Below, piece after piece: positions 1 through 64,000 of a DNA stretch of 64,000 bases. The notes beneath the pieces were generated by a model. That model was not told the DNA's origin and searched no databases. It saw nothing but the letters and a program-made list of their open reading frames with translations. This stretch comes from Stramenopiles sp. TOSAG23-3 (taxonomy: Eukaryota), in contig LT642152.1 in the NCBI GenBank assembly GCA_900128585.1, positions 1 to 64,000 of the forward strand, in the 5' to 3' direction. A program made the translations under genes and the position numbers. How positions within the stretch are numbered: position 1 is the first letter of the stretch; each line of letters starts with the position of its first letter.

Positions 1-335
1 AATTAGTGTCTAATATTTTTTATAATGGATTACAATGGGAAATGATGATGGGGGGAAGGATATTGACCATTAACAACAAAACAAATAGAGATGACAAGAC
101 AACACCACACAACAACACAAGAACACAACAATACTTTATTTTTTTTGCTTCCTTTTTTGTTGTCACATTTTTTCTGCGTTGCTTATTGTTTGTTGTCGAA
201 GTTTCCAGATTCCAGTTACCGATTTAAAGTTTCACGAGATTCAGTTGCTCCAACTCAAACATTAATACATTTCCTGTTGTTGGGAATTAGAAACTGCAAA
301 AGAAAAATACCCTACGAGGACTCTTGAGTTGAGTG

Positions 336-2945
336 ATGAAGCCAAAGCTACCAATTCATTTGTTACTAGGGGCGTTTGTCCTTGTGCTCCTTTCCAACAA
401 TGTGATTGCAAATAAACCGTGTCCTGCGGGCGAATTTCGTACATCCATCTATGCGCGTTGCAATAAATGTGATCCGGGCACTTGGCGAAAATCTAGTGAA
501 GTAAAAGTAGAAAAATGCACTGACTGCCCACCAGGTAAAAGCACAGAACCTACGGGGCCGGGGGGGGGACATCCGGGGGGAGTCCCCGGAGCAACTTCAG
601 AATCGATGTGCACACCGTGCCATAATGGGTATTACTCAAAAAATGGCGGAAGGTTCGCTTGTCGACGATGTGAGTTAGGGAAGGGCAGTACCAAAGGTGC
701 CGTTTCTTGCAGCACTTGTGCGCCTGGCCGGTACCACGACTTCGGCCCAACTGGTCACACAACTGGTGACCTTCCGTGCAGTGCGTGCCCGCGTGGCAAA
801 TATGGCGACCAAGAAGGTGCAAACTTTGAGCACCAGTCTTGTAAAGTGTGCCGTGGTGGAAAAGTCAGCGATGAAGGTGCGACTTCATGCAGACGGTGCC
901 CGCATGGTAGTGTTACTAACTATAATAGCATACTACGTATAATGGAATGCAAGCTGTGTGCCGCTGGGAAGTGGCACAAAGAAGGGGAAAATCGGTGTCG
1001 GTTGTGCCCAGTTGGGACAGAAGGGGGGCCATTGGGAGCGAAATCCTCATCGCTTTGCAAGAAATGTCCTGTTGGAACATATGGCAGTAAAGTCATAAGC
1101 TGGGGAGTCCACACAAAAAATGTATGCCATCGATGTTATCATGGACAGTTTAGTTCCGTCGAAGGAGCATCGGAATGCACTAAGTGCAGGGGAAGTGCAA
1201 TAAGGGTACGGGGCGCAAACTCGTCATCAAATGCATGCCAGGCATGCCCTGAAGGGAAGTGGGCTGGTGGCGGTAATAAATTGGGCAAATGTATCCCGTG
1301 CAAGAAAGGAACTAGTTCGGAGTCGGGTGCAACATCAAGTAAGGATTGCAAACCTTGTCGTTTAGGGACATATTTCCAGTCTCAGTTCAGCACAGTATGT
1401 ACCAAATGCCCTGTGGGGAGAACAACTGACACTATCGGCGAAATCGGCTACCCTAACCCCTGCAAGGCATGCCCTGAAGGAAAGATGAGCATGAAAGCAG
1501 GTACAACATGTACCAACATATCGTCATGCCCCGCGGGATGGTACAAAAACCATGCGGGCTGTGACAAATGCCCACCTGGGAAGTGGAATAGTGAGGAAGG
1601 CGCGACTTGTAGGAACTGTCCTGTAAGTACGTACTCGTCAGGTTCTCGCGTCTCGTGTGAAAAATGCCCTAGCGGGAAGGTAAGTGGAGCAGGCACCAAA
1701 TACAAGCACCAGTGTAAATCTTGTCCCAAAGGTAAATTTGAAAACCAGGGCCAGTGCGAAAATTGCACTGCGGGTAAATACGGTCATTATCCAGGAGATT
1801 GCAGGCAGTGCAACACGGCCACGTACAGCTCCCCGGGTGCACAGACTTGCACAAAATGCCCCCGTGGAAGATGGAGTAATAAAGCAGGTTTAACATCACC
1901 CGAGAACTGTACAAAGTGTAGGGCAGGGACAGAGTCTTGGGGGACAGTTCCTACAATTTTCAAGTGCAAAGAGTGCTCCGTGGGAAGGTGGAGTGAAGCG
2001 GGTGAAATGTGTGGCTTATGCCCCTCTGGGAAAGTTTACAAAGCCAAGAGTATCTTCAAGAGTGCGGGATGCGCACAATGCCCCCCCGGGAAAAAATCAT
2101 ACAGTGGGCACCATGCAGTTTGCACAGACTGTCAGAGCGGAAGATTCAGCAAGAAAGGCTCATCGACGTGTACAGCTTGCGCTGCTGGGAAGTACCAGCC
2201 AAGTGAAAACAGTGCTATCTGTAATAATTGCCCCGCGGGAAAGTGGAGCGACAAAGTGGGGTCACCGAGTGATACTTGCACGAAGTGCATTGCAGGAAAA
2301 TGGGGCAACAAAGAAGCCGCAAGTTCTGGATCGGATTGTCAGATATGTCCTGCGGGCACTTGGAGCCGCAAAGAGGGCGCGTCATCACGCACTTGCACAA
2401 AATGTATTGCAGGAAAATGGAGCAGCAAAGAAGGCGCAACTTCGGAAATGGATTGCAAGAAATGCCCTGCGGGAACGTGGAGCGACAAAGTGGGGTCACC
2501 GAGATATACTTGCACAAAATGTCCGGCAGGGACCTTCAGTTCCATACCCGGCGCCACAAACGAAACTACCTGCGAGGCTTGCCAAGGGGGATACTGGAGT
2601 GACGCAATCGGTGCATCGTCAGAGAGAGTCTGTAGACTGTGCCCCCCAAAACGACCCAACTCCCCCCCTGCCAGCTCGTCCATCAAGGACTGTGGCAAGT
2701 CTACCACCGAGCTCATGCGGGACATGGCGAAGACTGTCGACCGGCTGGCAAAGCTCAAAGGCATCACGGACAGCGTCGTGGAGACAACTGTAAAGAACCC
2801 CACGATCAAAGCGAAAATGAAGCGGGATTCCGTCGAAATGGACGTCCAGAAGCAGTACGACAGGATGGAAAGCGCGCCCAGACCATTGCAACGTTCCCGA
2901 CCATCGCACTGGACGGTGACGATTCGGACGGAATTGCCTGCCTGA
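336..2945 (+). CDS. Secreted cysteine-rich repeat protein (TNFR/ephrin-receptor-like CxxCPxG repeats); N-terminal part of a frame-broken gene
   Basis: ATG 336, hydrophobic signal peptide (MKPKLPIHLLLGAFVLVLLSNNVIA), dozens of CxxCPxG(T/K)(Y/W/F) repeats to about 2690. Coding-like codon pattern in this frame stops near 2870. Confidence 0.9.
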   Translation: MKPKLPIHLLLGAFVLVLLSNNVIANKPCPAGEFRTSIYARCNKCDPGTWRKSSEVKVEKCTDCPPGKSTEPTGPGGGHPGGVPGATSESMCTPCHNGYYSKNGGRFACRRCELGKGSTKGAVSCSTCAPGRYHDFGPTGHTTGDLPCSACPRGKYGDQEGANFEHQSCKVCRGGKVSDEGATSCRRCPHGSVTNYNSILRIMECKLCAAGKWHKEGENRCRLCPVGTEGGPLGAKSSSLCKKCPVGTYGSKVISWGVHTKNVCHRCYHGQFSSVEGASECTKCRGSAIRVRGANSSSNACQACPEGKWAGGGNKLGKCIPCKKGTSSESGATSSKDCKPCRLGTYFQSQFSTVCTKCPVGRTTDTIGEIGYPNPCKACPEGKMSMKAGTTCTNISSCPAGWYKNHAGCDKCPPGKWNSEEGATCRNCPVSTYSSGSRVSCEKCPSGKVSGAGTKYKHQCKSCPKGKFENQGQCENCTAGKYGHYPGDCRQCNTATYSSPGAQTCTKCPRGRWSNKAGLTSPENCTKCRAGTESWGTVPTIFKCKECSVGRWSEAGEMCGLCPSGKVYKAKSIFKSAGCAQCPPGKKSYSGHHAVCTDCQSGRFSKKGSSTCTACAAGKYQPSENSAICNNCPAGKWSDKVGSPSDTCTKCIAGKWGNKEAASSGSDCQICPAGTWSRKEGASSRTCTKCIAGKWSSKEGATSEMDCKKCPAGTWSDKVGSPRYTCTKCPAGTFSSIPGATNETTCEACQGGYWSDAIGASSERVCRLCPPKRPNSPPASSSIKDCGKSTTELMRDMAKTVDRLAKLKGITDSVVETTVKNPTIKAKMKRDSVEMDVQKQYDRMESAPRPLQRSRPSHWTVTIRTELPA

Positions 2946-4819
2946 CCACGAACCGCGATATGATTGTGGACGCGTTCTGCAACTTTCGCGCGACCTTCGA
3001 CGATACCCTGCGGTCTCACGGGCTGTACAGAAAACAAAACAGTTCTGGGAAAGCCTTCTGGCCCCGAATTTGCTGTGCAAACGAAGGGGATTGCAAGGAT
3101 CACCCAGCGACGATCAAACAGACAGACATGCGACCCTTCGTGATGGCCCAAGGCGGGACACCGACGAAGGAGGCCATGCGGGGCGAAATCTTCGACCTCT
3201 TGGGACGCCACTCAAAAGGTGATTCGCGAGTCGACGGTTTAATCGTCAATGGGATGCTGAAAGCGATCGAAGGGGTACAAAGTCGCGTAGAGGAAAAGGC
3301 GGGTGCAACCCTGCGAAAAGAGATGAAGGGCGCCTTCGCATCGATGAACCTGTGCGGCCCGCGCGTGATGGCTTTGCCGGGCAAGGAAACGACGAGTTTG
3401 TGTGAGCTGTTCTACTCGTACCCTCACTTGATGAAAAGCTTTCAGGAGCAGTTCAAAGCGATGTTGCCTGCAGCAGCAGGGAAAAGGAGAAGATTGCTGG
3501 CGCACGAGCGCGGTATGTCTACAAATTCAAAAATTGGGAACCACTCCTCCTATGCTGCGGGTGTATTAAATGCAATTCTACAAAAGGTGGATAAAGTGGA
3601 GAAGGAGGACCAAGCGCTCCGTAAAGAGAATAACGAGATGCGCGAACACGAAAAGCGGATGCAGCAGCAGATGCAGCAAGGCTTCAAATCAAAAGGGGAG
3701 GAAATCAACGCACTTCGAAGACAGCTTAGCCTCGGCAGCGTACAGGGGACACTAAAGGCTCTGACGAGCCAAGTCGCGCGACTGCAACCGTCCCGGCGAT
3801 CCTCGTGCTTGAGCGACATGGCCAAGCTCAAGTTTGCCTCTCGAGAAGCCCTGAAAGAGAAGCAGGAACAGTTCTGCAAAGAGTACGGCCTCGACCTGTC
3901 GGACGCTCGCATCGTAAACGTCGCGATGGTGTACCTTGGGAACGACTGGGGCAAGGATGGCTTCCTTCGGCGGCTCCAAGACGGTGCCAAGTTCAGCATC
4001 ACGGACCAGTGCATGCACGACAAAATGTTTACGCCGAACGACGTGTCCATCCAAGAAATCGATAAAATGGACGCGCCGAAAGGAACGAAAGAATGGGTCC
4101 TTTTGATGAAGCTGGACTGGGCGAACGAGAAGGGCTACTTGGCAAGCCAGCTCCAAGACTCAAAGGACGACAACAAGTGTCGCAAGCTGGACTACCTGCC
4201 GCACACGGAGATCGGCCTTCAAGTGTACGAAGACAAGGAGAAGTGCTGCGAGGATTCAAAGGATTTCTGGGTCTGCACCGCGAAGGGATGCTCCGTGGAG
4301 CGGGTAGACCACCATTGGAGGGAGCAGCCGTTGTCTTTCAAACTGTCGGTGACTGGGTCGGTGTTCTCGTGGAAATTACACGAATTTTTGCTGGAAGGTA
4401 CCCAGTTCACCAAAGCGACAAAACCGAACAAGCTGGTCATGGGAAAGAACATGAACGGTGGCGACGCGAAGATGCCCTCTTTGCTAGAGCTCGGCTCTGA
4501 CGTGGATCCAATCCCGAAAGACGTCTTCGAGGCCTTTCGCGAGCACGCTGTGGCGACCACGCAGAGCAAGGCAGCAAAGGAGATATTGGAGGGCGTCACG
4601 TACGATGGAACGGCCTTTGCGTTTCAGTGCGGAACGAGCAAGCGGCTGTGCACGGAGTTGACCGCGCAGAGTAGGCGCGTGGAACCGTTGACGTTCGTGT
4701 ACAAGGAGTGGACCTTTGCACTCAAAGGCGACGGGCAGTTTGTGGGCTATGAGGTGGACGAGAAAGTGGGTAATCAGCGGCGCCGGCTGCTGCGGTTTCG
4801 TGGCGGCGGCGGGTCGTAG
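2870..4819 (+). CDS. C-terminal continuation (-1 frame) of the 336 gene: GKRRRLLA site, coiled coil, VY-x5-CC domain, RFRGGGGS tail
   Basis: ORF 2639-4819 has no signal peptide and only reads protein-like from about 2870 (KRAQTIATFPTIALDG). Its C-terminus resembles that of the 40451-45913 protein. Confidence 0.8.
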   Translation, partial: KRAQTIATFPTIALDGDDSDGIACLTTNRDMIVDAFCNFRATFDDTLRSHGLYRKQNSSGKAFWPRICCANEGDCKDHPATIKQTDMRPFVMAQGGTPTKEAMRGEIFDLLGRHSKGDSRVDGLIVNGMLKAIEGVQSRVEEKAGATLRKEMKGAFASMNLCGPRVMALPGKETTSLCELFYSYPHLMKSFQEQFKAMLPAAAGKRRRLLAHERGMSTNSKIGNHSSYAAGVLNAILQKVDKVEKEDQALRKENNEMREHEKRMQQQMQQGFKSKGEEINALRRQLSLGSVQGTLKALTSQVARLQPSRRSSCLSDMAKLKFASREALKEKQEQFCKEYGLDLSDARIVNVAMVYLGNDWGKDGFLRRLQDGAKFSITDQCMHDKMFTPNDVSIQEIDKMDAPKGTKEWVLLMKLDWANEKGYLASQLQDSKDDNKCRKLDYLPHTEIGLQVYEDKEKCCEDSKDFWVCTAKGCSVERVDHHWREQPLSFKLSVTGSVFSWKLHEFLLEGTQFTKATKPNKLVMGKNMNGGDAKMPSLLELGSDVDPIPKDVFEAFREHAVATTQSKAAKEILEGVTYDGTAFAFQCGTSKRLCTELTAQSRRVEPLTFVYKEWTFALKGDGQFVGYEVDEKVGNQRRRLLRFRGGGGS

Positions 4820-4937
4820 ATACGAGGTACGTAAGTTAATATTAAATATGTTTATTGAAAAAGCAAACACAGGGTATATAAATTGCTACATCCATAAAAT
4901 AGACACCTACTCCAGACGAACGAGCTGGTCAGAAAAT

Positions 4938-5348
4938 ATGTCCACACGGGGAGAGGAATTACCAAATGCATCTATAAAACTCGAGGACGGCACGCTGGCG
5001 AGAAAGGGTTGCCTGTTTTCCTTCCAAAATTACGAGGGTGACGAGGACAATAGCCTGTATCTTGCAGCAATCACAGACAAGGGTTACTTGAAGTTCCTAA
5101 CCGAGGGGGCTTTCGGCCTTGACATAAAGAGTCAGTTCCACGGCGAGACACATGCGGAACTTTACCTTCCTCTGTCCGTCGCTGCGGAGTCTCTGGTGTG
5201 CTACAGCAGAGGGGACTTGGTAAATACGACACGGATCACGGAGAAGAGGTGTCTTCCAAAAGGATACTGCTGTCCATTCCGCCTCCGCTACTGTCATTGC
5301 TATGCCTCTCGAAGGCGACAAGGGCATACTCAGGCAATTTTATCCTAA
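4938..5348 (+). other. Orphan ORF or possible decayed gene fragment
   Basis: ATG 4938 (MSTRGEELPNASIKLEDG...). GC content is coding-like compared with the spacers; no recognisable family. Confidence 0.25.
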
Positions 5349-5650
5349 CTCATAGACTAAGATAGCTCGGAAGACAAGCGCTTCTTTCCACCGACTCGCA
5401 CCGCTCACTCCTGTATCTTGCCTGTCTCTCGCCTGTCTCTCGCTTCTCTATTTCTACCGGCAGTGTATATATGGCGCAGTTTCGTCTCAATAAACTGCAG
5501 AGAAAAAAGCGATGCCACCAGCAAGGCGCACCAAGTACTATAACAAGGCCTTCTCTCGAATGCAGGCCCCCTTGGTTCTCGCCGAAGCAATTTTCCAAGC
5601 AGTAGGCTTCGACAATAGCACAGCAGGCTATGTCTTGAAGGAAGAGGCTA

Positions 5651-5909
5651 ATTAATATCACCACAGCATTGTTTTTGTAACAAAGAACGACATGATGTGG
5701 GAAATATTTAAGATGAGATGGCCTTGAAGAAAAGTCCGTCCGGCCCCCGCCTGCTCCACTTTCATCTTCCCCTTCGTTTATCACATGTTTAAGGATTTTT
5801 ATGTATTTATATAAGATACACGTAGCATTAAAGTGATTAACATATCATAGCATTGTTATCGGAACAAAAAAAGTCGAGATGTGGGGAATATTTAAGATGA
5901 GATACCTTG
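5651..5909. repeat. Imperfect ~75-bp direct repeat (5651-5726 and 5836-5909)
   Basis: Both copies contain AGCATTGTT...GATGTGGG(A/G)AATATTTAAGATGAGAT..CCTTG. Confidence 0.75.
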
Positions 5910-6084
5910 GCGTATCTTTTTTAATAGAGACTATAATAATATTTTAGTATACACACATATTTTGTCTGTCTATTTGGTATTCAATTATAACACCAAGAAT
6001 TATTAGAAATGTTAGAAAGAAAGAGGTGTTTTTTATTTCGGATTTGTAAATTTTAAGCCGTTTGGTCACTACGGCAAAAGGGCA

Positions 6085-8214
6085 ATGGCGTCATTATCAG
6101 CACGTTCTTTCGTGGAAGAGGGAACGTTCCATGTAATATGCTTTTCGAAGGACAGGCCATTTCAAGCGCGGGAATTCCTGCGGTCTGTGTATGCTTACCT
6201 GATGGAGCCCGGTGTTGGTATCAAAATCTCTATGTTGTACACGTTTTCAAACCCTCAAGTCTACGGTAATTCTTACGCTAAGCTTGTAGAGCATTACCAA
6301 GATGTGAATTTTTTGAAGGAGGAGGAAGGCCTTTTTTCGTCCCAGCTCCGGGACTTGGTGCGAACGCCAGCAAAGTTCACCGTATTCGCCGTAGACGACA
6401 TAATATTCTACAAACGCTTTTCCATGAGTTTGGTAGAACAGGCTTTTTCGTCCATTTCCGACCTATTTGTCTTTCATTTAAAATTGGACCCGAATGTTTG
6501 CTTTTGCCACCCCGCGAACGCTCCCGCGGTGCAGCCACGGTTACTTTCCCCAGCCAACAACCCGTTGGAGAGTACTTTTCTTTCGTTCGCACGGGGCGAG
6601 GGGACGGAGGATTGGAACTACCCGTGGGATTTATGTTTTAGTACCTATAGAACAACTGCCGTAGAATGTGTTCTGGACGGGATAGAGAAGGAATTTGGCG
6701 GCAAAGGCCTCTCTCATCCCAATCGACTGGAGGCATATGGAAACAAATTGCTGAAGCGAGCAAAGTCCAACGAGTGGTATGGGATGCAATGCGCATGCCC
6801 CTCTGTCCCAGTCATGTCCGTTCTGACTGTAAACCGGGTTCAAGATGTATTTGCGAATGTAACATATGGCGGACAATCTGCTCTTGATATGGAAATGGTG
6901 TTCCAAAAGGACCCTTCGCTTCAGTTAGACTTTGACCGGTACTGCAAAACCAGGTTCAATTCAGTACATATCGGGGAAGTGTTTTTCAAGCAGACGAGCG
7001 AAGAGGGCTCCAAGAAAGCGAACGTTACTGTTTCCGTGTTGATGTGCGTTTACAACGGGGAAACGTTTTTGAAAGAGGCTGTGGATAGCATTTTAAACCA
7101 AAGCTTTGAAGAGTTAGAGTTTATCATAGTAAATGATGGATCGACCGACGGCACAAGAGAGTTGCTAGAAGATTTTGCGGCAAGTGATAGTAGAATAGTA
7201 TTGCTTCACAACAGTATCAACCAGGGCGTTGCGTGCAGCTTGAACCGGGGGCTCCGGCATTGCAGCGGCCTTTACATTGTGCGTATGGATGCCGATGACG
7301 TCTCGCACTCAGAGCGTGTTTTTTACCAATTACAAGCCATGGAACAATTTTCAGAGGTGGATGTTGTTGGTACTGCGGTGGAAATTATTACGGACAAAAG
7401 CGAGGCTGAATCGCTTGGCAAAAATCGAGTCATACGGCATCCGATGACCCCAGCCCTGATTCATTGGAGTATGTTTTTTTTCTGCCCGCTAGCCCACCCT
7501 ACGCTAATGTTTCGGCGGTCGGTATTTTTTGAATCCAAGGATTACCAAGGCACGCGATCAGAGAAATTCCATGGGTATCCAGAACACGAGTCGGTAAGAT
7601 CGGTGGAGGATTATTCGTCATGGCTCGATCGAATGGAGGGGTGTGTGCACCCGAAGGAATTGAGAGCACTGAATTTAGGGCATGTTCTCCTGTCGTTACG
7701 GAAACACTCAAAGAATGTCTCGAAACCTGCGCCGAAGAATAAGGGTAAGGGAGCCACAGCTTACGACCAAGCCGTTAACACCGCTGTGACTTACATTAAG
7801 AAACGCGTTGAAAGCGTGTGGGCACCCGATTTCGAAGTGAGCCCAGCGTTGGTAAAAACATTGCGCACCCCTTCCCTCCAGGAACATGTAAAAGACTTAA
7901 TTTCGTGTGCAAAATTACTGCTGGCCTTGGAAGCGTCGTTTATGAAATACACTCTGGGGCGCTTCGGCATGAAAACAGATGATACGAGTGCAGAGAAAAC
8001 CGTTACACAAGATGTGACAGATCGAATCGGGGAGATGGCAACGTTGGGCATGGCGAGTTATGGGAGCAAGGCGATGCCGTTGTGGCAGTTGTGGATAAAG
8101 CGGCAGAAAACACCCCCGACAACTTCTTCGTTTTTGTCCGATGAATGGATCAGTGAAAACGCCTTTTTCTCCAAGCATCAAAGGACCCCATGGCAGCGAT
8201 TATGGCGTTTTTAG
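6085..8214 (+). CDS. Glycosyltransferase family 2 protein fused to an N-terminal GT-like domain
   Basis: GT2 motifs VSVLMCVYNGETFLKEAVDSILNQSF, IIVNDGSTDGT and RMDADD; N-terminal domain with FSKDRPFQ, FAVDD and WNYP. Confidence 0.9.
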   Translation: MASLSARSFVEEGTFHVICFSKDRPFQAREFLRSVYAYLMEPGVGIKISMLYTFSNPQVYGNSYAKLVEHYQDVNFLKEEEGLFSSQLRDLVRTPAKFTVFAVDDIIFYKRFSMSLVEQAFSSISDLFVFHLKLDPNVCFCHPANAPAVQPRLLSPANNPLESTFLSFARGEGTEDWNYPWDLCFSTYRTTAVECVLDGIEKEFGGKGLSHPNRLEAYGNKLLKRAKSNEWYGMQCACPSVPVMSVLTVNRVQDVFANVTYGGQSALDMEMVFQKDPSLQLDFDRYCKTRFNSVHIGEVFFKQTSEEGSKKANVTVSVLMCVYNGETFLKEAVDSILNQSFEELEFIIVNDGSTDGTRELLEDFAASDSRIVLLHNSINQGVACSLNRGLRHCSGLYIVRMDADDVSHSERVFYQLQAMEQFSEVDVVGTAVEIITDKSEAESLGKNRVIRHPMTPALIHWSMFFFCPLAHPTLMFRRSVFFESKDYQGTRSEKFHGYPEHESVRSVEDYSSWLDRMEGCVHPKELRALNLGHVLLSLRKHSKNVSKPAPKNKGKGATAYDQAVNTAVTYIKKRVESVWAPDFEVSPALVKTLRTPSLQEHVKDLISCAKLLLALEASFMKYTLGRFGMKTDDTSAEKTVTQDVTDRIGEMATLGMASYGSKAMPLWQLWIKRQKTPPTTSSFLSDEWISENAFFSKHQRTPWQRLWRF

Positions 8215-8244
8215 GATAGAGGGTTACTATTAAAAGTATTAAAT

Positions 8245-8273
8245 ATAACACAGCCAATTATTTTGTTTTTAAA
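8245..8273 (+). promoter_or_regulatory. Recurrent 3'-flank element (ACAGCCAATTATTTTGTTTTTAAA)
   Basis: About 35 nt after the GT2 stop; reverse complement of the copies at 27271, 48242, 51113 and 58538. Confidence 0.5.
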
Positions 8274-8296
8274 AAACCAAAATGCATTAAGATATA

Positions 8297-8398
8297 CCAA
8301 CGGGGGGCACTGCGCCCTGGGAGGGGGCAGCAATGACTTTATTGTTACCTCCACGTTGGCGTCCCAGGCGCCCCCTGCGGTGGGCAGGGCCCTAGGGA
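8297..8398. other. GC-rich, highly self-complementary island between convergent genes
   Basis: Pairings: 8312-8322/8362-8371, 8297-8307/8348-8359, 8302-8308/8370-8376, 8373-8378/8384-8389. Confidence 0.45.
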
Positions 8399-8435
8399 TA
8401 AAATGGTCAAATGTCCGGACTTAACTTAAAAAAAC

Positions 8436-11012
8436 TTACTTTCCTTTCTTCTTTTTCCGCCCTTTGACCATTTTGCTAGCCCCAACATTGATGTCCCTCT
8501 GACTTGGTGGAACTTTTACCCGCGTTAAGCACTCCATGTACTTTTCACTGTCTCCTCCTTCCTTTGAGCCGTCCTTTAGCTGCGTCAACTCGGGGTCACT
8601 TTCAAACATGACTACATCCTTAAACCCCGCATCGATGGACTTTTCTAGGAACGTAAAAGCCCCCAAAAAGTCATCAGTCTTAACCTTGACACGTGCAAGG
8701 GTATACAGCACATCCTTGTCCACTCGCTGAACTTGGCACAAAAATAGCTGCTGCAACGAATCCTCAGGTTTGTTGGCGACCCGGTCCAAAAAGTCGGCCA
8801 GGCCTTTTCGGTATCGGTAAATGGTCTTATCTTGCGCTGGATCTAGTAGATCCTTCTTTACTTTTTTCCCTTTTTGGCCTTTGGGCTGTGGCGTTTCATT
8901 TTCTAACGTGATTTGGTTGTTAATGTCCATTATTTCATTTTCCCGAGCCCCAATCAAACCTATTTTATATAGCGTTTCTACTTTATCAAACATTGTCTGC
9001 CCCTCATTATACAAATCTACGACGCCATCATGCTTTCCTGCAATAATAAAATGGTCGTGCGCCCTTCGAAACTGCTGCCTAACTTTAATCAGAAACAAGC
9101 CGTATTCATAATGCGCAGCAACTCGCTCTTCTTCTGTTCCCTCAAACCCCACGTTGTCGACGATGGAACAAGCCCGACCGAACGCATAGTCTGCCTTTCT
9201 CCAAGATTTTATTTCTTTCATGTAGGACGCACAACCCATCGCAAGATCGTAGTCTCCTGGGCGGGCTTTCAAGGAGTTAAAGTACAGACCAAACGCAATC
9301 TTCTTATCATTGTAGACGCCCAGCAAGAACTGGCTAAAATGGCGCAACAACTCGGGGTTGTTTGGATCCAGATCGTTGGCTTTTACGAAATGTTCATACG
9401 CGCCTTTGAAATCGTTCTTGCACGCCAGAGTCTCCTTTTTCGCGCCTTCGTTTTTCTTCCACAAGAACATGGCATACTGCATTTCTCGCCATGCTTTCGG
9501 CCTTTGACGTTCTAGCTCCAGGGCCTGTTCATACATTGCGCGAGCATCCTCGTACCTGCTTTCACCAACGCACTTCCAAAGAAAGTCGCTGTACCGCCAG
9601 TAAAAGTTTGAACTGGAGGTTCCATTTTTCTTCATAACGAACTTAAAACATCGTTCGATCTTTTCGCTGTCTTCTTGCATCTTAATGAGGATGGTCGCAT
9701 GTTTCAGAATCGTAATTGGTGCATTTTCACTTTCCACACGAGCCCCTTTCAAAAGCTCTAGCGCGCGCTCTTTCAGCTCAAGCTTGCACTCTTCGTCTTC
9801 TTCCTTCGGCATAACGTGATCAACTAAGAAAGTGGCATAAACCTGTTTTCGGTAAAATGGGGTTGTTGCAAATGGTTCTACGTTGACGATACTCTCTTTA
9901 TCCGAGTTTTTTAGCGATCGCTTGAACAATTGCCGTGCGGCGTCCACTTCCCCCAACTCTCTGTGGAAACACGCAACGATAAACAAAACCTCGGGATCTT
10001 TGGATAGGTCCTTCTTCACTTTTTTAAAGAGCCTTTTTGTTTCTTCCAAACCATTTTTAGCCCTAAAATCCCTTGCCGTGAGCACGACTGGGGTGCTCGA
10101 GTACAGCAATTTTCTGGTGCGTTTGTGGTAATTTTCAAGCGCAACGCAGTACGAAAACTGCGCGAGGGCGTACGCGCACGCTGCGTTCTCGGGTTCCCTG
10201 GACAGGGCCAGCCGATACCACTTTTCAGCTCTCGGGATATCCCGAAGTCTATGGTAAAGCATGTGCGCCCTGTTAAGTGCAACGTGCGGCACCACATCGA
10301 CGCGATTTTGCTGTTCGTCGATGCCAATGTCGACAGCCTTTTCGTAGTATTTGTCCGCCATCTCTAACTGGTCGATCGTCGTCGCCGTGTTCTCCAGGAG
10401 CAGCGCGTAGTTCAAGTGAAGCATGCTATGCATGGGATTGTTTGTCGCCATTTGTTCCTCAACTGCTTGCTTGTACTCTTCTTGCAAGTACGTGCTGGTC
10501 CCTGGTATTACTTGACGGGGCGACATGGGCAGGTCAGAGGTAGACACGTGCCGTGGAAATTGTCCCCTCGGGCTTGACACCCTGGGAGAGGCAGGCCCAC
10601 CCGTTGCCGAAAAACTGCCCAAGAATGATTTTGATGGGGTAAGATCGGCCCGAAAAGCCATCCGTGGGCTCAGCTTTGGGGCGCAGGGCGAGTCAATTGC
10701 CATCGGCGTATTCGCGCGTGCTCTCAACGCCTCCCTTCGTGAGACGGACAAATTCATCGCACTGGTGGGGGATGCACGGGGGGAGATCTTCAAGTTTGGC
10801 TTGTTGCGAGACAGCGGCGACCTGCGAGGGGTAGCTTGCCCCAAGGTAGACGGGACCGACATCGTCTGGGACGGGGAGGGGACGATCCTTACATGTTTTG
10901 CTTTTGGAGACATGCCCGCCCTTTTCTGCCCGGTCCCGGCTGGGGGTCGAGTCGCGGACGTTTTCTTCAATGCACTCTTCCCCCTTGGGGATGTCTTTCC
11001 TAATTTTGCCAT
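8436..11012 (-). CDS. TPR-repeat protein with a disordered SPR-rich N-terminus
   Basis: Multiple TPR/HAT-like helices (AEKWYRLALSREPENA, AYEHFVKANDLDPNNP) and a C-terminal AFTFLEKSIDAGFKD...ESDPEL module. First ATG is at 11012. Confidence 0.85.
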   Translation of the reverse strand: MAKLGKTSPRGKSALKKTSATRPPAGTGQKRAGMSPKAKHVRIVPSPSQTMSVPSTLGQATPRRSPLSRNKPNLKISPRASPTSAMNLSVSRREALRARANTPMAIDSPCAPKLSPRMAFRADLTPSKSFLGSFSATGGPASPRVSSPRGQFPRHVSTSDLPMSPRQVIPGTSTYLQEEYKQAVEEQMATNNPMHSMLHLNYALLLENTATTIDQLEMADKYYEKAVDIGIDEQQNRVDVVPHVALNRAHMLYHRLRDIPRAEKWYRLALSREPENAACAYALAQFSYCVALENYHKRTRKLLYSSTPVVLTARDFRAKNGLEETKRLFKKVKKDLSKDPEVLFIVACFHRELGEVDAARQLFKRSLKNSDKESIVNVEPFATTPFYRKQVYATFLVDHVMPKEEDEECKLELKERALELLKGARVESENAPITILKHATILIKMQEDSEKIERCFKFVMKKNGTSSSNFYWRYSDFLWKCVGESRYEDARAMYEQALELERQRPKAWREMQYAMFLWKKNEGAKKETLACKNDFKGAYEHFVKANDLDPNNPELLRHFSQFLLGVYNDKKIAFGLYFNSLKARPGDYDLAMGCASYMKEIKSWRKADYAFGRACSIVDNVGFEGTEEERVAAHYEYGLFLIKVRQQFRRAHDHFIIAGKHDGVVDLYNEGQTMFDKVETLYKIGLIGARENEIMDINNQITLENETPQPKGQKGKKVKKDLLDPAQDKTIYRYRKGLADFLDRVANKPEDSLQQLFLCQVQRVDKDVLYTLARVKVKTDDFLGAFTFLEKSIDAGFKDVVMFESDPELTQLKDGSKEGGDSEKYMECLTRVKVPPSQRDINVGASKMVKGRKKKKGK

Positions 11013-11811
11013 CGCTTTCCTAGCATACACACACGGTGTTCAAAGCGGGGCGTCCTTTGAGGATCTTTTAAAAAGAAAATCGCAAAGCTTTGAATGCTCG
11101 GGATAATGCCGAACAAGTACTACCGTGTTTTTCTCCAAAAAATCATAAACCAAAAGAATCAAAACCCCATTTACAAAACAACTATTTATACAATACATGT
11201 ACGAGTATAATATATCTACCCTTTATATATTATTTTGCATTTTTTATTTCTTACTTATACATTTTAAATTTTATCTCATATATCTCTAACATACCGTAAT
11301 AATACACTAAAATACCAAAGAGATAACGAAACGGCTTTTTTCCCTTCTTTTTTTTCTTCTTCTTCTAGCCCTATTTACATACTACAAATCTAATAGAAAT
11401 ACCTGAAATATAAAATTAGTATTTTATAATAGAATACTATTACTATACACATAAACACGAAGTAAACACCAATTAAGGTTAATATCTATAAATCCAATAA
11501 AAAACAAAGTATTCCTTCTTCCGGAAGAAGAAGAAGAAGGAAGAATGAATAATTTAATCTTATAATATTACAATTAATTTATAATCGCTTTTCTATTTGT
11601 GAATCCTCGTACCGTACTGTATTATTTCTTCTTCTTCTTCTTCTTCTTCTTGAGTGTATGTTTGCAATTTTGTGTATAAGAAATAAATGAAAACGATAGG
11701 GAATTGTAAAACCAATCTGTGCATTGCAGTCACTGCTTACTTATTCTTCCTTTCTTCCTTTTAGTCTTTCCTTTTTTCGATTCTTGCAAAGGAGTACCGT
11801 ACGGAACAAGG

Positions 11812-13842
11812 ATGGCAGCGACGGTTCCACAGAAAAAGCTGGAGTCCGTCCTTCGGATGCGGCTGGACAGTCCTGCGCTGCGCGATGCTTTGGATTCCGT
11901 AGCGTCGTTCTATGGGAAGGACGAGAAGGAGATTGCGAGCAGTGGAAATACTCTCGCTGCAAGGCGTGAGTTGCGGATGAACCTGGAGCGCAAAGGGCTT
12001 ATGATATCGAAACAGTTTCTTGAAAGTTTTTTAGGGGTAAAGGACAGACTGGACGCCATGCACCAGACCGTGGACGCGCTTGACCGGCACTGCAAAGATA
12101 TAGAGGAGCACCTGGAGCACGCAGAAGAGACCACCAGCGCGTTTGTTCTAACGGCGGAAAAAATGAGGGAAGACAAGGAGGAGCTAGAAAGGAGGGCCGA
12201 GATGGTGAAGAGGTTTTTGGACAAGTACCAGCTATCAGAGAAAGAGCTCATCACGTTGCGGCACGCTCCCTTGCGGGCACAGGACGAGGGCGGGCCGTTC
12301 TTCAGCGCGCTGGAGCGAGTGCAGGGTATACGCGCGGACAGCTCCGAGCTGCTCGGGGGGCCGTTCCAATGCGCCGGCCTTGAAATACTGGAGGAGTTGG
12401 CGACCATAAACGAGGCCGCGATCGTCCGCCTGTACAAGTGGTTTAAAGAGCACTGCCAAAGTGTGGACAAAATGGAGATGGCCCAGGACCACCCGCAAGC
12501 GATGGGCATGCTGCGCAGGGCCGTCAGCATCCTTCGAAGTCGCCGCGAATACCTGGACGACTGCTTGGAGTCCGTAGTGGTCACAAGACAGACGAGCCTG
12601 CGGCGCGCCTTTATCCGGGCGCTGACGCGCGGGGGGCCGAATGGGATCCCGCGACCGATTGAGCTGCACGCACACGATGTTACCCGGTACGTGAGCGACA
12701 TGTTGGCTTGGGTTCACGTGGCCGTGGCGTCGGAGGCCGATGCCCTGAAAACGATGTTCGGGATCGGAGAGTCGAGGGGGGCGAGGGGTGACAAAGGGGG
12801 CGGGATCGGGGAACAGAGCAGTACGGAGGAAGTGGAGGGCGTCGCATTTTCGAAGGACGCCATGCATGACGCGCTGCAGGGAATTTTTGATGGGTTGACC
12901 CGTCCTCTCTCCACCCGTCTCGTCCAGTCCATCAACGAGCCACAGGACATGGTCGTAAAGTTTCAAACCATCGACGTCCTGAAATTCTATGCTCACACCA
13001 TCGGGGCCCTTCTTGCCCCGGAATCCCGCCTGGTCAAATCGTTATCAGAGTGCTGCGGCAAGGCAACGGGGCACTTCAACACCATACTGAAGCGGTATGC
13101 CAACGACTTGACGAGCAACATGGCGCCCTTTGCGGCGAACTTGTCTGCCGTAGGGCCACTGGTGGAGGCCGCGTCGAGGTTGAAAAAAATGTGCATGGTG
13201 CACCAAAGTTCCATGGTGCCGAGGGGAGAGAAAGATAAATTTTTTACGGCCGTGCTTTCGGCCATGGTCGAGCCGTTGCGGCATATGTGTATGTCGGCAA
13301 CGAGGGGCCTAGACGAAGATGACACGTCCATCTATATGGTCAACAATTTAAACGTCATTGTGCTGAGTATAGCACCGTTCCCGTTCACCGAGCAGTGGAA
13401 GAAATCCATCGAGCAGCAAATCGACAGTTGGCTACAGACCCTAGTGAACGCGTGCGCTGCAAAATTTTTAAACGGGTGCCAGCTTCTTAAAAAGGTCGAA
13501 ATCATTCGGGACATTAAAAGCACGATCCAAAGCATGAAGAATGCCGGCATTGCGGACACAAGCGCCACAAAACCTTTGTCTACGTACGAAGGAATGGACG
13601 AAGGGTCTGTGACGGCCTCCTTTGCCGCGTTCAACAACCAGCTGGTGTCCTTGGGGGACATGAAATTGTCGAAAATTGACGACAGCAAAATCCGTTCTGC
13701 AGGCCGGACGCGGTTTTCAAAACATTTGTCCGACGTGTACAAGATGGTCTACACTGAAATTTTGAGCCCTGGAAGCGGTTACGGAGAAGGGATTGGCAAC
13801 ACCTGGTACACCCCGGAGAAAGTGGAGAGTCTATTGTCTTGA
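11812..13842 (+). CDS. COG6: Conserved oligomeric Golgi complex subunit 6
   Basis: NTLAARRELRMNLE and FIRALTRGGPNGIPRPIELHAHDVTRYVSDMLAWVH are COG6 signatures; ATG 11812. Confidence 0.93.
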   Translation: MAATVPQKKLESVLRMRLDSPALRDALDSVASFYGKDEKEIASSGNTLAARRELRMNLERKGLMISKQFLESFLGVKDRLDAMHQTVDALDRHCKDIEEHLEHAEETTSAFVLTAEKMREDKEELERRAEMVKRFLDKYQLSEKELITLRHAPLRAQDEGGPFFSALERVQGIRADSSELLGGPFQCAGLEILEELATINEAAIVRLYKWFKEHCQSVDKMEMAQDHPQAMGMLRRAVSILRSRREYLDDCLESVVVTRQTSLRRAFIRALTRGGPNGIPRPIELHAHDVTRYVSDMLAWVHVAVASEADALKTMFGIGESRGARGDKGGGIGEQSSTEEVEGVAFSKDAMHDALQGIFDGLTRPLSTRLVQSINEPQDMVVKFQTIDVLKFYAHTIGALLAPESRLVKSLSECCGKATGHFNTILKRYANDLTSNMAPFAANLSAVGPLVEAASRLKKMCMVHQSSMVPRGEKDKFFTAVLSAMVEPLRHMCMSATRGLDEDDTSIYMVNNLNVIVLSIAPFPFTEQWKKSIEQQIDSWLQTLVNACAAKFLNGCQLLKKVEIIRDIKSTIQSMKNAGIADTSATKPLSTYEGMDEGSVTASFAAFNNQLVSLGDMKLSKIDDSKIRSAGRTRFSKHLSDVYKMVYTEILSPGSGYGEGIGNTWYTPEKVESLLS

Positions 13843-14257
13843 ACGAATTAATCTGTGTCAGTATTGATGTGTAATATAAGTAACATTGAACGGTTTATCT
13901 TCTTTTGAGTGTCTTAGAACATATTATACGTTTTTGTACAAATATATCAATATCATAAGTAGTATATAGGGGGATTTTGGATACTACTATCATATGACGA
14001 AACGAAACTAAAAATCAAATTAAAAAATCAAGATAGGATTAGGGTTGGATTTGAATTAGTAATTGATTTAAATGAGAGTCTTAAAACATACTAGATATAT
14101 TTTTGTTTTTTTTATCAATATCATATGATTAATTTGCTTAAAGTAATATCATCGTAAAATTCTTTCTAATTAACTTACGCCGCGTATTAAGAATTTTTAC
14201 GAAACCTAATACTTACGCGCATGAAATCCACCAGACCCATTACAAGACCGCACAATG

Positions 14258-14878
14258 TCACGCTCGGCGCTTTCGTAGCCCAGACACGAAGTCCTTTACA
14301 TTGTCCGCGCTTGGGTCGAATGCTACCACTTTTGGACCTAGCCCAGAGACGTCTATCTCACCTTCGCCACGGATGACACAGTTCCAGTGCTGGTTTGCCT
14401 CCGTTCGGTACTTTTTCAAGAGGGTGATGGCAATGAATCGGGTGCCATCACTTTTCGTATCAAACATCCACGTGCATTCATCGGGCACGATTTCTTGGTA
14501 CAGTTCCCCTTCGATGGCCGGGGACGCAAAGTTCACTTGCACCAAGAGCCGCCTAGGCTTGAACAAAATCTCAACGTTCTTTTTCTTCGTGCTCTGGTCA
14601 ACGGGCAGCGAAATTTCCACCTCCGTTTCGTTTTGGTCCCACGAGTACTTCTCCGTCTCGCCGCCAATCTTAACGTTCGGGTCAGCTTGCTGCTTTAGGA
14701 TAGCCTCTAGGCCACCTTCTGCCGGACTTTCTGGGCCCGCCTCTGGCTCCGCTACCGCCGGTTTGGCGTTCTCCCGCCTTTTCTTCCAGTACAAATGCAC
14801 GAGAAACACCGCCCCCCAAAACAGGACCCCACGCCAAAGATTTTCCCACGGGTACCGCCCCAAGTCAGGAGTAGACAT
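14258..14878 (-). CDS. CS-domain (NudC/p23-like) protein with an N-terminal membrane anchor
   Basis: YSWDQNETEVEI...IEGELYQEIVPDECTW...ITLLK...W CS domain; TM segment LWRGVLFWGAVFLVHLYW; ATG 14878. Confidence 0.85.
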   Translation of the reverse strand: MSTPDLGRYPWENLWRGVLFWGAVFLVHLYWKKRRENAKPAVAEPEAGPESPAEGGLEAILKQQADPNVKIGGETEKYSWDQNETEVEISLPVDQSTKKKNVEILFKPRRLLVQVNFASPAIEGELYQEIVPDECTWMFDTKSDGTRFIAITLLKKYRTEANQHWNCVIRGEGEIDVSGLGPKVVAFDPSADNVKDFVSGLRKRRA

Positions 14879-16040
14879 ATTTGTTTTGTATATATGTCCG
14901 TGCGAAAAATGAATCAATCTCTTTTCTTTCGTGGGTCAGGTAACGTGAACAGGAATTGTGGAAGCACAATGCAGGCCATAATAACGCAGGCTAGTAACAA
15001 GGACTCGTAAACTCTCGTGTGATCGTTGTGAAACTCCCCTTCGCCTTCCATTCCTCCCAGTAAAACTAACAAAGAGCAACTAAACGACTACAAAAAAACA
15101 AAAAAAAAACGGGAAGAAGCGTTCGTGTCTCGTTTGTTGATATCGCACACTATAATTTAATACAAAAAAAGTCCAACAGTCATGTACATAAAGATACTTA
15201 CAATTGTCCCTTTCCATTATCTTCTGCAATAATAAGTAAATGAACACCATCCCCACATCTTCTTCCTTTCTTTCTTTTTCTTCTTCATTTTTTTTTTTTG
15301 TTCCATTCTCTTCTTTTCTTTTTTTCTCACATCATATTATTTGAGTCTTTTATATTGTACTATACAGTACGTTACTATTATTTAAAGAAAATTCAAATTC
15401 AACAACAACTAATAATTACTATATAAATAATACTAAAATCCATAAAAGCTAACATTGAAAGAAAGAAAGAGAAAGAAAGAGAAGGAAAGAAAGAAAGAAT
15501 AACAATATATTAGACTACAGTTTAAAGTAGTATAATATATAGGAGGATATAATAAAAAAATCTATTTCTTCTTATAATTTTCTTCTTAATTTTATTTCTT
15601 TTTTATAATATGACAACAACAATGAACACGCGGCGGAGTGGGGAGTGGGCCTTCTTCTTCTTCTTCTTTTCTTCTTCTTTTATTTCTCTATTAATAGTCA
15701 TTCTCTGTATTACTTATTAAGTAAACGAAAGAAAAAATGTTAAAAGAATACTTCAAGCAGAGAGACACAACCACCAATGCTGAAAAAGTTCATGCACATA
15801 TTTTATACGTTCGTGTGATAAGCAGAAACGAAGACGAACTGCGATTTTGCTGGTAGGTTTTCTTAAAAACACGGTTACGTTCAAGTGTCCGTTTGTGATT
15901 TACAGTTGCATCACCGCACTTTCGTGGAGAACGAGCGCAACGTCCGTCCGTCCGTCGGTCCTGCCAGAAAATTAGGTAGTCTGTACCGTCTCCGTTCGGT
16001 TGATTAATTGTTTGAGGAAGGTGTTAGTTCGTGGAAGAAG

Positions 16041-18176
16041 ATGGGAAGGTTTTTTGCAACTTACAGCATCGTCAGCCTTGCCCTGACCGTAGGGGTCAGC
16101 ATGTACGCGTGGCAAACGAGGATACAGTTTTATCCCATGGTCATTTTTCTATGCACTTCAAAGTTTTCGGTCGCGGTCTTGTGCAACCTAGCGATCTGCG
16201 CGACCATTTTGACATTCAAGCTCGTGCGCTCCGTGTTTCTCGGCAAGCTCCGGGACGCAGAGTACGAGCTGCTCGTGGAAAACTCAAAGTACGCGTTCAC
16301 CGAGACCTGCCTTGCCCTAACATATTTTCGGGATGAGTTGAATCTGAAAGTGGCCGGGTTGTTCATTGCCTTGTTGGTCAGCAAAATATTCCATTGGCTG
16401 TGCAAGGAGCGCCTGGCGTATATGGAAAGCACGCAGAACACGCCGGTTCTCAAGCACATTCGACTGTTCGCGCTGAAGTTCCTGCTGCTTACAGTGGACA
16501 TGGCCTTTGTCCATGTCGCGGTGAATTCGATCAGGGCGCACGGCCCCTCCGTGTGGCTGCTTTTTGGGTTTGAGTTTCTGTGTCTGGTCATCAACATCTA
16601 CTCCATCTTTGCCCGGTACGGCCTTCACCTGATAGATTTAGCGACGGAGAACGGGTGGGCCAACAAAGAGACGTACGTGTTCTACCTGGAACTCGTCGCC
16701 GAGGTGGCCCGTGTATTTGTATATTTAGCATTCTTTTTGATCCTGTTCACATACTACGGGTTTCCCATCCACATCTTGCGCGATTTGTACTTGTCGGTGA
16801 GAATGTTGATCCGGCGCATCCACGAGTTTTGCAACGCCAGGTCGATCACCTCGAGGATGGACGAGCTGTTCCCGGACGCAACCGAGGAGGAGTTGGCCGA
16901 CGGAGTCCTTTGCATCGTATGCCGAGAAACGATGCAGTACGGCACCGACCATGTAAAGAAGCTGGAGTGCGGGCACCTCTTTCACTTCCGGTGCCTGCGT
17001 GGGTGGCTCGAGCGCCAGCAGGCGTGCCCGACGTGCCGCCATCCCATCACCATTCGGCGCGGGGCCACCCCCGACGGGACCGTTCGAGTGGGCCAAGAGG
17101 ACGGCGCCGAGGTCGGGGCCGGTAACGATGGCGCCGATGCGATCGAGGGGGACCTTGTCGAAGACGAAGGCGAGGCGGAGAATGCCCCCGCGGCCCCCGC
17201 GGCCCCGGACATCCTGGACGGGCTGAGGCAGGCCGTGCCCCGACCTGCCGCCCGTGTCCTCCCACCAGACGGCGAAAGGATGGGGGGCCGGAACGACAGT
17301 GGCACGGCCCGCGCCGCCCCGCAAACGCCTGGAAGTGCCACGGCGCCGAACGCGAGGGTTGCCGCGCCAGTGCCACCGCCGTTCCCACCCCCCGGGATGG
17401 ATATGCCGACGGCGCCGCAGCTGTTGTCGCCAGCGCCTCCGCTTTCGATGGGCTTTCCGCCGATGCCGGGCCAGTTCCAGATGCCCAACGGTATGATGAT
17501 GCCGCCACAACCCCCACAGCCCCCCCCTGGCATGCAGATGCCTGGAATGCCAATGATGCCGCCGTTCTCCCCGGCTGGAATGGCCTCGCCCGTCCCTCCG
17601 TTTTCGCCTTTTGGGTTCCCGGGACAGATGCCGTTTCCAATGGGGCCATTTGGGTCGCCGGTGGGCGGCCAAGTGCAGCAACCAGAGGCCTCGCCCATGT
17701 TGCAACGGAGCATGTCTGCGCCCGTGGCCGGGGACCGCAGCTCACAGCTGCGTGCGATTCAATCGCAAATTGAAGTTCTTGAGGCGCATTTGAAGAGCTT
17801 GTCCCCTGCGAGCAGAAAAAGGGGGAAACCGGCCGCTTCCCGGGGCAGCGCAAGCCCGGTGCTCCGCCGGGCCGAGTCTTCCCCTGAGGCACGTAGCATC
17901 GGAACGATATCACCAGGGGCCATTCCCCAGAGCAAGCTCTTTGCCGCACCACCGATCGACGATGGCGAGCAAAAGGTAGGAGAGGTGGAATCGGATGTTC
18001 CAGAGATCAACATCGACGAAGAGCGAAGGCGCAGAGAAGAAAGAGAGAAGGAAGACACAAGCCCACATGCACTTCGACGACGAATGGCTGCCCAAGCTGC
18101 ATTAAGACGGTTATCAAGTAGTGAATCCATGGATTCTTCTGGGCAAAAAAGGCAACAAATTGATGAAGATGAATAA
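16041..18176 (+). CDS. HRD1: ERAD E3 ubiquitin ligase HRD1/synoviolin
   Basis: Multi-TM N-terminus (FLGKLRDAEYE, TETCLALTYFRDE, KIFHWL, FGFEF, PIHILRDLY), RING-H2 CIVCRE...CGHLFHFRCLRGWLERQQACPTCR and a Pro-rich tail. Confidence 0.95.
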   Translation: MGRFFATYSIVSLALTVGVSMYAWQTRIQFYPMVIFLCTSKFSVAVLCNLAICATILTFKLVRSVFLGKLRDAEYELLVENSKYAFTETCLALTYFRDELNLKVAGLFIALLVSKIFHWLCKERLAYMESTQNTPVLKHIRLFALKFLLLTVDMAFVHVAVNSIRAHGPSVWLLFGFEFLCLVINIYSIFARYGLHLIDLATENGWANKETYVFYLELVAEVARVFVYLAFFLILFTYYGFPIHILRDLYLSVRMLIRRIHEFCNARSITSRMDELFPDATEEELADGVLCIVCRETMQYGTDHVKKLECGHLFHFRCLRGWLERQQACPTCRHPITIRRGATPDGTVRVGQEDGAEVGAGNDGADAIEGDLVEDEGEAENAPAAPAAPDILDGLRQAVPRPAARVLPPDGERMGGRNDSGTARAAPQTPGSATAPNARVAAPVPPPFPPPGMDMPTAPQLLSPAPPLSMGFPPMPGQFQMPNGMMMPPQPPQPPPGMQMPGMPMMPPFSPAGMASPVPPFSPFGFPGQMPFPMGPFGSPVGGQVQQPEASPMLQRSMSAPVAGDRSSQLRAIQSQIEVLEAHLKSLSPASRKRGKPAASRGSASPVLRRAESSPEARSIGTISPGAIPQSKLFAAPPIDDGEQKVGEVESDVPEINIDEERRRREEREKEDTSPHALRRRMAAQAALRRLSSSESMDSSGQKRQQIDEDE

Positions 18177-19116
18177 TTTTTACGAAATGAAGAAAGAAAT
18201 TAGTGCCGACGATTAAATCAAACTGAATGTTTTCGTATCTTCGCTACTTCTTCTCTTGAAAATAATATAATAATAAAATAAAAAAATCACTTCTGTCCTA
18301 TTTACCTGTATTAAAATCACAACAATGGTGTGTTGATATATTTTCTAGTATTTTCTAGTATTTTTCTTTCCTAATAAATTTATTATTTATTATCTTCTTC
18401 TTTTTCTATAATTATAAAACCCTATTCTATAACCTGAATTAATAATAAACCTCAAAACACGAACCTCGCCATCCATTCATTAGCTTATACCAAGGTACTA
18501 CCATAATAATAAAGAAAAAAAAAAGAGATCATCCAATTTCTTATATTTGTATTCTATTACTTCTTTTAAGTATAAATATCATCGAATATAAATAGGAATA
18601 AAAAATAATAATTTAAATATATAAATAATAAGAAGTTTTTAATTCTTTATCATTCCTTTTGCTGTGTACCTTCTATTCTGTTTCTTTTCTACCGCCACCA
18701 CCCACCCAACTACTTGGTATACCAACCGACCAGACCCACCCGACAGAGATCCTGTTTTGCTTTTAGTGGAAAGCAATTGTTTCAATTACTATTTCGCTTA
18801 TGTATACAGAGGAATCGGTTCCAGATAGTCTAACGCCGTTGTAGATTTTGTCCCAATCAAACCAAGTCCGGACCATATCATTGCATATACAATGTGTAAC
18901 CAGTAGTTGCCAACTGCGACGCGTTGTACGAGCAGCTTTCATGCTCGTTCATTGCTGTATGCACACTTCTGGTACGTGCCGCCGTATAGACGTGCGTGCA
19001 ACTTTAAAAACAAAAATCTAGCTGTGACTAGTATTTCGCGCGATCAATGTAAGTTTATTTTGCGTTTTCTGCACCCCCAGACTCCGTTCGAAAGGAAGCC
19101 CAAACTTGGTTTTTTC

Positions 19117-19214
19117 GACAGTGATGACCTATAGAATACCACGTATTCTTACACTACAGACTAGAGTTTCTGAGGGATTAGATACCCTTTTGAAGATAAT
19201 GTTAGTACTTAGTC
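19117..19214 (+). ncRNA. Box C/D snoRNA, snR78/SNORD52-like (LSU Um2421 equivalent)
   Basis: Box C GTGATGA 19121. Guide CAGACTAGAGT 19157-19167 is complementary to LSU ACUCUAGUCUG, followed by D' CTGA 19170. C' TGAAGA 19191, D-like CTTA 19208, GAC/GTC terminal stem. Confidence 0.8.
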
Positions 19215-19299
19215 ACAAAACCTAGAGTTTCCTTTCTTGTGTCTCTCTCTCTCAATTTCACGCCTTGGTGGGACGTCATTCGCTTGCAGTCGATTGATA

Positions 19300-19495
19300 G
19301 TTGCCACCGTGCACACACGCGGGCCTAGTTGTTCATATCGTTCAACGTTATGAGGTAAATCCGCTGCTAAAGGGCAACATAAAGAAGCAGTTGATAGCGC
19401 CTTCGGGTGCTCCTGTCTTCATCTCCATATTCCTTGTCATGCCGCAGCTACTATGTAGCAATTATCGGTCGTGGAAAACCATGGAGGGAACATCT
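19300..19495 (+). ncRNA. snR30/U17 (SNORA73)-like H/ACA snoRNA
   Basis: 5' hairpin GTTGCC/GGCAAC, H box AAAGAA 19381, internal UUCG hairpin. 3' hairpin with CTCC/GGAG stem, m1 ATATTCCT 19427, m2 AAACCAT 19476 and ACA 19490. Confidence 0.85.
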
Positions 19496-19650
19496 TATCG
19501 TGCCTTTTCACACGCCATTTTTTTGCAACAACCCATCACTAACAAACAACGTTTATCGTAGACGATGATGCGCAAGACCTAAGAAGGGTTCTCAAGCGTC
19601 GCACCCCGGACCGACTCCCGGTGCGCTCACAAGTAAGTACTCGCCACCTA

Positions 19651-19673
19651 CCCCCCCCCCCCCCCCCCCCCCC
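19651..19673. repeat. Poly-C tract in a host-gene intron
   Basis: Run of 23 C. Confidence 0.9.
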
Positions 19674-19705
19674 AATTGTGTTCGTTGATCGGAAATATGT
19701 TAGTC

Positions 19706-19782
19706 CTCAATGATCGATTAAATGGAAATCCAATACTTATCTTTTGTGATGATACAAAATACGAGCTTTTTAAATCTGAGAG
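19706..19782 (+). ncRNA. Box C/D snoRNA, snR47/SNORD36-like (18S Am619 equivalent)
   Basis: Guide TACGAGCTTTTTAA 19760-19773 is complementary to 18S UUAAAAAGCUCGUA, then CTGA 19776. GTGATGA at 19746; CTC/GAG terminal stem. The 5' boundary is uncertain. Confidence 0.85.
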
Positions 19783-19864
19783 AATGAACCATCCTTTCGC
19801 CCGAGTGCAAGCGAGGCACGACGAAACACACACACACACACACCGACAGGCGATATTCGAATCG

Positions 19865-20018
19865 CCGCCCTCTACCATTGTTCAAGTGCTCGATCATTCA
19901 ATTTGTACCACTTTCAAAATGAGGGCTAGAGCAACGGAGTGATTACCACGCGTTGGACCTTGGTAGCTTGAAACAGACTTTTGAATGATCTTTCGAGTTG
20001 CTTCCGGCGCAGACATTT
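19865..20018 (+). ncRNA. Box H/ACA snoRNA, target not assigned
   Basis: Hairpin 1 closed by GCCCTC/GAGGGC, H box AGAGCA 19928. Hairpin 2 has GCGTTGGA/TCCGGCGC and GGTAGCTTGAAA/TTTCGAGTTGCT stems; ACA at 20013. Confidence 0.7.
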
Positions 20019-20228
20019 TTTCTTCTTCTTCCCCACTTTTTACTCATCGAAGTTTTTTTAGACCTGTTGAACTAACCCGTCGACCGACATTTTTTGCTCA
20101 GTACGCAGCGGCACGCATGCATGCGTTTTGAACCCTGGGTTCAGGAACCAGACTGAATACTACCGTAAGTAAAGGAAGACTTGTCTTGAAACCCACCCTC
20201 CGGAGAGCGGGACCCCCACTTTGACTTG

Positions 20229-20313
20229 TCTGTGATGACACCTAATCAATTGAAGATGACGCAGATTAAAGTCCTGTGTCTCACAACGTGTTGTTTGATC
20301 GATAGGCCTGAGA
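20229..20313 (+). ncRNA. Box C/D snoRNA with an LSU guide to GCCUAUCGAUC
   Basis: Box C GTGATGA 20232, box D CTGA 20308, preceded by the 11-nt guide GATCGATAGGC. Confidence 0.75.
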
Positions 20314-20407
20314 ATAATTCAAATCCGAAAGACAAAGTGCCCCCCCTCCGCTCCACTCTCGAACCCCGTTTCTGTCCTTTTCGGACGTTTGGTGTTGCTC
20401 TTTTCCT

Positions 20408-20492
20408 TGAATGATGACTTATGCTTCGGGCGGACTTAGTTTGATACCAAACGTTGCTGATACGAAGCTGTGTACAAACTGTTTTTCTGACT
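20408..20492 (+). ncRNA. Box C/D snoRNA, snR70/SNORD43-like (18S Cm1639 equivalent)
   Basis: Box C ATGATGA 20411; guide CGGGCGG 20427-20433 with D' CTTA; second element TGTGTACAAA 20469-20478. Both are complementary to 18S UUUGUACACACCGCCCG. Box D CTGA 20487. Confidence 0.8.
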
Positions 20493-21376
20493 TTCGATTA
20501 GGAGCACCCACCGTAGACGACCGATCTGTCTTCCTATGGCATGGCATTCTATCTTTCTGTAAAAAATACCATTTGAGCTGTTCTAACAACATATGCAACT
20601 TTTCACAGTGTACGAAGTCAAAGGAATCCATTCATATGTACATGTGTTTTACATTTTAACGTGGGTTTTATCCCACAAATACTTTTTTCTTATAAAAAAT
20701 ATTACGTAGCACTTTATAATAAAAAAACAAAAACTCAATTATTATGATCTAATATGTTATATCTAATTTTTAGGTTTTTTTTGGTGAGAGTAGATCGATC
20801 ATTTACTGTACGATGTAGTAATTATTAGATACTTGGATAGACTACGGTACTACTACAAAAAATAAAAAAAAATAATTGGAAGAAAGAAGGAAAGGAACTG
20901 ATTGTTGTTCGTTATAATATAATAGAGTCAATTCCAGTTAAATTATACATATTGTAGTCTACATATAGTACATATAGTACTTGTATGTTTTAGGATGATT
21001 ATTAAAGCTTTAAGAGCCACACGATTTGCCTTTTCTGAGAAATGTTACAATGCTGTGGTCTGTTGTGGATTACATATACACAATACCATTAAGCAAGTAA
21101 AGGCAGGGGGGGGAAAATTTTCTTACTTTGGTGTTTTTGGACACAGAGAAGAAAGGAATGGCTTGTCCTTCTTTTGGGAAAAGTATGGTGCGAAGTTTCG
21201 AAACGGAACCAGGAGCAGCTCCGTCTTTTGGTTTACATGCTTAGAGGTGTACATCTGTATTCAATGATAAAAAATCATTATGTTTTTTTACGAATTAAGA
21301 GACAGTAACGCACGATGAATCGAGCTTTTAGCAAAGTTCCCCGCGCACTCTCTCCACGCACAAGAGGGTGGTGAAC

Positions 21377-21835
<459 letters not shown>

Positions 21836-22655
21836 TTATTTGTTTTTTTGTGTATTAAATTTGTTTTAATTGATGTGCAAAAGTTTCCTCTACCACCACT
21901 TCTGTTAACTTTTGCATGTTTCACTACGTTGGGTATGCTGGGGGGGGGAAGGGAGGTAGGGAATGATGCAACGCACACATCTGAAATTTATCTGGTTGGT
22001 ACTGTGTTACTGTATGTAAGGCAAAAAAAAGGGAAGGGAAGATTAACAAAAAATCGGGCCGGAAGAAGCAGTGAATTCTCAATGCTGTGTTCATGCTTCA
22101 ACACAGCAGAGGGTCTTTTTTTAAAAGTTGTCCGTTTAACATAGAAATACAATTGAAAAAAAAGTAGAAAACAATGGATCTTCCATCAATGCTGTAAAGC
22201 TGTATTACCAAAGCTACGGCTAGCTTTGGTCAAACTGATTTTAACGATATTTTGTTTTCAACCGCTGATTTTTTATAACTAATAGGGTAATAGCAGTTAA
22301 AACAAAACTTGTTTTCCAACTAAAAAAAGAGATAACGACGGATTTTTTAAATATTTTTCTTTCTTTCTTTCTTTGTTTCTTTCCTGATTTCTTATTATTT
22401 TGTTTTAAATTTAATTTTAAAGCTTTTTAGCTTTGGTATTTTAAGTGAGAAGTGTGGAGTGTTCGTTCGTGAAACGCAAAAAATGAAGAATGAAATGCCC
22501 GAAGAAACCCAAACCAAACCCGAAAATAGAAAAGAAGTTATACTTCGCATTCTCGAAGCTTCAGTAAATTTAAGTATAAAAATTAGAGTACATTATATAT
22601 TCCTATCGTTACAATGAGCATTAACAAGTACAAAATTAGATTACATTCGTTTTGG

Positions 22656-24302
22656 CTATAAGATGATGAATCTTCGAAGCTTAGAGTTTACTTTCAAGGT
22701 TGAAATTGGGCATTTTGTGTTGGACTGTTTCAACGCCCAATCGTTCAGTTTTTGTTCCATGCGAGCAACGACAGGTGCATATTTGGCAATACGAGCCACG
22801 TTCTTTGTTTCACCAGGGTCTAACTTTAAATCAAACAATAGGGGCGGGAGTTTGTGGAAATGAATGTATTTGAATCGGTCTTCGCGAAGAACTGTAATGC
22901 CGCATTCCTCAACGCTGATGCCCAACGACTTTGCCCATTTTAGATGGGGCTCTTCTCTGTGCCACCCCCACGCGGAGTAGTTGTATTCAAAAATAGCGCA
23001 GTCCCTCTGGCGTAGCGCTTCACCCTCGCCACGAATCGCTGGTAAAAGGCTCCTGCCGTTCACATTTGATGGGGAAGCACCAGTTAAGAATTCAACAATC
23101 GTAGGCCCAATGTCGATCGATTCCGAAAACTTTGATATTCTTTGCCCCTTTGATGATTTGGAGAACGGGTCGACGACGATCAGGGGAATGTGGAAAGACT
23201 CTTCGAAGAATCCCAGTTTTCCACATAGACCGTGGTCGTATAGCTGCTCCCCATGGTCGCACGTGAACACCACCAATGTGTTTTCACTTTCTCCCGTACT
23301 TTTCAAACACTCGAACAATTTCCCAAGGCACGTGTCGAGCTCCGTCAACAGGGCGAAGTATGCAGACATTGCTAATAGTTTCCGTTTCTTCGACAAGTTT
23401 CGAGCCGTCCCAGACGCACCATGGTGCGCGTAATCGTTCGGGACCGTGTGCAAAAATTGAAGCCATGGGTGCTCATCGGTGTCTTCCCCGGCCAACTCCG
23501 CGCTGGCGCCCTGCAGAGCCGAGTTTTTTTCTTTCAGGAGGTCTTCAATATCGTCCGGATGGTACAGTTCATTGAATGGGTAAGGGGCGGTCCAGGGTGG
23601 GTGAGGTTTTAGCAAGCTCAAATGCAGGGCCCAAGGCCTCCCGCCGCGGCTCTCCTCTTCTATGAAACCGATCGAACGTTGTACTAATATCGAAGCGTCC
23701 GAGTTTTCAGCGTCGTACAACGCGGGCGCGGAGTACCCCTTTCCCGTAGACTGCAGGTCTGCCTTGTTGCTCCTGGCCAACCATTCGACGGATCCTCGGT
23801 ACCCGTTCCAATTTCTCTTCTTTTTGAAAATACGATCGTCGTCTGGGAGGTGGAGAACTTCCTTCAACCATGGCCGTGATCCCATGTAATCCGTGTCTGA
23901 AATGCGCGTCAGCCCATCCAAATAACCCCCGTCCCAATGAACTTGCGCCTCTTCCACGCCAGAAGGCCCCAACAGATCGATCGTCTGGTCGACGTACCCA
24001 ATAAGCCTGGGAGATAATTTCGGCGATCTGATGGCCTGTGCCCAGTTCGAGAGCTTGCTGCGCAGCGGCACTCCGTTGTCGTACACACCGTGATTTCGCG
24101 CATACATGGACGTGTGCAGACTGGCACGCGCAGGACCGCACGGCGCAGCCTGGTTAAAGTGCTTTTCAAACGTAACACCTTCTCCCGCGAGCCTGTCTAA
24201 ATTAGGGGTCTTTACGAATTTTGCATACTTTGAGCCTTTTAAAATGCAGTCGGCACGAAGCTGGTCCGCTGTTATAAACAACACATTTTTTTTTCCGCTC
24301 AT
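22656..24302 (-). CDS. Sulfatase-family enzyme, phosphonate monoester hydrolase-like
   Basis: NVLFITADQLRAD, VKTPNLDRLA, CGPARASL (CxPxR), KPHPPW, DHGEQL.DH, SFHIPLIVVDP, ESIDIGPT, PLLFDLKLDPGE. Confidence 0.9.
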   Translation of the reverse strand: MSGKKNVLFITADQLRADCILKGSKYAKFVKTPNLDRLAGEGVTFEKHFNQAAPCGPARASLHTSMYARNHGVYDNGVPLRSKLSNWAQAIRSPKLSPRLIGYVDQTIDLLGPSGVEEAQVHWDGGYLDGLTRISDTDYMGSRPWLKEVLHLPDDDRIFKKKRNWNGYRGSVEWLARSNKADLQSTGKGYSAPALYDAENSDASILVQRSIGFIEEESRGGRPWALHLSLLKPHPPWTAPYPFNELYHPDDIEDLLKEKNSALQGASAELAGEDTDEHPWLQFLHTVPNDYAHHGASGTARNLSKKRKLLAMSAYFALLTELDTCLGKLFECLKSTGESENTLVVFTCDHGEQLYDHGLCGKLGFFEESFHIPLIVVDPFSKSSKGQRISKFSESIDIGPTIVEFLTGASPSNVNGRSLLPAIRGEGEALRQRDCAIFEYNYSAWGWHREEPHLKWAKSLGISVEECGITVLREDRFKYIHFHKLPPLLFDLKLDPGETKNVARIAKYAPVVARMEQKLNDWALKQSNTKCPISTLKVNSKLRRFIIL

Positions 24303-24662
24303 CCCAAAGACTGTTCTCTTTGGTGAGTCTTTTGATGCGTTTCGTTGCTCTACGGGCTAATAAAGAAATTTTTATTTATCGTTGTTTGGTATTTTGAAGT
24401 GAATACTTGCCGAATGTTAAATGAATACGCTCATCATCTCAAATTTTATTAGGATAGAAGAAAAAGAATAAATACGCGACGATGGATGAGAGGAACACAA
24501 CTTGCAGAAGAGAAGAAGAAGAAACAGACCAATTATTTATTTGCGAATTTAATAAGGTAAACCCTTAAACTTACTAGGAAAACCGCCGGTATTATTTATT
24601 ATCAAGTGTTAAACGAGGTTGAGGAAAATATACAATTAAGGATTATTCTTCTTTTTTGTTGA

Positions 24663-25760
24663 TCACTGCGATGGCATTGCCGCATACAAGGCATCGTGCA
24701 GGGGTATACTTTTTGAGCGTACGTTAAACTCTTCGATTTGGCAATTGATGTATTCTTTGTGGAGAAGGGTAAACAGAATCTGCGCCCATGTATCAGGAAG
24801 TCCGGGAAGGCACCACACGCACCTGTCCCTGGTGGAACTCGGTGGGAACGCCCCAGGCCATGAAACAGAAAAGTTGCCAACATTGAACAGAAAAAACTTC
24901 AGCTTGGCGCTGTTGTGGGAGTGGAATGCACGCTCCCATATTTCTTGGGCTGGGAGAGGCATTGCCATTTCGGCCCTTGTAGAGGCTTTCGGGCACTTTC
25001 TTGAGTTTGGCCCGACGAAGAGGACCACGCGCCCGTGAAACCTTTCGTTGATTTGGGTCACCAAAGGGTCTACCTTGTTCGCATAACTGGCCTCGTTTTC
25101 CCATTCACTCAAGGGCTCCCAATCTGGGGCAATAATTATAGTTTTGAAACGTTGAACGGATTGCAACCAGTTTAAAGGCTCCAAGCTGCTCAAGTGCCGG
25201 TATTCAATCTCCCCTTCCTTCACATCCACCAAAGATTTCCAGGCCATCGCAAGATTTTCCACCATCTTGTCACCGAGAAACAGAACCGGGGACAAACACG
25301 GGTTGTTCACCATTTCCGCAGCATGGCCTGGGTTAAATCGGAGCAGGGAACACCCAGAAGGTGAAAAACGGTGCCTGTTCCCGACAATATTCTTCATCTT
25401 TTGCGCCGCGCCGCACATAAACTTCGTCCCGGTTGTGTTCATCTGGTAGACCGTAGACACGCCCATAGGGTCAAGCGTATTGTACCACGCTTTCCAATTG
25501 CAGTTATTGTGCCGGCGCACCCACTGGCCGCTTAATCTCGCAAGTTGATGAAAGGAGCACAAGTTCAAACTATCTTGGTCCGAGAGTTTCACACCTGGCA
25601 AATAGTCACAAAATTCCGACAGCACCTCCCTTGGCTTGTTCGTCCGAATAGGGGAGCGCCCGTTGGCGTTCTCTCGTACAAAAGCGTGATCTGCCCCAGC
25701 CCACCTACAGCCTACAGACACAATGTAGAAGAACACGACTAGTTTCCACCGCTCTACCAT
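24663..25760 (-). CDS. Secreted TBL/PC-esterase-like protein, probably catalytically degenerate
   Basis: Signal peptide, PSGCSLLRFNP, VLFLGDKM (GDS position) and DRCVWCLPGLPDTW (DxxHWCLPGxxDxW position). Confidence 0.7.
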   Translation of the reverse strand: MVERWKLVVFFYIVSVGCRWAGADHAFVRENANGRSPIRTNKPREVLSEFCDYLPGVKLSDQDSLNLCSFHQLARLSGQWVRRHNNCNWKAWYNTLDPMGVSTVYQMNTTGTKFMCGAAQKMKNIVGNRHRFSPSGCSLLRFNPGHAAEMVNNPCLSPVLFLGDKMVENLAMAWKSLVDVKEGEIEYRHLSSLEPLNWLQSVQRFKTIIIAPDWEPLSEWENEASYANKVDPLVTQINERFHGRVVLFVGPNSRKCPKASTRAEMAMPLPAQEIWERAFHSHNSAKLKFFLFNVGNFSVSWPGAFPPSSTRDRCVWCLPGLPDTWAQILFTLLHKEYINCQIEEFNVRSKSIPLHDALYAAMPSQ

Positions 25761-26081
25761 TCTTTCACAAATCAAAACCACAAATATCTATATGTAAAGT
25801 TTTGTTACGTTTTGAACTACGTTATCCTTACTACTATTTCACTAAAAATGAAAAGATCTTTACAAAATCTAACGAACCACTGACTATAATAATTCGTCCC
25901 AGCCAGTAGTAAGTCTAGCTGTCTTGAAACAATCATATCAATATTTACAACACCACTCATGCGCATCCCACGGCATCATCAATCACCATTAAATAATATA
26001 TAAGAAGCTAGAGGGAGTTGTTTTAAATAGTACCATAGTATTATAGTTTGTTGTATACTAAATATAATTTGTTTTTATAGT

Positions 26082-26230
26082 TTGTTGTCTTCTTTCTTCT
26101 TTTCTTCTTCTTTTCTTCTTTTCTTCTTTCTTCTTCTATTCTTTCTTTTTTTCTTCTTTTCTTCTTTCTTTTCTTCTTTTCTTCTTTCTTTTCTTCTTTT
26201 CTTCTTTTCTTCTTTCTTCTATTCTTCTTC
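26082..26230. repeat. TTC/TTTC low-complexity microsatellite
   Basis: Almost pure pyrimidine degenerate repeat. Confidence 0.9.
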
Positions 26231-26781
26231 TAAAAAAAGCAGCAGCAGTTTTTCCTTCTTTTTCTTTCTATTGTATTACCTTGGTATCTCTTTTTCTCCC
26301 TTGTTGCTCTCCCTTCCAGATGATTTTATTGCCTTCTTCTTCTTTGTTATTATTATAGACAAATATGTTAAATACATTAATAAATGTATAATTGGAATAA
26401 TTTTATGTATTATTAATACATTATATTGAAGTACTATCTATGTAGTATACCTAAATTCCAGTATATAATTTGTTCTCAAGAGAAGAAGAACTTCCTTCTT
26501 CAAAAAAAAAATAAAAAAGTCAGTCCGTCCGGAGTAACAAAATACTTATGTCATATATATATAAACGAAAAAAACAATGTATGGTAATGTTAGTATATTA
26601 AAACGTTTAATGTATATATATATATATGTATATAGTGATTATAAAAAGTGAATGAATTTAAATTTAAGAAGTCAACAATGGTAAGGATTAGTTGATTTTA
26701 AATCTTAAGCACGCGAGATTGTGCTGAATTGAAAAGCAACCTGTGGGGAGGGAAGAAAGGGTGAAGGGTTGGTACGGCAGA

Positions 26782-26988
26782 ATGACTGATGTTTTGCCAG
26801 CGAGTGCGCCTTGGTACGACAAGCTCTTGATTGATATAGTACTGGAACCAGGGCCTTATCTGGGATGGTTGGCCGTAATTTTTGTGCCCCTCTTTTCGAT
26901 CGCTATGTATACCACGCTGGTTATGCTGAACGGGGAAGTGAAGCGGCTCGGGAAAAAAAGTAGGAAGAAGGCAAAAAAAGATAACTAG
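26782..26988 (+). CDS. Small single-pass membrane protein, unknown function
   Basis: 68-aa ORF in a GC-richer island; TM segment YLGWLAVIFVPLFSIAMYTTLVML and a basic tail. Confidence 0.55.
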   Translation: MTDVLPASAPWYDKLLIDIVLEPGPYLGWLAVIFVPLFSIAMYTTLVMLNGEVKRLGKKSRKKAKKDN

Positions 26989-27270
26989 CGCTTGCAATGA
27001 AACGCGCAAGAATTCTTACCACAATTTGTCAGCACAATAAAAAATAAAACCACATGTATTTTATAATAGTATGCTTTAAGACTCTCTCACTTGATACCAA
27101 TCGTTGTTTCAATAATACATTTTTTGTATTTAAATATAAAATATTTTAAACGCACATAGGTCACGTTAGTAAAAATGTCTCTTAATAAACATTTCATTAC
27201 TAAATACTGATATGATATCATATTCATAATAAATTGTAATTTGTTTAGGTTAAGATAATTATCCTCTCTA

Positions 27271-27299
27271 TAAAAAAAACAAGAAAATTGGCTGTTATT
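27271..27299 (-). promoter_or_regulatory. Recurrent 3'-flank element
   Basis: Plus strand AAAACAAGAAAATTGGCTGTTATT, about 120 nt past the stop of the minus-strand gene ending at 27420. Confidence 0.5.
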
Positions 27300-27419
27300 T
27301 AAGTAATTATTTTATTTATTTTACACACACTAAAATTTGAAATTTCGATTTTTAAAAATGATGTTCTGAGTTTGGCGCAAATTTCTTGTCAGCTTAAATG
27401 GAGATGATTATTTGAGATT

Positions 27420-29345
27420 TTAATCAATGTCATCAATTGGGTCGTCTTTTGACGATCCTTTGGGTTTTTCGATTATAACAGTTGGCGCCTGTTTCTTTGG
27501 TTTTGTCAACGCGGACAAATCGATGTCCGTCAGGTCATCGTCCCCATAGCCCCACTCGTCCACTTCATCGTTCGCGGGGGCTGCGGAAGCCTTGCTGCTC
27601 GACGCACCTGCGGTGTCCGTCAGCAAAAGGTCCCCGTTCGCTTTTTTACCCGTCAACATCAGGGTCATCTCTTTGTTGCCCTTGAACCGGGCGTTTTCAA
27701 GCTTATTGATGAGGCTGTACTTTCCGTCTTTCTTGCTATCGTATTTGATGCCATAACTTGCACACACTGCCTTCAGCTCCTCCGTTTCCATCGTGTGCAA
27801 ATTTGATGGCAAGTCTTCATTGTCCACGTCGCCAATCCCCGCGGTATCGTAGCCAACATCCGTCGTCTCCAGCGCGTCTTTGTGCGCGCCGCTGGTCAGC
27901 AGCAGGGTTTTCTTTTGCCGCAAATGCTTTGCTAGTCGCCCTATCAGTTCTGTCTTCGGGTCACTCGTTTTCGTCTCCGTGCTAAGGCCGTTCAATTCGC
28001 ACTGGTTTCGAAGAATCCGTTCGTTCAGCATCCAAAGTTGCCCCACCTGCCGGCCGCTCATTTCCCAGGTCTTCAACATCATGGCGTCCTCTTGGGCAGA
28101 CTGTTTGCTCTGCTTGCTGTGCCTTTCTGCCTCCAGGCGTCGCAGTTTGGCCTGGTAGCTCTTGATCTTTGCGGCATCGTTACAGCCAATCAGGTGCGCG
28201 CGGGCAGGGCCTATTTTCTCGCCCTTTGCTGCTTTTTGCGGCAGTTCCGCGCGGGTAATCCCACAACGAGGGCAAACTTCAATTAACCCTTTCACGAACA
28301 ATCGTTCGTTGTCGTTCAGTTTCTCAGCATGCGACTTTTTAAAAGCTTGGCTGGGTTCCCTCTGCGTGTAACGGTTTGCCCGCCTCTGCCGCTGGGCTCG
28401 TTTTCGAGCAGCATTTTCTTGCATTTCTTTTGCCTCGATCCGCACTTCCCGCTCACGGCGCTCGCTGCAATCAAAATACCAGAACCCAAACGCCTTTTTG
28501 CAACTCGGATTTCCGCACAATATTTTGCGGTGGTAATCTTCGGGATCGTAATCGAACTTATTGTTGCACCGGGGGCAATAATGGTCTGCTGTCATTGCCC
28601 CAAATTGGCAGGCGCATCTTCCGCAGACGTACTGTTTGATTGCTTGCATGAAAAAATTGTACGAAGGTTTCTCCAATCCCAGCTGTGCGGCGCCCCATCG
28701 GATGTGGCACCGCGGACAGTGAATTCTGGTCTTGTAACAACCATCGTTGGACCGCTGCACGCGCTCCACCTTTCGCCGCTTTCCCTTGTTGGCATCGGTG
28801 TCGTCGTCTGTTTGCGGGCTGGACAAAGTCTCGAAGGCGACGACAAGGCACTGGAATGCACCCTTCGCCTCTGCGGAGCCTTGGTGCTTGTCTGGATGGA
28901 TGTGCCGACTAAGTTTCAAATACGCTTTCCGCATGGTTGCCGTGCTGGACGTGGCAGTTATTACGACACCGGACAAAGACAGAAGCGCCGCGTGCTCATC
29001 GGCAAGCTCCGTTACCTTTTTGATGAGCATCTTTGGGGAAATCTTCGATGCTCCTGCGTCCTCCGCCGCTTTTTTATCCTCGGAGTTGCCGGCGTTGTGC
29101 TCCTGCAAATATTTTGCGAGGCGCATGACGAGCTCATCCTTTACTCCAACCGGGGACAACCCGCTCTGAGCCAAAGTCTTTTTGATTGCACCAGTTGTCA
29201 TTTTTCGCACTTTGATCGCTTCGTCAAAATTCAAACACAGGGAGTTGTGTCCTTTACGGCAGCCACACGCAGGTGTACAGGAGGCCCCGGCCTTTGAGCA
29301 CGGGCACTTTTTGCAAGCTCCCATCTTCGTACATTTGCATGGCAT
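27420..29345 (-). CDS. Multidomain protein: CXC-like Cys cluster, SAP-like motifs, J domain, zinc ribbons
   Basis: CKCTKMGACKKCPC...CTPACGC; LAQSGLSPVGVKDELVMRL (SAP); MRKAYLKLSRHIHPDK (J domain, HPD); several CxxC pairs. Confidence 0.85.
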   Translation of the reverse strand: MPCKCTKMGACKKCPCSKAGASCTPACGCRKGHNSLCLNFDEAIKVRKMTTGAIKKTLAQSGLSPVGVKDELVMRLAKYLQEHNAGNSEDKKAAEDAGASKISPKMLIKKVTELADEHAALLSLSGVVITATSSTATMRKAYLKLSRHIHPDKHQGSAEAKGAFQCLVVAFETLSSPQTDDDTDANKGKRRKVERVQRSNDGCYKTRIHCPRCHIRWGAAQLGLEKPSYNFFMQAIKQYVCGRCACQFGAMTADHYCPRCNNKFDYDPEDYHRKILCGNPSCKKAFGFWYFDCSERREREVRIEAKEMQENAARKRAQRQRRANRYTQREPSQAFKKSHAEKLNDNERLFVKGLIEVCPRCGITRAELPQKAAKGEKIGPARAHLIGCNDAAKIKSYQAKLRRLEAERHSKQSKQSAQEDAMMLKTWEMSGRQVGQLWMLNERILRNQCELNGLSTETKTSDPKTELIGRLAKHLRQKKTLLLTSGAHKDALETTDVGYDTAGIGDVDNEDLPSNLHTMETEELKAVCASYGIKYDSKKDGKYSLINKLENARFKGNKEMTLMLTGKKANGDLLLTDTAGASSSKASAAPANDEVDEWGYGDDDLTDIDLSALTKPKKQAPTVIIEKPKGSSKDDPIDDID

Positions 29346-30247
29346 CTTTGAACCAGTGGGTTAAAAGCTAAACTCCGTTTGGGTGTAGAACTGGAACGAT
29401 AATCAGCAACTTTACTAAAAAACAACTGCACTCACTAACTGTACATAGGAAAACGCTTATTTGTGTCGGGGTGTATGTTTCACTGAGAGAATATATTATG
29501 TTATTCGTACTGTAATATAATGTATACATCGATCTTACGACCCAACATTCAACATTCAAAATCGGAGATAGAAGAAGATGGGCGGCTCGGCGGTTGGCGG
29601 TCGTGGCAGTGGTGGGGAACCACCCTATTATTTTGTAGTCTAACAACAATGTTCTCTGGTTGTGTGGTGTAATAAAGAAGTGGTAAAAAATTCCCCACCA
29701 TTTACGAGTACATCGTACATCATCATCATTGTCTCCGAGATAAGCCACTTAAAATTAAGGATATGTGTTTATAGGGATAACTGGTATAAGACCCTTTTGG
29801 TATGATAAGGCTATATGTGTAAAGGGATTTAGATGAAATCATTTATTGATATTAATTATAACCATAAATAGAATTAAAAAAGTGATAACGTATTCATACT
29901 TTATATATACACAGCATCTATAATCTTTATATATATATATCCTTAATTAAATTGAGAGTACCGAGTGTGGAGAGCCACCACACCACTGAAATCTTTAATG
30001 ACATTAGTATTTATGTTCACTTGCTATAAGGATGTTAAAATAAATCATTTTCGTTGTTTTCGTCGTACGTTTTCTTCTTCTTCTTGTTGTTTTCTTTTCT
30101 CATTCTTGTGTGTCCACCGCCACCTCAATATGTACGATGTAGAATATTAGAGGGAATCTTGGATTGTATTACGATCCCCCCCGAGACTCGCAAAAGCACA
30201 CCATTCGTCCTAATCGAAGTTTCACCCCCTTGGAAACGTATAATTTG

Positions 30248-31441
30248 ATGTCACAACACATGGACCTGCAGCTCTCAGAAAGTACTAGGACGAACCTGGC
30301 CTACACTGCTGTCGCAGCCGTCGGTGTAGGAGCGTTGCTCTTCGGCACAAAAACGGGGGAATCCTTACTGGTTAAAACGTGCTTGTACTTCCATGACCGT
30401 ATGCTGCTACCTGACTTTATTAATCGGTGGGGTTGCCGCAAGCTGATCGGGGGAAGGGAAGAGGAGCACGTTGGTGCCGACGGTCTGCTGGCCACCAAGA
30501 AAGCCTTTGTGGACGATTTGAAGAAACGGCCAATTGCAGAGCAAACGGCTGTGGCCAACGAACAGCACTACGAAGTCGACACAAGGTTTTTCAACCTCGT
30601 TTTAGGCAAGCGGCAAAAGTACAGCGCAGCGCTTTACCCGGAGAATACCACTGTTCGCCAGGCGGCGGAGTACTTGGACGAAGCGGAGATTCGAATGCTT
30701 GAAGTATACGCGTCCAGGGCCAAAATAACGAAGGACGACTCTTTCCGCATTATGGACGTGGGATGCGGATGGGGCTCCGTCACCTTGTGGTTCGCCGAAA
30801 CCTTTCCAAAATGTACCGTTGTGGGCTTCAGCAACTCAAACACGCAACGGGAGTACATAATGGACGAAGCCAAGAAACGGGGCTTGCTGAACGTGAATAT
30901 TTTGACTGGAGATATATCGACGGTGGATTTCGCGAACAACTCTTCTTTGGTTGGATCTTTTGACCGACTTATCAGCATAGAGATGTTTGAGCACATGAAA
31001 AATTACGGACGCTTGCTGAAGAAGCTCTCCGTCCTTTTGAAACCGGAAGGGTACCTTTTCGTGCACATATTTGTCTCGCAACTGCTACCTACCCACTACG
31101 TCGTCAAGGACGAATCAGACTGGATGACAAAGTATTTTTTCGAGGGCGGTACTTTGCCCTCCGATGATCTTCTTCTGTACTTCCAGGATGATTTCAGTCT
31201 CCAAGACAAGTGGGCCGTGAACGGGCGGCATTATTCGCTGACGTTGGAAGCATGGCTGCAAAATATGGATGCGAACTCAAGCGCGGTGAAAACGCTATTC
31301 GAGGAATACTATGGCAAAGGATCAAACGCCTACGCGTGGATGGCTCGTTGGAGGACATTTTTCATTGCTTGCTCAGAATTCTTCAATTTTGAGGGTGGGG
31401 AGAAGTATTACGTCAGTCACTACCTGTTTAAGCGGCGATGA
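30248..31441 (+). CDS. SAM-dependent methyltransferase, CMAS/coclaurine N-methyltransferase-like
   Basis: ANEQHYEV, LGKRQKYS, IMDVGCGWGS, SNSNTQREYI, ISIEMFEHMKNY, WMTKYFFEGG, VNGRHYSLTLEAW. Confidence 0.92.
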   Translation: MSQHMDLQLSESTRTNLAYTAVAAVGVGALLFGTKTGESLLVKTCLYFHDRMLLPDFINRWGCRKLIGGREEEHVGADGLLATKKAFVDDLKKRPIAEQTAVANEQHYEVDTRFFNLVLGKRQKYSAALYPENTTVRQAAEYLDEAEIRMLEVYASRAKITKDDSFRIMDVGCGWGSVTLWFAETFPKCTVVGFSNSNTQREYIMDEAKKRGLLNVNILTGDISTVDFANNSSLVGSFDRLISIEMFEHMKNYGRLLKKLSVLLKPEGYLFVHIFVSQLLPTHYVVKDESDWMTKYFFEGGTLPSDDLLLYFQDDFSLQDKWAVNGRHYSLTLEAWLQNMDANSSAVKTLFEEYYGKGSNAYAWMARWRTFFIACSEFFNFEGGEKYYVSHYLFKRR

Positions 31442-31625
31442 AAGAAAGATTTTTGCAAAAGAGAGTGGTACACGCGACTGTTTTGTTTTTACTCGTACGC
31501 GCACGGATAGAAGATAGAATTTAACAATTACACCATTTTTTCTCACAAATGGTTATTGTACTTCGTAATTAATTTAAGTTTTTCTTAATTTTATCCCCAA
31601 CCTCCCCGTTTAGATGCCGGAGACG

Positions 31626-34600
31626 TCAACACTCCCGGCGCCGCAGCGCTTTCACCAACTGCCTCCGAACATCGGGTCCTATTTGGCCACCCTTCAAAAG
31701 TGAGCTGTAATCAAAGTTGGGGGTTCCAAAGAGGGCCACGGCATCGGCACATTGCCGGCTGACACTTCGGAGCAATTCGTTGGAATTGTACACAAAGTCA
31801 AGGATCATGCCCGCGATTGCATTCTGAACAAGAGTGCTCGTACTTCCATACACACTTGGATTCAACAGTTCGTGGAAACTGCCGCCCACCACCTGCAGCA
31901 ACAGGTTCGAAGACTGCTGCGCCCCCAAATTACTTGCAAACCGCTCCACAAAATAAAGCACAAATTTGTGTAGCATTTTTGTCAGGCGTTTGGCATCCCT
32001 TTGCGAGGCACGACGCCCTTGCTGTTCGGCCGACTGCACGGTGGCAACCACCAGGGTTACCGATACGTTTGCGGACGAGATTATTGCCATCCCGGCTTCG
32101 GCCACAGGAATAGAGTTCATGTAAAAATTCCAAGGGGCACGATCGGCCGGTTCATCAGGCTCCTCTATAGTGCTAAATACGATAGACGGCCAAAGCATTA
32201 GTTTGGCCTCTTTCCACGTTTCCATGACCTGGTTGGGGTTCCAAGAAGACAAGTGCTTGCTTAGTCGAATCATCGACTGGCCTAAGCGTTCGTACAGGCC
32301 CATGACTAGCTTGTTTTCAGGAGCACCGTGTTCTCGGTGCAACTGGCCAGACAAAATGTGCAACAAACTCAACCAGCCTTCTACTATATTGTTACTTTCA
32401 AAGCTGTCGAACACCAGCGGGAGTGATTGGAGAGATAAAAACATACCACCAGACGCATTTATGGAGCACACGCTGATGGAGATACCCAGCCGTTCGACTT
32501 TGTTCCTGAACTGCTCGCCCGCAATATTGTAGAATGTACCGGAAGATAGGCCTTGGAGAGCGGTATGGGTCGTATTAACTATCTGGTCGAGAGCCGAGGC
32601 GTACGCTTGCGTGCGCTCCGGTTTTCTTAAACCATCGTTCTCTATCTCATCGGGGGAAAACGGCAGCGACGACATGACACAGTACACTATTTCCAGTTGG
32701 TTGATCAGCTGGGACTTCAGCAAGGGGCTGGCCGGATCCTGCGTTCCAAGAGACAACAATGTCTCAAATGGGTCTTGCAGAAGCCTTGTCAGCGAGTCCA
32801 GCATTAACGTCTCCGACGGGCACCATTTGACGATGGACGCAAAGGCAGAGATGCAGGGTTTGTACAGTTCAAGGTTGTCGCGCATCAAATGATTTTTCGA
32901 GAGAAAAGTATTCATTTCATGCTGCAACACATTGTTTGGGCTATTGAATTGAATAAGCAACTTCACCACAGTTTGCCCCTCCCCCACAAGCCGCTGAAGA
33001 GCCTTGACGGACGCAAAGTTAGAGACGGGGTCCCACAGGCCTCGCATCACCAGGGATACCAACGATTTCACAGTGGTGTGGCGCAGGTGGGGAACGATGG
33101 ACGCCGCGGTTCGTTCTGTGAGCTGTGCAATGGACATGAGCAGACGGGGGTTTATTGGCTCCTCGGCGCGCTCTAATTTTGCAAGCGACGATATGATAGC
33201 GTACAGCTGTGGCCACCCTTCTCCAATGATAGCAGACTCGTCAGTGTCGTCCAGCAGGTTCGGTGGACTTTTCTCCTCGAACTCGTCTTCGTCCTGGACG
33301 TTTATGGCATCGTCCAGTTCGTAGAGCAACCAAATTGCCGATTCAGCATGCTCCCATGAGGACGATACCTGTAAAATCTGCAACATTATGTTAAGAACGA
33401 TGTTATAGTCCATGCCGGGCCAAGTAAACGCCAACATGAGGGTTGCAAGCCGCGCGTGAGCCCTGAACTCTTCAAAATGCTCGACCTCATCTTCCTCGGC
33501 ATCGTTGTATGACGACAACCTTTCCTTATGGCTCAGCATGCATGCTGCATGAAGAGACTGCAGAAACTGTTCGGGTCGGAACTGCCTGGACTGCACGACT
33601 ACAGGCTTATCGCCAAATTCTTCCCAAAATGACAGCGCGAGGTTGCACAGTTTGTAGTTCAGTGTCGTGGTCGTAGTGCTTGCTCGACCATCCGTTCCAT
33701 CCACGAAGGATCCCGTCAGACAACGGTAGAAAAAATGCACCATCCTCGCACTCACCTGCTGCTCTAACCCCTGAAGGTCATCCAGCGAAGCCTTTCTGGC
33801 CCAACCCGAAGAGCCCATGATGGAGAAGAAAGCACTCGCAAGAAAGCACTGGATCTTGTGGTTTTCGTTGCGCTTAGAAATACTTCCCTGCACCAGTGAA
33901 TGGTGCAATTCAGACACTGATTTCAAAATGTGCTGGGCGACACTTTGGTCTGGCGATTGATAGAATTTGTAGATTATGGTCTCCATCAATTCGTACGTTC
34001 CAGGAGAAAAACTTGCGCTTAGCAAAGGCGTCGAAGCCAGGTCCATGGGGTTTATTTTCCCATTCAACACCCACGTGTTGAGGCACTCAAAAATTTGGGT
34101 TTTTTCGACCCAGTTTTGTAAAAAACATTGCGACAAAAGCTGCACCACTTGCTTCGATTTTGACCCCATGTAGTTAAGCCAAGGGACATGGTTGGTTGAA
34201 GTAGCTGGACAGTTCAGCGTATCATCGAATGCTACCCCGAGCCAAATAACGAACGTCTGGGCCACGTTGATTGCGTTTGCATTGCTGCCACTGGCTCCAT
34301 CAAGGGCAACCGCTTCTTCTAGCAGCGCCCAAAGAGTTTCGAAGGAAAGGCCAACGCTTCTGTCTGAAATGTATATGCTCGTGCACAGCGAGACGTGCGC
34401 TAAACACGCTCGCCGCCGAACACTAAATACCTTGCACTTGAACAAAAATTGGAGAATTGAAGAGCAGAGGTCTTTTTTGTCTTCGATGCCCAACTCTTCG
34501 ATATGCTGCCTGCATTTCATGTGCAGTGTCGTAGCACCAAAGTAAGCAGCGTGAAGGTTGCTCGAGTACTGGTCCTGAAGTAGCAAGTTCCGGCAGGCTT

Positions 34601-34745
34601 GCCAAGCAAGCTGCGAAGCTTGGAACTCTGTCAAGTATTTGTCGGCGCGAGAGCGGTCGTCAGCCGATGATACCGGAGAATACAAAACCCCCAAACATTC
34701 GACAACCGTCCCTTCAACGCTCACATGTCCACGATTGGGATCCAT
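31626..34745 (-). CDS. Importin-beta family protein (importin-13/transportin-3-like, divergent)
   Basis: N-terminus LYSP...ADKYLTEFQASQLAWQAC..LL...YFGATTLHMK; HEAT-like helices; SSSWEHAESAIW. Confidence 0.75.
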   Translation of the reverse strand: MDPNRGHVSVEGTVVECLGVLYSPVSSADDRSRADKYLTEFQASQLAWQACRNLLLQDQYSSNLHAAYFGATTLHMKCRQHIEELGIEDKKDLCSSILQFLFKCKVFSVRRRACLAHVSLCTSIYISDRSVGLSFETLWALLEEAVALDGASGSNANAINVAQTFVIWLGVAFDDTLNCPATSTNHVPWLNYMGSKSKQVVQLLSQCFLQNWVEKTQIFECLNTWVLNGKINPMDLASTPLLSASFSPGTYELMETIIYKFYQSPDQSVAQHILKSVSELHHSLVQGSISKRNENHKIQCFLASAFFSIMGSSGWARKASLDDLQGLEQQVSARMVHFFYRCLTGSFVDGTDGRASTTTTTLNYKLCNLALSFWEEFGDKPVVVQSRQFRPEQFLQSLHAACMLSHKERLSSYNDAEEDEVEHFEEFRAHARLATLMLAFTWPGMDYNIVLNIMLQILQVSSSWEHAESAIWLLYELDDAINVQDEDEFEEKSPPNLLDDTDESAIIGEGWPQLYAIISSLAKLERAEEPINPRLLMSIAQLTERTAASIVPHLRHTTVKSLVSLVMRGLWDPVSNFASVKALQRLVGEGQTVVKLLIQFNSPNNVLQHEMNTFLSKNHLMRDNLELYKPCISAFASIVKWCPSETLMLDSLTRLLQDPFETLLSLGTQDPASPLLKSQLINQLEIVYCVMSSLPFSPDEIENDGLRKPERTQAYASALDQIVNTTHTALQGLSSGTFYNIAGEQFRNKVERLGISISVCSINASGGMFLSLQSLPLVFDSFESNNIVEGWLSLLHILSGQLHREHGAPENKLVMGLYERLGQSMIRLSKHLSSWNPNQVMETWKEAKLMLWPSIVFSTIEEPDEPADRAPWNFYMNSIPVAEAGMAIISSANVSVTLVVATVQSAEQQGRRASQRDAKRLTKMLHKFVLYFVERFASNLGAQQSSNLLLQVVGGSFHELLNPSVYGSTSTLVQNAIAGMILDFVYNSNELLRSVSRQCADAVALFGTPNFDYSSLLKGGQIGPDVRRQLVKALRRREC

Positions 34746-35600
34746 CGAAGGATTTTTTTTTATACGACGACTATTATCTGTGCAGCGCAACCTACTTACT
34801 GTAACCCACCATTCCAACAAAGTCTACGATACCAAAACGAACAAACAATACGTTCAATACGAACACTGCCACGTACTATATACACAAAAAACTAGAAACA
34901 CGTTTCCTTGGTTCGTACACCACACAAAAAACGTGTATGCCTGCAATTCTTTCTCTTTCTTTTTCTTTCAACACTAGATTTAGCCTATAAAACGAATCCA
35001 ATGTTTAAATTTGTTTATGTCCCTTTCTCTCAATCATATCAATTATTCGTCGTATTGCTTTATAAATCATTCCATTTCTACATACATGATTGTTTTTTAT
35101 TTTTTTTACTACAAACGAACGTATAATAATATATTTTTTTTTTGTGGTGGTGTGGTGGCACAACCAACAAAAAAGAACCAAAAAAAAAATAATAAAAAAA
35201 TAATAAATAAACAAAGAAGAAGAAGAAGAAGAAGAATGTATTAATAATTTAAATTATAGTCGTCTAGTACCTCTCTCTATATATTAAATACCTCTTCTAT
35301 AGCAGCAGCAGCAAGAAAAAAAGGAAGAAGAAGGGAAAATTATTTTTATTATTATTTCATCATATTTTTTTAATTTTTTTTTATTCCTCCTTCTTCTTCT
35401 TTCTTCTTTCTTCTTAAACTAATTTTAGTAGTATATAGTGTCTATTTATATTATTATAGCTTTATTTTATATTAGACTACCGAATCTCTCCTATTGTTTT
35501 TTTAATTTTATTATTCACAGTGCTGTAGTTATGTATCTTTCGAATTCAAACGAAGAACTATGATGAACGAAGTTGAAATTTTTTAATATCATTTTTTTTG

Positions 35601-35627
35601 CTTCTTCTTCTTCTTCTTCTTCTTCTT

Positions 35628-35657
<30 letters not shown>
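35601..35657. repeat. (CTT)n microsatellite
   Basis: Perfect trinucleotide run. Confidence 0.95.
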
Positions 35658-35658
<1 letters not shown>

Positions 35659-35925
35659 TTATTATTATTACTACTTTTTTATTATTTTTTGGTCGGTAAC
35701 TGACGACTAAAGAAATAGCATCGTATAGTACACTAACAAAATACCACTTACTTGATTGTTTTAGTCAAATTAAATAAAATTTATTAACTATTTATAAATG
35801 CATGACAAAATATAGTCTTTAACGATTCATGAAATAATTTAGAGCATCTTAAAAGTTTGGCAAACTTTGAACATAATCTATAAACATAGAAGATTATCTT
35901 CAAGAGTATAATTTGTATCGAAAGC

Positions 35926-36702
35926 ATGAGTTCTGCTGCAAAAGAGAACAGTGACCAAAAGGGCAACGCCCTGTCGGACGATGAGGACGAGGCCGTCTTT
36001 GACCGTGCAGCAATAAAACGAAGGGCGTTTGCAGAGCCACCAGCGCCGCACACTCCGGGCGAAAAGGGGGAGAAAAAAATATCATATGCTGTTGACGGCA
36101 TTGATGCCAAGAAGGTCGATGGGTCTTATCAGTTTAATTTTCAGGTTGAAAATTTTGAGTTCAAAGAGTCGAGAGAGTCTATTACCGTGCCCCAGTTCGC
36201 TATTTTGAAAGTAATTGTTCCCACGGACCATAGGTTTTTCGAGTGCGCTTTCAAGTTTGAGGATAAGGAGGGGACAGTATCCCCAACCTTGACGCCAGGG
36301 GATAGCTGGTATTACATATGCGATACTGCAGGCGAGTTTGAATTCGAAGACCCGGACTTCGATGAGCTCGGCTGCCTTGTAACGGTGGAGCCAATTAGGG
36401 ACGACGACAAAGCCATGCAGAAGTGCGCCGAAAAGGCCCGAAAACGGTTTTCGAAATGGAGCGAAAACGAACGGAAAAAGAAAGAAAAGAAGGACAAAGC
36501 CGACCAAGTCGCAGAGATGAAACAGAAAAAGAAAGACATGCAATACGATGAAAAGTATGAGAAAGCGGCTGCGAAGGAACGGAACAAAAGCGACAACAAT
36601 TTCGATTTTGAATTTTCAGAGGAAGATGCTATGCGTGAACAGATGGTGCAGGAGTCAATAGAAATGTACAGAAAAATGAAAGAAACGAAGTTGCAGGGCT
36701 AG
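35926..36702 (+). CDS. Hypothetical protein with a cupredoxin-like segment and a charged coiled-coil tail
   Basis: SPTLTPGDSWYYICDTAGEFEFEDPDFDELGCLVTVE resembles the cupredoxin C-terminal strands. Confidence 0.7.
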   Translation: MSSAAKENSDQKGNALSDDEDEAVFDRAAIKRRAFAEPPAPHTPGEKGEKKISYAVDGIDAKKVDGSYQFNFQVENFEFKESRESITVPQFAILKVIVPTDHRFFECAFKFEDKEGTVSPTLTPGDSWYYICDTAGEFEFEDPDFDELGCLVTVEPIRDDDKAMQKCAEKARKRFSKWSENERKKKEKKDKADQVAEMKQKKKDMQYDEKYEKAAAKERNKSDNNFDFEFSEEDAMREQMVQESIEMYRKMKETKLQG

Positions 36703-36830
36703 CTACTAATCTGCATAACCACTGGAATAAGAGCGTACAAAAATTATTTTACAGGTAAGACTTACACAAAAATTCATACGTAAAGATTTCTTAAGTACCA
36801 GTCGCCCGGACAAGCTTCGAGGCACGCGCC

Positions 36831-39446
36831 TTAAAAGGCCGTCGTCATGACACCCCTTGCTTTTGCTAATCGACGGGCCAGTTTGTGCAGGGGCAGGCCA
36901 TGATCGCTGCATAATTCCTCCGGAACTTCGCCGCCCGAATCATTGAAACTGGCTAACGTGGCTAATTCTTCGTCGGTTTTGCCTAAAAGATCGTGGAAGG
37001 GTTCGATCAGGAAGCCTATCTCCATCCCCAGCGCTGACAGGACGTTCATGATGTAGTCTATGTCTTGGGCAAGCTGTTTCGCCCCCTTTGCGGATATGTA
37101 ATCGATCCTCAAAATGTTGTTCGCGAGCATCGAGATTGCCCCTAGCGCTATGGTGGTGCTCCACGCGTCCACGTATGGGCTTTCTTCGTCGCCATCTTCC
37201 TTTGCCCCAGTAGACTTAACCGAACTTTCTAAAAACTGGAAAGAGAAATTCGTATTTCTCCAGCCCAATTCTGTGAGCAGGACGTCCCAATCTTCCTTTG
37301 CCAGCTCAACAATGTCCTTCGGTAGAACAATTCCCGATTCGGACGGTGTAAGCTCTGAATATTGTCCTAGCCGCTGGACCAACGACAGCATCCCCTCCCC
37401 TACAACGGTTGCGTACTCTTGGGGTCCGTTTGCAAGAGAAAAGTCATATCCATCGCCCCCGTCCTCATCGCCCCCATCATCATCATCGACTGCGGCCCAC
37501 TCTGGCATGCTCGGTATACCCTCAAGGTGCGCTCTTATAGATTCCAGTGAGAGCGTGTATAGAAGCTTCAACGAGTTTGTAACGTGGTCTTTGAGGGTTG
37601 CGACGGACCCTTCAAACGGTGAGATCCCATCCTCGCTCACCCGCACCAAATATTCAGAAAGCCGCTTTCTCAAATGGTTGCTTTTGCGCAGCCGGTACTG
37701 TGCTAGGACGGCAGAAATTTCTTCGACCTGTTTTTCATCCTGCTTTAAGTAGCGACCCCCGGAACGCATCGAAGTCTTCTCCTCCCCCGCTATGCTCGGT
37801 TTCCTGCCCAAAATACGCCTGTGATTTTCGCCTTGAAAGGTTCCGAGCACTTTCTTAATCGATTCTACAAGGGCCGAGCCCAGCTCATCTTGCGACAGAA
37901 TCCATCGTGAATAAATGAAACATGAGAATTCAAAAAGTCGAACAGAGAGGTCCAGCAAATTAAAGAACTGCGCGCTGTCTGATCCATGCACCTCGTCTTC
38001 ATCCTCGCCAGACCCAGAACTACCGTTCTTACCAAAGCAGTTAAGAACCAGATCGTGAATTTTCGCCCGCACCGTGCTGACCAGAGAGAAAAATTTCAAA
38101 ATTGCAGCGTCCACTGCGTTGCTCAGCTCAACACTCGCGGTTCCCCCCGTCAGACGCACGCACTGCTCCAGGAACGTTCGCGTCTGACCCACGAGAGAGG
38201 GCATGACTAACTTGACTTCGCGAAGGTATTGGGAGATTTCCCACTCTGTCGACAGCGACGAAAACTCGTCTTTTGAATTTGAAATGGTGCCGAAACGGTT
38301 CAAAAGTTCAGCGATCGCAGAATCTTCGTAACGCTCAAACTTCTCTTCAATTGGTTCAACTATTGTAAGAAGGGCTAGCTCCATTTCTGTATCCATTGCG
38401 GCAAGGGAGGTCAAACGCAAATTCCCTGATTTTTTCGCTTTCTCAGAAATGCTTGCCAGCAGCAGCTCTAGCGCACTAAGAAACGACATGGTTAAAGATA
38501 CAACCGAGAGAAAGAGGTCATCACTATAGTTTTTTTCGAGGCGGGAACGAAACGTTCCTGCCAGTGGCTCGAACAGGCCAACAATTACCCGGGCGAAGAC
38601 GGGCAGGACATGCTTTGGGAACAGCGTGCTACTGCGTCGTGCTTCCGTGTGCAAAGCTTTCAGGGTCGACTCGTAGAACTTTTGCAGCCAGTGGTTGAAC
38701 CCAGCGTGCTTGTCGTAAATATCCCATTGAACGCGTAAGGTGGACGCGCAGTTCTTGGCATACATTTCAACAAGCTCCATTTCGGCTCCCAGCAGCTCGT
38801 GCACTTTGACGAAATACTTGAATCGCTCGGTGGAGTCGTCGTTCAGTGCACCTTTCACGCTTGGGACAAGCGCTTCCTGCAGACGGTTTTGGAGCGATGA
38901 CATGGCATTTTGCCGCTCCTCTGCCCTTGGCAAGTCTGCAAGCATACCGATGCTATCTTTTAATATTACATACTTCTCCGCCGCAGTCTTCAATTCTTGC
39001 TCTTCTATCGCGGCCTCCAAAGCTCGGACATTTTTGTTCCAACTTGCACTTTTGCTTATCTTACTTTTGCAATTTTCCATGTTTTGCTTAACTATGTCCA
39101 AGCGAAGCAAGTGATCCACCACTACGGAGTCGTTGGAGTCGAAGCTGGATATTTCGGAGACGACGTCTTTCATTTGGTCCTTCAAGGTCTTGGACTCCCT
39201 CTCGATCCGCAGCATTTCTCTTTCCAGTCCTGGAGTTGCCAAAAGAACTTGCCCCATAAACTCTTCCAGCTGCACGTTCGTGTCTTCCATGCCGTACTGA
39301 AGCCGTAGAATCAAGGCTTTGATGGCCTTATTATAATCCGATGTGGTAGGTTCAGCGTCGCCAGAGGAAGAGTCTATACCCCCCAGCACATTGTTCAAAT
39401 ACTCCGTCAAGTCAAAATCTTCCTCCTCAAACGTGTACCCTTCCAT
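36831..39446 (-). CDS. COG7: Conserved oligomeric Golgi complex subunit 7
   Basis: FDLTEYLN, LRLQ, PGLEREM, LDIVKQNMENC, FS...PQEYATVVGE.MLSLVQ.L and GAKQLAQDIDYIMNVLSALG; ATG 39446. Confidence 0.88.
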   Translation of the reverse strand: MEGYTFEEEDFDLTEYLNNVLGGIDSSSGDAEPTTSDYNKAIKALILRLQYGMEDTNVQLEEFMGQVLLATPGLEREMLRIERESKTLKDQMKDVVSEISSFDSNDSVVVDHLLRLDIVKQNMENCKSKISKSASWNKNVRALEAAIEEQELKTAAEKYVILKDSIGMLADLPRAEERQNAMSSLQNRLQEALVPSVKGALNDDSTERFKYFVKVHELLGAEMELVEMYAKNCASTLRVQWDIYDKHAGFNHWLQKFYESTLKALHTEARRSSTLFPKHVLPVFARVIVGLFEPLAGTFRSRLEKNYSDDLFLSVVSLTMSFLSALELLLASISEKAKKSGNLRLTSLAAMDTEMELALLTIVEPIEEKFERYEDSAIAELLNRFGTISNSKDEFSSLSTEWEISQYLREVKLVMPSLVGQTRTFLEQCVRLTGGTASVELSNAVDAAILKFFSLVSTVRAKIHDLVLNCFGKNGSSGSGEDEDEVHGSDSAQFFNLLDLSVRLFEFSCFIYSRWILSQDELGSALVESIKKVLGTFQGENHRRILGRKPSIAGEEKTSMRSGGRYLKQDEKQVEEISAVLAQYRLRKSNHLRKRLSEYLVRVSEDGISPFEGSVATLKDHVTNSLKLLYTLSLESIRAHLEGIPSMPEWAAVDDDDGGDEDGGDGYDFSLANGPQEYATVVGEGMLSLVQRLGQYSELTPSESGIVLPKDIVELAKEDWDVLLTELGWRNTNFSFQFLESSVKSTGAKEDGDEESPYVDAWSTTIALGAISMLANNILRIDYISAKGAKQLAQDIDYIMNVLSALGMEIGFLIEPFHDLLGKTDEELATLASFNDSGGEVPEELCSDHGLPLHKLARRLAKARGVMTTAF

Positions 39447-40077
39447 GACGGGCCCCGTTCGCACTCGCCTAAGAAATAGAAACGTATCCAACACGAAACC
39501 GGTGCCGTGCAATTTTATGCATGTAATAAATCACTCTTTGTAGCACACATAAAAACACATAATCATACCGAATTTCTCTCTGTTCCCTTCACCAACGGAA
39601 GAATATACACGTAGACATCACTCTATATGAAATAAAATAATGGCATTGCCCAAATTATACAAATTTGCTTTTTGATCGACGATCATATTGTGCCTCATCA
39701 CAGCTCACAGCTTACTGGTACAACAAACAGCAAAACAACACGGATGGGACGGACGGGTGACACAGAGGAGGGAGAAAGTGGATAGATATATTTCCTTATT
39801 ATACCATTCTTTGTACTTGATATATACCCTATTAAGTTAGATATAGAATTTCAGCCGCCGCCGCCGCCAGTTGGTTCGATGATTTTTTTACTATTTTTTT
39901 CTTTTTATCTCTTCTTGAATGTTTAAGGTAGTGTAGCGCATTACATAAATAAGGAAAATAATACACATACAAAAATACAGAGAAACGATATTTCGGTGGT
40001 AGAATATTGTTCACCCATGAATCGACCCAAACGAGGCGTGAAGAAGATGAAGGAACGAGACAGAAAAAATAGGGGGG

Positions 40078-40128
40078 GATGCGATGCGATGCGATGCGAT
40101 GCGATGCGATGGGATGCGATGGGATGGG
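40078..40128. repeat. (GATGC/GATGG)n pentanucleotide repeat
   Basis: About 10 units in a divergent intergenic region. Confidence 0.9.
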
Positions 40129-40450
40129 GAGAGGAGAGGCTGGTTAAAAATTTTATTAATAATATTATTACATTATTGGAATTATAGTCTGTTCTGGGAA
40201 AAGAGAGGTATTATTATTGTTATTGTTCGTATTACAATGGGGGTACATAATAATATTAATTAATACCTCCTGTTGTGAGCTGAAGAATAAATAGTACAAA
40301 CTAATAATTGTTGTTTTTTCATTACACAATTAGATATTGGTTACCGACGATGATGCAACACATTATGTCTGACTGAAAAGAGAGTTAGGATTTCAAACAG
40401 GTCGCATTTACGGGTCTCTGGTTAGTGATAATACAGCATTTGGCATAAAC

Positions 40451-43400
40451 ATGGCGCACACTGCATTGTTTTTCAGCGCGTTGCTGGTTTGCTTTGCGCA
40501 AGCAGCAGAGAGAACGTCTTCTACCTTGTATGCACTGAAGGGTTTGGAGGATCCGAAAACCGAATTATTGCCGAAAAGTTTTGAGTCTTGCGAACGACGT
40601 TGCGATGTTGATATAGACGGCCTTGAGGAAGGCCCAGACATGCAAGATGCTTTGCGAAATGCATTTATTTGCCGCAAGCAGGCTAGGGACCAGTGCCAAG
40701 CGGATCTGTGCAACTTGGGATACCAGTGTTTCACGGAAACCAAAGAGCTTGTCTCGGCCGACTTAGACTCCATCTTTGGGGAGGGGTTGTGCCGGTTGGA
40801 ACGATTGAATGAAAAAGGAACCAACACGAAGGCAGTAGTGCTAGAGAAAGATGACGTTGAGGTTTGTAAACAGAAAAAATACGAACACATAGACTTTACT
40901 GAATCCGTCACAAAAGGCTTTCTTGGAGACAGATCATTTTACTTTCAGCAGCCAGGAAGTGGCGACGCGAAATACTTGTGGGAAGCTGTCCTTCGGTTTC
41001 TCGATGGTGGGCTTGACGAAGCTGGGCTGGTGGGGCGTGGGGGAAAAACTCCCACCGAAAAAATGGACATGTTCTGCCGGCAGTTCAAAGGCGACGACAC
41101 CAAATTGAAACTTAGTGCTCAGAGGGCAAGTTTTGACCTGCCGCGGCGTACATACAACCGAATGTGTCCTTTCGACAGGGCAGTAGCACGGCATATATCC
41201 CGGGGCCTGCTGTACGTTTTCGCAGAGCTAATCAACACTATGAGCGATGTGCTGCGCGAAAAGAATAAGCTGACGAAGTTTGTGCCCGGAAATGGATGGT
41301 GCAAGTACAAGAAGGGCCAAGCAAGCGTGTGCCGATACTGGTGTCGGAAACCGAAGAATTGGGCAAAGCTGGCAGAGACTGCGAAAGCATTGTTGACAAA
41401 GTTTGAAAACTGTGTAGCAGAAGGCGCCTTTGCTTCTGCGAAAGACGACAGCTGCAAACTTCCGGGGTTTCGACCGCTGTTAGACAAAATAGAATCGTTG
41501 AGAACAAAAGATAACCCGTTTGCAGAGTGGTACATGACCGCCTCAAACATGATGCATGGATGCCCGTCCGAGATACTAAATAAAGCAGAACTCAAAGGTG
41601 TCATTCACCACGATATGGACGGTGTGATGGGATTCATCACGGACCCTTCGGCCCCCAAAGCCCCAGGATTAGACAGACTAAGCGCAGGAAATACCCACGT
41701 GTGCGGTATTACGAACGATGGCTCGGTTGAATGCTTTGGGTTTGAAAACGCCTCTGTTATTTTCCCTACGAAAGGCAAATTTGTGCAAGTCAGCACAGCC
41801 TCCGACTCTGCCTTTCCGTGGACGTGCGGTTTGACCGACGATGGTGTCGCGGAATGCTGGGGCACTACCGGAGAGGATAGCATTACGTCAAAAAACCGTA
41901 TATGGCTGAAGAATAAGGGGAAGTATATATGTAGAGACTCTCCGCACTTTCAATGCAAGTGCAAGTCAAAGCACGACAAGAAAGGCAAAGGTAGGTGGTG
42001 CTCACTTTCGCACACGAACATTGTGTTGTGCGGGAAATTTAGGTGCGAGTTCGCTCCGCCATCGATCGACAAAAGCGAAGCCCACGGACGGTTTGTCCAA
42101 ATTAGTGTTGGCCAGCCTAATGTCAATTATGCATGTGGGGTAAGCGTCTTGGGCGCTATTTATTGCTGGGGTTTATGTGGCAAGGCCACTTGCAACGACC
42201 ACCAGCCTCGAGTGCCTATAAATGGGGAGAAGTACTTAAAAGTGAGCACAGGTGAAAATTATGCGTGTGGGTTTACTGACACCGGGTACCTGGAATGCTT
42301 CGGGTCAGGTGTGGGCCCGCACATTCCCGAGTCAATTCTCCCAGGCGCAGTCGACCCAAGTGCATCAAAATTTGTCGATGTCAGCTCGGCGCATTTACAA
42401 ACATGTGGCCTCACCGACGTGGGATCAATCATATGTTACAGCGCGCAAAAGAAACGAGATGATCCATACAAATCGCTGGGGTTCAACGGGCGAAGGAAAA
42501 TCCCAAAAGCTGAGGGCGCAAAGTATGTTCGGGTGTACACTTACCACACTGCGAACAGTTCTGCAACTCCTTACATAGGCCATACGTGCGGCCTCACAGA
42601 CGGTGGGACTGCGGAATGCTGGGGCGACAACTCGTGGGACAACGAGGTAAATAGTTACCAGCCAATAAAGTATAGCAAGACCGTGGACTTTGCCCAGCTC
42701 GCATTGAGTCGCCAAAGGACCTGTGGACTGGGAATGGACGGGAAAATTTTCTGCCAGGGCGCGTACGTCAGCGGCATAAAAAACAATGATTACGCTCCCC
42801 CGACTAAAGGGGACAAGTTTGTACAGTTAAGTCTTGGTCGATCCCATTCTTGTGGTCTGGCAAGCGATGGCCAAATACACTGCATTGGGGCGGATGGTGA
42901 ACCCAGCGAAGAAGTTCCCGGGCTGACATCACAGGGCGCCCAATGGTTGCGAGATTTCCGCAGCTCCGGACCAAGGTTGCTGATGGGAAGTCTTTCTTCA
43001 AAATTCTCTCGCATGTGTACGGGTCCCGACTTCACGTGTGGACTTCGCCTTAGTAGGAGTAAGAAGGTAAACGGAACAATTTACTGTTTTGGCAGTAACA
43101 TTATCAATTACGTTCGCAACCCGTGGAAGAGTCAAGACAAGAGTCAATTTGTTGACCTCGACTGCGGTGGACTCGGGGCATGCGGTTTGACCGCATCGGG
43201 TAAGATAGAGTGCAGGGGAATAGACATTGCGCAAATCAACAGGAACAAGTTGCTGTCGCCCGCACCCGGCAAAGGCAAACGGTTCGTGGCCATCTCTGCG
43301 GGCAACCACATGACTTGTGGTGTGTCTGACACGAACGAAGTCACTTGCTTTACGGACAAAGAGAGCGCCCAGTACTTTCCGATACCCGAGAATTTTGACG

Positions 43401-45913
43401 AAGGCCAAAAGATAGTGAAAATTAGCATGGCAGGTTCTGCGTTTTGCGCTATACTAGAGAAAGGCGCGTTGAAGTGTATATTCACACGAAACGAAACCAA
43501 CAGATTTGTCGATAGCCTATCGCGAAAGTACAACAAGCCTCGTAAAATTATTGACCACACGGTCCACCCCATGAAAGGCACTGGGCAAAGATTTATTGAT
43601 GTAGGTGTAGGCTGGGGTACCATGATATGTGGCGTGACCAATTGGGGTATTGCGCAGTGTTTCGGCTCCAATCAATATGGGGGCCCTCACTTTTACGACC
43701 CAAAGTATGGAACTTACCCTGAAAGGTTTGTGAGCGTGTCTGTCGGTAAGACGCATGCATGTGGACTGACTAACTTTGGCAAAAGCCAGTGTTGGATGTC
43801 CGACATAGTTGGCGAATCTAATGGCTTCAAACAATGGACGCCAAAGCCCCATACATTCCCGCCCCCTGGGTGTATCCAAGGTTCCAAAGGCCTGAATTGC
43901 GCATTGAGAGATTCTGGTGTGCACTTGGAAGCTGGTATATTTGTTGATGAGCACGAAGAGTTCCCTTTCGTTATTCATCAGGGTGTCGTTGTCGACAATG
44001 TAATAATTTCAACAAAGCCAATGGAGGAAATCGATCTTACGGATGCCAAAGACTCGGCGGCAAAGAAAAAGTACATAGAGGAAGCAAAGAAGCGGCACAT
44101 CGCTCGTGACACGATCCACATGAGTGCAGAGTTGGAAGGCAACGAGATCGCTCTTCGGGTAAAGGGGTGGTTCGAAGACTACACCAGAACTTGGAAAGGG
44201 GCGTCCGCTAAAGTCGACAGAATGTTTGCAAAGCTTGGTGTATTTTCGGGGACCGNNNNNNNNNNNNNNNNNNNNNNNNNNNNNNNNNNNNNNNNNNNNN
44301 NNNNNNNNNNNNNNNNNNNNNNNTCAGAGAGTAATTTTCTTGGAGGAAAGGGGCACTTTAAAGATCAAATCAAAGGACTGAAAGACATGGGTGCTGCAAA
44401 CTTTTTGAAAGATGCCAAAAAGAGGAAAAAAATAGGCAAGATAGCCCTAACCCCCGAATCGAGAGAGAAACGGAAGAAGCGCAAGGAAAAACGAGAGAAA
44501 GAGTTCCAGGAGAGGATGGAAAAGAAAATAGTCAAAGAAAGAGCCCTATGTAAACAAATTTATGAAGGGAAAATCTTGCACTTCATGCACAAGCCAATCG
44601 GGAAGGCGTCCGTTTTGAAAAAAGGTATCGTGAAGAGGATTAAAGTCGAGCTGCACAAGAAGAGGTTCCCGGTATGCATGTGCCATGTGGAAGGTTTAAA
44701 ACAGCCTGTGAAATGCCATGAGGCAACCAATGCCATTGAACTGTCACGAGACGCGCAAGTGCACGCCAGCGGGAAGCACCATAAAGTGATCACGCAGGAT
44801 ATGGAATTGTCTGAACCGGATGTGAGACGTTTTCTCCGGCTGGCTCATGTTCCAGCAGAGAAATCGCCCGAAGAACGACACGATTTCGTGAAGAACACAA
44901 TATACCCGCTGGTGAAGAATACTATTGTCGAAGAAGGCTTTACGAAGGAGGTGGCAATGGCATTCCTTAAGCGCCACGTTCCCATCCCCACTGCGCCTAG
45001 CGATGTCACGTTTGGAAACAAGGAAGTGCCACCGCCTCCGCAAGCCACGGGGGCTGCGGCCGGTGGGGTGCCGAAGGTGAAGTCTGGGCGAAGACTTCTC
45101 GCTGCAGTGCGAAAGGGAAAGAATGGTAATTGCAAATGCAAAGCGAAATGGTGGTATGAGCACTTCTATTATTACGGTTGTGATGTCCGCCGCCCAGGGG
45201 GTGGAGAAGCATGGTGTTACACGAAGGGCACGTGCGAGGGCAAACAGTACAGAACGTGTACGGATCGTGTCCAGGAGCTGGAAAAAAAAATTAAAGACTT
45301 GGAGAAAAAAGTTCCTGGGGGCAAAATCCTGAAACTCCAAAAAGCTGTCGATGCTCCAATAGCAAAAAGCTCGTTGGTCAAAAGCGGGTCTGACAAAGCA
45401 CTGAAAGTAACGGACACGGATAATGCTAACTTGAACGGTGTCAACTCGGTTGATGTGAAAGTGGGAGGGTTGAACGGGAAGACGAAGAAACTAGTGGCCG
45501 ATGGTGTTACAGAAGTGCAATACATTTTCGAAATTAAAGGCAAAGAAAAATTCTTTAAGGAAGAGGAGTTGAGGTATGATAACCCCACCGGGATGATCCA
45601 GGCAGTCTATGACTGCTCAAAGAAAGGTAGCGCGAAGAAGATATGTAGCATGCAAAAGAAGTCTGTTAAGGACCCAGTAAACCTGAAGGTGTTTGTATAC
45701 CAGTCGGACTTTTTGTGCTGCAAGTACCCTGGTGGCTCAAAGGGCACCTCCTTTACCAACTGCCAAGAATTGAAGAAAGGCTGCAAACAAGACCTGACAG
45801 TATCTCGTGAATTTTCAGTAACCATCAAGGGATTTGGATATGATGTCGCAGAGATTAAAAAGGGACGTAGAAAGCTTCTAATGCAACGTTTCCGCGGCGG
45901 TGGTGGCAGTTAA
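40451..45913 (+). CDS. Giant secreted protein with RCC1/CRINKLY4-like repeats, an FN2-like module and an RFRGGGGS tail
   Basis: Signal peptide; many F.Q.S.G..H.CG(L/V)T..G...C(F/W)G repeats; SGRRLLA; CKCKAKW...GC...WCYT; VYQSDFLCC; RRKLLMQRFRGGGGS-stop. Spans a 68-N gap, so the frame across it is unverified. Confidence 0.85.
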   Translation: MAHTALFFSALLVCFAQAAERTSSTLYALKGLEDPKTELLPKSFESCERRCDVDIDGLEEGPDMQDALRNAFICRKQARDQCQADLCNLGYQCFTETKELVSADLDSIFGEGLCRLERLNEKGTNTKAVVLEKDDVEVCKQKKYEHIDFTESVTKGFLGDRSFYFQQPGSGDAKYLWEAVLRFLDGGLDEAGLVGRGGKTPTEKMDMFCRQFKGDDTKLKLSAQRASFDLPRRTYNRMCPFDRAVARHISRGLLYVFAELINTMSDVLREKNKLTKFVPGNGWCKYKKGQASVCRYWCRKPKNWAKLAETAKALLTKFENCVAEGAFASAKDDSCKLPGFRPLLDKIESLRTKDNPFAEWYMTASNMMHGCPSEILNKAELKGVIHHDMDGVMGFITDPSAPKAPGLDRLSAGNTHVCGITNDGSVECFGFENASVIFPTKGKFVQVSTASDSAFPWTCGLTDDGVAECWGTTGEDSITSKNRIWLKNKGKYICRDSPHFQCKCKSKHDKKGKGRWCSLSHTNIVLCGKFRCEFAPPSIDKSEAHGRFVQISVGQPNVNYACGVSVLGAIYCWGLCGKATCNDHQPRVPINGEKYLKVSTGENYACGFTDTGYLECFGSGVGPHIPESILPGAVDPSASKFVDVSSAHLQTCGLTDVGSIICYSAQKKRDDPYKSLGFNGRRKIPKAEGAKYVRVYTYHTANSSATPYIGHTCGLTDGGTAECWGDNSWDNEVNSYQPIKYSKTVDFAQLALSRQRTCGLGMDGKIFCQGAYVSGIKNNDYAPPTKGDKFVQLSLGRSHSCGLASDGQIHCIGADGEPSEEVPGLTSQGAQWLRDFRSSGPRLLMGSLSSKFSRMCTGPDFTCGLRLSRSKKVNGTIYCFGSNIINYVRNPWKSQDKSQFVDLDCGGLGACGLTASGKIECRGIDIAQINRNKLLSPAPGKGKRFVAISAGNHMTCGVSDTNEVTCFTDKESAQYFPIPENFDEGQKIVKISMAGSAFCAILEKGALKCIFTRNETNRFVDSLSRKYNKPRKIIDHTVHPMKGTGQRFIDVGVGWGTMICGVTNWGIAQCFGSNQYGGPHFYDPKYGTYPERFVSVSVGKTHACGLTNFGKSQCWMSDIVGESNGFKQWTPKPHTFPPPGCIQGSKGLNCALRDSGVHLEAGIFVDEHEEFPFVIHQGVVVDNVIISTKPMEEIDLTDAKDSAAKKKYIEEAKKRHIARDTIHMSAELEGNEIALRVKGWFEDYTRTWKGASAKVDRMFAKLGVFSGTXXXXXXXXXXXXXXXXXXXXXXXSESNFLGGKGHFKDQIKGLKDMGAANFLKDAKKRKKIGKIALTPESREKRKKRKEKREKEFQERMEKKIVKERALCKQIYEGKILHFMHKPIGKASVLKKGIVKRIKVELHKKRFPVCMCHVEGLKQPVKCHEATNAIELSRDAQVHASGKHHKVITQDMELSEPDVRRFLRLAHVPAEKSPEERHDFVKNTIYPLVKNTIVEEGFTKEVAMAFLKRHVPIPTAPSDVTFGNKEVPPPPQATGAAAGGVPKVKSGRRLLAAVRKGKNGNCKCKAKWWYEHFYYYGCDVRRPGGGEAWCYTKGTCEGKQYRTCTDRVQELEKKIKDLEKKVPGGKILKLQKAVDAPIAKSSLVKSGSDKALKVTDTDNANLNGVNSVDVKVGGLNGKTKKLVADGVTEVQYIFEIKGKEKFFKEEELRYDNPTGMIQAVYDCSKKGSAKKICSMQKKSVKDPVNLKVFVYQSDFLCCKYPGGSKGTSFTNCQELKKGCKQDLTVSREFSVTIKGFGYDVAEIKKGRRKLLMQRFRGGGGS
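44256..44323. other. Assembly gap (68 N)
   Basis: Run of n characters. Confidence 1.
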
Positions 45914-46034
45914 TTTAGAAACCTGAGTAGTAACCTTACCGGCGGCTTGAAAATAATTATACTAATGTAAATAAATTTTAATTCAAAAAAAAAGAAAAAC
46001 CCCTCACTACACAGTACTGTTACCGAACGAATAG

Positions 46035-46120
46035 CCTGGTACCTGGTATTCCAACACAGTACAGCAGGTACGGTACCGGTACCTGTACCGGTAATAACTG
46101 GGGTACTGGTACCTGGTACC
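46035..46120. repeat. GTAC/GGTACC-rich degenerate repeat
   Basis: Dense CTGGTAC, CCGGTAC and GGTACC units. Confidence 0.7.
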
Positions 46121-46537
46121 AAGTAAAAGACCGCCATCAATTCTTTTCTTCCTCTTCTTCTTTATTTTGTGACTACTCATCGTCATCGTCGCATTCATCA
46201 TTGCCAATCATCAGGAGAAGAATTTATTATTATTATTAGTCGTCGTCTCCTCGTATATTATAATACTTCTTTTTTTTAATTTTTAAAATGACTTCTTCTA
46301 CTCTAGAAGATATATTATTATTCTTTTTAAAAATAGAAATCAGTGTGTACGAAAGTGTAAGTCACGAAATTTATACTTATTGTGATCAACACGAAAATAA
46401 AGGATTAGATCGCAAACTTGATAAAGAAGTACTTAAGAATAATTCGAAGCTTTGTCTCCAAATTTTCATTTGAAAGTAAAGTCCCCTCCATCCCCGCGTG
46501 CACATTGGAACGAGTAGAACACTGCAGGAAAAGACAG

Positions 46538-47881
46538 ATGCCGGCGGCCAGAAGAAAAAGCAAACGCTCGGTGAGCACGCGCAAAGCCACGAAAGCGTCT
46601 TCATCGTCAGGAGACAACGTGTCGACGAGCACCGACGTAGAAGTACAAGAGAAACGAAAAAAATCGTGGCGCACTCGAGTCTTTTGGAGCTGGATCATGA
46701 CAATCTATGCGTTGAGTATGTTTTACTTTACGCGTCAGGCCGGGTGTATGTTGACACTGTTTGTGATCCAGACTGTTTGCTACGTTGAACTGATACAGCT
46801 TTTATCGAGCTCGAAACAAGAAGCAAAAATCCCCATGTTTCGCAACTTTTATATCTACTGGTTCTTGATATTTTCGTTCTGGAGCTGGGGCAAGGCGTTG
46901 AAGCCGCACCTGATGCGAGACTCTTTCGTGGAATCTCTTGGTTTCAGTATGTACGACTGGCTGCAATATTTTGAAATAATTTCGTATACGCTATATGTCG
47001 TTGGTATCTTGGCGTTTGTACTAAGTTTGGACGATAAGAAAATGTTCAGGTACCAGTTTCAGCAGTTTGCGTCCTGCCACTGCGCTTTACTGCTGATTGT
47101 AGTTCAAGGAACTTTAAACGTGTCCAACTTATTCAACGGCATCATGTGGGTCCTGTTCCCAATGAGCCTCATTGTGTGCAACGACTGCTTCGCGTATATT
47201 TTCGGATTTCTTTTCGGGAAGACACCGTTAATTCGATTGTCCCCAAAGAAAACGTGGGAGGGTTTCTTGGGTGGGGCGTTGGCTACCATGATTCACGCTG
47301 TGCTATTCTCGCGCTTCTTATCCGACCCAGCATTCGACCCATTTTACCAGAGTGGGTTGGTGCCTATCCCTTACATCCAACCGGTAATGACATGCAAACC
47401 TAGAGGGGTTCTTGTCGAGTCGTTTTCCATGCACCCGCCGACGTGTGAATGGGCAAAGCTGTACAGACCCGCGAATGTATGCCCAGAGGCGTTCCCCATG
47501 GCCAGTAGAATTGCGGGGCTCGCTGGCCTTGAAAATGTTTTGTGCAAACATGTTAGCTGGTCACCCGTTCAATCCCATGCTTTAGTGTATGGACTTTTTG
47601 CTTCCGTAATTGCTCCGTTTGCTGGGTTCTTTGCGAGCGGTTTCAAACGGGCAATCAAGGCAAAGGATTTCGGTTCACTTTTTCCTGGCCACGGTGGGAT
47701 GCTGGATCGATTTGACTGCCACATGCTGATGGCATCTTTTGGTTACTTTTATTTCTCATATGTTATTGAGGGAAACGACCCGGTGTCCAAGGTGCAAAAG
47801 GCTTTAAAGGTACTATCGGAACTAGGGTTGTCGGCTATGGATATTGACTCAATCCGTGAAAAGATTAATCTGAAATTGTGA
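46538..47881 (+). CDS. CDS1: Phosphatidate cytidylyltransferase (CDP-DAG synthase)
   Basis: CNDCFAYIFG..FGKTPLIRLSPKKTWEGF and FFASGFKRAIKAKDFGSLFPGHGGMLDRFDC; ATG 46538. Confidence 0.96.
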   Translation: MPAARRKSKRSVSTRKATKASSSSGDNVSTSTDVEVQEKRKKSWRTRVFWSWIMTIYALSMFYFTRQAGCMLTLFVIQTVCYVELIQLLSSSKQEAKIPMFRNFYIYWFLIFSFWSWGKALKPHLMRDSFVESLGFSMYDWLQYFEIISYTLYVVGILAFVLSLDDKKMFRYQFQQFASCHCALLLIVVQGTLNVSNLFNGIMWVLFPMSLIVCNDCFAYIFGFLFGKTPLIRLSPKKTWEGFLGGALATMIHAVLFSRFLSDPAFDPFYQSGLVPIPYIQPVMTCKPRGVLVESFSMHPPTCEWAKLYRPANVCPEAFPMASRIAGLAGLENVLCKHVSWSPVQSHALVYGLFASVIAPFAGFFASGFKRAIKAKDFGSLFPGHGGMLDRFDCHMLMASFGYFYFSYVIEGNDPVSKVQKALKVLSELGLSAMDIDSIREKINLKL

Positions 47882-47907
47882 GGGACCGCGAGTGATGTCT
47901 GTGCAAG

Positions 47908-47965
47908 AAAAAAGTTCCTCTTTTAAAAACAAAAAAAGTTCCTCCTTTAAAAACAAAAAATTGGC
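47908..47965. repeat. Tandem duplication AAAAAAGTTCCTC(T/C)TTTAAAAAC ending in a partial copy of the recurrent element
   Basis: Two units followed by AAAAAATTGGC. Confidence 0.7.
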
Positions 47966-48241
47966 CATGAAAATGAATCTACTTCTTTTGTCCATTAAAG
48001 GTTTACGTTCTTTCATGTACTGCGAATTTATCTCTGCTCCTGTGATTATACTACTAATCAATATACTCGTAGATGAAACAGTCCCTGTATGATTTTCCAA
48101 GCAGCAGCGTGAATGCTTTAGAGGTGCTCGTTTTCTGTCTTGTAAATCAGTCAAGGAATTATCATTTGTGGGTTGAGTTGTCGGGGGAGGGTCGTGTGGG
48201 TCGGTGCGCATAATCGGCGGTTGCGGCTTCTGTTGTCGGCC

Positions 48242-48267
48242 TTTAAAACAAAAAATTGGCTGTTATT
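48242..48267 (-). promoter_or_regulatory. Recurrent 3'-flank element
   Basis: Plus strand TTTAAAACAAAAAATTGGCTGTTATT, about 95 nt past the stop at 48362. Confidence 0.5.
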
Positions 48268-48361
48268 TGGTTCCTCCTTTTAACGAATTAATCTCTAGAG
48301 AGAGATGACCTTCTAAAAAACCAAAATATATGCAGTTATTTAGAGATATTAATCTAAAGTT

Positions 48362-50572
48362 TTATATTGACTTATCTTGAAATGTCTCCCAATTTCCTTT
48401 TGTCGGCCCAAAACCTGCAGAGTGCGACTTTTCAGCGACAGTCTTCAGCTCCACATTTGTAAAATTACACGCTTTAGCTAGCGCTTGGTATTCCCCTCGC
48501 GTTGTCGTTTGGCTAAGCAGTGAATTGTCGCAGCATGGTACAATAGTGATGCCAGCATCGAAAAATGCTCGGGCCGGGTGGTCCGAAATGGATGAGATGC
48601 TTCCTGTGTGCACGTTACTGCAGGGGCATATTTCAATCGCAATATTTTTTGCTGATAGTGTGCTTTGCAACGAGCCTGATGCGCGGGCTGCAACCCCATG
48701 CCCTATCCTAGTTGCGTGCAGTCGTTCCACGGCGGTTACGATGTTCTTTTCAGCCTGCTCCGACTTCCCTTCCCCTGCATGAATGGTGATGCCAAGCCCG
48801 TTGGCGTGAACAAAATCAAACGCTTCGATGAATTTCTCTGGAGGATGGTCATATTCATTTCCTGCCAGATCAACTCCGACCACGAGTTTGTCCAAACCAT
48901 GCTTGCATGCTAATTTTGCCATTACCATAGCCTCCTCAGCCCCGAAGTCCCGCAGTATAGTAACTATTTGGTAAAATGAACACTGTGGATACGATTCCAT
49001 AGCCCTGCTTAAACCACGACATACGGCATCGATAATGTCATCATCACCCAGCCCCTCCTGGCGGTGCAGACTAGGGCAATATCGAACTTCCGCGTACGTA
49101 ACGTTCGACTTCAGGTATAAATCTTCGCATATTTCATACGCTACACGCTCCAGCGCATCTTTATCTTGCAAGACCAGCAGTGTTGTTGCAAATGATTGGA
49201 GGCATCGCGGCAAGTCCCAACCGATTTTAAAAGCGAGGTGTTTTTCTACATCATCTGTTGACTCGAAGGTATATAAGTTGCCTTCCCCACTTTTGACTTT
49301 CTGCGAGTACAATTCGAGAAACGTTTCTGGACGCAAGCTCCCGTCCAAATGAACGTGCAACTCTGCCAGCCCACAATCAACACTCTCGAACATACCCTTG
49401 AAGTGACTTGTCAGTACTAAGTCGGCGTCGAATAGATTCTGCTCTTCACGCCCTCTTTTGGTCTGTTCAGCCGAGTCGATACGCGTTAAGCCGCAGACAT
49501 TGTCGTGGTGGTCGGAGCCTAAATGGTCTTTGAAACACTGCGTACATAGTCGAATGTCTGTAAGAGCTTGGGCAACCATTTCGCTCGATGTCGGACGTCG
49601 ACCGGGCGAAATCAACAAAAGCCTTCGCAGATAGCCGCATATCTCTTGCCAGCCGGCGAGTTCCCCGGCAGACGCCATGAGCTCTTGGCACGCGTCTCGA
49701 ACTACTCGAATCATCCGATTCGTCCGGCCTTTAAAAATGTCCATGTCGTTCATGGCTGATCTTGAAAATGGCCCGTTGTCTATGACGCTTTCTTGAAAAA
49801 AAGATAAACCAAACACGGTCTCCAAAAGTGTCATGCCGCAGCTCCACATGTCTCCCGCTTTTCCATCGTATTGGGTCTCTGTGAACATCTCCGGTGGGAT
49901 GAAACCTGCAGAGCCTACTGCCCCAGTTAGTTTACGAAGACCACTGTTGCTCGGTGACGTTCGAACGGCATAGTCAAAATCTATAAGGACTGGATGACTT
50001 CGGTACCATTCCTCTCCTGGGTACAGTATTACACATATGTTTTCGGGCTTAATGTCTCGATGACACCACCCGTTTGAGTGCATGAACGCCACCGCATCGA
50101 AAAGTTTCAAAAATACTCCCAAAACAACTTGCGGCTGCGCTATTTTTTGCCCTTCAATCTGAAGCAAGTGCGTTTTTAATGACCCACCGTGCCACGGGTA
50201 AACGATCCGGCAGTGAGTTGGGCTCAAAGTCGCGCTCACGTCGAGTATACTCGTAACGCTCGGGTGCCTTGCCCCTAAATCTTTCAACGCCTTTATTTCA
50301 ACCAGAAGTCGATTTTTCCGTTTTGTAAGGGCTTCTCCGCCGCCAGTTGTCCCCAGGGCCTCCCAATTAACAAATTTGCAGGCTACGCTTTCACGTACGT
50401 TTTCGCCCGTGTACCTTGTGGCTTGCACCACTGAGGTGGCACCAGTGTTGTACGTTTCTGACTCAGTTTCGTATCGATATGTTTGCGTTGATTCACCGGG
50501 GCTATCGAGAAGTGGAACAGGGAAGATGGGCTTTTCCCACTCAAGTTGTACAATTTCGTTGAACTGACTCAT
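48362..50572 (-). CDS. Ser/Thr kinase-adenosine deaminase fusion
   Basis: Kinase motifs VACK, HRDIKPEN, DFD, GSAGFIPPE, DMWSCG; deaminase motifs ELHVHLDGS, YAEVRY, GVDLAGNE, HAGE, RIGHG, EICPCSN, CDN. One ORF; ATG 50572. Confidence 0.9.
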   Translation of the reverse strand: MSQFNEIVQLEWEKPIFPVPLLDSPGESTQTYRYETESETYNTGATSVVQATRYTGENVRESVACKFVNWEALGTTGGGEALTKRKNRLLVEIKALKDLGARHPSVTSILDVSATLSPTHCRIVYPWHGGSLKTHLLQIEGQKIAQPQVVLGVFLKLFDAVAFMHSNGWCHRDIKPENICVILYPGEEWYRSHPVLIDFDYAVRTSPSNSGLRKLTGAVGSAGFIPPEMFTETQYDGKAGDMWSCGMTLLETVFGLSFFQESVIDNGPFSRSAMNDMDIFKGRTNRMIRVVRDACQELMASAGELAGWQEICGYLRRLLLISPGRRPTSSEMVAQALTDIRLCTQCFKDHLGSDHHDNVCGLTRIDSAEQTKRGREEQNLFDADLVLTSHFKGMFESVDCGLAELHVHLDGSLRPETFLELYSQKVKSGEGNLYTFESTDDVEKHLAFKIGWDLPRCLQSFATTLLVLQDKDALERVAYEICEDLYLKSNVTYAEVRYCPSLHRQEGLGDDDIIDAVCRGLSRAMESYPQCSFYQIVTILRDFGAEEAMVMAKLACKHGLDKLVVGVDLAGNEYDHPPEKFIEAFDFVHANGLGITIHAGEGKSEQAEKNIVTAVERLHATRIGHGVAARASGSLQSTLSAKNIAIEICPCSNVHTGSISSISDHPARAFFDAGITIVPCCDNSLLSQTTTRGEYQALAKACNFTNVELKTVAEKSHSAGFGPTKGNWETFQDKSI

Positions 50573-51112
50573 CGCAATACTGTAAAAATCGTTTTGGCCA
50601 GTCCGGGTATCTTCTTGTCGTGCCGTTTTTTCCAACCTTCTATATTGCCCGAAATTGAACACCCGCAGCAACAAAACGACGATAATGTTGAAAGAATTAT
50701 AGAAGATTTAAAATACGAAGTATGAAAAGATACACACCCACATTTTCTTCTGCGATTCAACTATTTTTTAAAAATTATTATTATTATTATTTATTATTAG
50801 TAGTCGTCCAATAATTAATAATATTTTCTTCTTCTCTCCTCCTCTCCTCTCTCCTCTCTCCTCTTCTTCCCTCTCTCTCTATTTTTTTCTTCTCTTTCTT
50901 CTTCTTCTTCTTCTTCGTCGTGTTGTTGGTTGTTGTGGGTGGTGTGTGGTGTATGTCGTCGGGGTTCCTTTTTTTTCTTACCCCCTTTCGGATACCTGGT
51001 AGTACGGGTACCGTTATGTAATAAACAAACGCAACCAACCGTAGTATTAATAATAGATTCACAAGTTTATCATTAATATTTTTACTGTTTCAGGAACAAA
51101 TTATATAGTATG

Positions 51113-51140
51113 TTTTTAAAACAAGAAAATTGGCTGTTAT
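51113..51140 (-). promoter_or_regulatory. Recurrent 3'-flank element
   Basis: Plus strand TTTAAAACAAGAAAATTGGCTGTTAT, about 260 nt past the stop at 51399; lies within a local imperfect duplication (51079-51116 and 51142-51203). Confidence 0.5.
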
Positions 51141-51398
51141 GTTTTTACTGTTTCATATATCATATATTATATAAAAAAACAAATTATATATAGTATGTTT
51201 TAAGTCAAAAAAGAAAAGAAAAAAGAAGGTAAAACCGTTCAAGAACCCAAACAACTAACATAAAATTGTTTGAGACAGTGGGTATTATTGTTTTGTTGAA
51301 ATATGATTAATTAGTTATTACATACTATGTTATATAATTTGTTTCTTAATTAGTTATTATTATTGATGATGAAAATAAGGGTGGTGTCATATGAGTCT

Positions 51399-52475
51399 TT
51401 AGAAAGAAAATTTGAAATTTCTCAATGCATTTATGTACATACTGACACTTGCCATAGTCCGAGACAAGCTTTTTGCGGCAGTGTTTGATCTCATTAGTTT
51501 TGCCTCTTCCGACAAAATTGCATCCCATTTCGTTTGACCGACGTAACCCCAGTACGCCGCTACGAAAACAACAATATGCATGATGCTGTGGGACGAAAAA
51601 TAGTCAAACATGTTTTCTGGGAGTCCTAGCTTTTTTGCAAGGCCCGGAAACCGTTCTGGGACGCCGGTGCTAAAAATCACGCCCCCTAACGCGCCCAAAA
51701 ACGAGGACACGGGCATATGCTGCAAAACCAACGCTACCTTCATCTTTCCAGACGCGCCACGACTGTGAAGGTACTCGCGGACGACTGGCACGACAATGCA
51801 GCTGGTAACGCTTGCCAACGTTAAAAATTTTGCATATTTTGGCATACCAGCGCCAAAGAATACCGCCAGGGTAGACGCAGAACCCACCAACGACGTGCCA
51901 ATAGTAAACTTCCGCAGCAACTCGTGCTCTCCACGCGTGCCAAAATGCTGGTACCCTGCAACGATGCTGAAACAGGTAAAATAGGCGGCTATCGAGGACC
52001 GGTCGATTCGAAACATTATGTCTTCCACGAACTCTGAGTAGCACGATGTGCAATGGGCAAGGGTTGACGCCCCGAAAAGGCCCGCCCCTCCCAAAGCAAC
52101 CCATCGGGAAGGCCATGCAGGGTTGTGCTGCTTAAAACTATTGTAATAGTAAAGGGACGCAAAAAAATGAGTCCAAACGTTGCAAATTTCATTATGTCCA
52201 CACCCACAACTGCACACACAGAACAGGCAGGACGGGGTGACTTTCCGGTACCCCGTGCGAACGTAAGGAAAAATTCTCCAACCATCGCCTTTTGCTTTCA
52301 ATTTGTCTACATGCTCTAATTCAATATCTTTGTCGTCCAAGTAGACCTTTTTGTAGATCTTCCAGAGTACCTTACTGGCCGCCATTGCAGCCAGTGTCTG
52401 AAGGCAGGTCTTGGTGAATACCCGCGGAGTATTCGCCGCCATGGTCCGCTCAATGCGCTCCTTTATGTAAGCCAT
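51399..52475 (-). CDS. PAQR/haemolysin III (adiponectin receptor-like) membrane protein
   Basis: YVRTGYR, HNEICNVWTHF, STLAHCT, RID, VPERFPG, FD..SHSIMH. Confidence 0.9.
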   Translation of the reverse strand: MAYIKERIERTMAANTPRVFTKTCLQTLAAMAASKVLWKIYKKVYLDDKDIELEHVDKLKAKGDGWRIFPYVRTGYRKVTPSCLFCVCSCGCGHNEICNVWTHFFASLYYYNSFKQHNPAWPSRWVALGGAGLFGASTLAHCTSCYSEFVEDIMFRIDRSSIAAYFTCFSIVAGYQHFGTRGEHELLRKFTIGTSLVGSASTLAVFFGAGMPKYAKFLTLASVTSCIVVPVVREYLHSRGASGKMKVALVLQHMPVSSFLGALGGVIFSTGVPERFPGLAKKLGLPENMFDYFSSHSIMHIVVFVAAYWGYVGQTKWDAILSEEAKLMRSNTAAKSLSRTMASVSMYINALRNFKFSF

Positions 52476-52861
52476 GCCGGAGACACCCTCGAGTCTTTCT
52501 TCTTTCCTTCCTTTCTTTAATTCCTTTCACCTTGGTAAAAGGTCTTAAGATTCTGATGCATAGATACGTAGGTATAACCATGATATGACTGTAAAATTTT
52601 AGAAAATCTTCGAAACATCTATATATTATATATTGTCCTGGTGTATATATTCTTCCAATTATATTAGAAGACGACGACTATTATTATTATATATTTTTTG
52701 TTGCCTTTTTGTATAGTACGGTGGAGGAGTAGTATAATTATTATAATAAAAAAATTAATAGAAATAGTGTTTTGTTTGAATAGCTTTTTTTATTAAAATG
52801 GTGTGGTTTTGGATGGTGCAGCAGCGACGAAGATTCATTAATATTTATTCGCAAAGCCAAG

Positions 52862-52960
52862 TTCTTCTTTCTTCTTTCTTCTTTCTTTTTTCTTCTTTCT
52901 TCTTTCTTCTTTCTTCTTTCTTCTTTCTTCTTTCTTCTTTCTTTCTTCTTTCTTCTTTCT
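52862..52960. repeat. CT-rich ~21-bp-period tandem repeat
   Basis: Repeating TTCTTCTTTCTTCTTTCTTCT units. Confidence 0.9.
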
Positions 52961-54241
52961 CCATACAATTACGCGTACTCGTAGACTAAGAAGCTTCAAG
53001 TGTTAAATAGTAGGGTTTTAGGTTTGGAGGATGAAGACTCAGAATTCGAGAAGTAGAAATACCACTCACTACCTTACCTACCTAGACTACGTCACTACGA
53101 GGACTAACCCACTGTATTAATAATGAATTAGTGACTATTTCTAAATTAATGAAATATCGATGAGGAGGAAAGGAAAGGGAGAAAGGGAGGGGGAATCCAT
53201 TCCAAAATAGCGTGTTTTGTGCTTTGACATTAGCTTTTCGACTTCTATTTTTTTTTCGACTTCTTTTTTCTCCGTTATTTTATAATAATAATTGTTCAAT
53301 GGTATTTCGGTACAAAATAAATTTTATTAAATCCAAATAGTATTAACATTAAATAGGCTTAATGCTATTTCATTATGGTCAAATTATAATAAATATATCT
53401 TCATTTTAAAAATTTTAAAATTAGGGCTCCCCTTCCTTTCCTTTAATGCTATGTGCATATTCTATTTATTTTAATTCTTTCTATGCTATTCAATGTTCAT
53501 TCTTTTGTTCATGGGAGTGTATTCGCATGCAGTGTGAGCAAATATTTCTATGCTATTCAATGTTAAAATCTTTTATATTTGAATTTTTTCGAATTATTTT
53601 TTTGAATTTTATAGATTCCATTTCAGTACTATACACCTGTTAAACCAACAACATTTTTCACCTTCCTTCTTCGCGATTTCCGTATGTATTTTACAACCCT
53701 ATACTATTTACCTGTAAATATAAAATTAACTTCAATGCCTATACTATCTATATATTAATAATTTATTTACCATTGTTTAAAAGTTACATAAACATAGCAT
53801 TGATAATAAGTATTTCGATCAACTTTCACCATTGTAGTAGGTAAAGTTAAGGTTTATAATTTATTTTTTTAAATTCGTAAGACTTCCTTACCAAATGGTA
53901 TGTCCTTGCTATTATCCTATTATAGATTTTAAAGGAGATGAGTTTTTTAGTTAGTTGTTGTTGAATTCATCGTCAGTCAACAACAAAAAAGAAAAAAATA
54001 GAAAAGAAAGTGTCTTACAAACGAAAGCATCGATCACTTTAGTATCCATCTTTACGAACAAACGTTTACCTCACAGGTTTTGGGATCAACAAAAAATTGT
54101 ACGTACGAAGGCAAGGAAGGAGGAAAACAAAGACTAGTTTCACGTTAGTTAGTCTCTTCTCCGCAAAAGCATAAGACGGACAGTATAAACCGAGAAGCGT
54201 ATTGATCCTGTTGCAAAAGGCATACGAGTTGGTACTGTACC

Positions 54242-55750
54242 ATGCAACCCTCACACGCAAAGCTCTCCGTGGACGCGTTGGCGAAACGGGCGCCTTTGAA
54301 AAAGGTCAGCCCTTCCATTGCGAACAAAATACTTCTGGCTGGAAAGAACAACAGCACCTCGGCCATGGCAAGAAAAGCTAAAATCGAACGCAAGAAGAAA
54401 GTAGTAAAACAGAGTTCGAAGAACTCAGATGGCACCCAGGCCGGCACCGTAGAAAAGAAAAAGTCGGGCAACCCGCACTGTATTAAAGGCCCCTGGACCC
54501 CGGACGAAGATAGCAAAGTCATCCAACTCGTGAAGGAGTATGGGCCGAAGAAATGGTCGGTTATTGCGTCTCACCTGCCGGGGCGCATCGGAAAGCAGTG
54601 CCGCGAGCGTTGGCACAACCACCTAAACCCAGACATTCGCAAGGGGCCGTGGACCGAGGAGGAAGACAAGACCATCCTCGCCGCACACGAAACGTTGGGG
54701 AACCGCTGGGCCGAGATAGCAAAGCTACTCCCTGGCCGAACGGACAACGCCATCAAGAACCACTGGAACAGTTCGATGCGACGGAAAATTGAAAAGCTGA
54801 AGAACGGGGAGATTTCCTCCTACACTGCTGGAAAGATCAAGAAGACGAAAGATAAAAGTGCTGCGGCGAAACGAAAGGCGAAGCTTTTGAAAGAGAAACG
54901 GGCACACGGCAACTCCACCGCCGCGTCCAAGGGGAGGAACTCGAAGGACTCCACAAAAGGGGTCAAAAGGCCCCCGAAGAAGAGCGCAAAGGCCAAGCGG
55001 GCGGTTAACAACTCTACCGCGCCCTCCCCCGGGTGGGACTTGTCCGGGATGGCGTTTGCCCAAGGCGGGACGCCCATGCGCGGGGACGGGGACTTGGACG
55101 ACTTCTCCTTTTCGTTCACGGACAGCGAGGACATGTGGTCCCCGATGGGGGGCTCCACGCCGAACCAGTTCCGCTTCACGCCAAACAAGAAGTACAGGAC
55201 CCCGGGGGGGAATGGCAGCGCGCAACGAAAAAGGCGTCGGCTTATCTCTGGACCAATGCCCAGCCCGGGCGGGCTACCCCCGACCCCCGACTCCACCAAC
55301 AAGCTGCTCCGTACGTGGATGGGCCAGGAATTGTCCCCCATGGGCACCCCCGGGGGCAACTGGTCCCCCTCTGCCCCGGGCGGCACGACGATGAACGCCC
55401 CGACCCCGGGCTCTGTAGGCCTGACCTCGTACGGCCGCAGCGCTGGCGTCGGCGGGGGGTACGCTGCAAACCACGCAGGCAACGCTAATTCCACGCCGGC
55501 AACCAATGAATTAGAGCGCATTGACGTGCCTGCTAGAAGGTTCAAGACGTACGCCACCAAGCGAGAGAAGGAACGGATGCGTGAGCGCCAAATGCAGCTC
55601 CAAAAAGACACTGCCGTCGCAAGGACGCCTGACCGTTTGACCAACGGCAGCAAGTACGCCATGTCGCCATTGAGCCCGTCACGCCTGGCTGGAGAAATGT
55701 TTGCCCCGGACGAACTTTACAACATTATGATGCCATCTCCTGCACGATAA
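54242..55750 (+). CDS. c-Myb-like transcription factor with two MYB repeats
   Basis: KGPWTPDED...[17 protein letters not shown]...WTEEED...[30 protein letters not shown]-rich tail. Confidence 0.95.
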
Positions 55751-56053
55751 GTCCTCCCTACTCTGATTCTCCGAGGTGATACCAAGAGATTGCTTTGTTG
55801 AAAATAATGTCGTTGAAGGGATCGAGAATCTTTCTTTCACGCGCCCTCCTTTTGAATGGTTAGACTTTTTCTTAAAGGAACGATTTGGCTTTGATTGAAA
55901 CGAAAATTACAGCGAGAATTATTGTTTTAATAATTCTTATATTAAATACACAAGAGAGTAAAAATATATTTTGCACAACACAGCACAAGCACGTGTGGGG
56001 TCAAATAATGTGTTGCCATTTTATTTGCAGTAAAAAAATGAAATGGCTGGTTC

Positions 56054-57016
56054 TTACAAGTCCCCGGATGGCAAGGTGTTCTTCCGGCGGCCTTTTCGGC
56101 GCCTTGTGCGCCCGCCCTCGGTCTCTTCAATCTCTGCAAACGTCTCTTCCTCGTTGCCGTGAACCTTCCTGGTGACTTTTCGCCCATTTCGTACTACCGT
56201 TTCGGTCCGTTCAAAGGTACCTCCGCTCGAGCTGCTGGATGTCGAGCTGCTGAACGAAAAGGAGCCTCCCATCATGTTCCCCAAAACGTCTCCCATACCA
56301 CCTGCGCCGGCAAAATTCCCAAGGTCGCCGAACCCGTCAAATATGGAGGGCATGCCCCGCCCCGAATCGCCCCTACTACCCGCTTTTAAGAGCGAATCTG
56401 GCGCGGCGCCGTATTTCTTGACAAGCTTTTTGTACAACGTCTTTTCCTTCCCCTTGTACTTGGACAGTATTTTGGAGATATACTTTGCGTTGCAGTTTTT
56501 GGGTTTGTGCTTTCGATAAAAGGCCAGCAGGTCGTTCTGGAGGTCTTGCAACGATGGGGAATCGTCCACCGTTTCCTCTTCGAAAAAGCTATTTTCGCCT
56601 TTAAATATGTCCCTCATTGCCTCGAATGGATCTTGACCATTAAAAAATTCTGCAAAGACGTCATTGGCGCTCCGATGGGCGCCACCGCTGCCAGTATCAA
56701 ACCCAAACGCGCTGCCGATACCCCCACTGTCGTACTCTTTCCTCTTCTTGTCGTCACTAAGCACTTCGTAAGCCTCTGCAATTTCATTAAACTTCTTGGT
56801 GGCAGCCTCTTTGTTGTCCTTGTTTTTGTCCGGGTGCCACTTCAGTGCAAGTTTCCTATAGGCACGTTTAACGTCTTTCGTCGTAGCAGTTTTCTTCACC
56901 CCTAAAGTTTTGTAATAGTCTTTCGATGCGGCAGCGACAAAAAAGAGGAATTGACCCAACACGACTACCAACAGAGGAAGTAACAACTTTCGCGTCGGCG
57001 CACGAAAACGACTCAT
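56054..57016 (-). CDS. DnaJ protein with a signal peptide (ER co-chaperone-like)
   Basis: Signal peptide, DYYKTLGV...[13 protein letters not shown]...[10 protein letters not shown]-rich region and an inserted [21 protein letters not shown] helical module. Confidence 0.92.
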
Positions 57017-57635
57017 ATCCTTTTGTTCTAGACTAATTCCTAATAGTGTCTGCCTTGAATTCCTAAGACGAACCTAAATAAATACATGCGGTTTTTATTG
57101 GCTCTTTTTCATTTGGAAGCCGTTCTACTACAGTACTGTATTCTACCAAGAACAAAGTGATTCATTATTATTCTAGTTGTTATTATAAAAAGAGAAGAAG
57201 AAAGAAACACATTTTTTTCATAAAAAGTTGGCAGCAGGCACAATATTTCTTTTTATATTATAAATATCATTCCAATCATACGTACGTATAAATAAGATAG
57301 AAGAAGAAAAGAAAAAAGAAAAGAAGGAGGAGGAAGAAGGAAGGAAAGAAGAAGAAATCAACAACACGACGATGATGAAAAATCGAAGAAAAAAGAAAGA
57401 AATCGACTCATTTTTTTTGCTGCTGCTGTGATTATAATAATATATTTATGTATTATATCTCTCTTGGGACTTGGGAGGAAGATGATGTGCGGTGTAAAAA
57501 TTGATCGATCACAATTATACCAAGTAATAATATTATAATAAATAATAATCGATTTCTTCTTCTTCTTCTTCTTCGATTTTATTATTTAATTATGTATTTT
57601 TTATATTTTCTATTAAAAAAGTATTTACTGTATAG

Positions 57636-58055
57636 CTAACAAGGTAGTTTGGCTTTAAATTTATCTCCTGCTGCTTTTCCTTTTGGGATTGCGCACTCAA
57701 ATTTCTGCCCAGGAAAATTTGGGTTAGGGACGGTCATAATATCACCCTCTCGAAATTGTGGGGGTACCGTGAGTTCAATTCTCTGCCACTTCGCTTCTTC
57801 GGCAGCTGTTTTCGCCTTCATATCCACCGCAATGTTCCACATCATTTTCGTAGGACCGATCGGACTCAATTCCCAAGCTATATAGATTCCACATACTGCT
57901 GCCATTTCAGGATTCTTTTTTGCCCACTGCATTAACTGCACGTGTACCGGTTCCTCTGCATTGGCATTCACAGTGGTCATACGGCGTTTCCGAGTGGTTC
58001 GTGAGGTTGCGCGCCTCAATTTGCCTAGCAGGGTAGAGCGGGAAACGGCGAACAT
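57636..58055 (-). CDS. Small protein with a mitochondrial-like presequence and a VPxxxxxG-repeat C-terminal module
   Basis: Arg/Ser/Thr-rich N-terminus lacking acidic residues; VPPQFREGD...IPKGKAAGDKF. Confidence 0.7.
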   Translation of the reverse strand: MFAVSRSTLLGKLRRATSRTTRKRRMTTVNANAEEPVHVQLMQWAKKNPEMAAVCGIYIAWELSPIGPTKMMWNIAVDMKAKTAAEEAKWQRIELTVPPQFREGDIMTVPNPNFPGQKFECAIPKGKAAGDKFKAKLPC

Positions 58056-58537
58056 TTTGCTTCTGCTATGGTGTGGATGGTGTGCTCGTTTCAATCGTTT
58101 GCTTTGATGTTGTTCGTTTTTTTTAATTAATGTTGTTATACAATTTATTCTAATGGAATAGTTTCGTGCTTTTATTTTATTATATTGTTATTAGACTGAC
58201 TTCATCTTTTCAATATTATGAAAAGGTTGATTGACATAATGTAATGTTGAGAGAACAGAAGAAGAAGAGTGGGTGGAGAAGAAAAAAAGTGATGAGATAA
58301 TACCATCATGGTTCATGGTGTAATAGATAGTAGTAATCATGTGATAATATATTATAATATGATGATGGCAGCAGCAGCACAGCAGCAGAAAAATAATTGG
58401 TGCGTGATGTTTATTATATTTAGTACTATTTATATATAAAATGATTGTGATGATGATGAATGAAAAAACAAAAAAACATTGAAGTCATCATCACATCACA
58501 TTAATATTTATGGAATTACATTTTAAATTATTAGCTA

Positions 58538-58565
58538 TTTTAAAACAAGAAAATTGGCTGTTATT
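58538..58565 (-). promoter_or_regulatory. Recurrent 3'-flank element
   Basis: Plus strand TTTTAAAACAAGAAAATTGGCTGTTATT, about 480 nt past the stop at 59043. Confidence 0.45.
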
Positions 58566-58956
58566 AATAAATATATACAGTATAAAGTCAAAGAAAAGAA
58601 GAGAGAGAGAGAGAGAAAGAAGATGATGCGCTTGGCTGCTGAGAACTGAGAACTGAGAACTGAGAAGAGAAAAGAGAAGAAGAAGATGAAGAAGATGAAA
58701 GATGATATTAAGATTAAGATTAAAAATTAGGTTCATATTTATTTTATATTAAAATATATAAAAAAACATGAAGAAGAATGATGAGAAACATACAGTACTA
58801 CTATAGACACTATAATTATATACACCTTCCATAATATATATATTTTTATAAAAAAAGTAGTATGTTTTAGTAAAATACACAACCTGTAAAAGACTTTTTG
58901 ATTTTTAATTTTAAAAGACGCAATTCCTTACCATTTCGGTAAAGCGACATCGTGTG

Positions 58957-59009
58957 ATTAGAGTGACGTCAACTTGTTCTGTAATTACAGTGACGTCAAC
59001 TTGTTCTGT
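58957..59009. repeat. 27-bp tandem duplication containing TGACGTCA
   Basis: ATTA(G/C)AGTGACGTCAACTTGTTCTGT twice. Confidence 0.9.
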
Positions 59010-59042
59010 TACCCGTTTGTTTTTGCTGTTCTCTTCGAGCTT

Positions 59043-60626
59043 TTACCGCCTTGCTCCAAACCCGTCACCCTCGAAGTTTGTTTTCTTGTGCCCACACCTA
59101 TTGAACACGCCCGTGCCATCGTTACCGTTTTCGTTCCCGTCGCAATCTGCGTTTTCGTACGCAGTCTCGTAATAATTGGTGTAATACGTTGAATAAAACC
59201 CTGCGTAGTACATTGCATAATACAACTGTGAAGGCGCGTAGTTGCAGTACTGACAGTACACCTTCTTGTGGAAACAATAGTAGCAGTAGTAGTCCTGCAG
59301 AGGATTGTGCGTCATGGAATGCATCAGCGCTGGAATAATTGAGTGAGTCAGGGACTTTCCAAGAATAGACGAAATGCCGTTAGCGGTCAAACGAGAAATT
59401 TGGACCCCCGTGTCCTCGGTTGCTTTAACCGATGACGCCTCTGTCAACGAGCTGGTTAAACTCGAGGTCAACACCGGGGCCAAACCATCGGTAACGAGTT
59501 TAGGGACGACTTCGTGCAGGCTCCCAGAAACAGATTCTATGACCGAGTCCACCATGGATTCGTGGGCCGACTGAAGGATTTTTTCGCCCATTTGCGACCC
59601 CATACGGGGAATAAGTTCTCTGTACACATCGCGCTTTATATTCATGGCGAGCTCCTCCGGCATTTGCATGGCTAGGGTACCGCCGACAATTAGTGCCTCG
59701 TGGGTCAACCACCTGTCCATGGTGGCCGCCCAAACTGTTGCAACTTGTCCGTCGGCCAGGCCTGCTACTTTGTCCATGTACTCATCCACTCCCACCCACT
59801 GGGTTTGTAAGTGCGACATGTCCATAGACGACAGCTCTGCTAACGATGTTAACTTTCCATTCATCATGTGGCCTTTTAGTTTTGCCATAAGGGCAATGTC
59901 ATTTACGTCTATTTGTGTGACGGGCTTTCGCCCTGGTGTGCACTTGCCACGCTTTCCCAGACGGAAGCGCCTTGAAGTGCCCGCTACAGGTTTCCCCTGC
60001 GCGTTTGTCAGCAGTACTTTCTCGCGAATTATCTGCTCTGGCGGGGGCAGAAAGCGCAAGCGACAACTTTCAATATCCTCTTCACTCATAACGTGGTGAG
60101 AATACCCGTGCTTCAGCGAGTAATTTAAGAACAAAAACGCCTGGTATGTGTTGTTATGGACCGCAGGCCCCCCAAAGAGGCTCGGAAGCGTTGCCGGACT
60201 TGTCGTGGACAACCGATCGATTACATTTAAGTTCGTTGGCGGTTTCTCCAAGTTGAAAACAGGGTTGTGCACATCGTCTTTCTCGTCGGAGACGGGCTGG
60301 AACGATTCAAATATCCTATTCCCGCATATCATTCTGGTACTACCTGCTAATGATTTGGAAGAATCGTAATGTATCGTTTCATTGAACTGCACGGAAAAAA
60401 CAGCGGCCGTGTAGTAATATGGAAGTCGAGGCTCTCCCTTGCAGTTCTGGGGCGAGTGCGACGTGCATTCGGTTTCCCACTCAAAGCCGATTGATCTTAT
60501 CTCGACACTGGTTTTTTCTATGGGTATATGGCCGTGTGCGCTATTCGACCCACCACATCCTAGACTCAGACACATACACACAAACATCAATGCCCGTGGC
60601 ATCGGCAATTGTACCACGCCCCCCAT
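59043..60626 (-). CDS. Uncharacterised, probably secreted protein with a Tyr/Cys-rich C-terminus
   Basis: Long ORF; likely signal near MPRALMFVCMCLSLGCG; DYYCYYCFHKKVYCQYCNY...YYAMYYAGFYSTYYTNYY. The start codon is uncertain. Confidence 0.75.
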   Translation of the reverse strand: MGGVVQLPMPRALMFVCMCLSLGCGGSNSAHGHIPIEKTSVEIRSIGFEWETECTSHSPQNCKGEPRLPYYYTAAVFSVQFNETIHYDSSKSLAGSTRMICGNRIFESFQPVSDEKDDVHNPVFNLEKPPTNLNVIDRLSTTSPATLPSLFGGPAVHNNTYQAFLFLNYSLKHGYSHHVMSEEDIESCRLRFLPPPEQIIREKVLLTNAQGKPVAGTSRRFRLGKRGKCTPGRKPVTQIDVNDIALMAKLKGHMMNGKLTSLAELSSMDMSHLQTQWVGVDEYMDKVAGLADGQVATVWAATMDRWLTHEALIVGGTLAMQMPEELAMNIKRDVYRELIPRMGSQMGEKILQSAHESMVDSVIESVSGSLHEVVPKLVTDGLAPVLTSSLTSSLTEASSVKATEDTGVQISRLTANGISSILGKSLTHSIIPALMHSMTHNPLQDYYCYYCFHKKVYCQYCNYAPSQLYYAMYYAGFYSTYYTNYYETAYENADCDGNENGNDGTGVFNRCGHKKTNFEGDGFGARR

Positions 60627-61500
60627 GCTTGGTTCCAGTCGTCTCCAACGCAACGGTCCAAAGTGCCCAAACGAGCAAATGCCAGAACAGGAGCTTGGCA
60701 GTATGGTCTGTTCGAAACGTTTGAACACCTTTCCACAAAAATAAATGGTGATGGTGAATGCTGTTAAATATCCAACCATTCGGCGGCAGCACAGAATTGT
60801 GCGGCTAACATTTATCTTATGTATTGCATGGCAGTCCACAGTTCATCGCTTTCAACGTATTTATTATTAAACCAAACTTTAAATTTCTATTATTTGATCA
60901 GTAGTATCATCGGAATTATTTGTTTTATTATAAGAAGATAGTAGCTAGCTCATCATCATTATTATTAATTCTGTTTCTTTCTTCGTCTTCTTCTTCGGCC
61001 TCCTTTCTTCTATTACGTATATGATGGTGCATTCCTGTAAAGAAATATTAATACAACTATGTACACTATAATACAAGCCCCCCCCCCTCTTTTCCCTTTT
61101 CCCTTTTCCCTTTTCCTCTCTCTAAAATTATTGCGTTTTTAAAATCATCCTAAATATACAAACGATGTTATTTATATGTAGTTAAAGTTTATGATATTCA
61201 TATACTTAAATATAATATTTGATAGAATTAATTGATCATATTTGGTATAAATACAGTGTTGCTAATACATTTGTATTGAAAAAATACATCTCTAGTTTAC
61301 GAATTAAAGTGTACTACGAATTATTTTGGTTACAGGTACCTGGGAACTGTGACACTGTGACAAGCCAAAACAACGACTTCTGTCTTCTTCTTCCTTGGTT
61401 CCAAGTTCCTCCTCGGTATAAGTATATAGTATGGATTATTTATTCTACGATTTTGGGTTTGAAAGAGAGTGGTTGGTTGGGTTAGTGGCTATCAATTGAT

Positions 61501-62317
61501 TCACCTAACCAAATACTTGGCGATGTGCCGTTCCATTTCAGCGCGTTCCTCTTCGGTTAAGAATTTTGTGCACGATTTGCTGCAAGTGGCTGGGTCCGAA
61601 AACAATTGAAAAAGCTCATCTGGCTGTTCCGTTACATTGAAATTTCCCCAGCGCCAGGTAACTCCGGTCGGCCCATCTTTAAATAAAATGTCATGCCCCC
61701 AGTTCTTATAAAGTTTGTCGTAATGTGACACTGTCCAATATTGAAACCCTTGGGGACCATCCCATTGATCACACATGACACTGTTGGTAGCGATCATTTA
61801 AAGAGAAGAATGGTTAGTCGCTGAAGAGTGAGTTTACCGCATTGTTTCTGCGAATATACTATACTTACTTGTTTCCATACATGTCTGGCGCCGAAATATT
61901 CGTGCCTTTGTACGTGTAGGCTTTCAAGAATGCTGGAGGGACTGCCCCGACATCTTTTACAAACCGGCAGCAATCTATATCATGCTTTGGTTGGTGCAAG
62001 TAAATACCAGAATTAATAAACAAAAGTTTGCACGGTATTGCCTTCAGGGCAGACTTGATATTTACGAAAGGCAGGCAGCGGTCGACGTAGTCCACCAGCT
62101 GCGCTTGGGTAGAGTTTGGTGCTCCTGACAAATACTTGTAATAAAACATAGACGAGGCATTTTTAATGCTTGGAACGTTTCCATAGAGAGTGAAAGGGGA
62201 GGAAAACTGCGTCGGCCAGACAGGGCATTCTGTGTTGTTAATGCAGTTTGGGTTTGCCTCCACGTTTAGCGTGGTGGCAATGAATACCAACAAGGCCAAT
62301 GAACACGTCGGACGCAT
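61501..62317 (-). CDS. Two-exon secreted protein (242 aa; ependymin-related/At4g14100-like), intron 61781-61868
   Basis: GTAAGT donor 61868, GACTAAC branch, CAG acceptor 61781. Splicing joins YGN-N-VMCDQW in frame. Signal peptide, PVWPTQF, DCC...VGAVPPAFL. Confidence 0.85.
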
Positions 62318-63059
62318 GGTGGTATGTTGAAAGTTCTTGTTCGCTTTTCGTACCGCTGGTTATTCTGTTTTTTCGTTCTCTTTTCGTCAAATGATTACAC
62401 AGTCGGTGAAGCATATCAATCTGTTGGGCATGGTAGTCTTCTATTTCATTATTTGATATAATATATATGTCATGTTAATTGTTGTGCCTTTTCTTTATTT
62501 GTTTGTTATTACTATTAATTAATTATTATTATTCTTTTTGTTGTTCGAAGAAGAAGAAGTATAGGTGATTTTCCGGTAGTATGTTACGTATTATACATGT
62601 TACGGTACTACTAATCAGTAACTCCCATCATTATTTTTATAATAGACCTTAATCAGTATTCTACTTAATATTAATGATTTGGGTTACATTCTCTGTTGAC
62701 GGACGGACCCCCAGAAGAAGAAGAAGAAGAGAAGAAGAAGAGAAGAAGACTCTATAGTCTAATATATCGATGGATGATCGAGAGAAAGAAGAAGAAGAAA
62801 ATTAAAAAAAAATAATACAGTAATAATAATTTTTTTATTTAATATTTTTGATTATTGATTGAACGAATGTGAATGAAGAAGAAGTTAAAATATTCGTATT
62901 ACCAAGTACTACTATATGATTGCCATATATTAAGTGCTGACAAGATTTTAAATTCTTTTAATGGGTAATCTTGGCGTCATTGTACACTAAAAATATTGCC
63001 TATTTTGTTTAAAACTCCGATCTACATCTATATTGAATATAGCTATACCGCAACTCGGG

Positions 63060-64000
63060 ATGGAATTTTTTGCTTTGGACAAGATTGACTATGACAAAAT
63101 TGACTACCGTTACATTGTTGTCGTGATTATGGCAACCTTTTACGTGCTGGAGCAATATTTGCGCTACCGAAAACGTTCGGCGTTGCTTAAAGGTTTTCCT
63201 AAGGGAATGGAAGGCCTTGTCACGGAGGAGGAATACAAAAAGTCGTACGACTACAATCTGTACAAAAACTCCTGGGGATATGCCCTTGATTTGCACGCTA
63301 CCGTCTACGCCGTGGTGAGCATGTATTACTGGGGCGCGCTTTGGAACTTTTCTGCCCCGCAGCAACATTATGCCCATGCCGCGCTGGCGGACAAAGTCCT
63401 TGGAAACTCGTACGCCCAGATTTGCATGTTTTTGGTGTACTCCTCGCTTGTGGAGTTTGTTGTGGGGTTGCCGAAGTCTTTGGTCATTACGTTTCACATC
63501 GAAGAAATATTCGGATTCAACAAGTACACCTTAAAATCCTACACGAAAGAAACGATCATGAAATTCTTTGAGGGTTTACTAATCAATTTACCATTGATGT
63601 TTGGCATGGTATACATTGTTGACATCATGGGACCAGATGCTTGGTTTTACTTGTGGCTATTCTTGTCGGCGTTTGTCTTTGCATTCAACACGCTGTACCC
63701 AATAGTTTGCGCCAGGATGTACAACTCTTACACCGAGCTAGAGCCTGGAAAACTGAAAGATGGGATCGACAATTTGATCACGGAGACGGGCCTGAATTGC
63801 AAAAATGTGTTTATGGTCGATGGGTCGAAACAATCGTCGCACAGTAACGCATACGTAAATGGTATGTGCATGACGAAACGCATTGTTATTTACGATACTT
63901 TGTTAAAGGATCTGAACCACGATTGCGAAAAGACACTTGCGGTGGTTGGGCATGAAATTGGTCACAGTATCCTTCATCATAACTGGGCGCTGTTGCTTGT
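63060..64000 (+). CDS. STE24: CAAX prenyl protease 1 (M48A), 3' end beyond the window
   Basis: Translated by hand from ATG 63060: LEQYLRYR, EEEYKKSYDY, IEEIFGFNK, DGSKQSSHSNAY, KRIVIYDTLL, AVVGHEIGH (HExxH). Confidence 0.93.
   Translation, partial: MEFFALDKIDYDKIDYRYIVVVIMATFYVLEQYLRYRKRSALLKGFPKGMEGLVTEEEYKKSYDYNLYKNSWGYALDLHATVYAVVSMYYWGALWNFSAPQQHYAHAALADKVLGNSYAQICMFLVYSSLVEFVVGLPKSLVITFHIEEIFGFNKYTLKSYTKETIMKFFEGLLINLPLMFGMVYIVDIMGPDAWFYLWLFLSAFVFAFNTLYPIVCARMYNSYTELEPGKLKDGIDNLITETGLNCKNVFMVDGSKQSSHSNAYVNGMCMTKRIVIYDTLLKDLNHDCEKTLAVVGHEIGHSILHHNWALLL

What the first reader, a model, noticed from the sequence alone, without database searches (positions are those of the whole stretch)
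19049..20608. Hidden snoRNA host gene: three introns, two snoRNAs each, in an almost intronless gene neighbourhood
Seen: three GTAAGT...CTAAC...YAG introns separated by ~55-70-nt exons with no long ORF. Intron 1 holds snR78-like and snR30-like, intron 2 snR47/U36-like and an H/ACA, intron 3 an LSU guide and snR70/U43-like. Only one protein-coding intron is evident in the whole window. Known: non-coding intronic hosts exist in animals and fungi, and intronic polycistronic clusters in plants. Inference: introns are retained here for snoRNA biogenesis, and dicistronic introns imply endonucleolytic separation.
Basis: partly seen in the sequence, partly recalled or inferred. Interest (0 to 1): 0.72.

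Follow-up and report, generated by a model that had tools for sequence, protein, structure and literature searches.

The report
Six-snoRNA host gene with three introns
In an intron-poor marine protist, a short gene with no protein-coding exons has three introns that each appear to carry two small nucleolar RNAs, an arrangement conserved in relatives but of a kind already known from plants, green algae and fungi.

Summary
Window 19049-20608 holds three tandem GTAAGT...CTAAC...YAG units of 513, 469 and 444 nt, separated by 71- and 63-nt stretches without an ORF.

Each unit holds two snoRNA-like genes:
- Intron 1: an snR78-like C/D RNA and a U17/snR30-like H/ACA RNA.
- Intron 2: a SNORD36/snR47-like C/D RNA, which passes Rfam's cut-off, and a second H/ACA RNA.
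- Intron 3: a C/D RNA with an LSU guide and a C/D RNA complementary to the 18S decoding-centre strand.

The strongest evidence is comparative. A metagenome scan found three further contig lineages (L067, L069, L126/L129) with the same snoRNAs in the same order. Each has three GTAAGT and matching CTAAC motifs in the same places. The snoRNA blocks are 67-85% identical, apart from the second H/ACA in L069/L126. Exons and spacers are not conserved, and in L069/L126 the exons are about 10 and 20 nt.

Splicing itself was not seen: the metatranscriptome contigs of four runs cover the snoRNA regions but show no junctions. Whether the introns belong to an independent non-coding gene or to the 3' UTR of the upstream Hrd1-like gene remains open.

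The arrangement is a new member of a known kind, so interest is moderate.

The parts
18993..19048 (+). Putative first exon and start region of the host transcript. The 5' end is unknown. TGCGTGCAAC (18993-19002) is shared with relative L067 upstream of its first donor.
   Evidence: No RNA evidence for a start. An AT-rich block with several AATAAA-like signals (18200-18660) separates it from the Hrd1-like ORF that ends at 18176.
19049..19561 (+). Intron 1 (513 nt): GTAAGT, ACTAAC at 19538-43, TAG.
   Evidence: A GTAAGT and a CTAAC sit at the equivalent places in L067, L069 and L126.
19117..19214 (+). Box C/D snoRNA 1, snR78-like. C box GTGATGA 19121-27. Guide CAGACTAGAGTTT upstream of CTGA 19170-73, probably the D' box. 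C'-like TGAAGA 19191-96. Conserved ACTTAG 19207-12, possibly a non-canonical terminal D box (CUUA).
   Evidence: Rfam snR78 22 bits, below the cut-off of 48, but the guide plus box is identical to the family consensus. 10-11 bp to LSU GACTCTAGTC in proxy rDNAs. 67-74% identical to relatives. The flanking stem changes GAC/GTC to GGC/GCC.
19260..19495 (+). U17/snR30 (SNORA73)-like H/ACA RNA. H box region ACATAAAGA 19377-85. m1 ATATTCC 19427-33. m2 AAACCAT 19476-82. ACA 19490-92.
   Evidence: Rfam SNORA73 32.6 bits (cut-off 74), E 8.7e-6 over 2 kb. Sub-threshold hits in 3 of 3 relatives. 11 of 56 pairs change on both sides and 0 of 500 shuffles reach that. Motifs match PMC7601244 Table 1.
19562..19632 (+). 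Exon 2 (71 nt), non-coding.
   Evidence: 16-43% identity to relatives, i.e. not conserved. About 10 nt in L069/L126.
19633..20101 (+). Intron 2 (469 nt): GTAAGT, ACTAAC at 20071-76, CAG. Contains a 23-nt poly-C run at 19651-73.
   Evidence: Equivalent signals in the relatives.
19703..19786 (+). Box C/D snoRNA 2, SNORD36/snR47-like. Degenerate C box ATGATCG 19710-16. D' guide GGAAATCCAAT with D' CTTA 19736-39. C' GTGATGA 19746-52. D guide TACGAGCTTTTTAA 19760-73. D box CTGA 19776-79.
   Evidence: Rfam SNORD36 37.4 bits against a cut-off of 30. 14 Watson-Crick bp to 18S TTAAAAAGCTCGTA in 7 of 11 proxy rDNAs. The terminal stem covaries, CUC/GAG against CAC/GUG.
19867..20018 (+). H/ACA snoRNA 2: hairpin, AGAGCA (19928-33), hairpin, ACA (20013-15). 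5' pocket strands AUUGUUC and UCAAAA.
   Evidence: Folds. 7 of 35 pairs change on both sides between the window and L067 while the pocket strands stay identical. 73% identical to L067 but 30-35% to L069/L126. No Rfam hit. Target not identified.
20102..20164 (+). Exon 3 (63 nt), non-coding.
   Evidence: About 20 nt in L069/L126.
20165..20608 (+). Intron 3 (444 nt): GTAAGT, TCTAAC at 20582-87, CAG.
   Evidence: GTAAGT at the equivalent place in all three relatives. CTAAC seen in L067 and L069; L126 ends before that point.
20228..20316 (+). Box C/D snoRNA 3. C box GTGATGA 20232-38. Conserved internal block CAGATTAAAGTCCTGTGT 20262-79, role unknown. D guide GATCGATAGGC 20297-307. D box CTGA 20308-11.
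   Evidence: 11 Watson-Crick bp from guide position 1 to LSU GCCTATCGATC in proxies L052 and L056; shuffled guides reach 11 or more in 8 of 100. Guide plus D box are invariant in 4 of 4 sequences. No Rfam hit.
20407..20494 (+). Box C/D snoRNA 4, snR70/U43-like by target. C box ATGATGA 20411-17. CGGGCGGA 20427-34 followed by CTTA 20435-38 (D'). C'-like TGATAC 20458-63. TGTGTACAAA 20469-78. D box CTGA 20487-90.
   Evidence: The two elements are complementary to adjacent 18S stretches, TTTGTACACA|CCGCCCG. Both are conserved in 4 of 4 sequences while the bases between them vary. No credible Rfam hit.
20609..20740 (+). Last exon. The 3' end is unknown. AATAAA at 20718-23 at the start of an AT-rich block.
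   Evidence: Not conserved in the relatives.

Best explanation
This is a snoRNA host locus of an uncultured marine stramenopile. A Pol II transcript, most likely an independent non-coding one starting shortly upstream of 19049, carries three spliceosomal introns. Each intron holds two snoRNAs.

Proposed pathway, all inferred:
- Splicing releases the three introns.
- Debranching and 5'-3' and 3'-5' exonucleolytic trimming define the outer ends, each protected by an assembled snoRNP.
- At least one endonucleolytic cut in each 45-90-nt unstructured, low-complexity spacer separates the two snoRNAs.
- The short spliced exon RNA has no function of its own.

Products:
- Methylation guides for LSU (the snR78-type site and a GCCUAUCGAUC site).
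- Methylation guides for SSU (the A619-type site plus the adjacent G, and the decoding-centre C).
- One pseudouridylation guide of unknown target.
- The essential 18S-processing RNA U17/snR30.

Shown: the anatomy, family identity for three of the six, conservation of the snoRNAs and of the splice signals, non-conservation of the exons, and the presence of the snoRNA regions in RNA libraries.

Inferred: splicing, the order of processing steps, the endonucleolytic cut, and the independence of the host from the upstream gene.
For: (1) Three complete splice-signal sets sit at 19049-20608. The one frame-verified coding intron of the window uses the same GTAAGT and GACTAAC with CAG.

(2) Of 120 loci from the metagenome scan, 4 (L067, L069, L126, L129; three lineages) hold colinear homologues of the snoRNAs. 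On the host strand, all three GTAAGT of the L067 locus and all three of L126 sit at the expected places. So do three of the five in L069.

(3) snoRNA blocks are 67-85% identical to the relatives, against 9-55% for exons, flanks and spacers. The second H/ACA in L069/L126 is the exception. Exon 2 is 71 nt here and about 10 nt in L069/L126.

(4) Rfam: SNORD36 is above its cut-off here and in 3 of 3 relatives. SNORA73 is sub-threshold in all four.

(5) Covariation: 11 of 56 pairs for U17 and 7 of 35 for the second H/ACA.

(6) Guide complementarity to proxy eukaryotic rRNAs.

(7) RNA-library contigs from 3 runs of 3 studies cover the snoRNA-bearing parts of each intron. One 423-nt contig (19110-19532) spans both snoRNAs of intron 1.

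(8) The spliced product has no ORF.

(9) An AT-rich block with AATAAA-like signals lies between the Hrd1-like stop and the locus.
Against: - No spliced junction was found in the contigs of the four RNA runs laid. One run (X2) has an unspliced 907-nt contig across intron 2, exon 3, intron 3 and exon 4; this could be DNA or precursor.
- The transcript's start and end are unknown.
- The Hrd1-like gene lies upstream on the same strand here and in L069, so 3'-UTR introns are not excluded.
- The organism's own rRNA was not available. Guide tests used rDNAs of unrelated eukaryotes. Apart from the 14-bp SNORD36 guide, they do not exceed shuffled-guide controls on their own.
- U17 and snR78 do not reach Rfam's cut-offs.
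- The target of the second H/ACA is unknown, and that RNA is replaced by unrelated sequence in L069/L126.
- snoRNA 1 has no canonical terminal D box if it extends to 19214.
- The 3' splice sites in L067 (introns 1 and 3) and L069 (intron 3) could not be placed.
Confidence: 0.72

Rival explanations
1. The three introns lie in a long 3' UTR of the upstream Hrd1/synoviolin-like gene (16041-18176, same strand). The host is then a protein-coding mRNA, possibly coupled to nonsense-mediated decay, and not a separate non-coding gene.
For: The genes are on the same strand and adjacent. A homologue of the Hrd1 C-terminus (47% identity over 62 aa) lies upstream of the homologous locus in L069, in the same orientation. 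No transcription start was mapped.
Against: There are 870 nt between the stop codon and the first donor, in a genome whose intergenic gaps are mostly a few hundred nt. An AT-rich block with several AATAAA-like signals begins about 100 nt after the stop. A short motif (TGCGTGCAAC) 50-75 nt upstream of the first donor is shared with L067. No ORF of 70 aa or more lies on the host strand in the 644 nt upstream of the first donor in L067.
Confidence: 0.15
2. This is an unspliced polycistronic snoRNA cluster processed only by endo- and exonucleases. The splice-like motifs are unused relics or chance.
For: No junction was seen. One unspliced contig exists in run X2. Polycistronic, splicing-independent clusters are common in yeast, plants and Euglena (PMC10557570, PMC7671301).
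Against: Perfect GTAAGT and CTAAC are kept at equivalent places in three related lineages while the surrounding sequence is unalignable. This requires selection on the signals. Degenerated signals are what fungal 'de-intronised' clusters show (PMC3596301).
Confidence: 0.06
3. The short exons encode a micropeptide, and the snoRNAs are passengers of a coding gene.
For: Exon 2 starts with ACGATGATG..., giving a 5-codon ORF.
Against: The longest ATG-started ORF in the spliced product is 5 codons. Exon lengths and sequences are not conserved: 71 against about 10 nt, and 63 against about 20 nt.
Confidence: 0.02

Closest known systems
Fungal non-coding polycistronic snoRNA host genes (homologues of the snR72-78, snR57-55-61 and snR41-70-51 clusters in Candida, Yarrowia, Euascomycetes)
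   Same: Non-coding host. The snoRNAs sit in introns with strong yeast-type signals. Internal exons are small or even absent. The genomes are intron-poor. Related snoRNA families (snR78, snR70) are involved. (PMC3596301: passages and section 8 read.)
   Different: The passages I read of PMC3596301 speak of single 'snoRNA-associated introns' (e.g. the snR72- and snR78-associated introns) and of juxtaposed introns. That fungal hosts carry one snoRNA per intron is my reading plus recall, not a statement I saw. Here there are two per intron, C/D and H/ACA are mixed, U17/snR30 is included, and the lineage is a stramenopile, not a fungus.
Intronic snoRNA gene clusters of plants and green algae (rice, Chlamydomonas, O. 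tauri clusters 3 and 5)
   Same: Several snoRNAs sit in one intron and are presumed to be released from a polycistronic intronic precursor by endonucleolytic cuts plus trimming. (PMC7671301: passages read. Chen et al. 2008 seen only as a title in its reference list; the paper is not held.)
   Different: In O. tauri, the 72 single intronic snoRNAs are said to be hosted in protein-coding genes. What hosts the two intronic clusters is not stated in the passages I saw. Here the host appears non-coding, with three successive dicistronic introns. I did not see the supplementary figure and table of PMC7671301 that detail those clusters.
Animal non-coding snoRNA host genes (UHG, GAS5 and other SNHGs)
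   Same: Multi-intron transcripts whose exons are poorly conserved and non-coding, with the snoRNAs in the introns. (Recalled; SNHGs are named in the abstract of PMC7154078 in the listing.)
   Different: These carry one snoRNA per intron. 5'TOP promoters and NMD coupling are known there and were not tested here.
S. pombe snoU14/mamRNA mixed precursor with a Pac1 (RNase III) site across the exon junction
   Same: Co-hosted snoRNAs whose processing order depends on splicing. (PMC12508059, abstract read.)
   Different: That pair is intron plus downstream exon, with a junction hairpin. Here both snoRNAs are intronic, and neither spacers nor exons fold better than shuffles (z from -1.2 to +2.0).
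Introns preserved for stable intronic RNAs in Cyanidioschyzon merolae
   Same: An intron-poor genome in which many surviving introns encode stable RNAs. (bioRxiv 10.1101/2025.12.01.691491, abstract read.)
   Different: A different lineage. According to the abstract, 11 of the 23 stable intronic RNAs there are a new class of ncRNA. The hosts were not compared.

Membership tests
SNORD36 / snR47 (Rfam RF00049) | Covariance-model score at or above the curated cut-off. | tested here: met
   37.4 bits against 30 in the window. 46.3, 38.2 and 32.3 bits in L067, L069 and L126.
SNORD36 / snR47 (Rfam RF00049) | Guide upstream of box D complementary to 18S at the A619 (yeast) or A668 (human) site. | tested here: met
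   14 Watson-Crick bp to TTAAAAAGCTCGTA in 7 of 11 proxy rDNAs, and 13 bp plus one G-U in an eighth. The fifth-base rule points to SSU position 619 in L058. Shuffled guides reach at most 13, once in 100. The yeast and human site numbers are recalled. The organism's own 18S was not available.
SNORD36 / snR47 (Rfam RF00049) | Canonical C (RUGAUGA) and D (CUGA) boxes with a terminal stem. | tested here: inconclusive
   D is CTGA. The C box is degenerate (ATGATCG here, TGAGGA and TGATAA in relatives). The terminal stem is present and covaries.
U17 / snR30 (SNORA73, RF00045) | Covariance-model score at or above the curated cut-off. | tested here: not met
   32.6 bits against 74 (E 8.7e-6 over 2 kb). 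31.3, 30.9 and 17.3 bits in the relatives.
U17 / snR30 (SNORA73, RF00045) | m1 (AUAUUCCUN) and m2 (AAACCAU) motifs in the 3' hairpin, with H and ACA boxes. | tested here: met
   AUAUUCCUU at 19427-35 and AAACCAU at 19476-82, flanking the internal loop of the 3' hairpin. These are the same as entries in Table 1 of PMC7601244. ACA is 3 nt from the conserved end. The structure is 85% paired across 4 sequences, with 11 of 56 pairs changed on both sides.
U17 / snR30 (SNORA73, RF00045) | m1 and m2 pair with rm1 and rm2 in ES6 of the organism's 18S. | not testable with these tools
   The organism's own rRNA is not held. A crude motif search in proxy SSUs found no nearby pair.
snR78 (RF01176) | Covariance-model score at or above the curated cut-off. 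| tested here: not met
   22.0 bits against 48, E 2.3.
snR78 (RF01176) | Guide ACUAGAGUUU followed by CUGA, pairing with LSU GACUCUAGU. | tested here: met
   The guide plus box is identical to the model consensus. 10-11 bp to LSU in L051, L052, L053 and L058. Not above shuffled-guide controls on its own. Conserved in 4 of 4 sequences.
snR70 / SNORD43 | Box-adjacent guide placing the fifth base on the decoding-centre C of 18S CCGCCCG. | tested here: inconclusive
   There are only 7 bp (CGGGCGG) before a non-canonical D' (CUUA), plus a 10-bp accessory match to the adjacent UUUGUACACA. Both elements are invariant in 4 of 4 sequences. No Rfam hit at E up to 10. The equivalence to yeast C1639 is recalled.
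Non-coding intronic snoRNA host gene | snoRNAs lie inside spliceosomal introns that are actually removed. | tested here: inconclusive
   Signals are complete and conserved in three related lineages. No spliced junction was found in the contigs of 4 RNA runs.
Non-coding intronic snoRNA host gene | Exons lack a conserved ORF. | tested here: met
   The longest ATG-started ORF is 5 codons. Exon identity to relatives is 16-43%, and exon lengths are 71 and 63 nt against about 10 and 20 nt.
Non-coding intronic snoRNA host gene | It has its own promoter and transcription start. | not testable with these tools
   No read-level data. Only indirect hints.
Intronic snoRNA cluster (plant and green-algal type) | Two or more snoRNAs within one intron. 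| tested here: met
   Two per intron in all three introns here and in L067, and in introns 1 and 3 of L069/L126.
Intronic snoRNA cluster (plant and green-algal type) | Release by endonucleolytic cleavage between the snoRNAs. | not testable with these tools
   Inferred only. Spacers are unstructured, not conserved and of low complexity.

The most novel reading that the evidence does not exclude
The locus and its relatives may show how dicistronic introns arise and persist. A lineage of uncultured marine stramenopiles keeps a fixed six-snoRNA, three-intron 'operon' whose exons are under no constraint and erode: 71 and 63 nt here, about 10 and 20 nt in L069/L126. Complete loss of such micro-exons would fuse neighbouring one-snoRNA introns into two-snoRNA introns. 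The present two-per-intron state would then be the product of an earlier round of this fusion. Its processing would depend on a spacer endonuclease that recognises unstructured C-, CT- or CA-rich tracts, not RNase III hairpins.
Probability: 0.25. Interest if true: 0.5.

Novelty: new member of a known kind. Interest (0 to 1): 0.4.

Why it matters
snoRNA gene organisation in stramenopiles is essentially undescribed. Two full-text searches gave no dedicated study among the papers listed: 'snoRNA' with 'stramenopile' found 57 papers, 20 listed, and 'snoRNA' with 'Phytophthora' and 'intron' found 153 papers, 10 listed.

This locus gives a ready-made annotation of six snoRNAs, including the essential U17/snR30, for an uncultured marine lineage. 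It adds an independent case of introns surviving in an intron-poor genome because they carry snoRNAs.

It also combines two known designs: the fungal and animal non-coding host, and the plant-type multi-snoRNA intron. That makes it a natural system for asking how two snoRNAs are separated after splicing. None of this changes current concepts.

Tried and rejected
- **RNA contigs.** No joints were found in 4 runs. No contig of X1, X9 or X10 covers the exons or splice sites.
- **Unanchored complementarity scans** of the snoRNAs against proxy rDNAs. Shuffled and control sequence gave as many or longer matches, so these were dropped in favour of the box-anchored scan.
- **H/ACA-2 pocket target search.** The best hit was 10 Watson-Crick of 12 pairs, within the shuffled range. 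A recalled candidate LSU site (UUGA-U-A-GAACAAUG) is only partly present in the proxies.
- **U17 rm1/rm2 search** in proxy SSUs: nothing usable.
- **Rfam on narrow slices** for the two intron-3 snoRNAs and H/ACA-2: only noise-level hits.
- **Conserved elements without an rRNA partner.** No convincing partner was found for the CD3 block 20262-79 or for the CD1 3' extension 19174-19212.
- **Spacer and exon folding.** z-scores run from -1.2 to +2.0, so there is no RNase III-like hairpin signal.
- **Scan of viral contigs** with an 18S primer: 0 hits.
- **Bacterial-type promoter and terminator scan.** Not applicable to a eukaryote and at chance level.
- **Other candidate introns.** 4831-5135 (+) and 16064-15981 (-) match the intron pattern. 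The first overlaps an ORF that starts near 4938. The second is antisense to the start of the Hrd1-like ORF. I treat both as spurious or undecided.
- **Early guess of the organism.** A prasinophyte green alga was abandoned, where the nearest named homologues are oomycetes at 39-54% identity.


Full report
**Observation.** Reading window 18700-21000 confirms the stated anatomy to the base.
- GTAAGT sits at 19049, 19633 and 20165.
- ACTAAC, ACTAAC and TCTAAC sit at 19538, 20071 and 20582.
- TAG, CAG and CAG end at 19561, 20101 and 20608.
- This gives units of 513, 469 and 444 nt, separated by 71 and 63 nt.

GTAAGT alone is not enriched: 24 copies on both strands of 64 kb. The full donor-branch-acceptor pattern matches only 8 times in the window. 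Three matches are this locus. One is a coding intron at 61868-61781 (-), where removing 88 nt joins two open frames...PDMYGNK to CVMCDQWDG.... The other four lie inside or antisense to ORFs.

The neighbourhood is gene-dense and almost intronless. 21 non-nested uninterrupted ORFs of at least 200 aa cover about 40.6 of 64 kb (my sum over). A loose survey for frame-restoring introns gave only the one convincing case.

**Organism.** No genome is held. The upstream gene encodes an Hrd1/synoviolin-like RING ligase. Its nearest named homologues are oomycetes at 39-54% identity, with unnamed environmental proteins at 53-88%. Parts of the locus occur in marine metatranscriptomes and metagenomes of 12 studies. 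I read it as an uncultured marine stramenopile. This is an inference.

**The six RNAs.**

*snoRNA 1 (intron 1).* It has a C box (19121-27) and the guide CAGACUAGAGUUU before CUGA (19170-73). Guide plus box are identical to the Rfam snR78 consensus, although the score is below the cut-off (22 against 48 bits). It pairs with LSU GACUCUAGUC in proxy rDNAs over 10-11 bp. Conservation in the relatives runs on to ACTTAG at 19207-12, and a flanking stem changes from GAC/GTC to GGC/GCC. CUGA is therefore probably the D' box, and the terminal box may be a non-canonical CUUA. This is unresolved.

*U17/snR30-like RNA (intron 1).* It scores 32.6 bits with SNORA73 (cut-off 74; E 8.7e-6 in 2 kb). It carries AUAUUCCUU and AAACCAU on the two sides of the internal loop of its 3' hairpin. 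These are the m1 and m2 motifs listed for U17/snR30 across eukaryotes (PMC7601244, Table 1, passages read). Across four homologues, a hairpin-H-hairpin-ACA structure is 85% paired. 11 of 56 pairs change on both sides, 0 of 500 shuffles reach that, and slid controls give 0-3 pairs. The caveat is that the structure came from the window's own fold.

*SNORD36-like RNA (intron 2).* It passes Rfam's cut-off at 37.4 against 30 bits, and also in 3 of 3 relatives.
- Its D guide forms 14 Watson-Crick pairs with 18S UUAAAAAGCUCGUA in 7 of 11 proxy rDNAs. The methylated base is at SSU position 619 of L058, which is the yeast snR47 site as I recall it.
- Its D' guide (GGAAAUCCAAU before CUUA) pairs with the adjoining GUUGGAUUUC. 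One search used a box start one base off. Corrected by hand, the target is the first G of GG, 15 nt downstream. This matches the recalled spacing of human 18S Am668 and Gm683.

*Second H/ACA RNA (intron 2, 19867-20018).* It folds as hairpin-AGAGCA-hairpin-ACA. Against L067, 7 of 35 pairs change on both sides while the pocket strands AUUGUUC and UCAAAA stay identical. No target could be assigned.

*snoRNA 3 (intron 3).* Its guide GAUCGAUAGGC directly before box D gives 11 pairs with LSU GCCUAUCGAUC in L052 and L056. Shuffled guides reach 11 or more in 8 of 100.

*snoRNA 4 (intron 3).* It has CGGGCGGA before a CUUA D' box, and UGUGUACAAA further 3'. These are complementary to the contiguous 18S stretch UUUGUACACA|CCGCCCG. 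The fifth-base rule points to the C that I recall as yeast Cm1639 (snR70) or E. coli C1402. The second element lies too far from box D to guide methylation, so it looks like accessory pairing.

Rfam gives nothing credible for snoRNAs 3 and 4 or for the second H/ACA.

**How the proxy rRNAs were obtained.** With no genome held, I scanned the prokaryote genome collection with a universal eukaryotic 18S primer. This recovered contaminating eukaryotic rDNA contigs. One complete unit (L051) was annotated by Rfam. Ten more were placed by BLAST. Together they fall into six divergence groups. None is the organism's own rRNA.

**Relatives.** One metagenome scan used a pattern made of the two SNORD36 guides and box D. 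It returned 120 loci.
- BLAST of the locus against them found four (L067, L069, L126, L129; L129 is contained in L126) with colinear matches to snoRNA 1, U17, SNORD36, snoRNA 3 and snoRNA 4. L067 also matches the second H/ACA.
- In each, GTAAGT precedes snoRNA 1, SNORD36 and snoRNA 3, and CTAAC follows the second RNA of each pair where the contig reaches that far.
- In a four-way alignment the snoRNA blocks are 67-85% identical to the window. Exons, intron flanks and spacers are 9-55% identical, essentially unalignable.
- Exon 2 and exon 3 are about 10 and 20 nt in L069/L126. In L067 some 3' splice sites cannot be placed.

Selection has therefore kept the snoRNAs and the splice signals, and nothing else. 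This is the main support for real introns and for a non-coding host.

In L069/L126 the second half of intron 2 holds unrelated sequence with a 14-bp hairpin instead of the H/ACA. More distant loci from the same scan (L102, L085, L099) show an snR78-like guide and SNORD36 in neighbouring introns, one per intron.

**RNA evidence.** Contigs of three RNA runs from three studies cover 19110-19532, 19684-20064 and 20247-20542. These are the snoRNA-bearing parts of each intron, and one contig spans both RNAs of intron 1. Run X2 has an unspliced contig at 19926-20836. No joint was reported. Contigs cannot show ends or absence, so this shows only that these sequences occur in RNA libraries.

**Host transcript.** The approximate spliced product has no ATG-started ORF beyond 5 codons. 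The Hrd1-like ORF ends 870 nt upstream on the same strand, and an Hrd1 C-terminal homologue also precedes the locus in L069. So 3'-UTR introns of that gene are a live alternative. Against it stand an AT-rich block with several AATAAA-like signals soon after the stop and a short motif shared with L067 50-75 nt before the first donor.

**Mechanism.** The general pathway is: splicing, debranching, 5' and 3' exonucleolytic trimming up to the snoRNP, and cleavage between the units of polycistronic precursors. It is taken from the review PMC10557570 (passages read). With two snoRNPs on one intron, trimming from the ends cannot remove the spacer, so a cut within it is required. This is an inference. 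The spacers (about 45-90 nt) fold no better than shuffles (z 2.04, -0.33 and 0.08), are not conserved, and contain (CT)n, (CA)n and C runs. Nothing points to RNase III-type hairpins.

**Comparison with what is known.**
- Non-coding snoRNA hosts with strong splice signals and small or absent internal exons are described in fungi (PMC3596301).
- Intronic multi-snoRNA clusters are described in O. tauri and, as cited there, in Chlamydomonas and plants (PMC7671301).
- Preservation of introns for stable RNAs in an intron-poor alga is proposed in a 2025 preprint (abstract).
- Splicing-dependent ordering of co-hosted snoRNAs is shown in S. pombe (abstract).

This locus combines these known features in a lineage for which I found no snoRNA study among the papers listed.

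**Verdict.** The locus is real, well conserved and correctly read by the first stage. It is a new member of a known kind, with splicing and host independence still to be shown.

Noticed in passing
window 61781-61868 (-): An 88-nt protein-coding intron, GTAAGT...GACTAAC...CAG, whose removal joins two open frames. It is the only convincing coding intron in the window and uses the same signals as the host gene.
   Followed up: yes
window 19651-19673: A 23-nt poly-C run near the 5' end of intron 2. Other low-complexity tracts, (CT)n at about 19242-53 and (CA)n at about 19825-43, lie in the spacers between paired snoRNAs. The read tool skipped the poly-C region as a repeat.
   Followed up: partly
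L069:2056-2262 and the matching part of L126: In these relatives, the place of the second H/ACA in intron 2 is taken by about 200 nt of unrelated sequence. It includes a 14-bp hairpin and has no H or ACA boxes that I could see. Its nature is unknown.
   Followed up: partly
L102, L085, L099 (metagenome loci): More distant eukaryotes have an snR78-type guide and a SNORD36-type snoRNA in neighbouring introns, one snoRNA per intron. In L099 and L085 these sit within multi-intron arrays of C/D snoRNAs. This suggests an old or recurrent linkage of the two families.
   Followed up: partly
window 19174-19187: The conserved loop of snoRNA 1 reads GGGAUUAGAUACCC. As I recall, this is the sense sequence of the bacterial and organellar 16S '785-806' primer region. 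It is sense, not antisense, and no eukaryotic rRNA complement was found. I take it as coincidence or a structural element.
   Followed up: partly
window 20262-20279: An 18-nt block (CAGAUUAAAGUCCUGUGU) inside snoRNA 3 is nearly invariant in 4 of 4 homologues. It sits next to no recognisable D' box and has no convincing rRNA complement in the proxies.
   Followed up: partly
G003 (genome behind L043), many contigs: One prokaryote MAG in the genome collection holds dozens of contigs with eukaryotic rDNA from several different eukaryotes (33 matches). This is bin contamination, which happened to be useful here as a source of proxy rRNAs.
   Followed up: no
window 16041-18176 (+) and L069:274-459: The Hrd1/synoviolin-like gene is the upstream neighbour of the snoRNA locus both here and in L069, so this micro-synteny is conserved.
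   Followed up: partly

What the first reader, a model, noticed from the sequence alone, without database searches (positions are those of the whole stretch)
45086..45913. Mix-and-match architecture: variable repeat array, then G-RRLLA, coiled coil, conserved domain, tag
Seen: both proteins have an internal site after a small-residue linker (AAAGKRRRLLAHE at 3479-3502; KSGRRLLAAV at 45086-45103), followed by a heptad-like stretch (ILQKVDKVEKEDQALRKENNEM; DRVQELEKKIKDLEKK), the shared domain and the tail. The N-terminal payloads are unrelated (TNFR/ephrin-like Cys repeats vs RCC1/CRINKLY4-like repeats). Inference: polyprotein precursors cut twice at RRLL, with a constant C-terminal assembly or anchor module and exchangeable recognition arrays, comparable to a polymorphic adhesin or prey-recognition system.
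Basis: partly seen in the sequence, partly recalled or inferred. Interest (0 to 1): 0.8.

Follow-up and report, generated by a model that had tools for sequence, protein, structure and literature searches.

The report
Multi-cut secreted modular protein family
Two large secreted-type proteins of an uncultured marine protist belong to an undescribed group built from swappable binding arrays, coiled-coil or collagen stalks and unknown end domains, with conserved short motifs at the joints that are predicted to be protease cut sites, so one gene likely yields several extracellular products.

Summary
Motifs confirmed; the 'shared domain' is overstated. Gene A (336-4819; the frameshift is a 52-nt assembly loss) and gene B (40451-45913; one 5.6-kb RNA contig) share only ~65 residues plus the RR-x-LL...RFRGGGGS tail. 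They sit on two different scaffolds. Scaffold A is a real family (17 other genome matches, 187 clusters worldwide): signal, variable array (TNFR-like, RCC1, Kelch, F5/8-PA14), coil, unknown helical M domain, joint, optional coil/collagen, unknown C1 (and C2) domain, tail. Scaffold B has three known members, all RCC1. The internal RRLL is optional: at that joint 15 of 39 long relatives have an RRLL-type motif, 22 have S-F-L-E/Q-type instead. C2 also exists as a stand-alone secreted gene starting at its own SLLE, which supports a polyprotein reading. The genome encodes site-1 protease. A three-stranded coil is predicted after A's internal site. No anchor exists; cleavage and function are untested. 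The scan found this tail before on other DNA (e1-9858300, e1-7185794).

The parts
336..4819 (+). Gene A (scaffold A), about 1511 aa once the 52 bases missing at 2871 are counted
336..410 (+). Signal-peptide-like hydrophobic start of A
   Evidence: read from the sequence; no predictor run
411..2690 (+). TNFR/ephrin-receptor-like Cys repeats
   Evidence: Pfam PF07699 E 1e-51, 12 stretches
2700..2871 (+). Helical, heptad-like segment before the M domain; apparent frameshift at 2871 is an assembly loss of 52 bases
   Evidence: table 8 (X1, X2, X4); same segment in L050
2879..3472 (+). M domain: conserved helical domain with 7 invariant Cys, no known family
   Evidence: 15 genome matches, alignment, model pLDDT 81.5, no clear fold match
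3482..3499 (+). Internal KRRRLL, predicted site-1 protease site
   Evidence: same slot in relatives
3563..3784 (+). Predicted parallel coiled-coil stalk
   Evidence: three-copy model, ipSAE 0.58 vs best control 0.00, interface residues 2-75 only
3806..4384 (+). C1 domain: Cys-containing beta-rich domain, no known family
4478..4489 (+). SLLE motif in a low-confidence loop at the start of C2, second kind of candidate cut site
   Evidence: pLDDT <50 at model residues 222-245; same motif after the signal of stand-alone C2 gene L007
4490..4777 (+). C2 domain, optional in the family, also a gene of its own
4778..4819 (+). Tail RRRLL-RFRGGGGS-stop
40451..45913 (+). Gene B (scaffold B), about 1835 aa, intronless
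   Evidence: one 5576-nt RNA contig covers 40434-45964
40451..40504 (+). Signal-peptide-like hydrophobic start of B
   Evidence: read from the sequence; no predictor run
40520..41650 (+). B-type N-domain, 44% identical in the one paralogue, unrelated to M by profile comparison
41681..43795 (+). RCC1-like repeat array
   Evidence: Pfam PF13540, PF25390
44256..44323 (.). N gap; 113 bases in RNA contigs, frame kept
   Evidence: table 5
44324..45085 (+). Lys/Glu-rich insert and Pro/Ala/Gly linker, absent from the paralogue
45086..45103 (+). Internal GRRLLA, predicted site-1 protease site; RRKLL and RRRLM at the same place in the two relatives
45131..45259 (+). Small Cys module (C-x-C...GC...WC...C...C); a similar pattern is seen by eye in P0008 and P0040
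   Evidence: not tested by alignment
45263..45310 (+). Short heptad stretch; much longer in L059 and P0003
45422..45865 (+). B-type C-domain; its part from 45674 is homologous to the second half of C1
45866..45913 (+). Tail RRKLL-MQRFRGGGGS-stop

Best explanation
Genes A and B encode large signal-bearing modular proteins of two partly related scaffolds that are likely cut in the secretory pathway at conserved joints, giving a binding array, a stalk-plus-head piece and a short end peptide that likely act outside the cell. Shown: the module order, the motifs at module borders, the family, the site-1 protease gene, the transcript-sized contig of B. Inferred: (1) entry into the secretory pathway; (2) assembly of several chains through the coil or, in relatives, collagen (three chains where collagen is present); (3) cutting by site-1 protease after RR-x-L, and by a second, unidentified protease at S-F/L-L-E/Q; (4) release of an N-terminal array (with M domain in scaffold A), a collectin-like stalk plus C1 head, C2 where present, and the RFRGGGGS peptide; (5) a role in binding prey or surfaces, or in building an extracellular coat, in a bacteria-eating flagellate.
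For: Joint motifs are kept while neighbours vary: 3 of 3 scaffold-B proteins have RR-x-L(L/M) at the same internal place; in scaffold A, 38 of 39 long relatives carry one of two motif types right after M (15 RRLL-type, 22 S-F-L-E/Q-type, 1 both, 1 none; by eye) and 35 of 40 have the terminal RR-x-LL tail. C2 occurs as a stand-alone signal-SLLE-C2-RRRLL-tail gene, 60% identical to A's C2, so SLLE marks a product boundary. The genome has one clear site-1 protease gene (PF23090, E 2.5e-108; D/H/S triad motifs visible); S1P cuts RxxL/RxLx and frees C-terminal peptides in plants (PMC13082318, passages); RXL is a suspected cut motif in diatom secreted proteins (PMC9650480, passages). Collagen lies between the joint and C1 in 5 of 40 long relatives by Pfam and in P0001 and L054. 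Three-copy model of A's coil+C1: score 0.58 against best control 0.00; the mark was reached by 21 of 30 solved pairs and 0 of 23 single chains (eukaryotes 17 of 29 and 0 of 30); runs share at least 58% of contacts; partner pLDDT only 40-42. Payload gain or loss between close paralogues.
Against: No cleavage product has been seen. RRLL alone is at chance level and also follows the signal peptide in some members (L050, P0063), so it is a general secretory motif. A and B share only 67 profile columns. B's coil is 16 residues. In the three-copy model the copy number was imposed, the alignment was not used, the interface is the coil alone, and coils can pass from memory. The three best aspartyl proteases tested (3 of 10) are closer to cathepsin D/E than to plasmepsin X, so the SFLE cutter is unidentified. 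No binding target is known. Family motifs were tallied by eye on 40 proteins chosen for length from the 150 listed of 187; no tree was built.
Confidence: 0.5

Rival explanations
1. Peptide-and-receptor system: the end peptide after the last RRLL is the active product, read by LRR membrane proteins, and the large body is a carrier or has a separate job.
For: Six scaffold-A genes in this genome lie tail to tail with a multi-TM + LRR + LNR gene (C667, C5284, C796, C4067, C2332, C2165); an unrelated 274-aa tail gene does too. The identical RFRGGGGS ends A, B, L050, L059, P0001 and P0003, across two scaffolds. Plant precedent for S1P-released peptides.
Against: Neither window gene has such a neighbour (no match on this contig among 75); nor do L050, L051, L054, L053 or L007 downstream. 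It does not explain the conserved 200-residue M and C1 domains, collagen, or the internal sites.
Confidence: 0.2
2. Precursors of a stored, regulated secretion (extrusome or dense-core granule): multiple cuts convert a soluble precursor into a packed matrix, as with ciliate granule and apicomplexan rhoptry proteins.
For: The second motif type matches the SFLE/SFhE consensus of plasmepsin IX/X substrates (PMC9804387, passages); it fills the same slot as RRLL in 22 of 39 relatives. Ciliate granule processing is recalled, not from a call.
Against: No plasmepsin-X-like best hit among 3 of 10 aspartyl proteases tested. No homology of M, C1 or C2 to known granule proteins in Pfam. No extrusome paper found for this lineage.
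Confidence: 0.15
3. Internal basic motifs are uncut linker sequence; the proteins stay single chains and only the tail, if anything, is trimmed or read as a sorting signal.
For: Internal RRLL is absent in 23 of 39 relatives; linkers are rich in Arg/Lys anyway; the motif alone is at chance level.
Against: The RR-x-LL core is kept across divergent linkers and is replaced by a second defined motif, not by random sequence; C2 exists alone starting at SLLE.
Confidence: 0.1
4. One reading: one constant C-terminal anchor module with freely exchanged recognition arrays, a polymorphic adhesin system of which A and B are two variants.
For: Array diversity on scaffold A (TNFR-like, RCC1, Kelch, F5/8, PA14); decayed copies of A's last 88-155 bases at two other loci show that tail DNA moves.
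Against: A and B are different scaffolds; no anchor; if cut, the array would leave the C module, and the conserved part that stays with the array is M; two isolates or populations differ by scattered point changes only in the stretch laid.
Confidence: 0.05

Closest known systems
Site-1 protease (S1P/SKI-1, plant SBT6.1) substrates such as proRALF23 and proCLEL6
   Same: Signal peptide, RR-x-L motif upstream of a short C-terminal peptide, S1P gene in the genome
   Different: Precursors here are 650-1850 aa with folded domains, have internal sites as well, and cleavage is untested
Plasmepsin IX/X and related rhoptry/microneme maturase substrates (SFLE / SFhE)
   Same: S-F-L-E/Q-type motif in a linker between modules of secreted proteins
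   Different: No sequence homology of substrates; no plasmepsin-X-like best hit among 3 of 10 aspartyl proteases tested; lineage is not alveolate by the one label seen
Collectins, C1q/adiponectin family and procollagen C-propeptides (recalled)
   Same: Collagen or coiled-coil stalk ending in a globular C-terminal domain; likely three chains
   Different: C1 is not C1q, C-type lectin or COLFI by Pfam; the recognisable binding arrays are N-terminal; stalk is flanked by candidate cut sites
Diatom frustule proteins with RXL motifs
   Same: Stramenopile secreted proteins with an Arg-x-Leu candidate cut motif (PMC9650480)
   Different: No shared domains seen; no silica link; motif here is longer (RRRLL) and tied to a Gly-rich tail
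Polymorphic toxin/adhesin systems and Bdellovibrio mosaic adhesive trimers (recalled)
   Same: Conserved scaffold with variable modules
   Different: No anchor, no cassette array, no strain-level switching shown; M domain absent from the prokaryote and virus collections scanned

Membership tests
S1P substrate | R-x-x-L / R-x-L-x motif in an exposed luminal linker | tested here: met
   Four sites in A and B, at module borders in relatives
S1P substrate | S1P orthologue in the organism | tested here: met
   PF23090 E 2.5e-108, 1004-aa ORF with subtilase triad motifs
S1P substrate | Cleavage shown, lost on motif mutation or enzyme loss | not testable with these tools
   needs proteomics or expression
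Plasmepsin IX/X-type substrate | SFLE/SFhE motif | tested here: met
   22 of 39 relatives at the M joint; SLLE in A at 4478; absent from B
Plasmepsin IX/X-type substrate | Orthologous maturase present | tested here: inconclusive
   10 aspartyl proteases; 3 tested are closer to cathepsin D/E; no tree
C1q / collectin / fibrillar collagen | C1q, C-type lectin or COLFI head domain | tested here: not met
   no Pfam match for the C-terminal domains
C1q / collectin / fibrillar collagen | Collagen or trimeric coil stalk | tested here: inconclusive
   collagen in relatives only; coil predicted in A with copy number imposed
Anchored polymorphic adhesin | Membrane or wall anchor in the constant module | tested here: not met
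   no hydrophobic C-terminal segment in A, B or the relatives read; by eye, no predictor
Anchored polymorphic adhesin | Variable modules on one conserved scaffold | tested here: met
   true within scaffold A; not between A and B
Anchored polymorphic adhesin | Incongruent trees of N- and C-terminal parts | not tested
   script machine was lost; only pairwise comparisons were made
Tail gene paired with LRR membrane gene (earlier scan note) | Convergent multi-TM LRR neighbour | tested here: not met
   none on this contig; met for six relatives

The most novel reading that the evidence does not exclude
A marine bacterivore lineage has a combinatorial secreted polyprotein system: swappable prey-binding arrays, trimeric stalks and three domains of unknown fold are joined by two interchangeable protease codes (S1P-type RRLL and rhoptry-like SFLE) that set where and when each piece is freed, while the end peptide signals through LRR membrane proteins. 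This would put apicomplexan-style secretory maturation and plant-style peptide signalling together in a free-living stramenopile.
Probability: 0.15. Interest if true: 0.85.

Novelty: new variant of a known kind. Interest (0 to 1): 0.55.

Why it matters
How abundant uncultured marine flagellates recognise and hold bacterial prey is unknown at the molecular level. This is a transcribed, lineage-restricted family of secreted modular proteins with three domains that match no family searched and with exact predicted cut sites, so it can be tested directly in environmental proteomes or by expression in cells that have S1P. The swap of RRLL and SFLE in one slot would, if real, extend a maturation code known from malaria parasites far outside alveolates.

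Tried and rejected
One shared C-terminal domain in A and B: rejected. B's N-domain as a relocated M domain: no support (hhalign prob. 0.3). A as a frameshifted pseudogene, and B as two genes joined over a gap: rejected. Fold searches: C1+C2 model (pLDDT 63) gave no Foldseek match at E<=0.001 and best Z 5.4 (rmsd 2.6, 73 aligned, filamin Ig domain), at most a generic Ig-like sandwich; M model (pLDDT 81.5) gave none and best Z 7.0 (rmsd 4.3, 148 aligned, designed helical filament), within the range for unrelated helical bundles; absence of a match does not show a new fold. ESM Atlas: no usable hit for M, only sub-0.9 hits for B's C-domain. NCBIfam: one weak coil hit, E 0.0075, far below cut-off. 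M domain not found in viral or prokaryote contigs. FRGGG pattern across the genome is mostly noise (33 matches, control 25); 7 of the 30 fetched were true tails. C44 pattern hit is unrelated. X1 and X4 laid nothing on gene B, which proves nothing. Literature searches that found no description of the family: (open-licence library only; supplements not read). No tree and no coiled-coil or signal predictor could be run.
Full report
Observation. Gene A runs 336-4819 and gene B 40451-45913, both on the plus strand among ordinary intron-poor eukaryotic genes. A looks frameshifted at 2871, but contigs from two DNA runs (one may be the source) and one RNA run carry 52 more bases there, which joins its two ORFs in frame. 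B has an N gap; two RNA contigs of one sample bridge it with 113 bases, in frame, and one 5576-nt contig runs from 17 bases before the start to 51 after the stop. Twenty public runs from 12 studies hold part of A, all marine where named. The only lineage label seen is 'Stramenopile-MAST_4' on a member of a relative's cluster, so the lineage is probable, not shown.

How much A and B share. Pfam gives TNFR/ephrin-like repeats for A and RCC1-like repeats for B, and nothing for their C-terminal parts. BLASTP of the two parts after the internal site aligns only the last ~60 residues. B's C-terminal part finds one paralogue in the genome, L059, and not A; A's finds 17 other places and not B. Profile comparison finds 67 homologous columns: the 'V-VY-D---CC...C...C' half of A's C1 domain and the tail. 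So the kinship is real but small.

Scaffold A. Paralogues read show: signal, variable array, helical segment, a conserved ~200-residue M domain (15 genome matches; 23 invariant columns), a joint, an optional coil or collagen, C1, optional C2, then RR-x-LL and a short tail. A profile of the C-terminal part finds 187 clusters among 1.84 billion proteins. I took the 40 longest (585 aa or more) of the 150 listed. Pfam finds TNFR-like, RCC1, Kelch and collagen modules among them, and nothing in 22; L054 adds F5/8 and PA14. L055 and L053 are 83% identical in C1, yet only L053 has RCC1 repeats. A and L050 are 47-49% identical in C and M parts but barely alike in their arrays. That is real mix-and-match, inside scaffold A.

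Scaffold B. B, L059 and P0003 (P0002 is a database version of L059) are the only members found. All have RCC1 arrays; B and L059 share a distinct N-domain that is not M. All three have RR-x-L(L/M) at the same internal place, then a coil that is short in B and long in the others. No array exchange is seen here.

The internal site. Read by eye, 39 of the 40 long relatives have M (P0045 does not). Directly after M, 15 have an RRLL-type motif (RR, RK, RH or RQ then L/M-L), 22 have an S/A-F/L-L/I/V-E/Q/D-type motif, one has both and one neither. In this genome the split is 6 and 7 among 13 of 15 M matches read (for L053 the motif was read from its database version P0042). The terminal RR-x-LL is in 35 of 40; 18 of these end in Cys, 12 in Ser, 5 otherwise; the other five look cut short or altered. 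So 'cut twice at RRLL' is not the rule, but a defined motif at that joint is. A also has SLLE at 4478 in a loop modelled with low confidence, at the start of C2, and L007 is a 167-codon ORF of signal, SLLE, C2, RRRLL and RFRGGGGC. That a module exists both alone and as the last unit of a long chain, with the same border motif, is the best evidence for a polyprotein.

Proteases. The genome has one site-1 protease gene. S1P cuts RxxL/RxLx and frees RALF23 (PMC13082318, passages); RXL is a suspected site in diatoms (PMC9650480, passages). SFLE/SFhE is the plasmepsin IX/X consensus (PMC9804387, passages), but the three best of ten aspartyl proteases here are closer to cathepsin D/E. RRLL alone is at chance level and also follows the signal in some members.

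Structure. M folds as a confident helical domain and C1 as a moderately confident beta-rich domain; neither has a clear match (see Tried and rejected). Three copies of A's coil plus C1 scored 0.58 against a best control of 0.00, with runs sharing at least 58% of contacts and partner pLDDT 40-42; the mark was reached by 21 of 30 solved pairs and 0 of 23 single chains. The interface is the coil alone, the copy number was my choice and the alignment was not used. It supports a parallel coil, not a trimerising head. No member read has a hydrophobic anchor.

Neighbours. I find this for six scaffold-A genes, and for an unrelated tail gene, but not for A, B, L050, L051, L053, L054 or L007. Among the ten with a readable joint and downstream DNA, five of six SFLE-type genes have such a neighbour and none of four RRLL-type genes does; kinship may explain this. 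Decayed copies of A's last 88-155 bases lie on two other contigs.

Verdict. A real, transcribed-looking, apparently undescribed family (searches) that likely works like multi-cut secretory precursors. Cleavage, oligomer state and function are untested.

Noticed in passing
G000:C667, C5284, C796, C4067, C2332, C2165, C749 (L055, L011, L057, L056, L058, L020, L094): Tail-bearing secreted genes lie tail to tail with multi-TM + LRR + LNR genes; that gene family has 75 matches in the genome.
   Followed up: partly
G000:C74:14352-14506 and C2702:1869-1956: 93-95% identical orphan copies of the last 88-155 bases of gene A, outside any long ORF.
   Followed up: partly
window 4815-5257; G000:C749:8090-8306; C891:146-482: DNA downstream of gene A is also duplicated behind paralogue L050 and on a third contig (84-85%), so a small downstream gene or element travelled with it.
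   Followed up: no
L053 (C707) and L056 (C4067): Two more family genes have frame breaks in this assembly; the database version of L053 (P0042) is continuous, so such breaks are probably assembly losses as in gene A.
   Followed up: partly
window 48362-50707 (-): Protein kinase fused to an adenosine-deaminase-like domain; already noted by the scan (e1-9773995).
   Followed up: no
window 59043-60842 (-): ORF ending in a Tyr/Cys-rich tract (YYCYYCFHKKVYCQYC...YY) after a helical repeat region; looks secreted.
   Followed up: no
window 27420-29360 (-): ORF combining a Cys-rich start, SAP-like and DnaJ-like segments and zinc-finger-like motifs (by eye).
   Followed up: no
L054:6776-8830 (C6018): ORF that by eye fuses a PTPA-like PP2A activator to a TIP41-like domain.
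   Followed up: no
P0045: C1 domain and tail behind collagen and a different repeat array with no M domain, a further scaffold variant.
   Followed up: no
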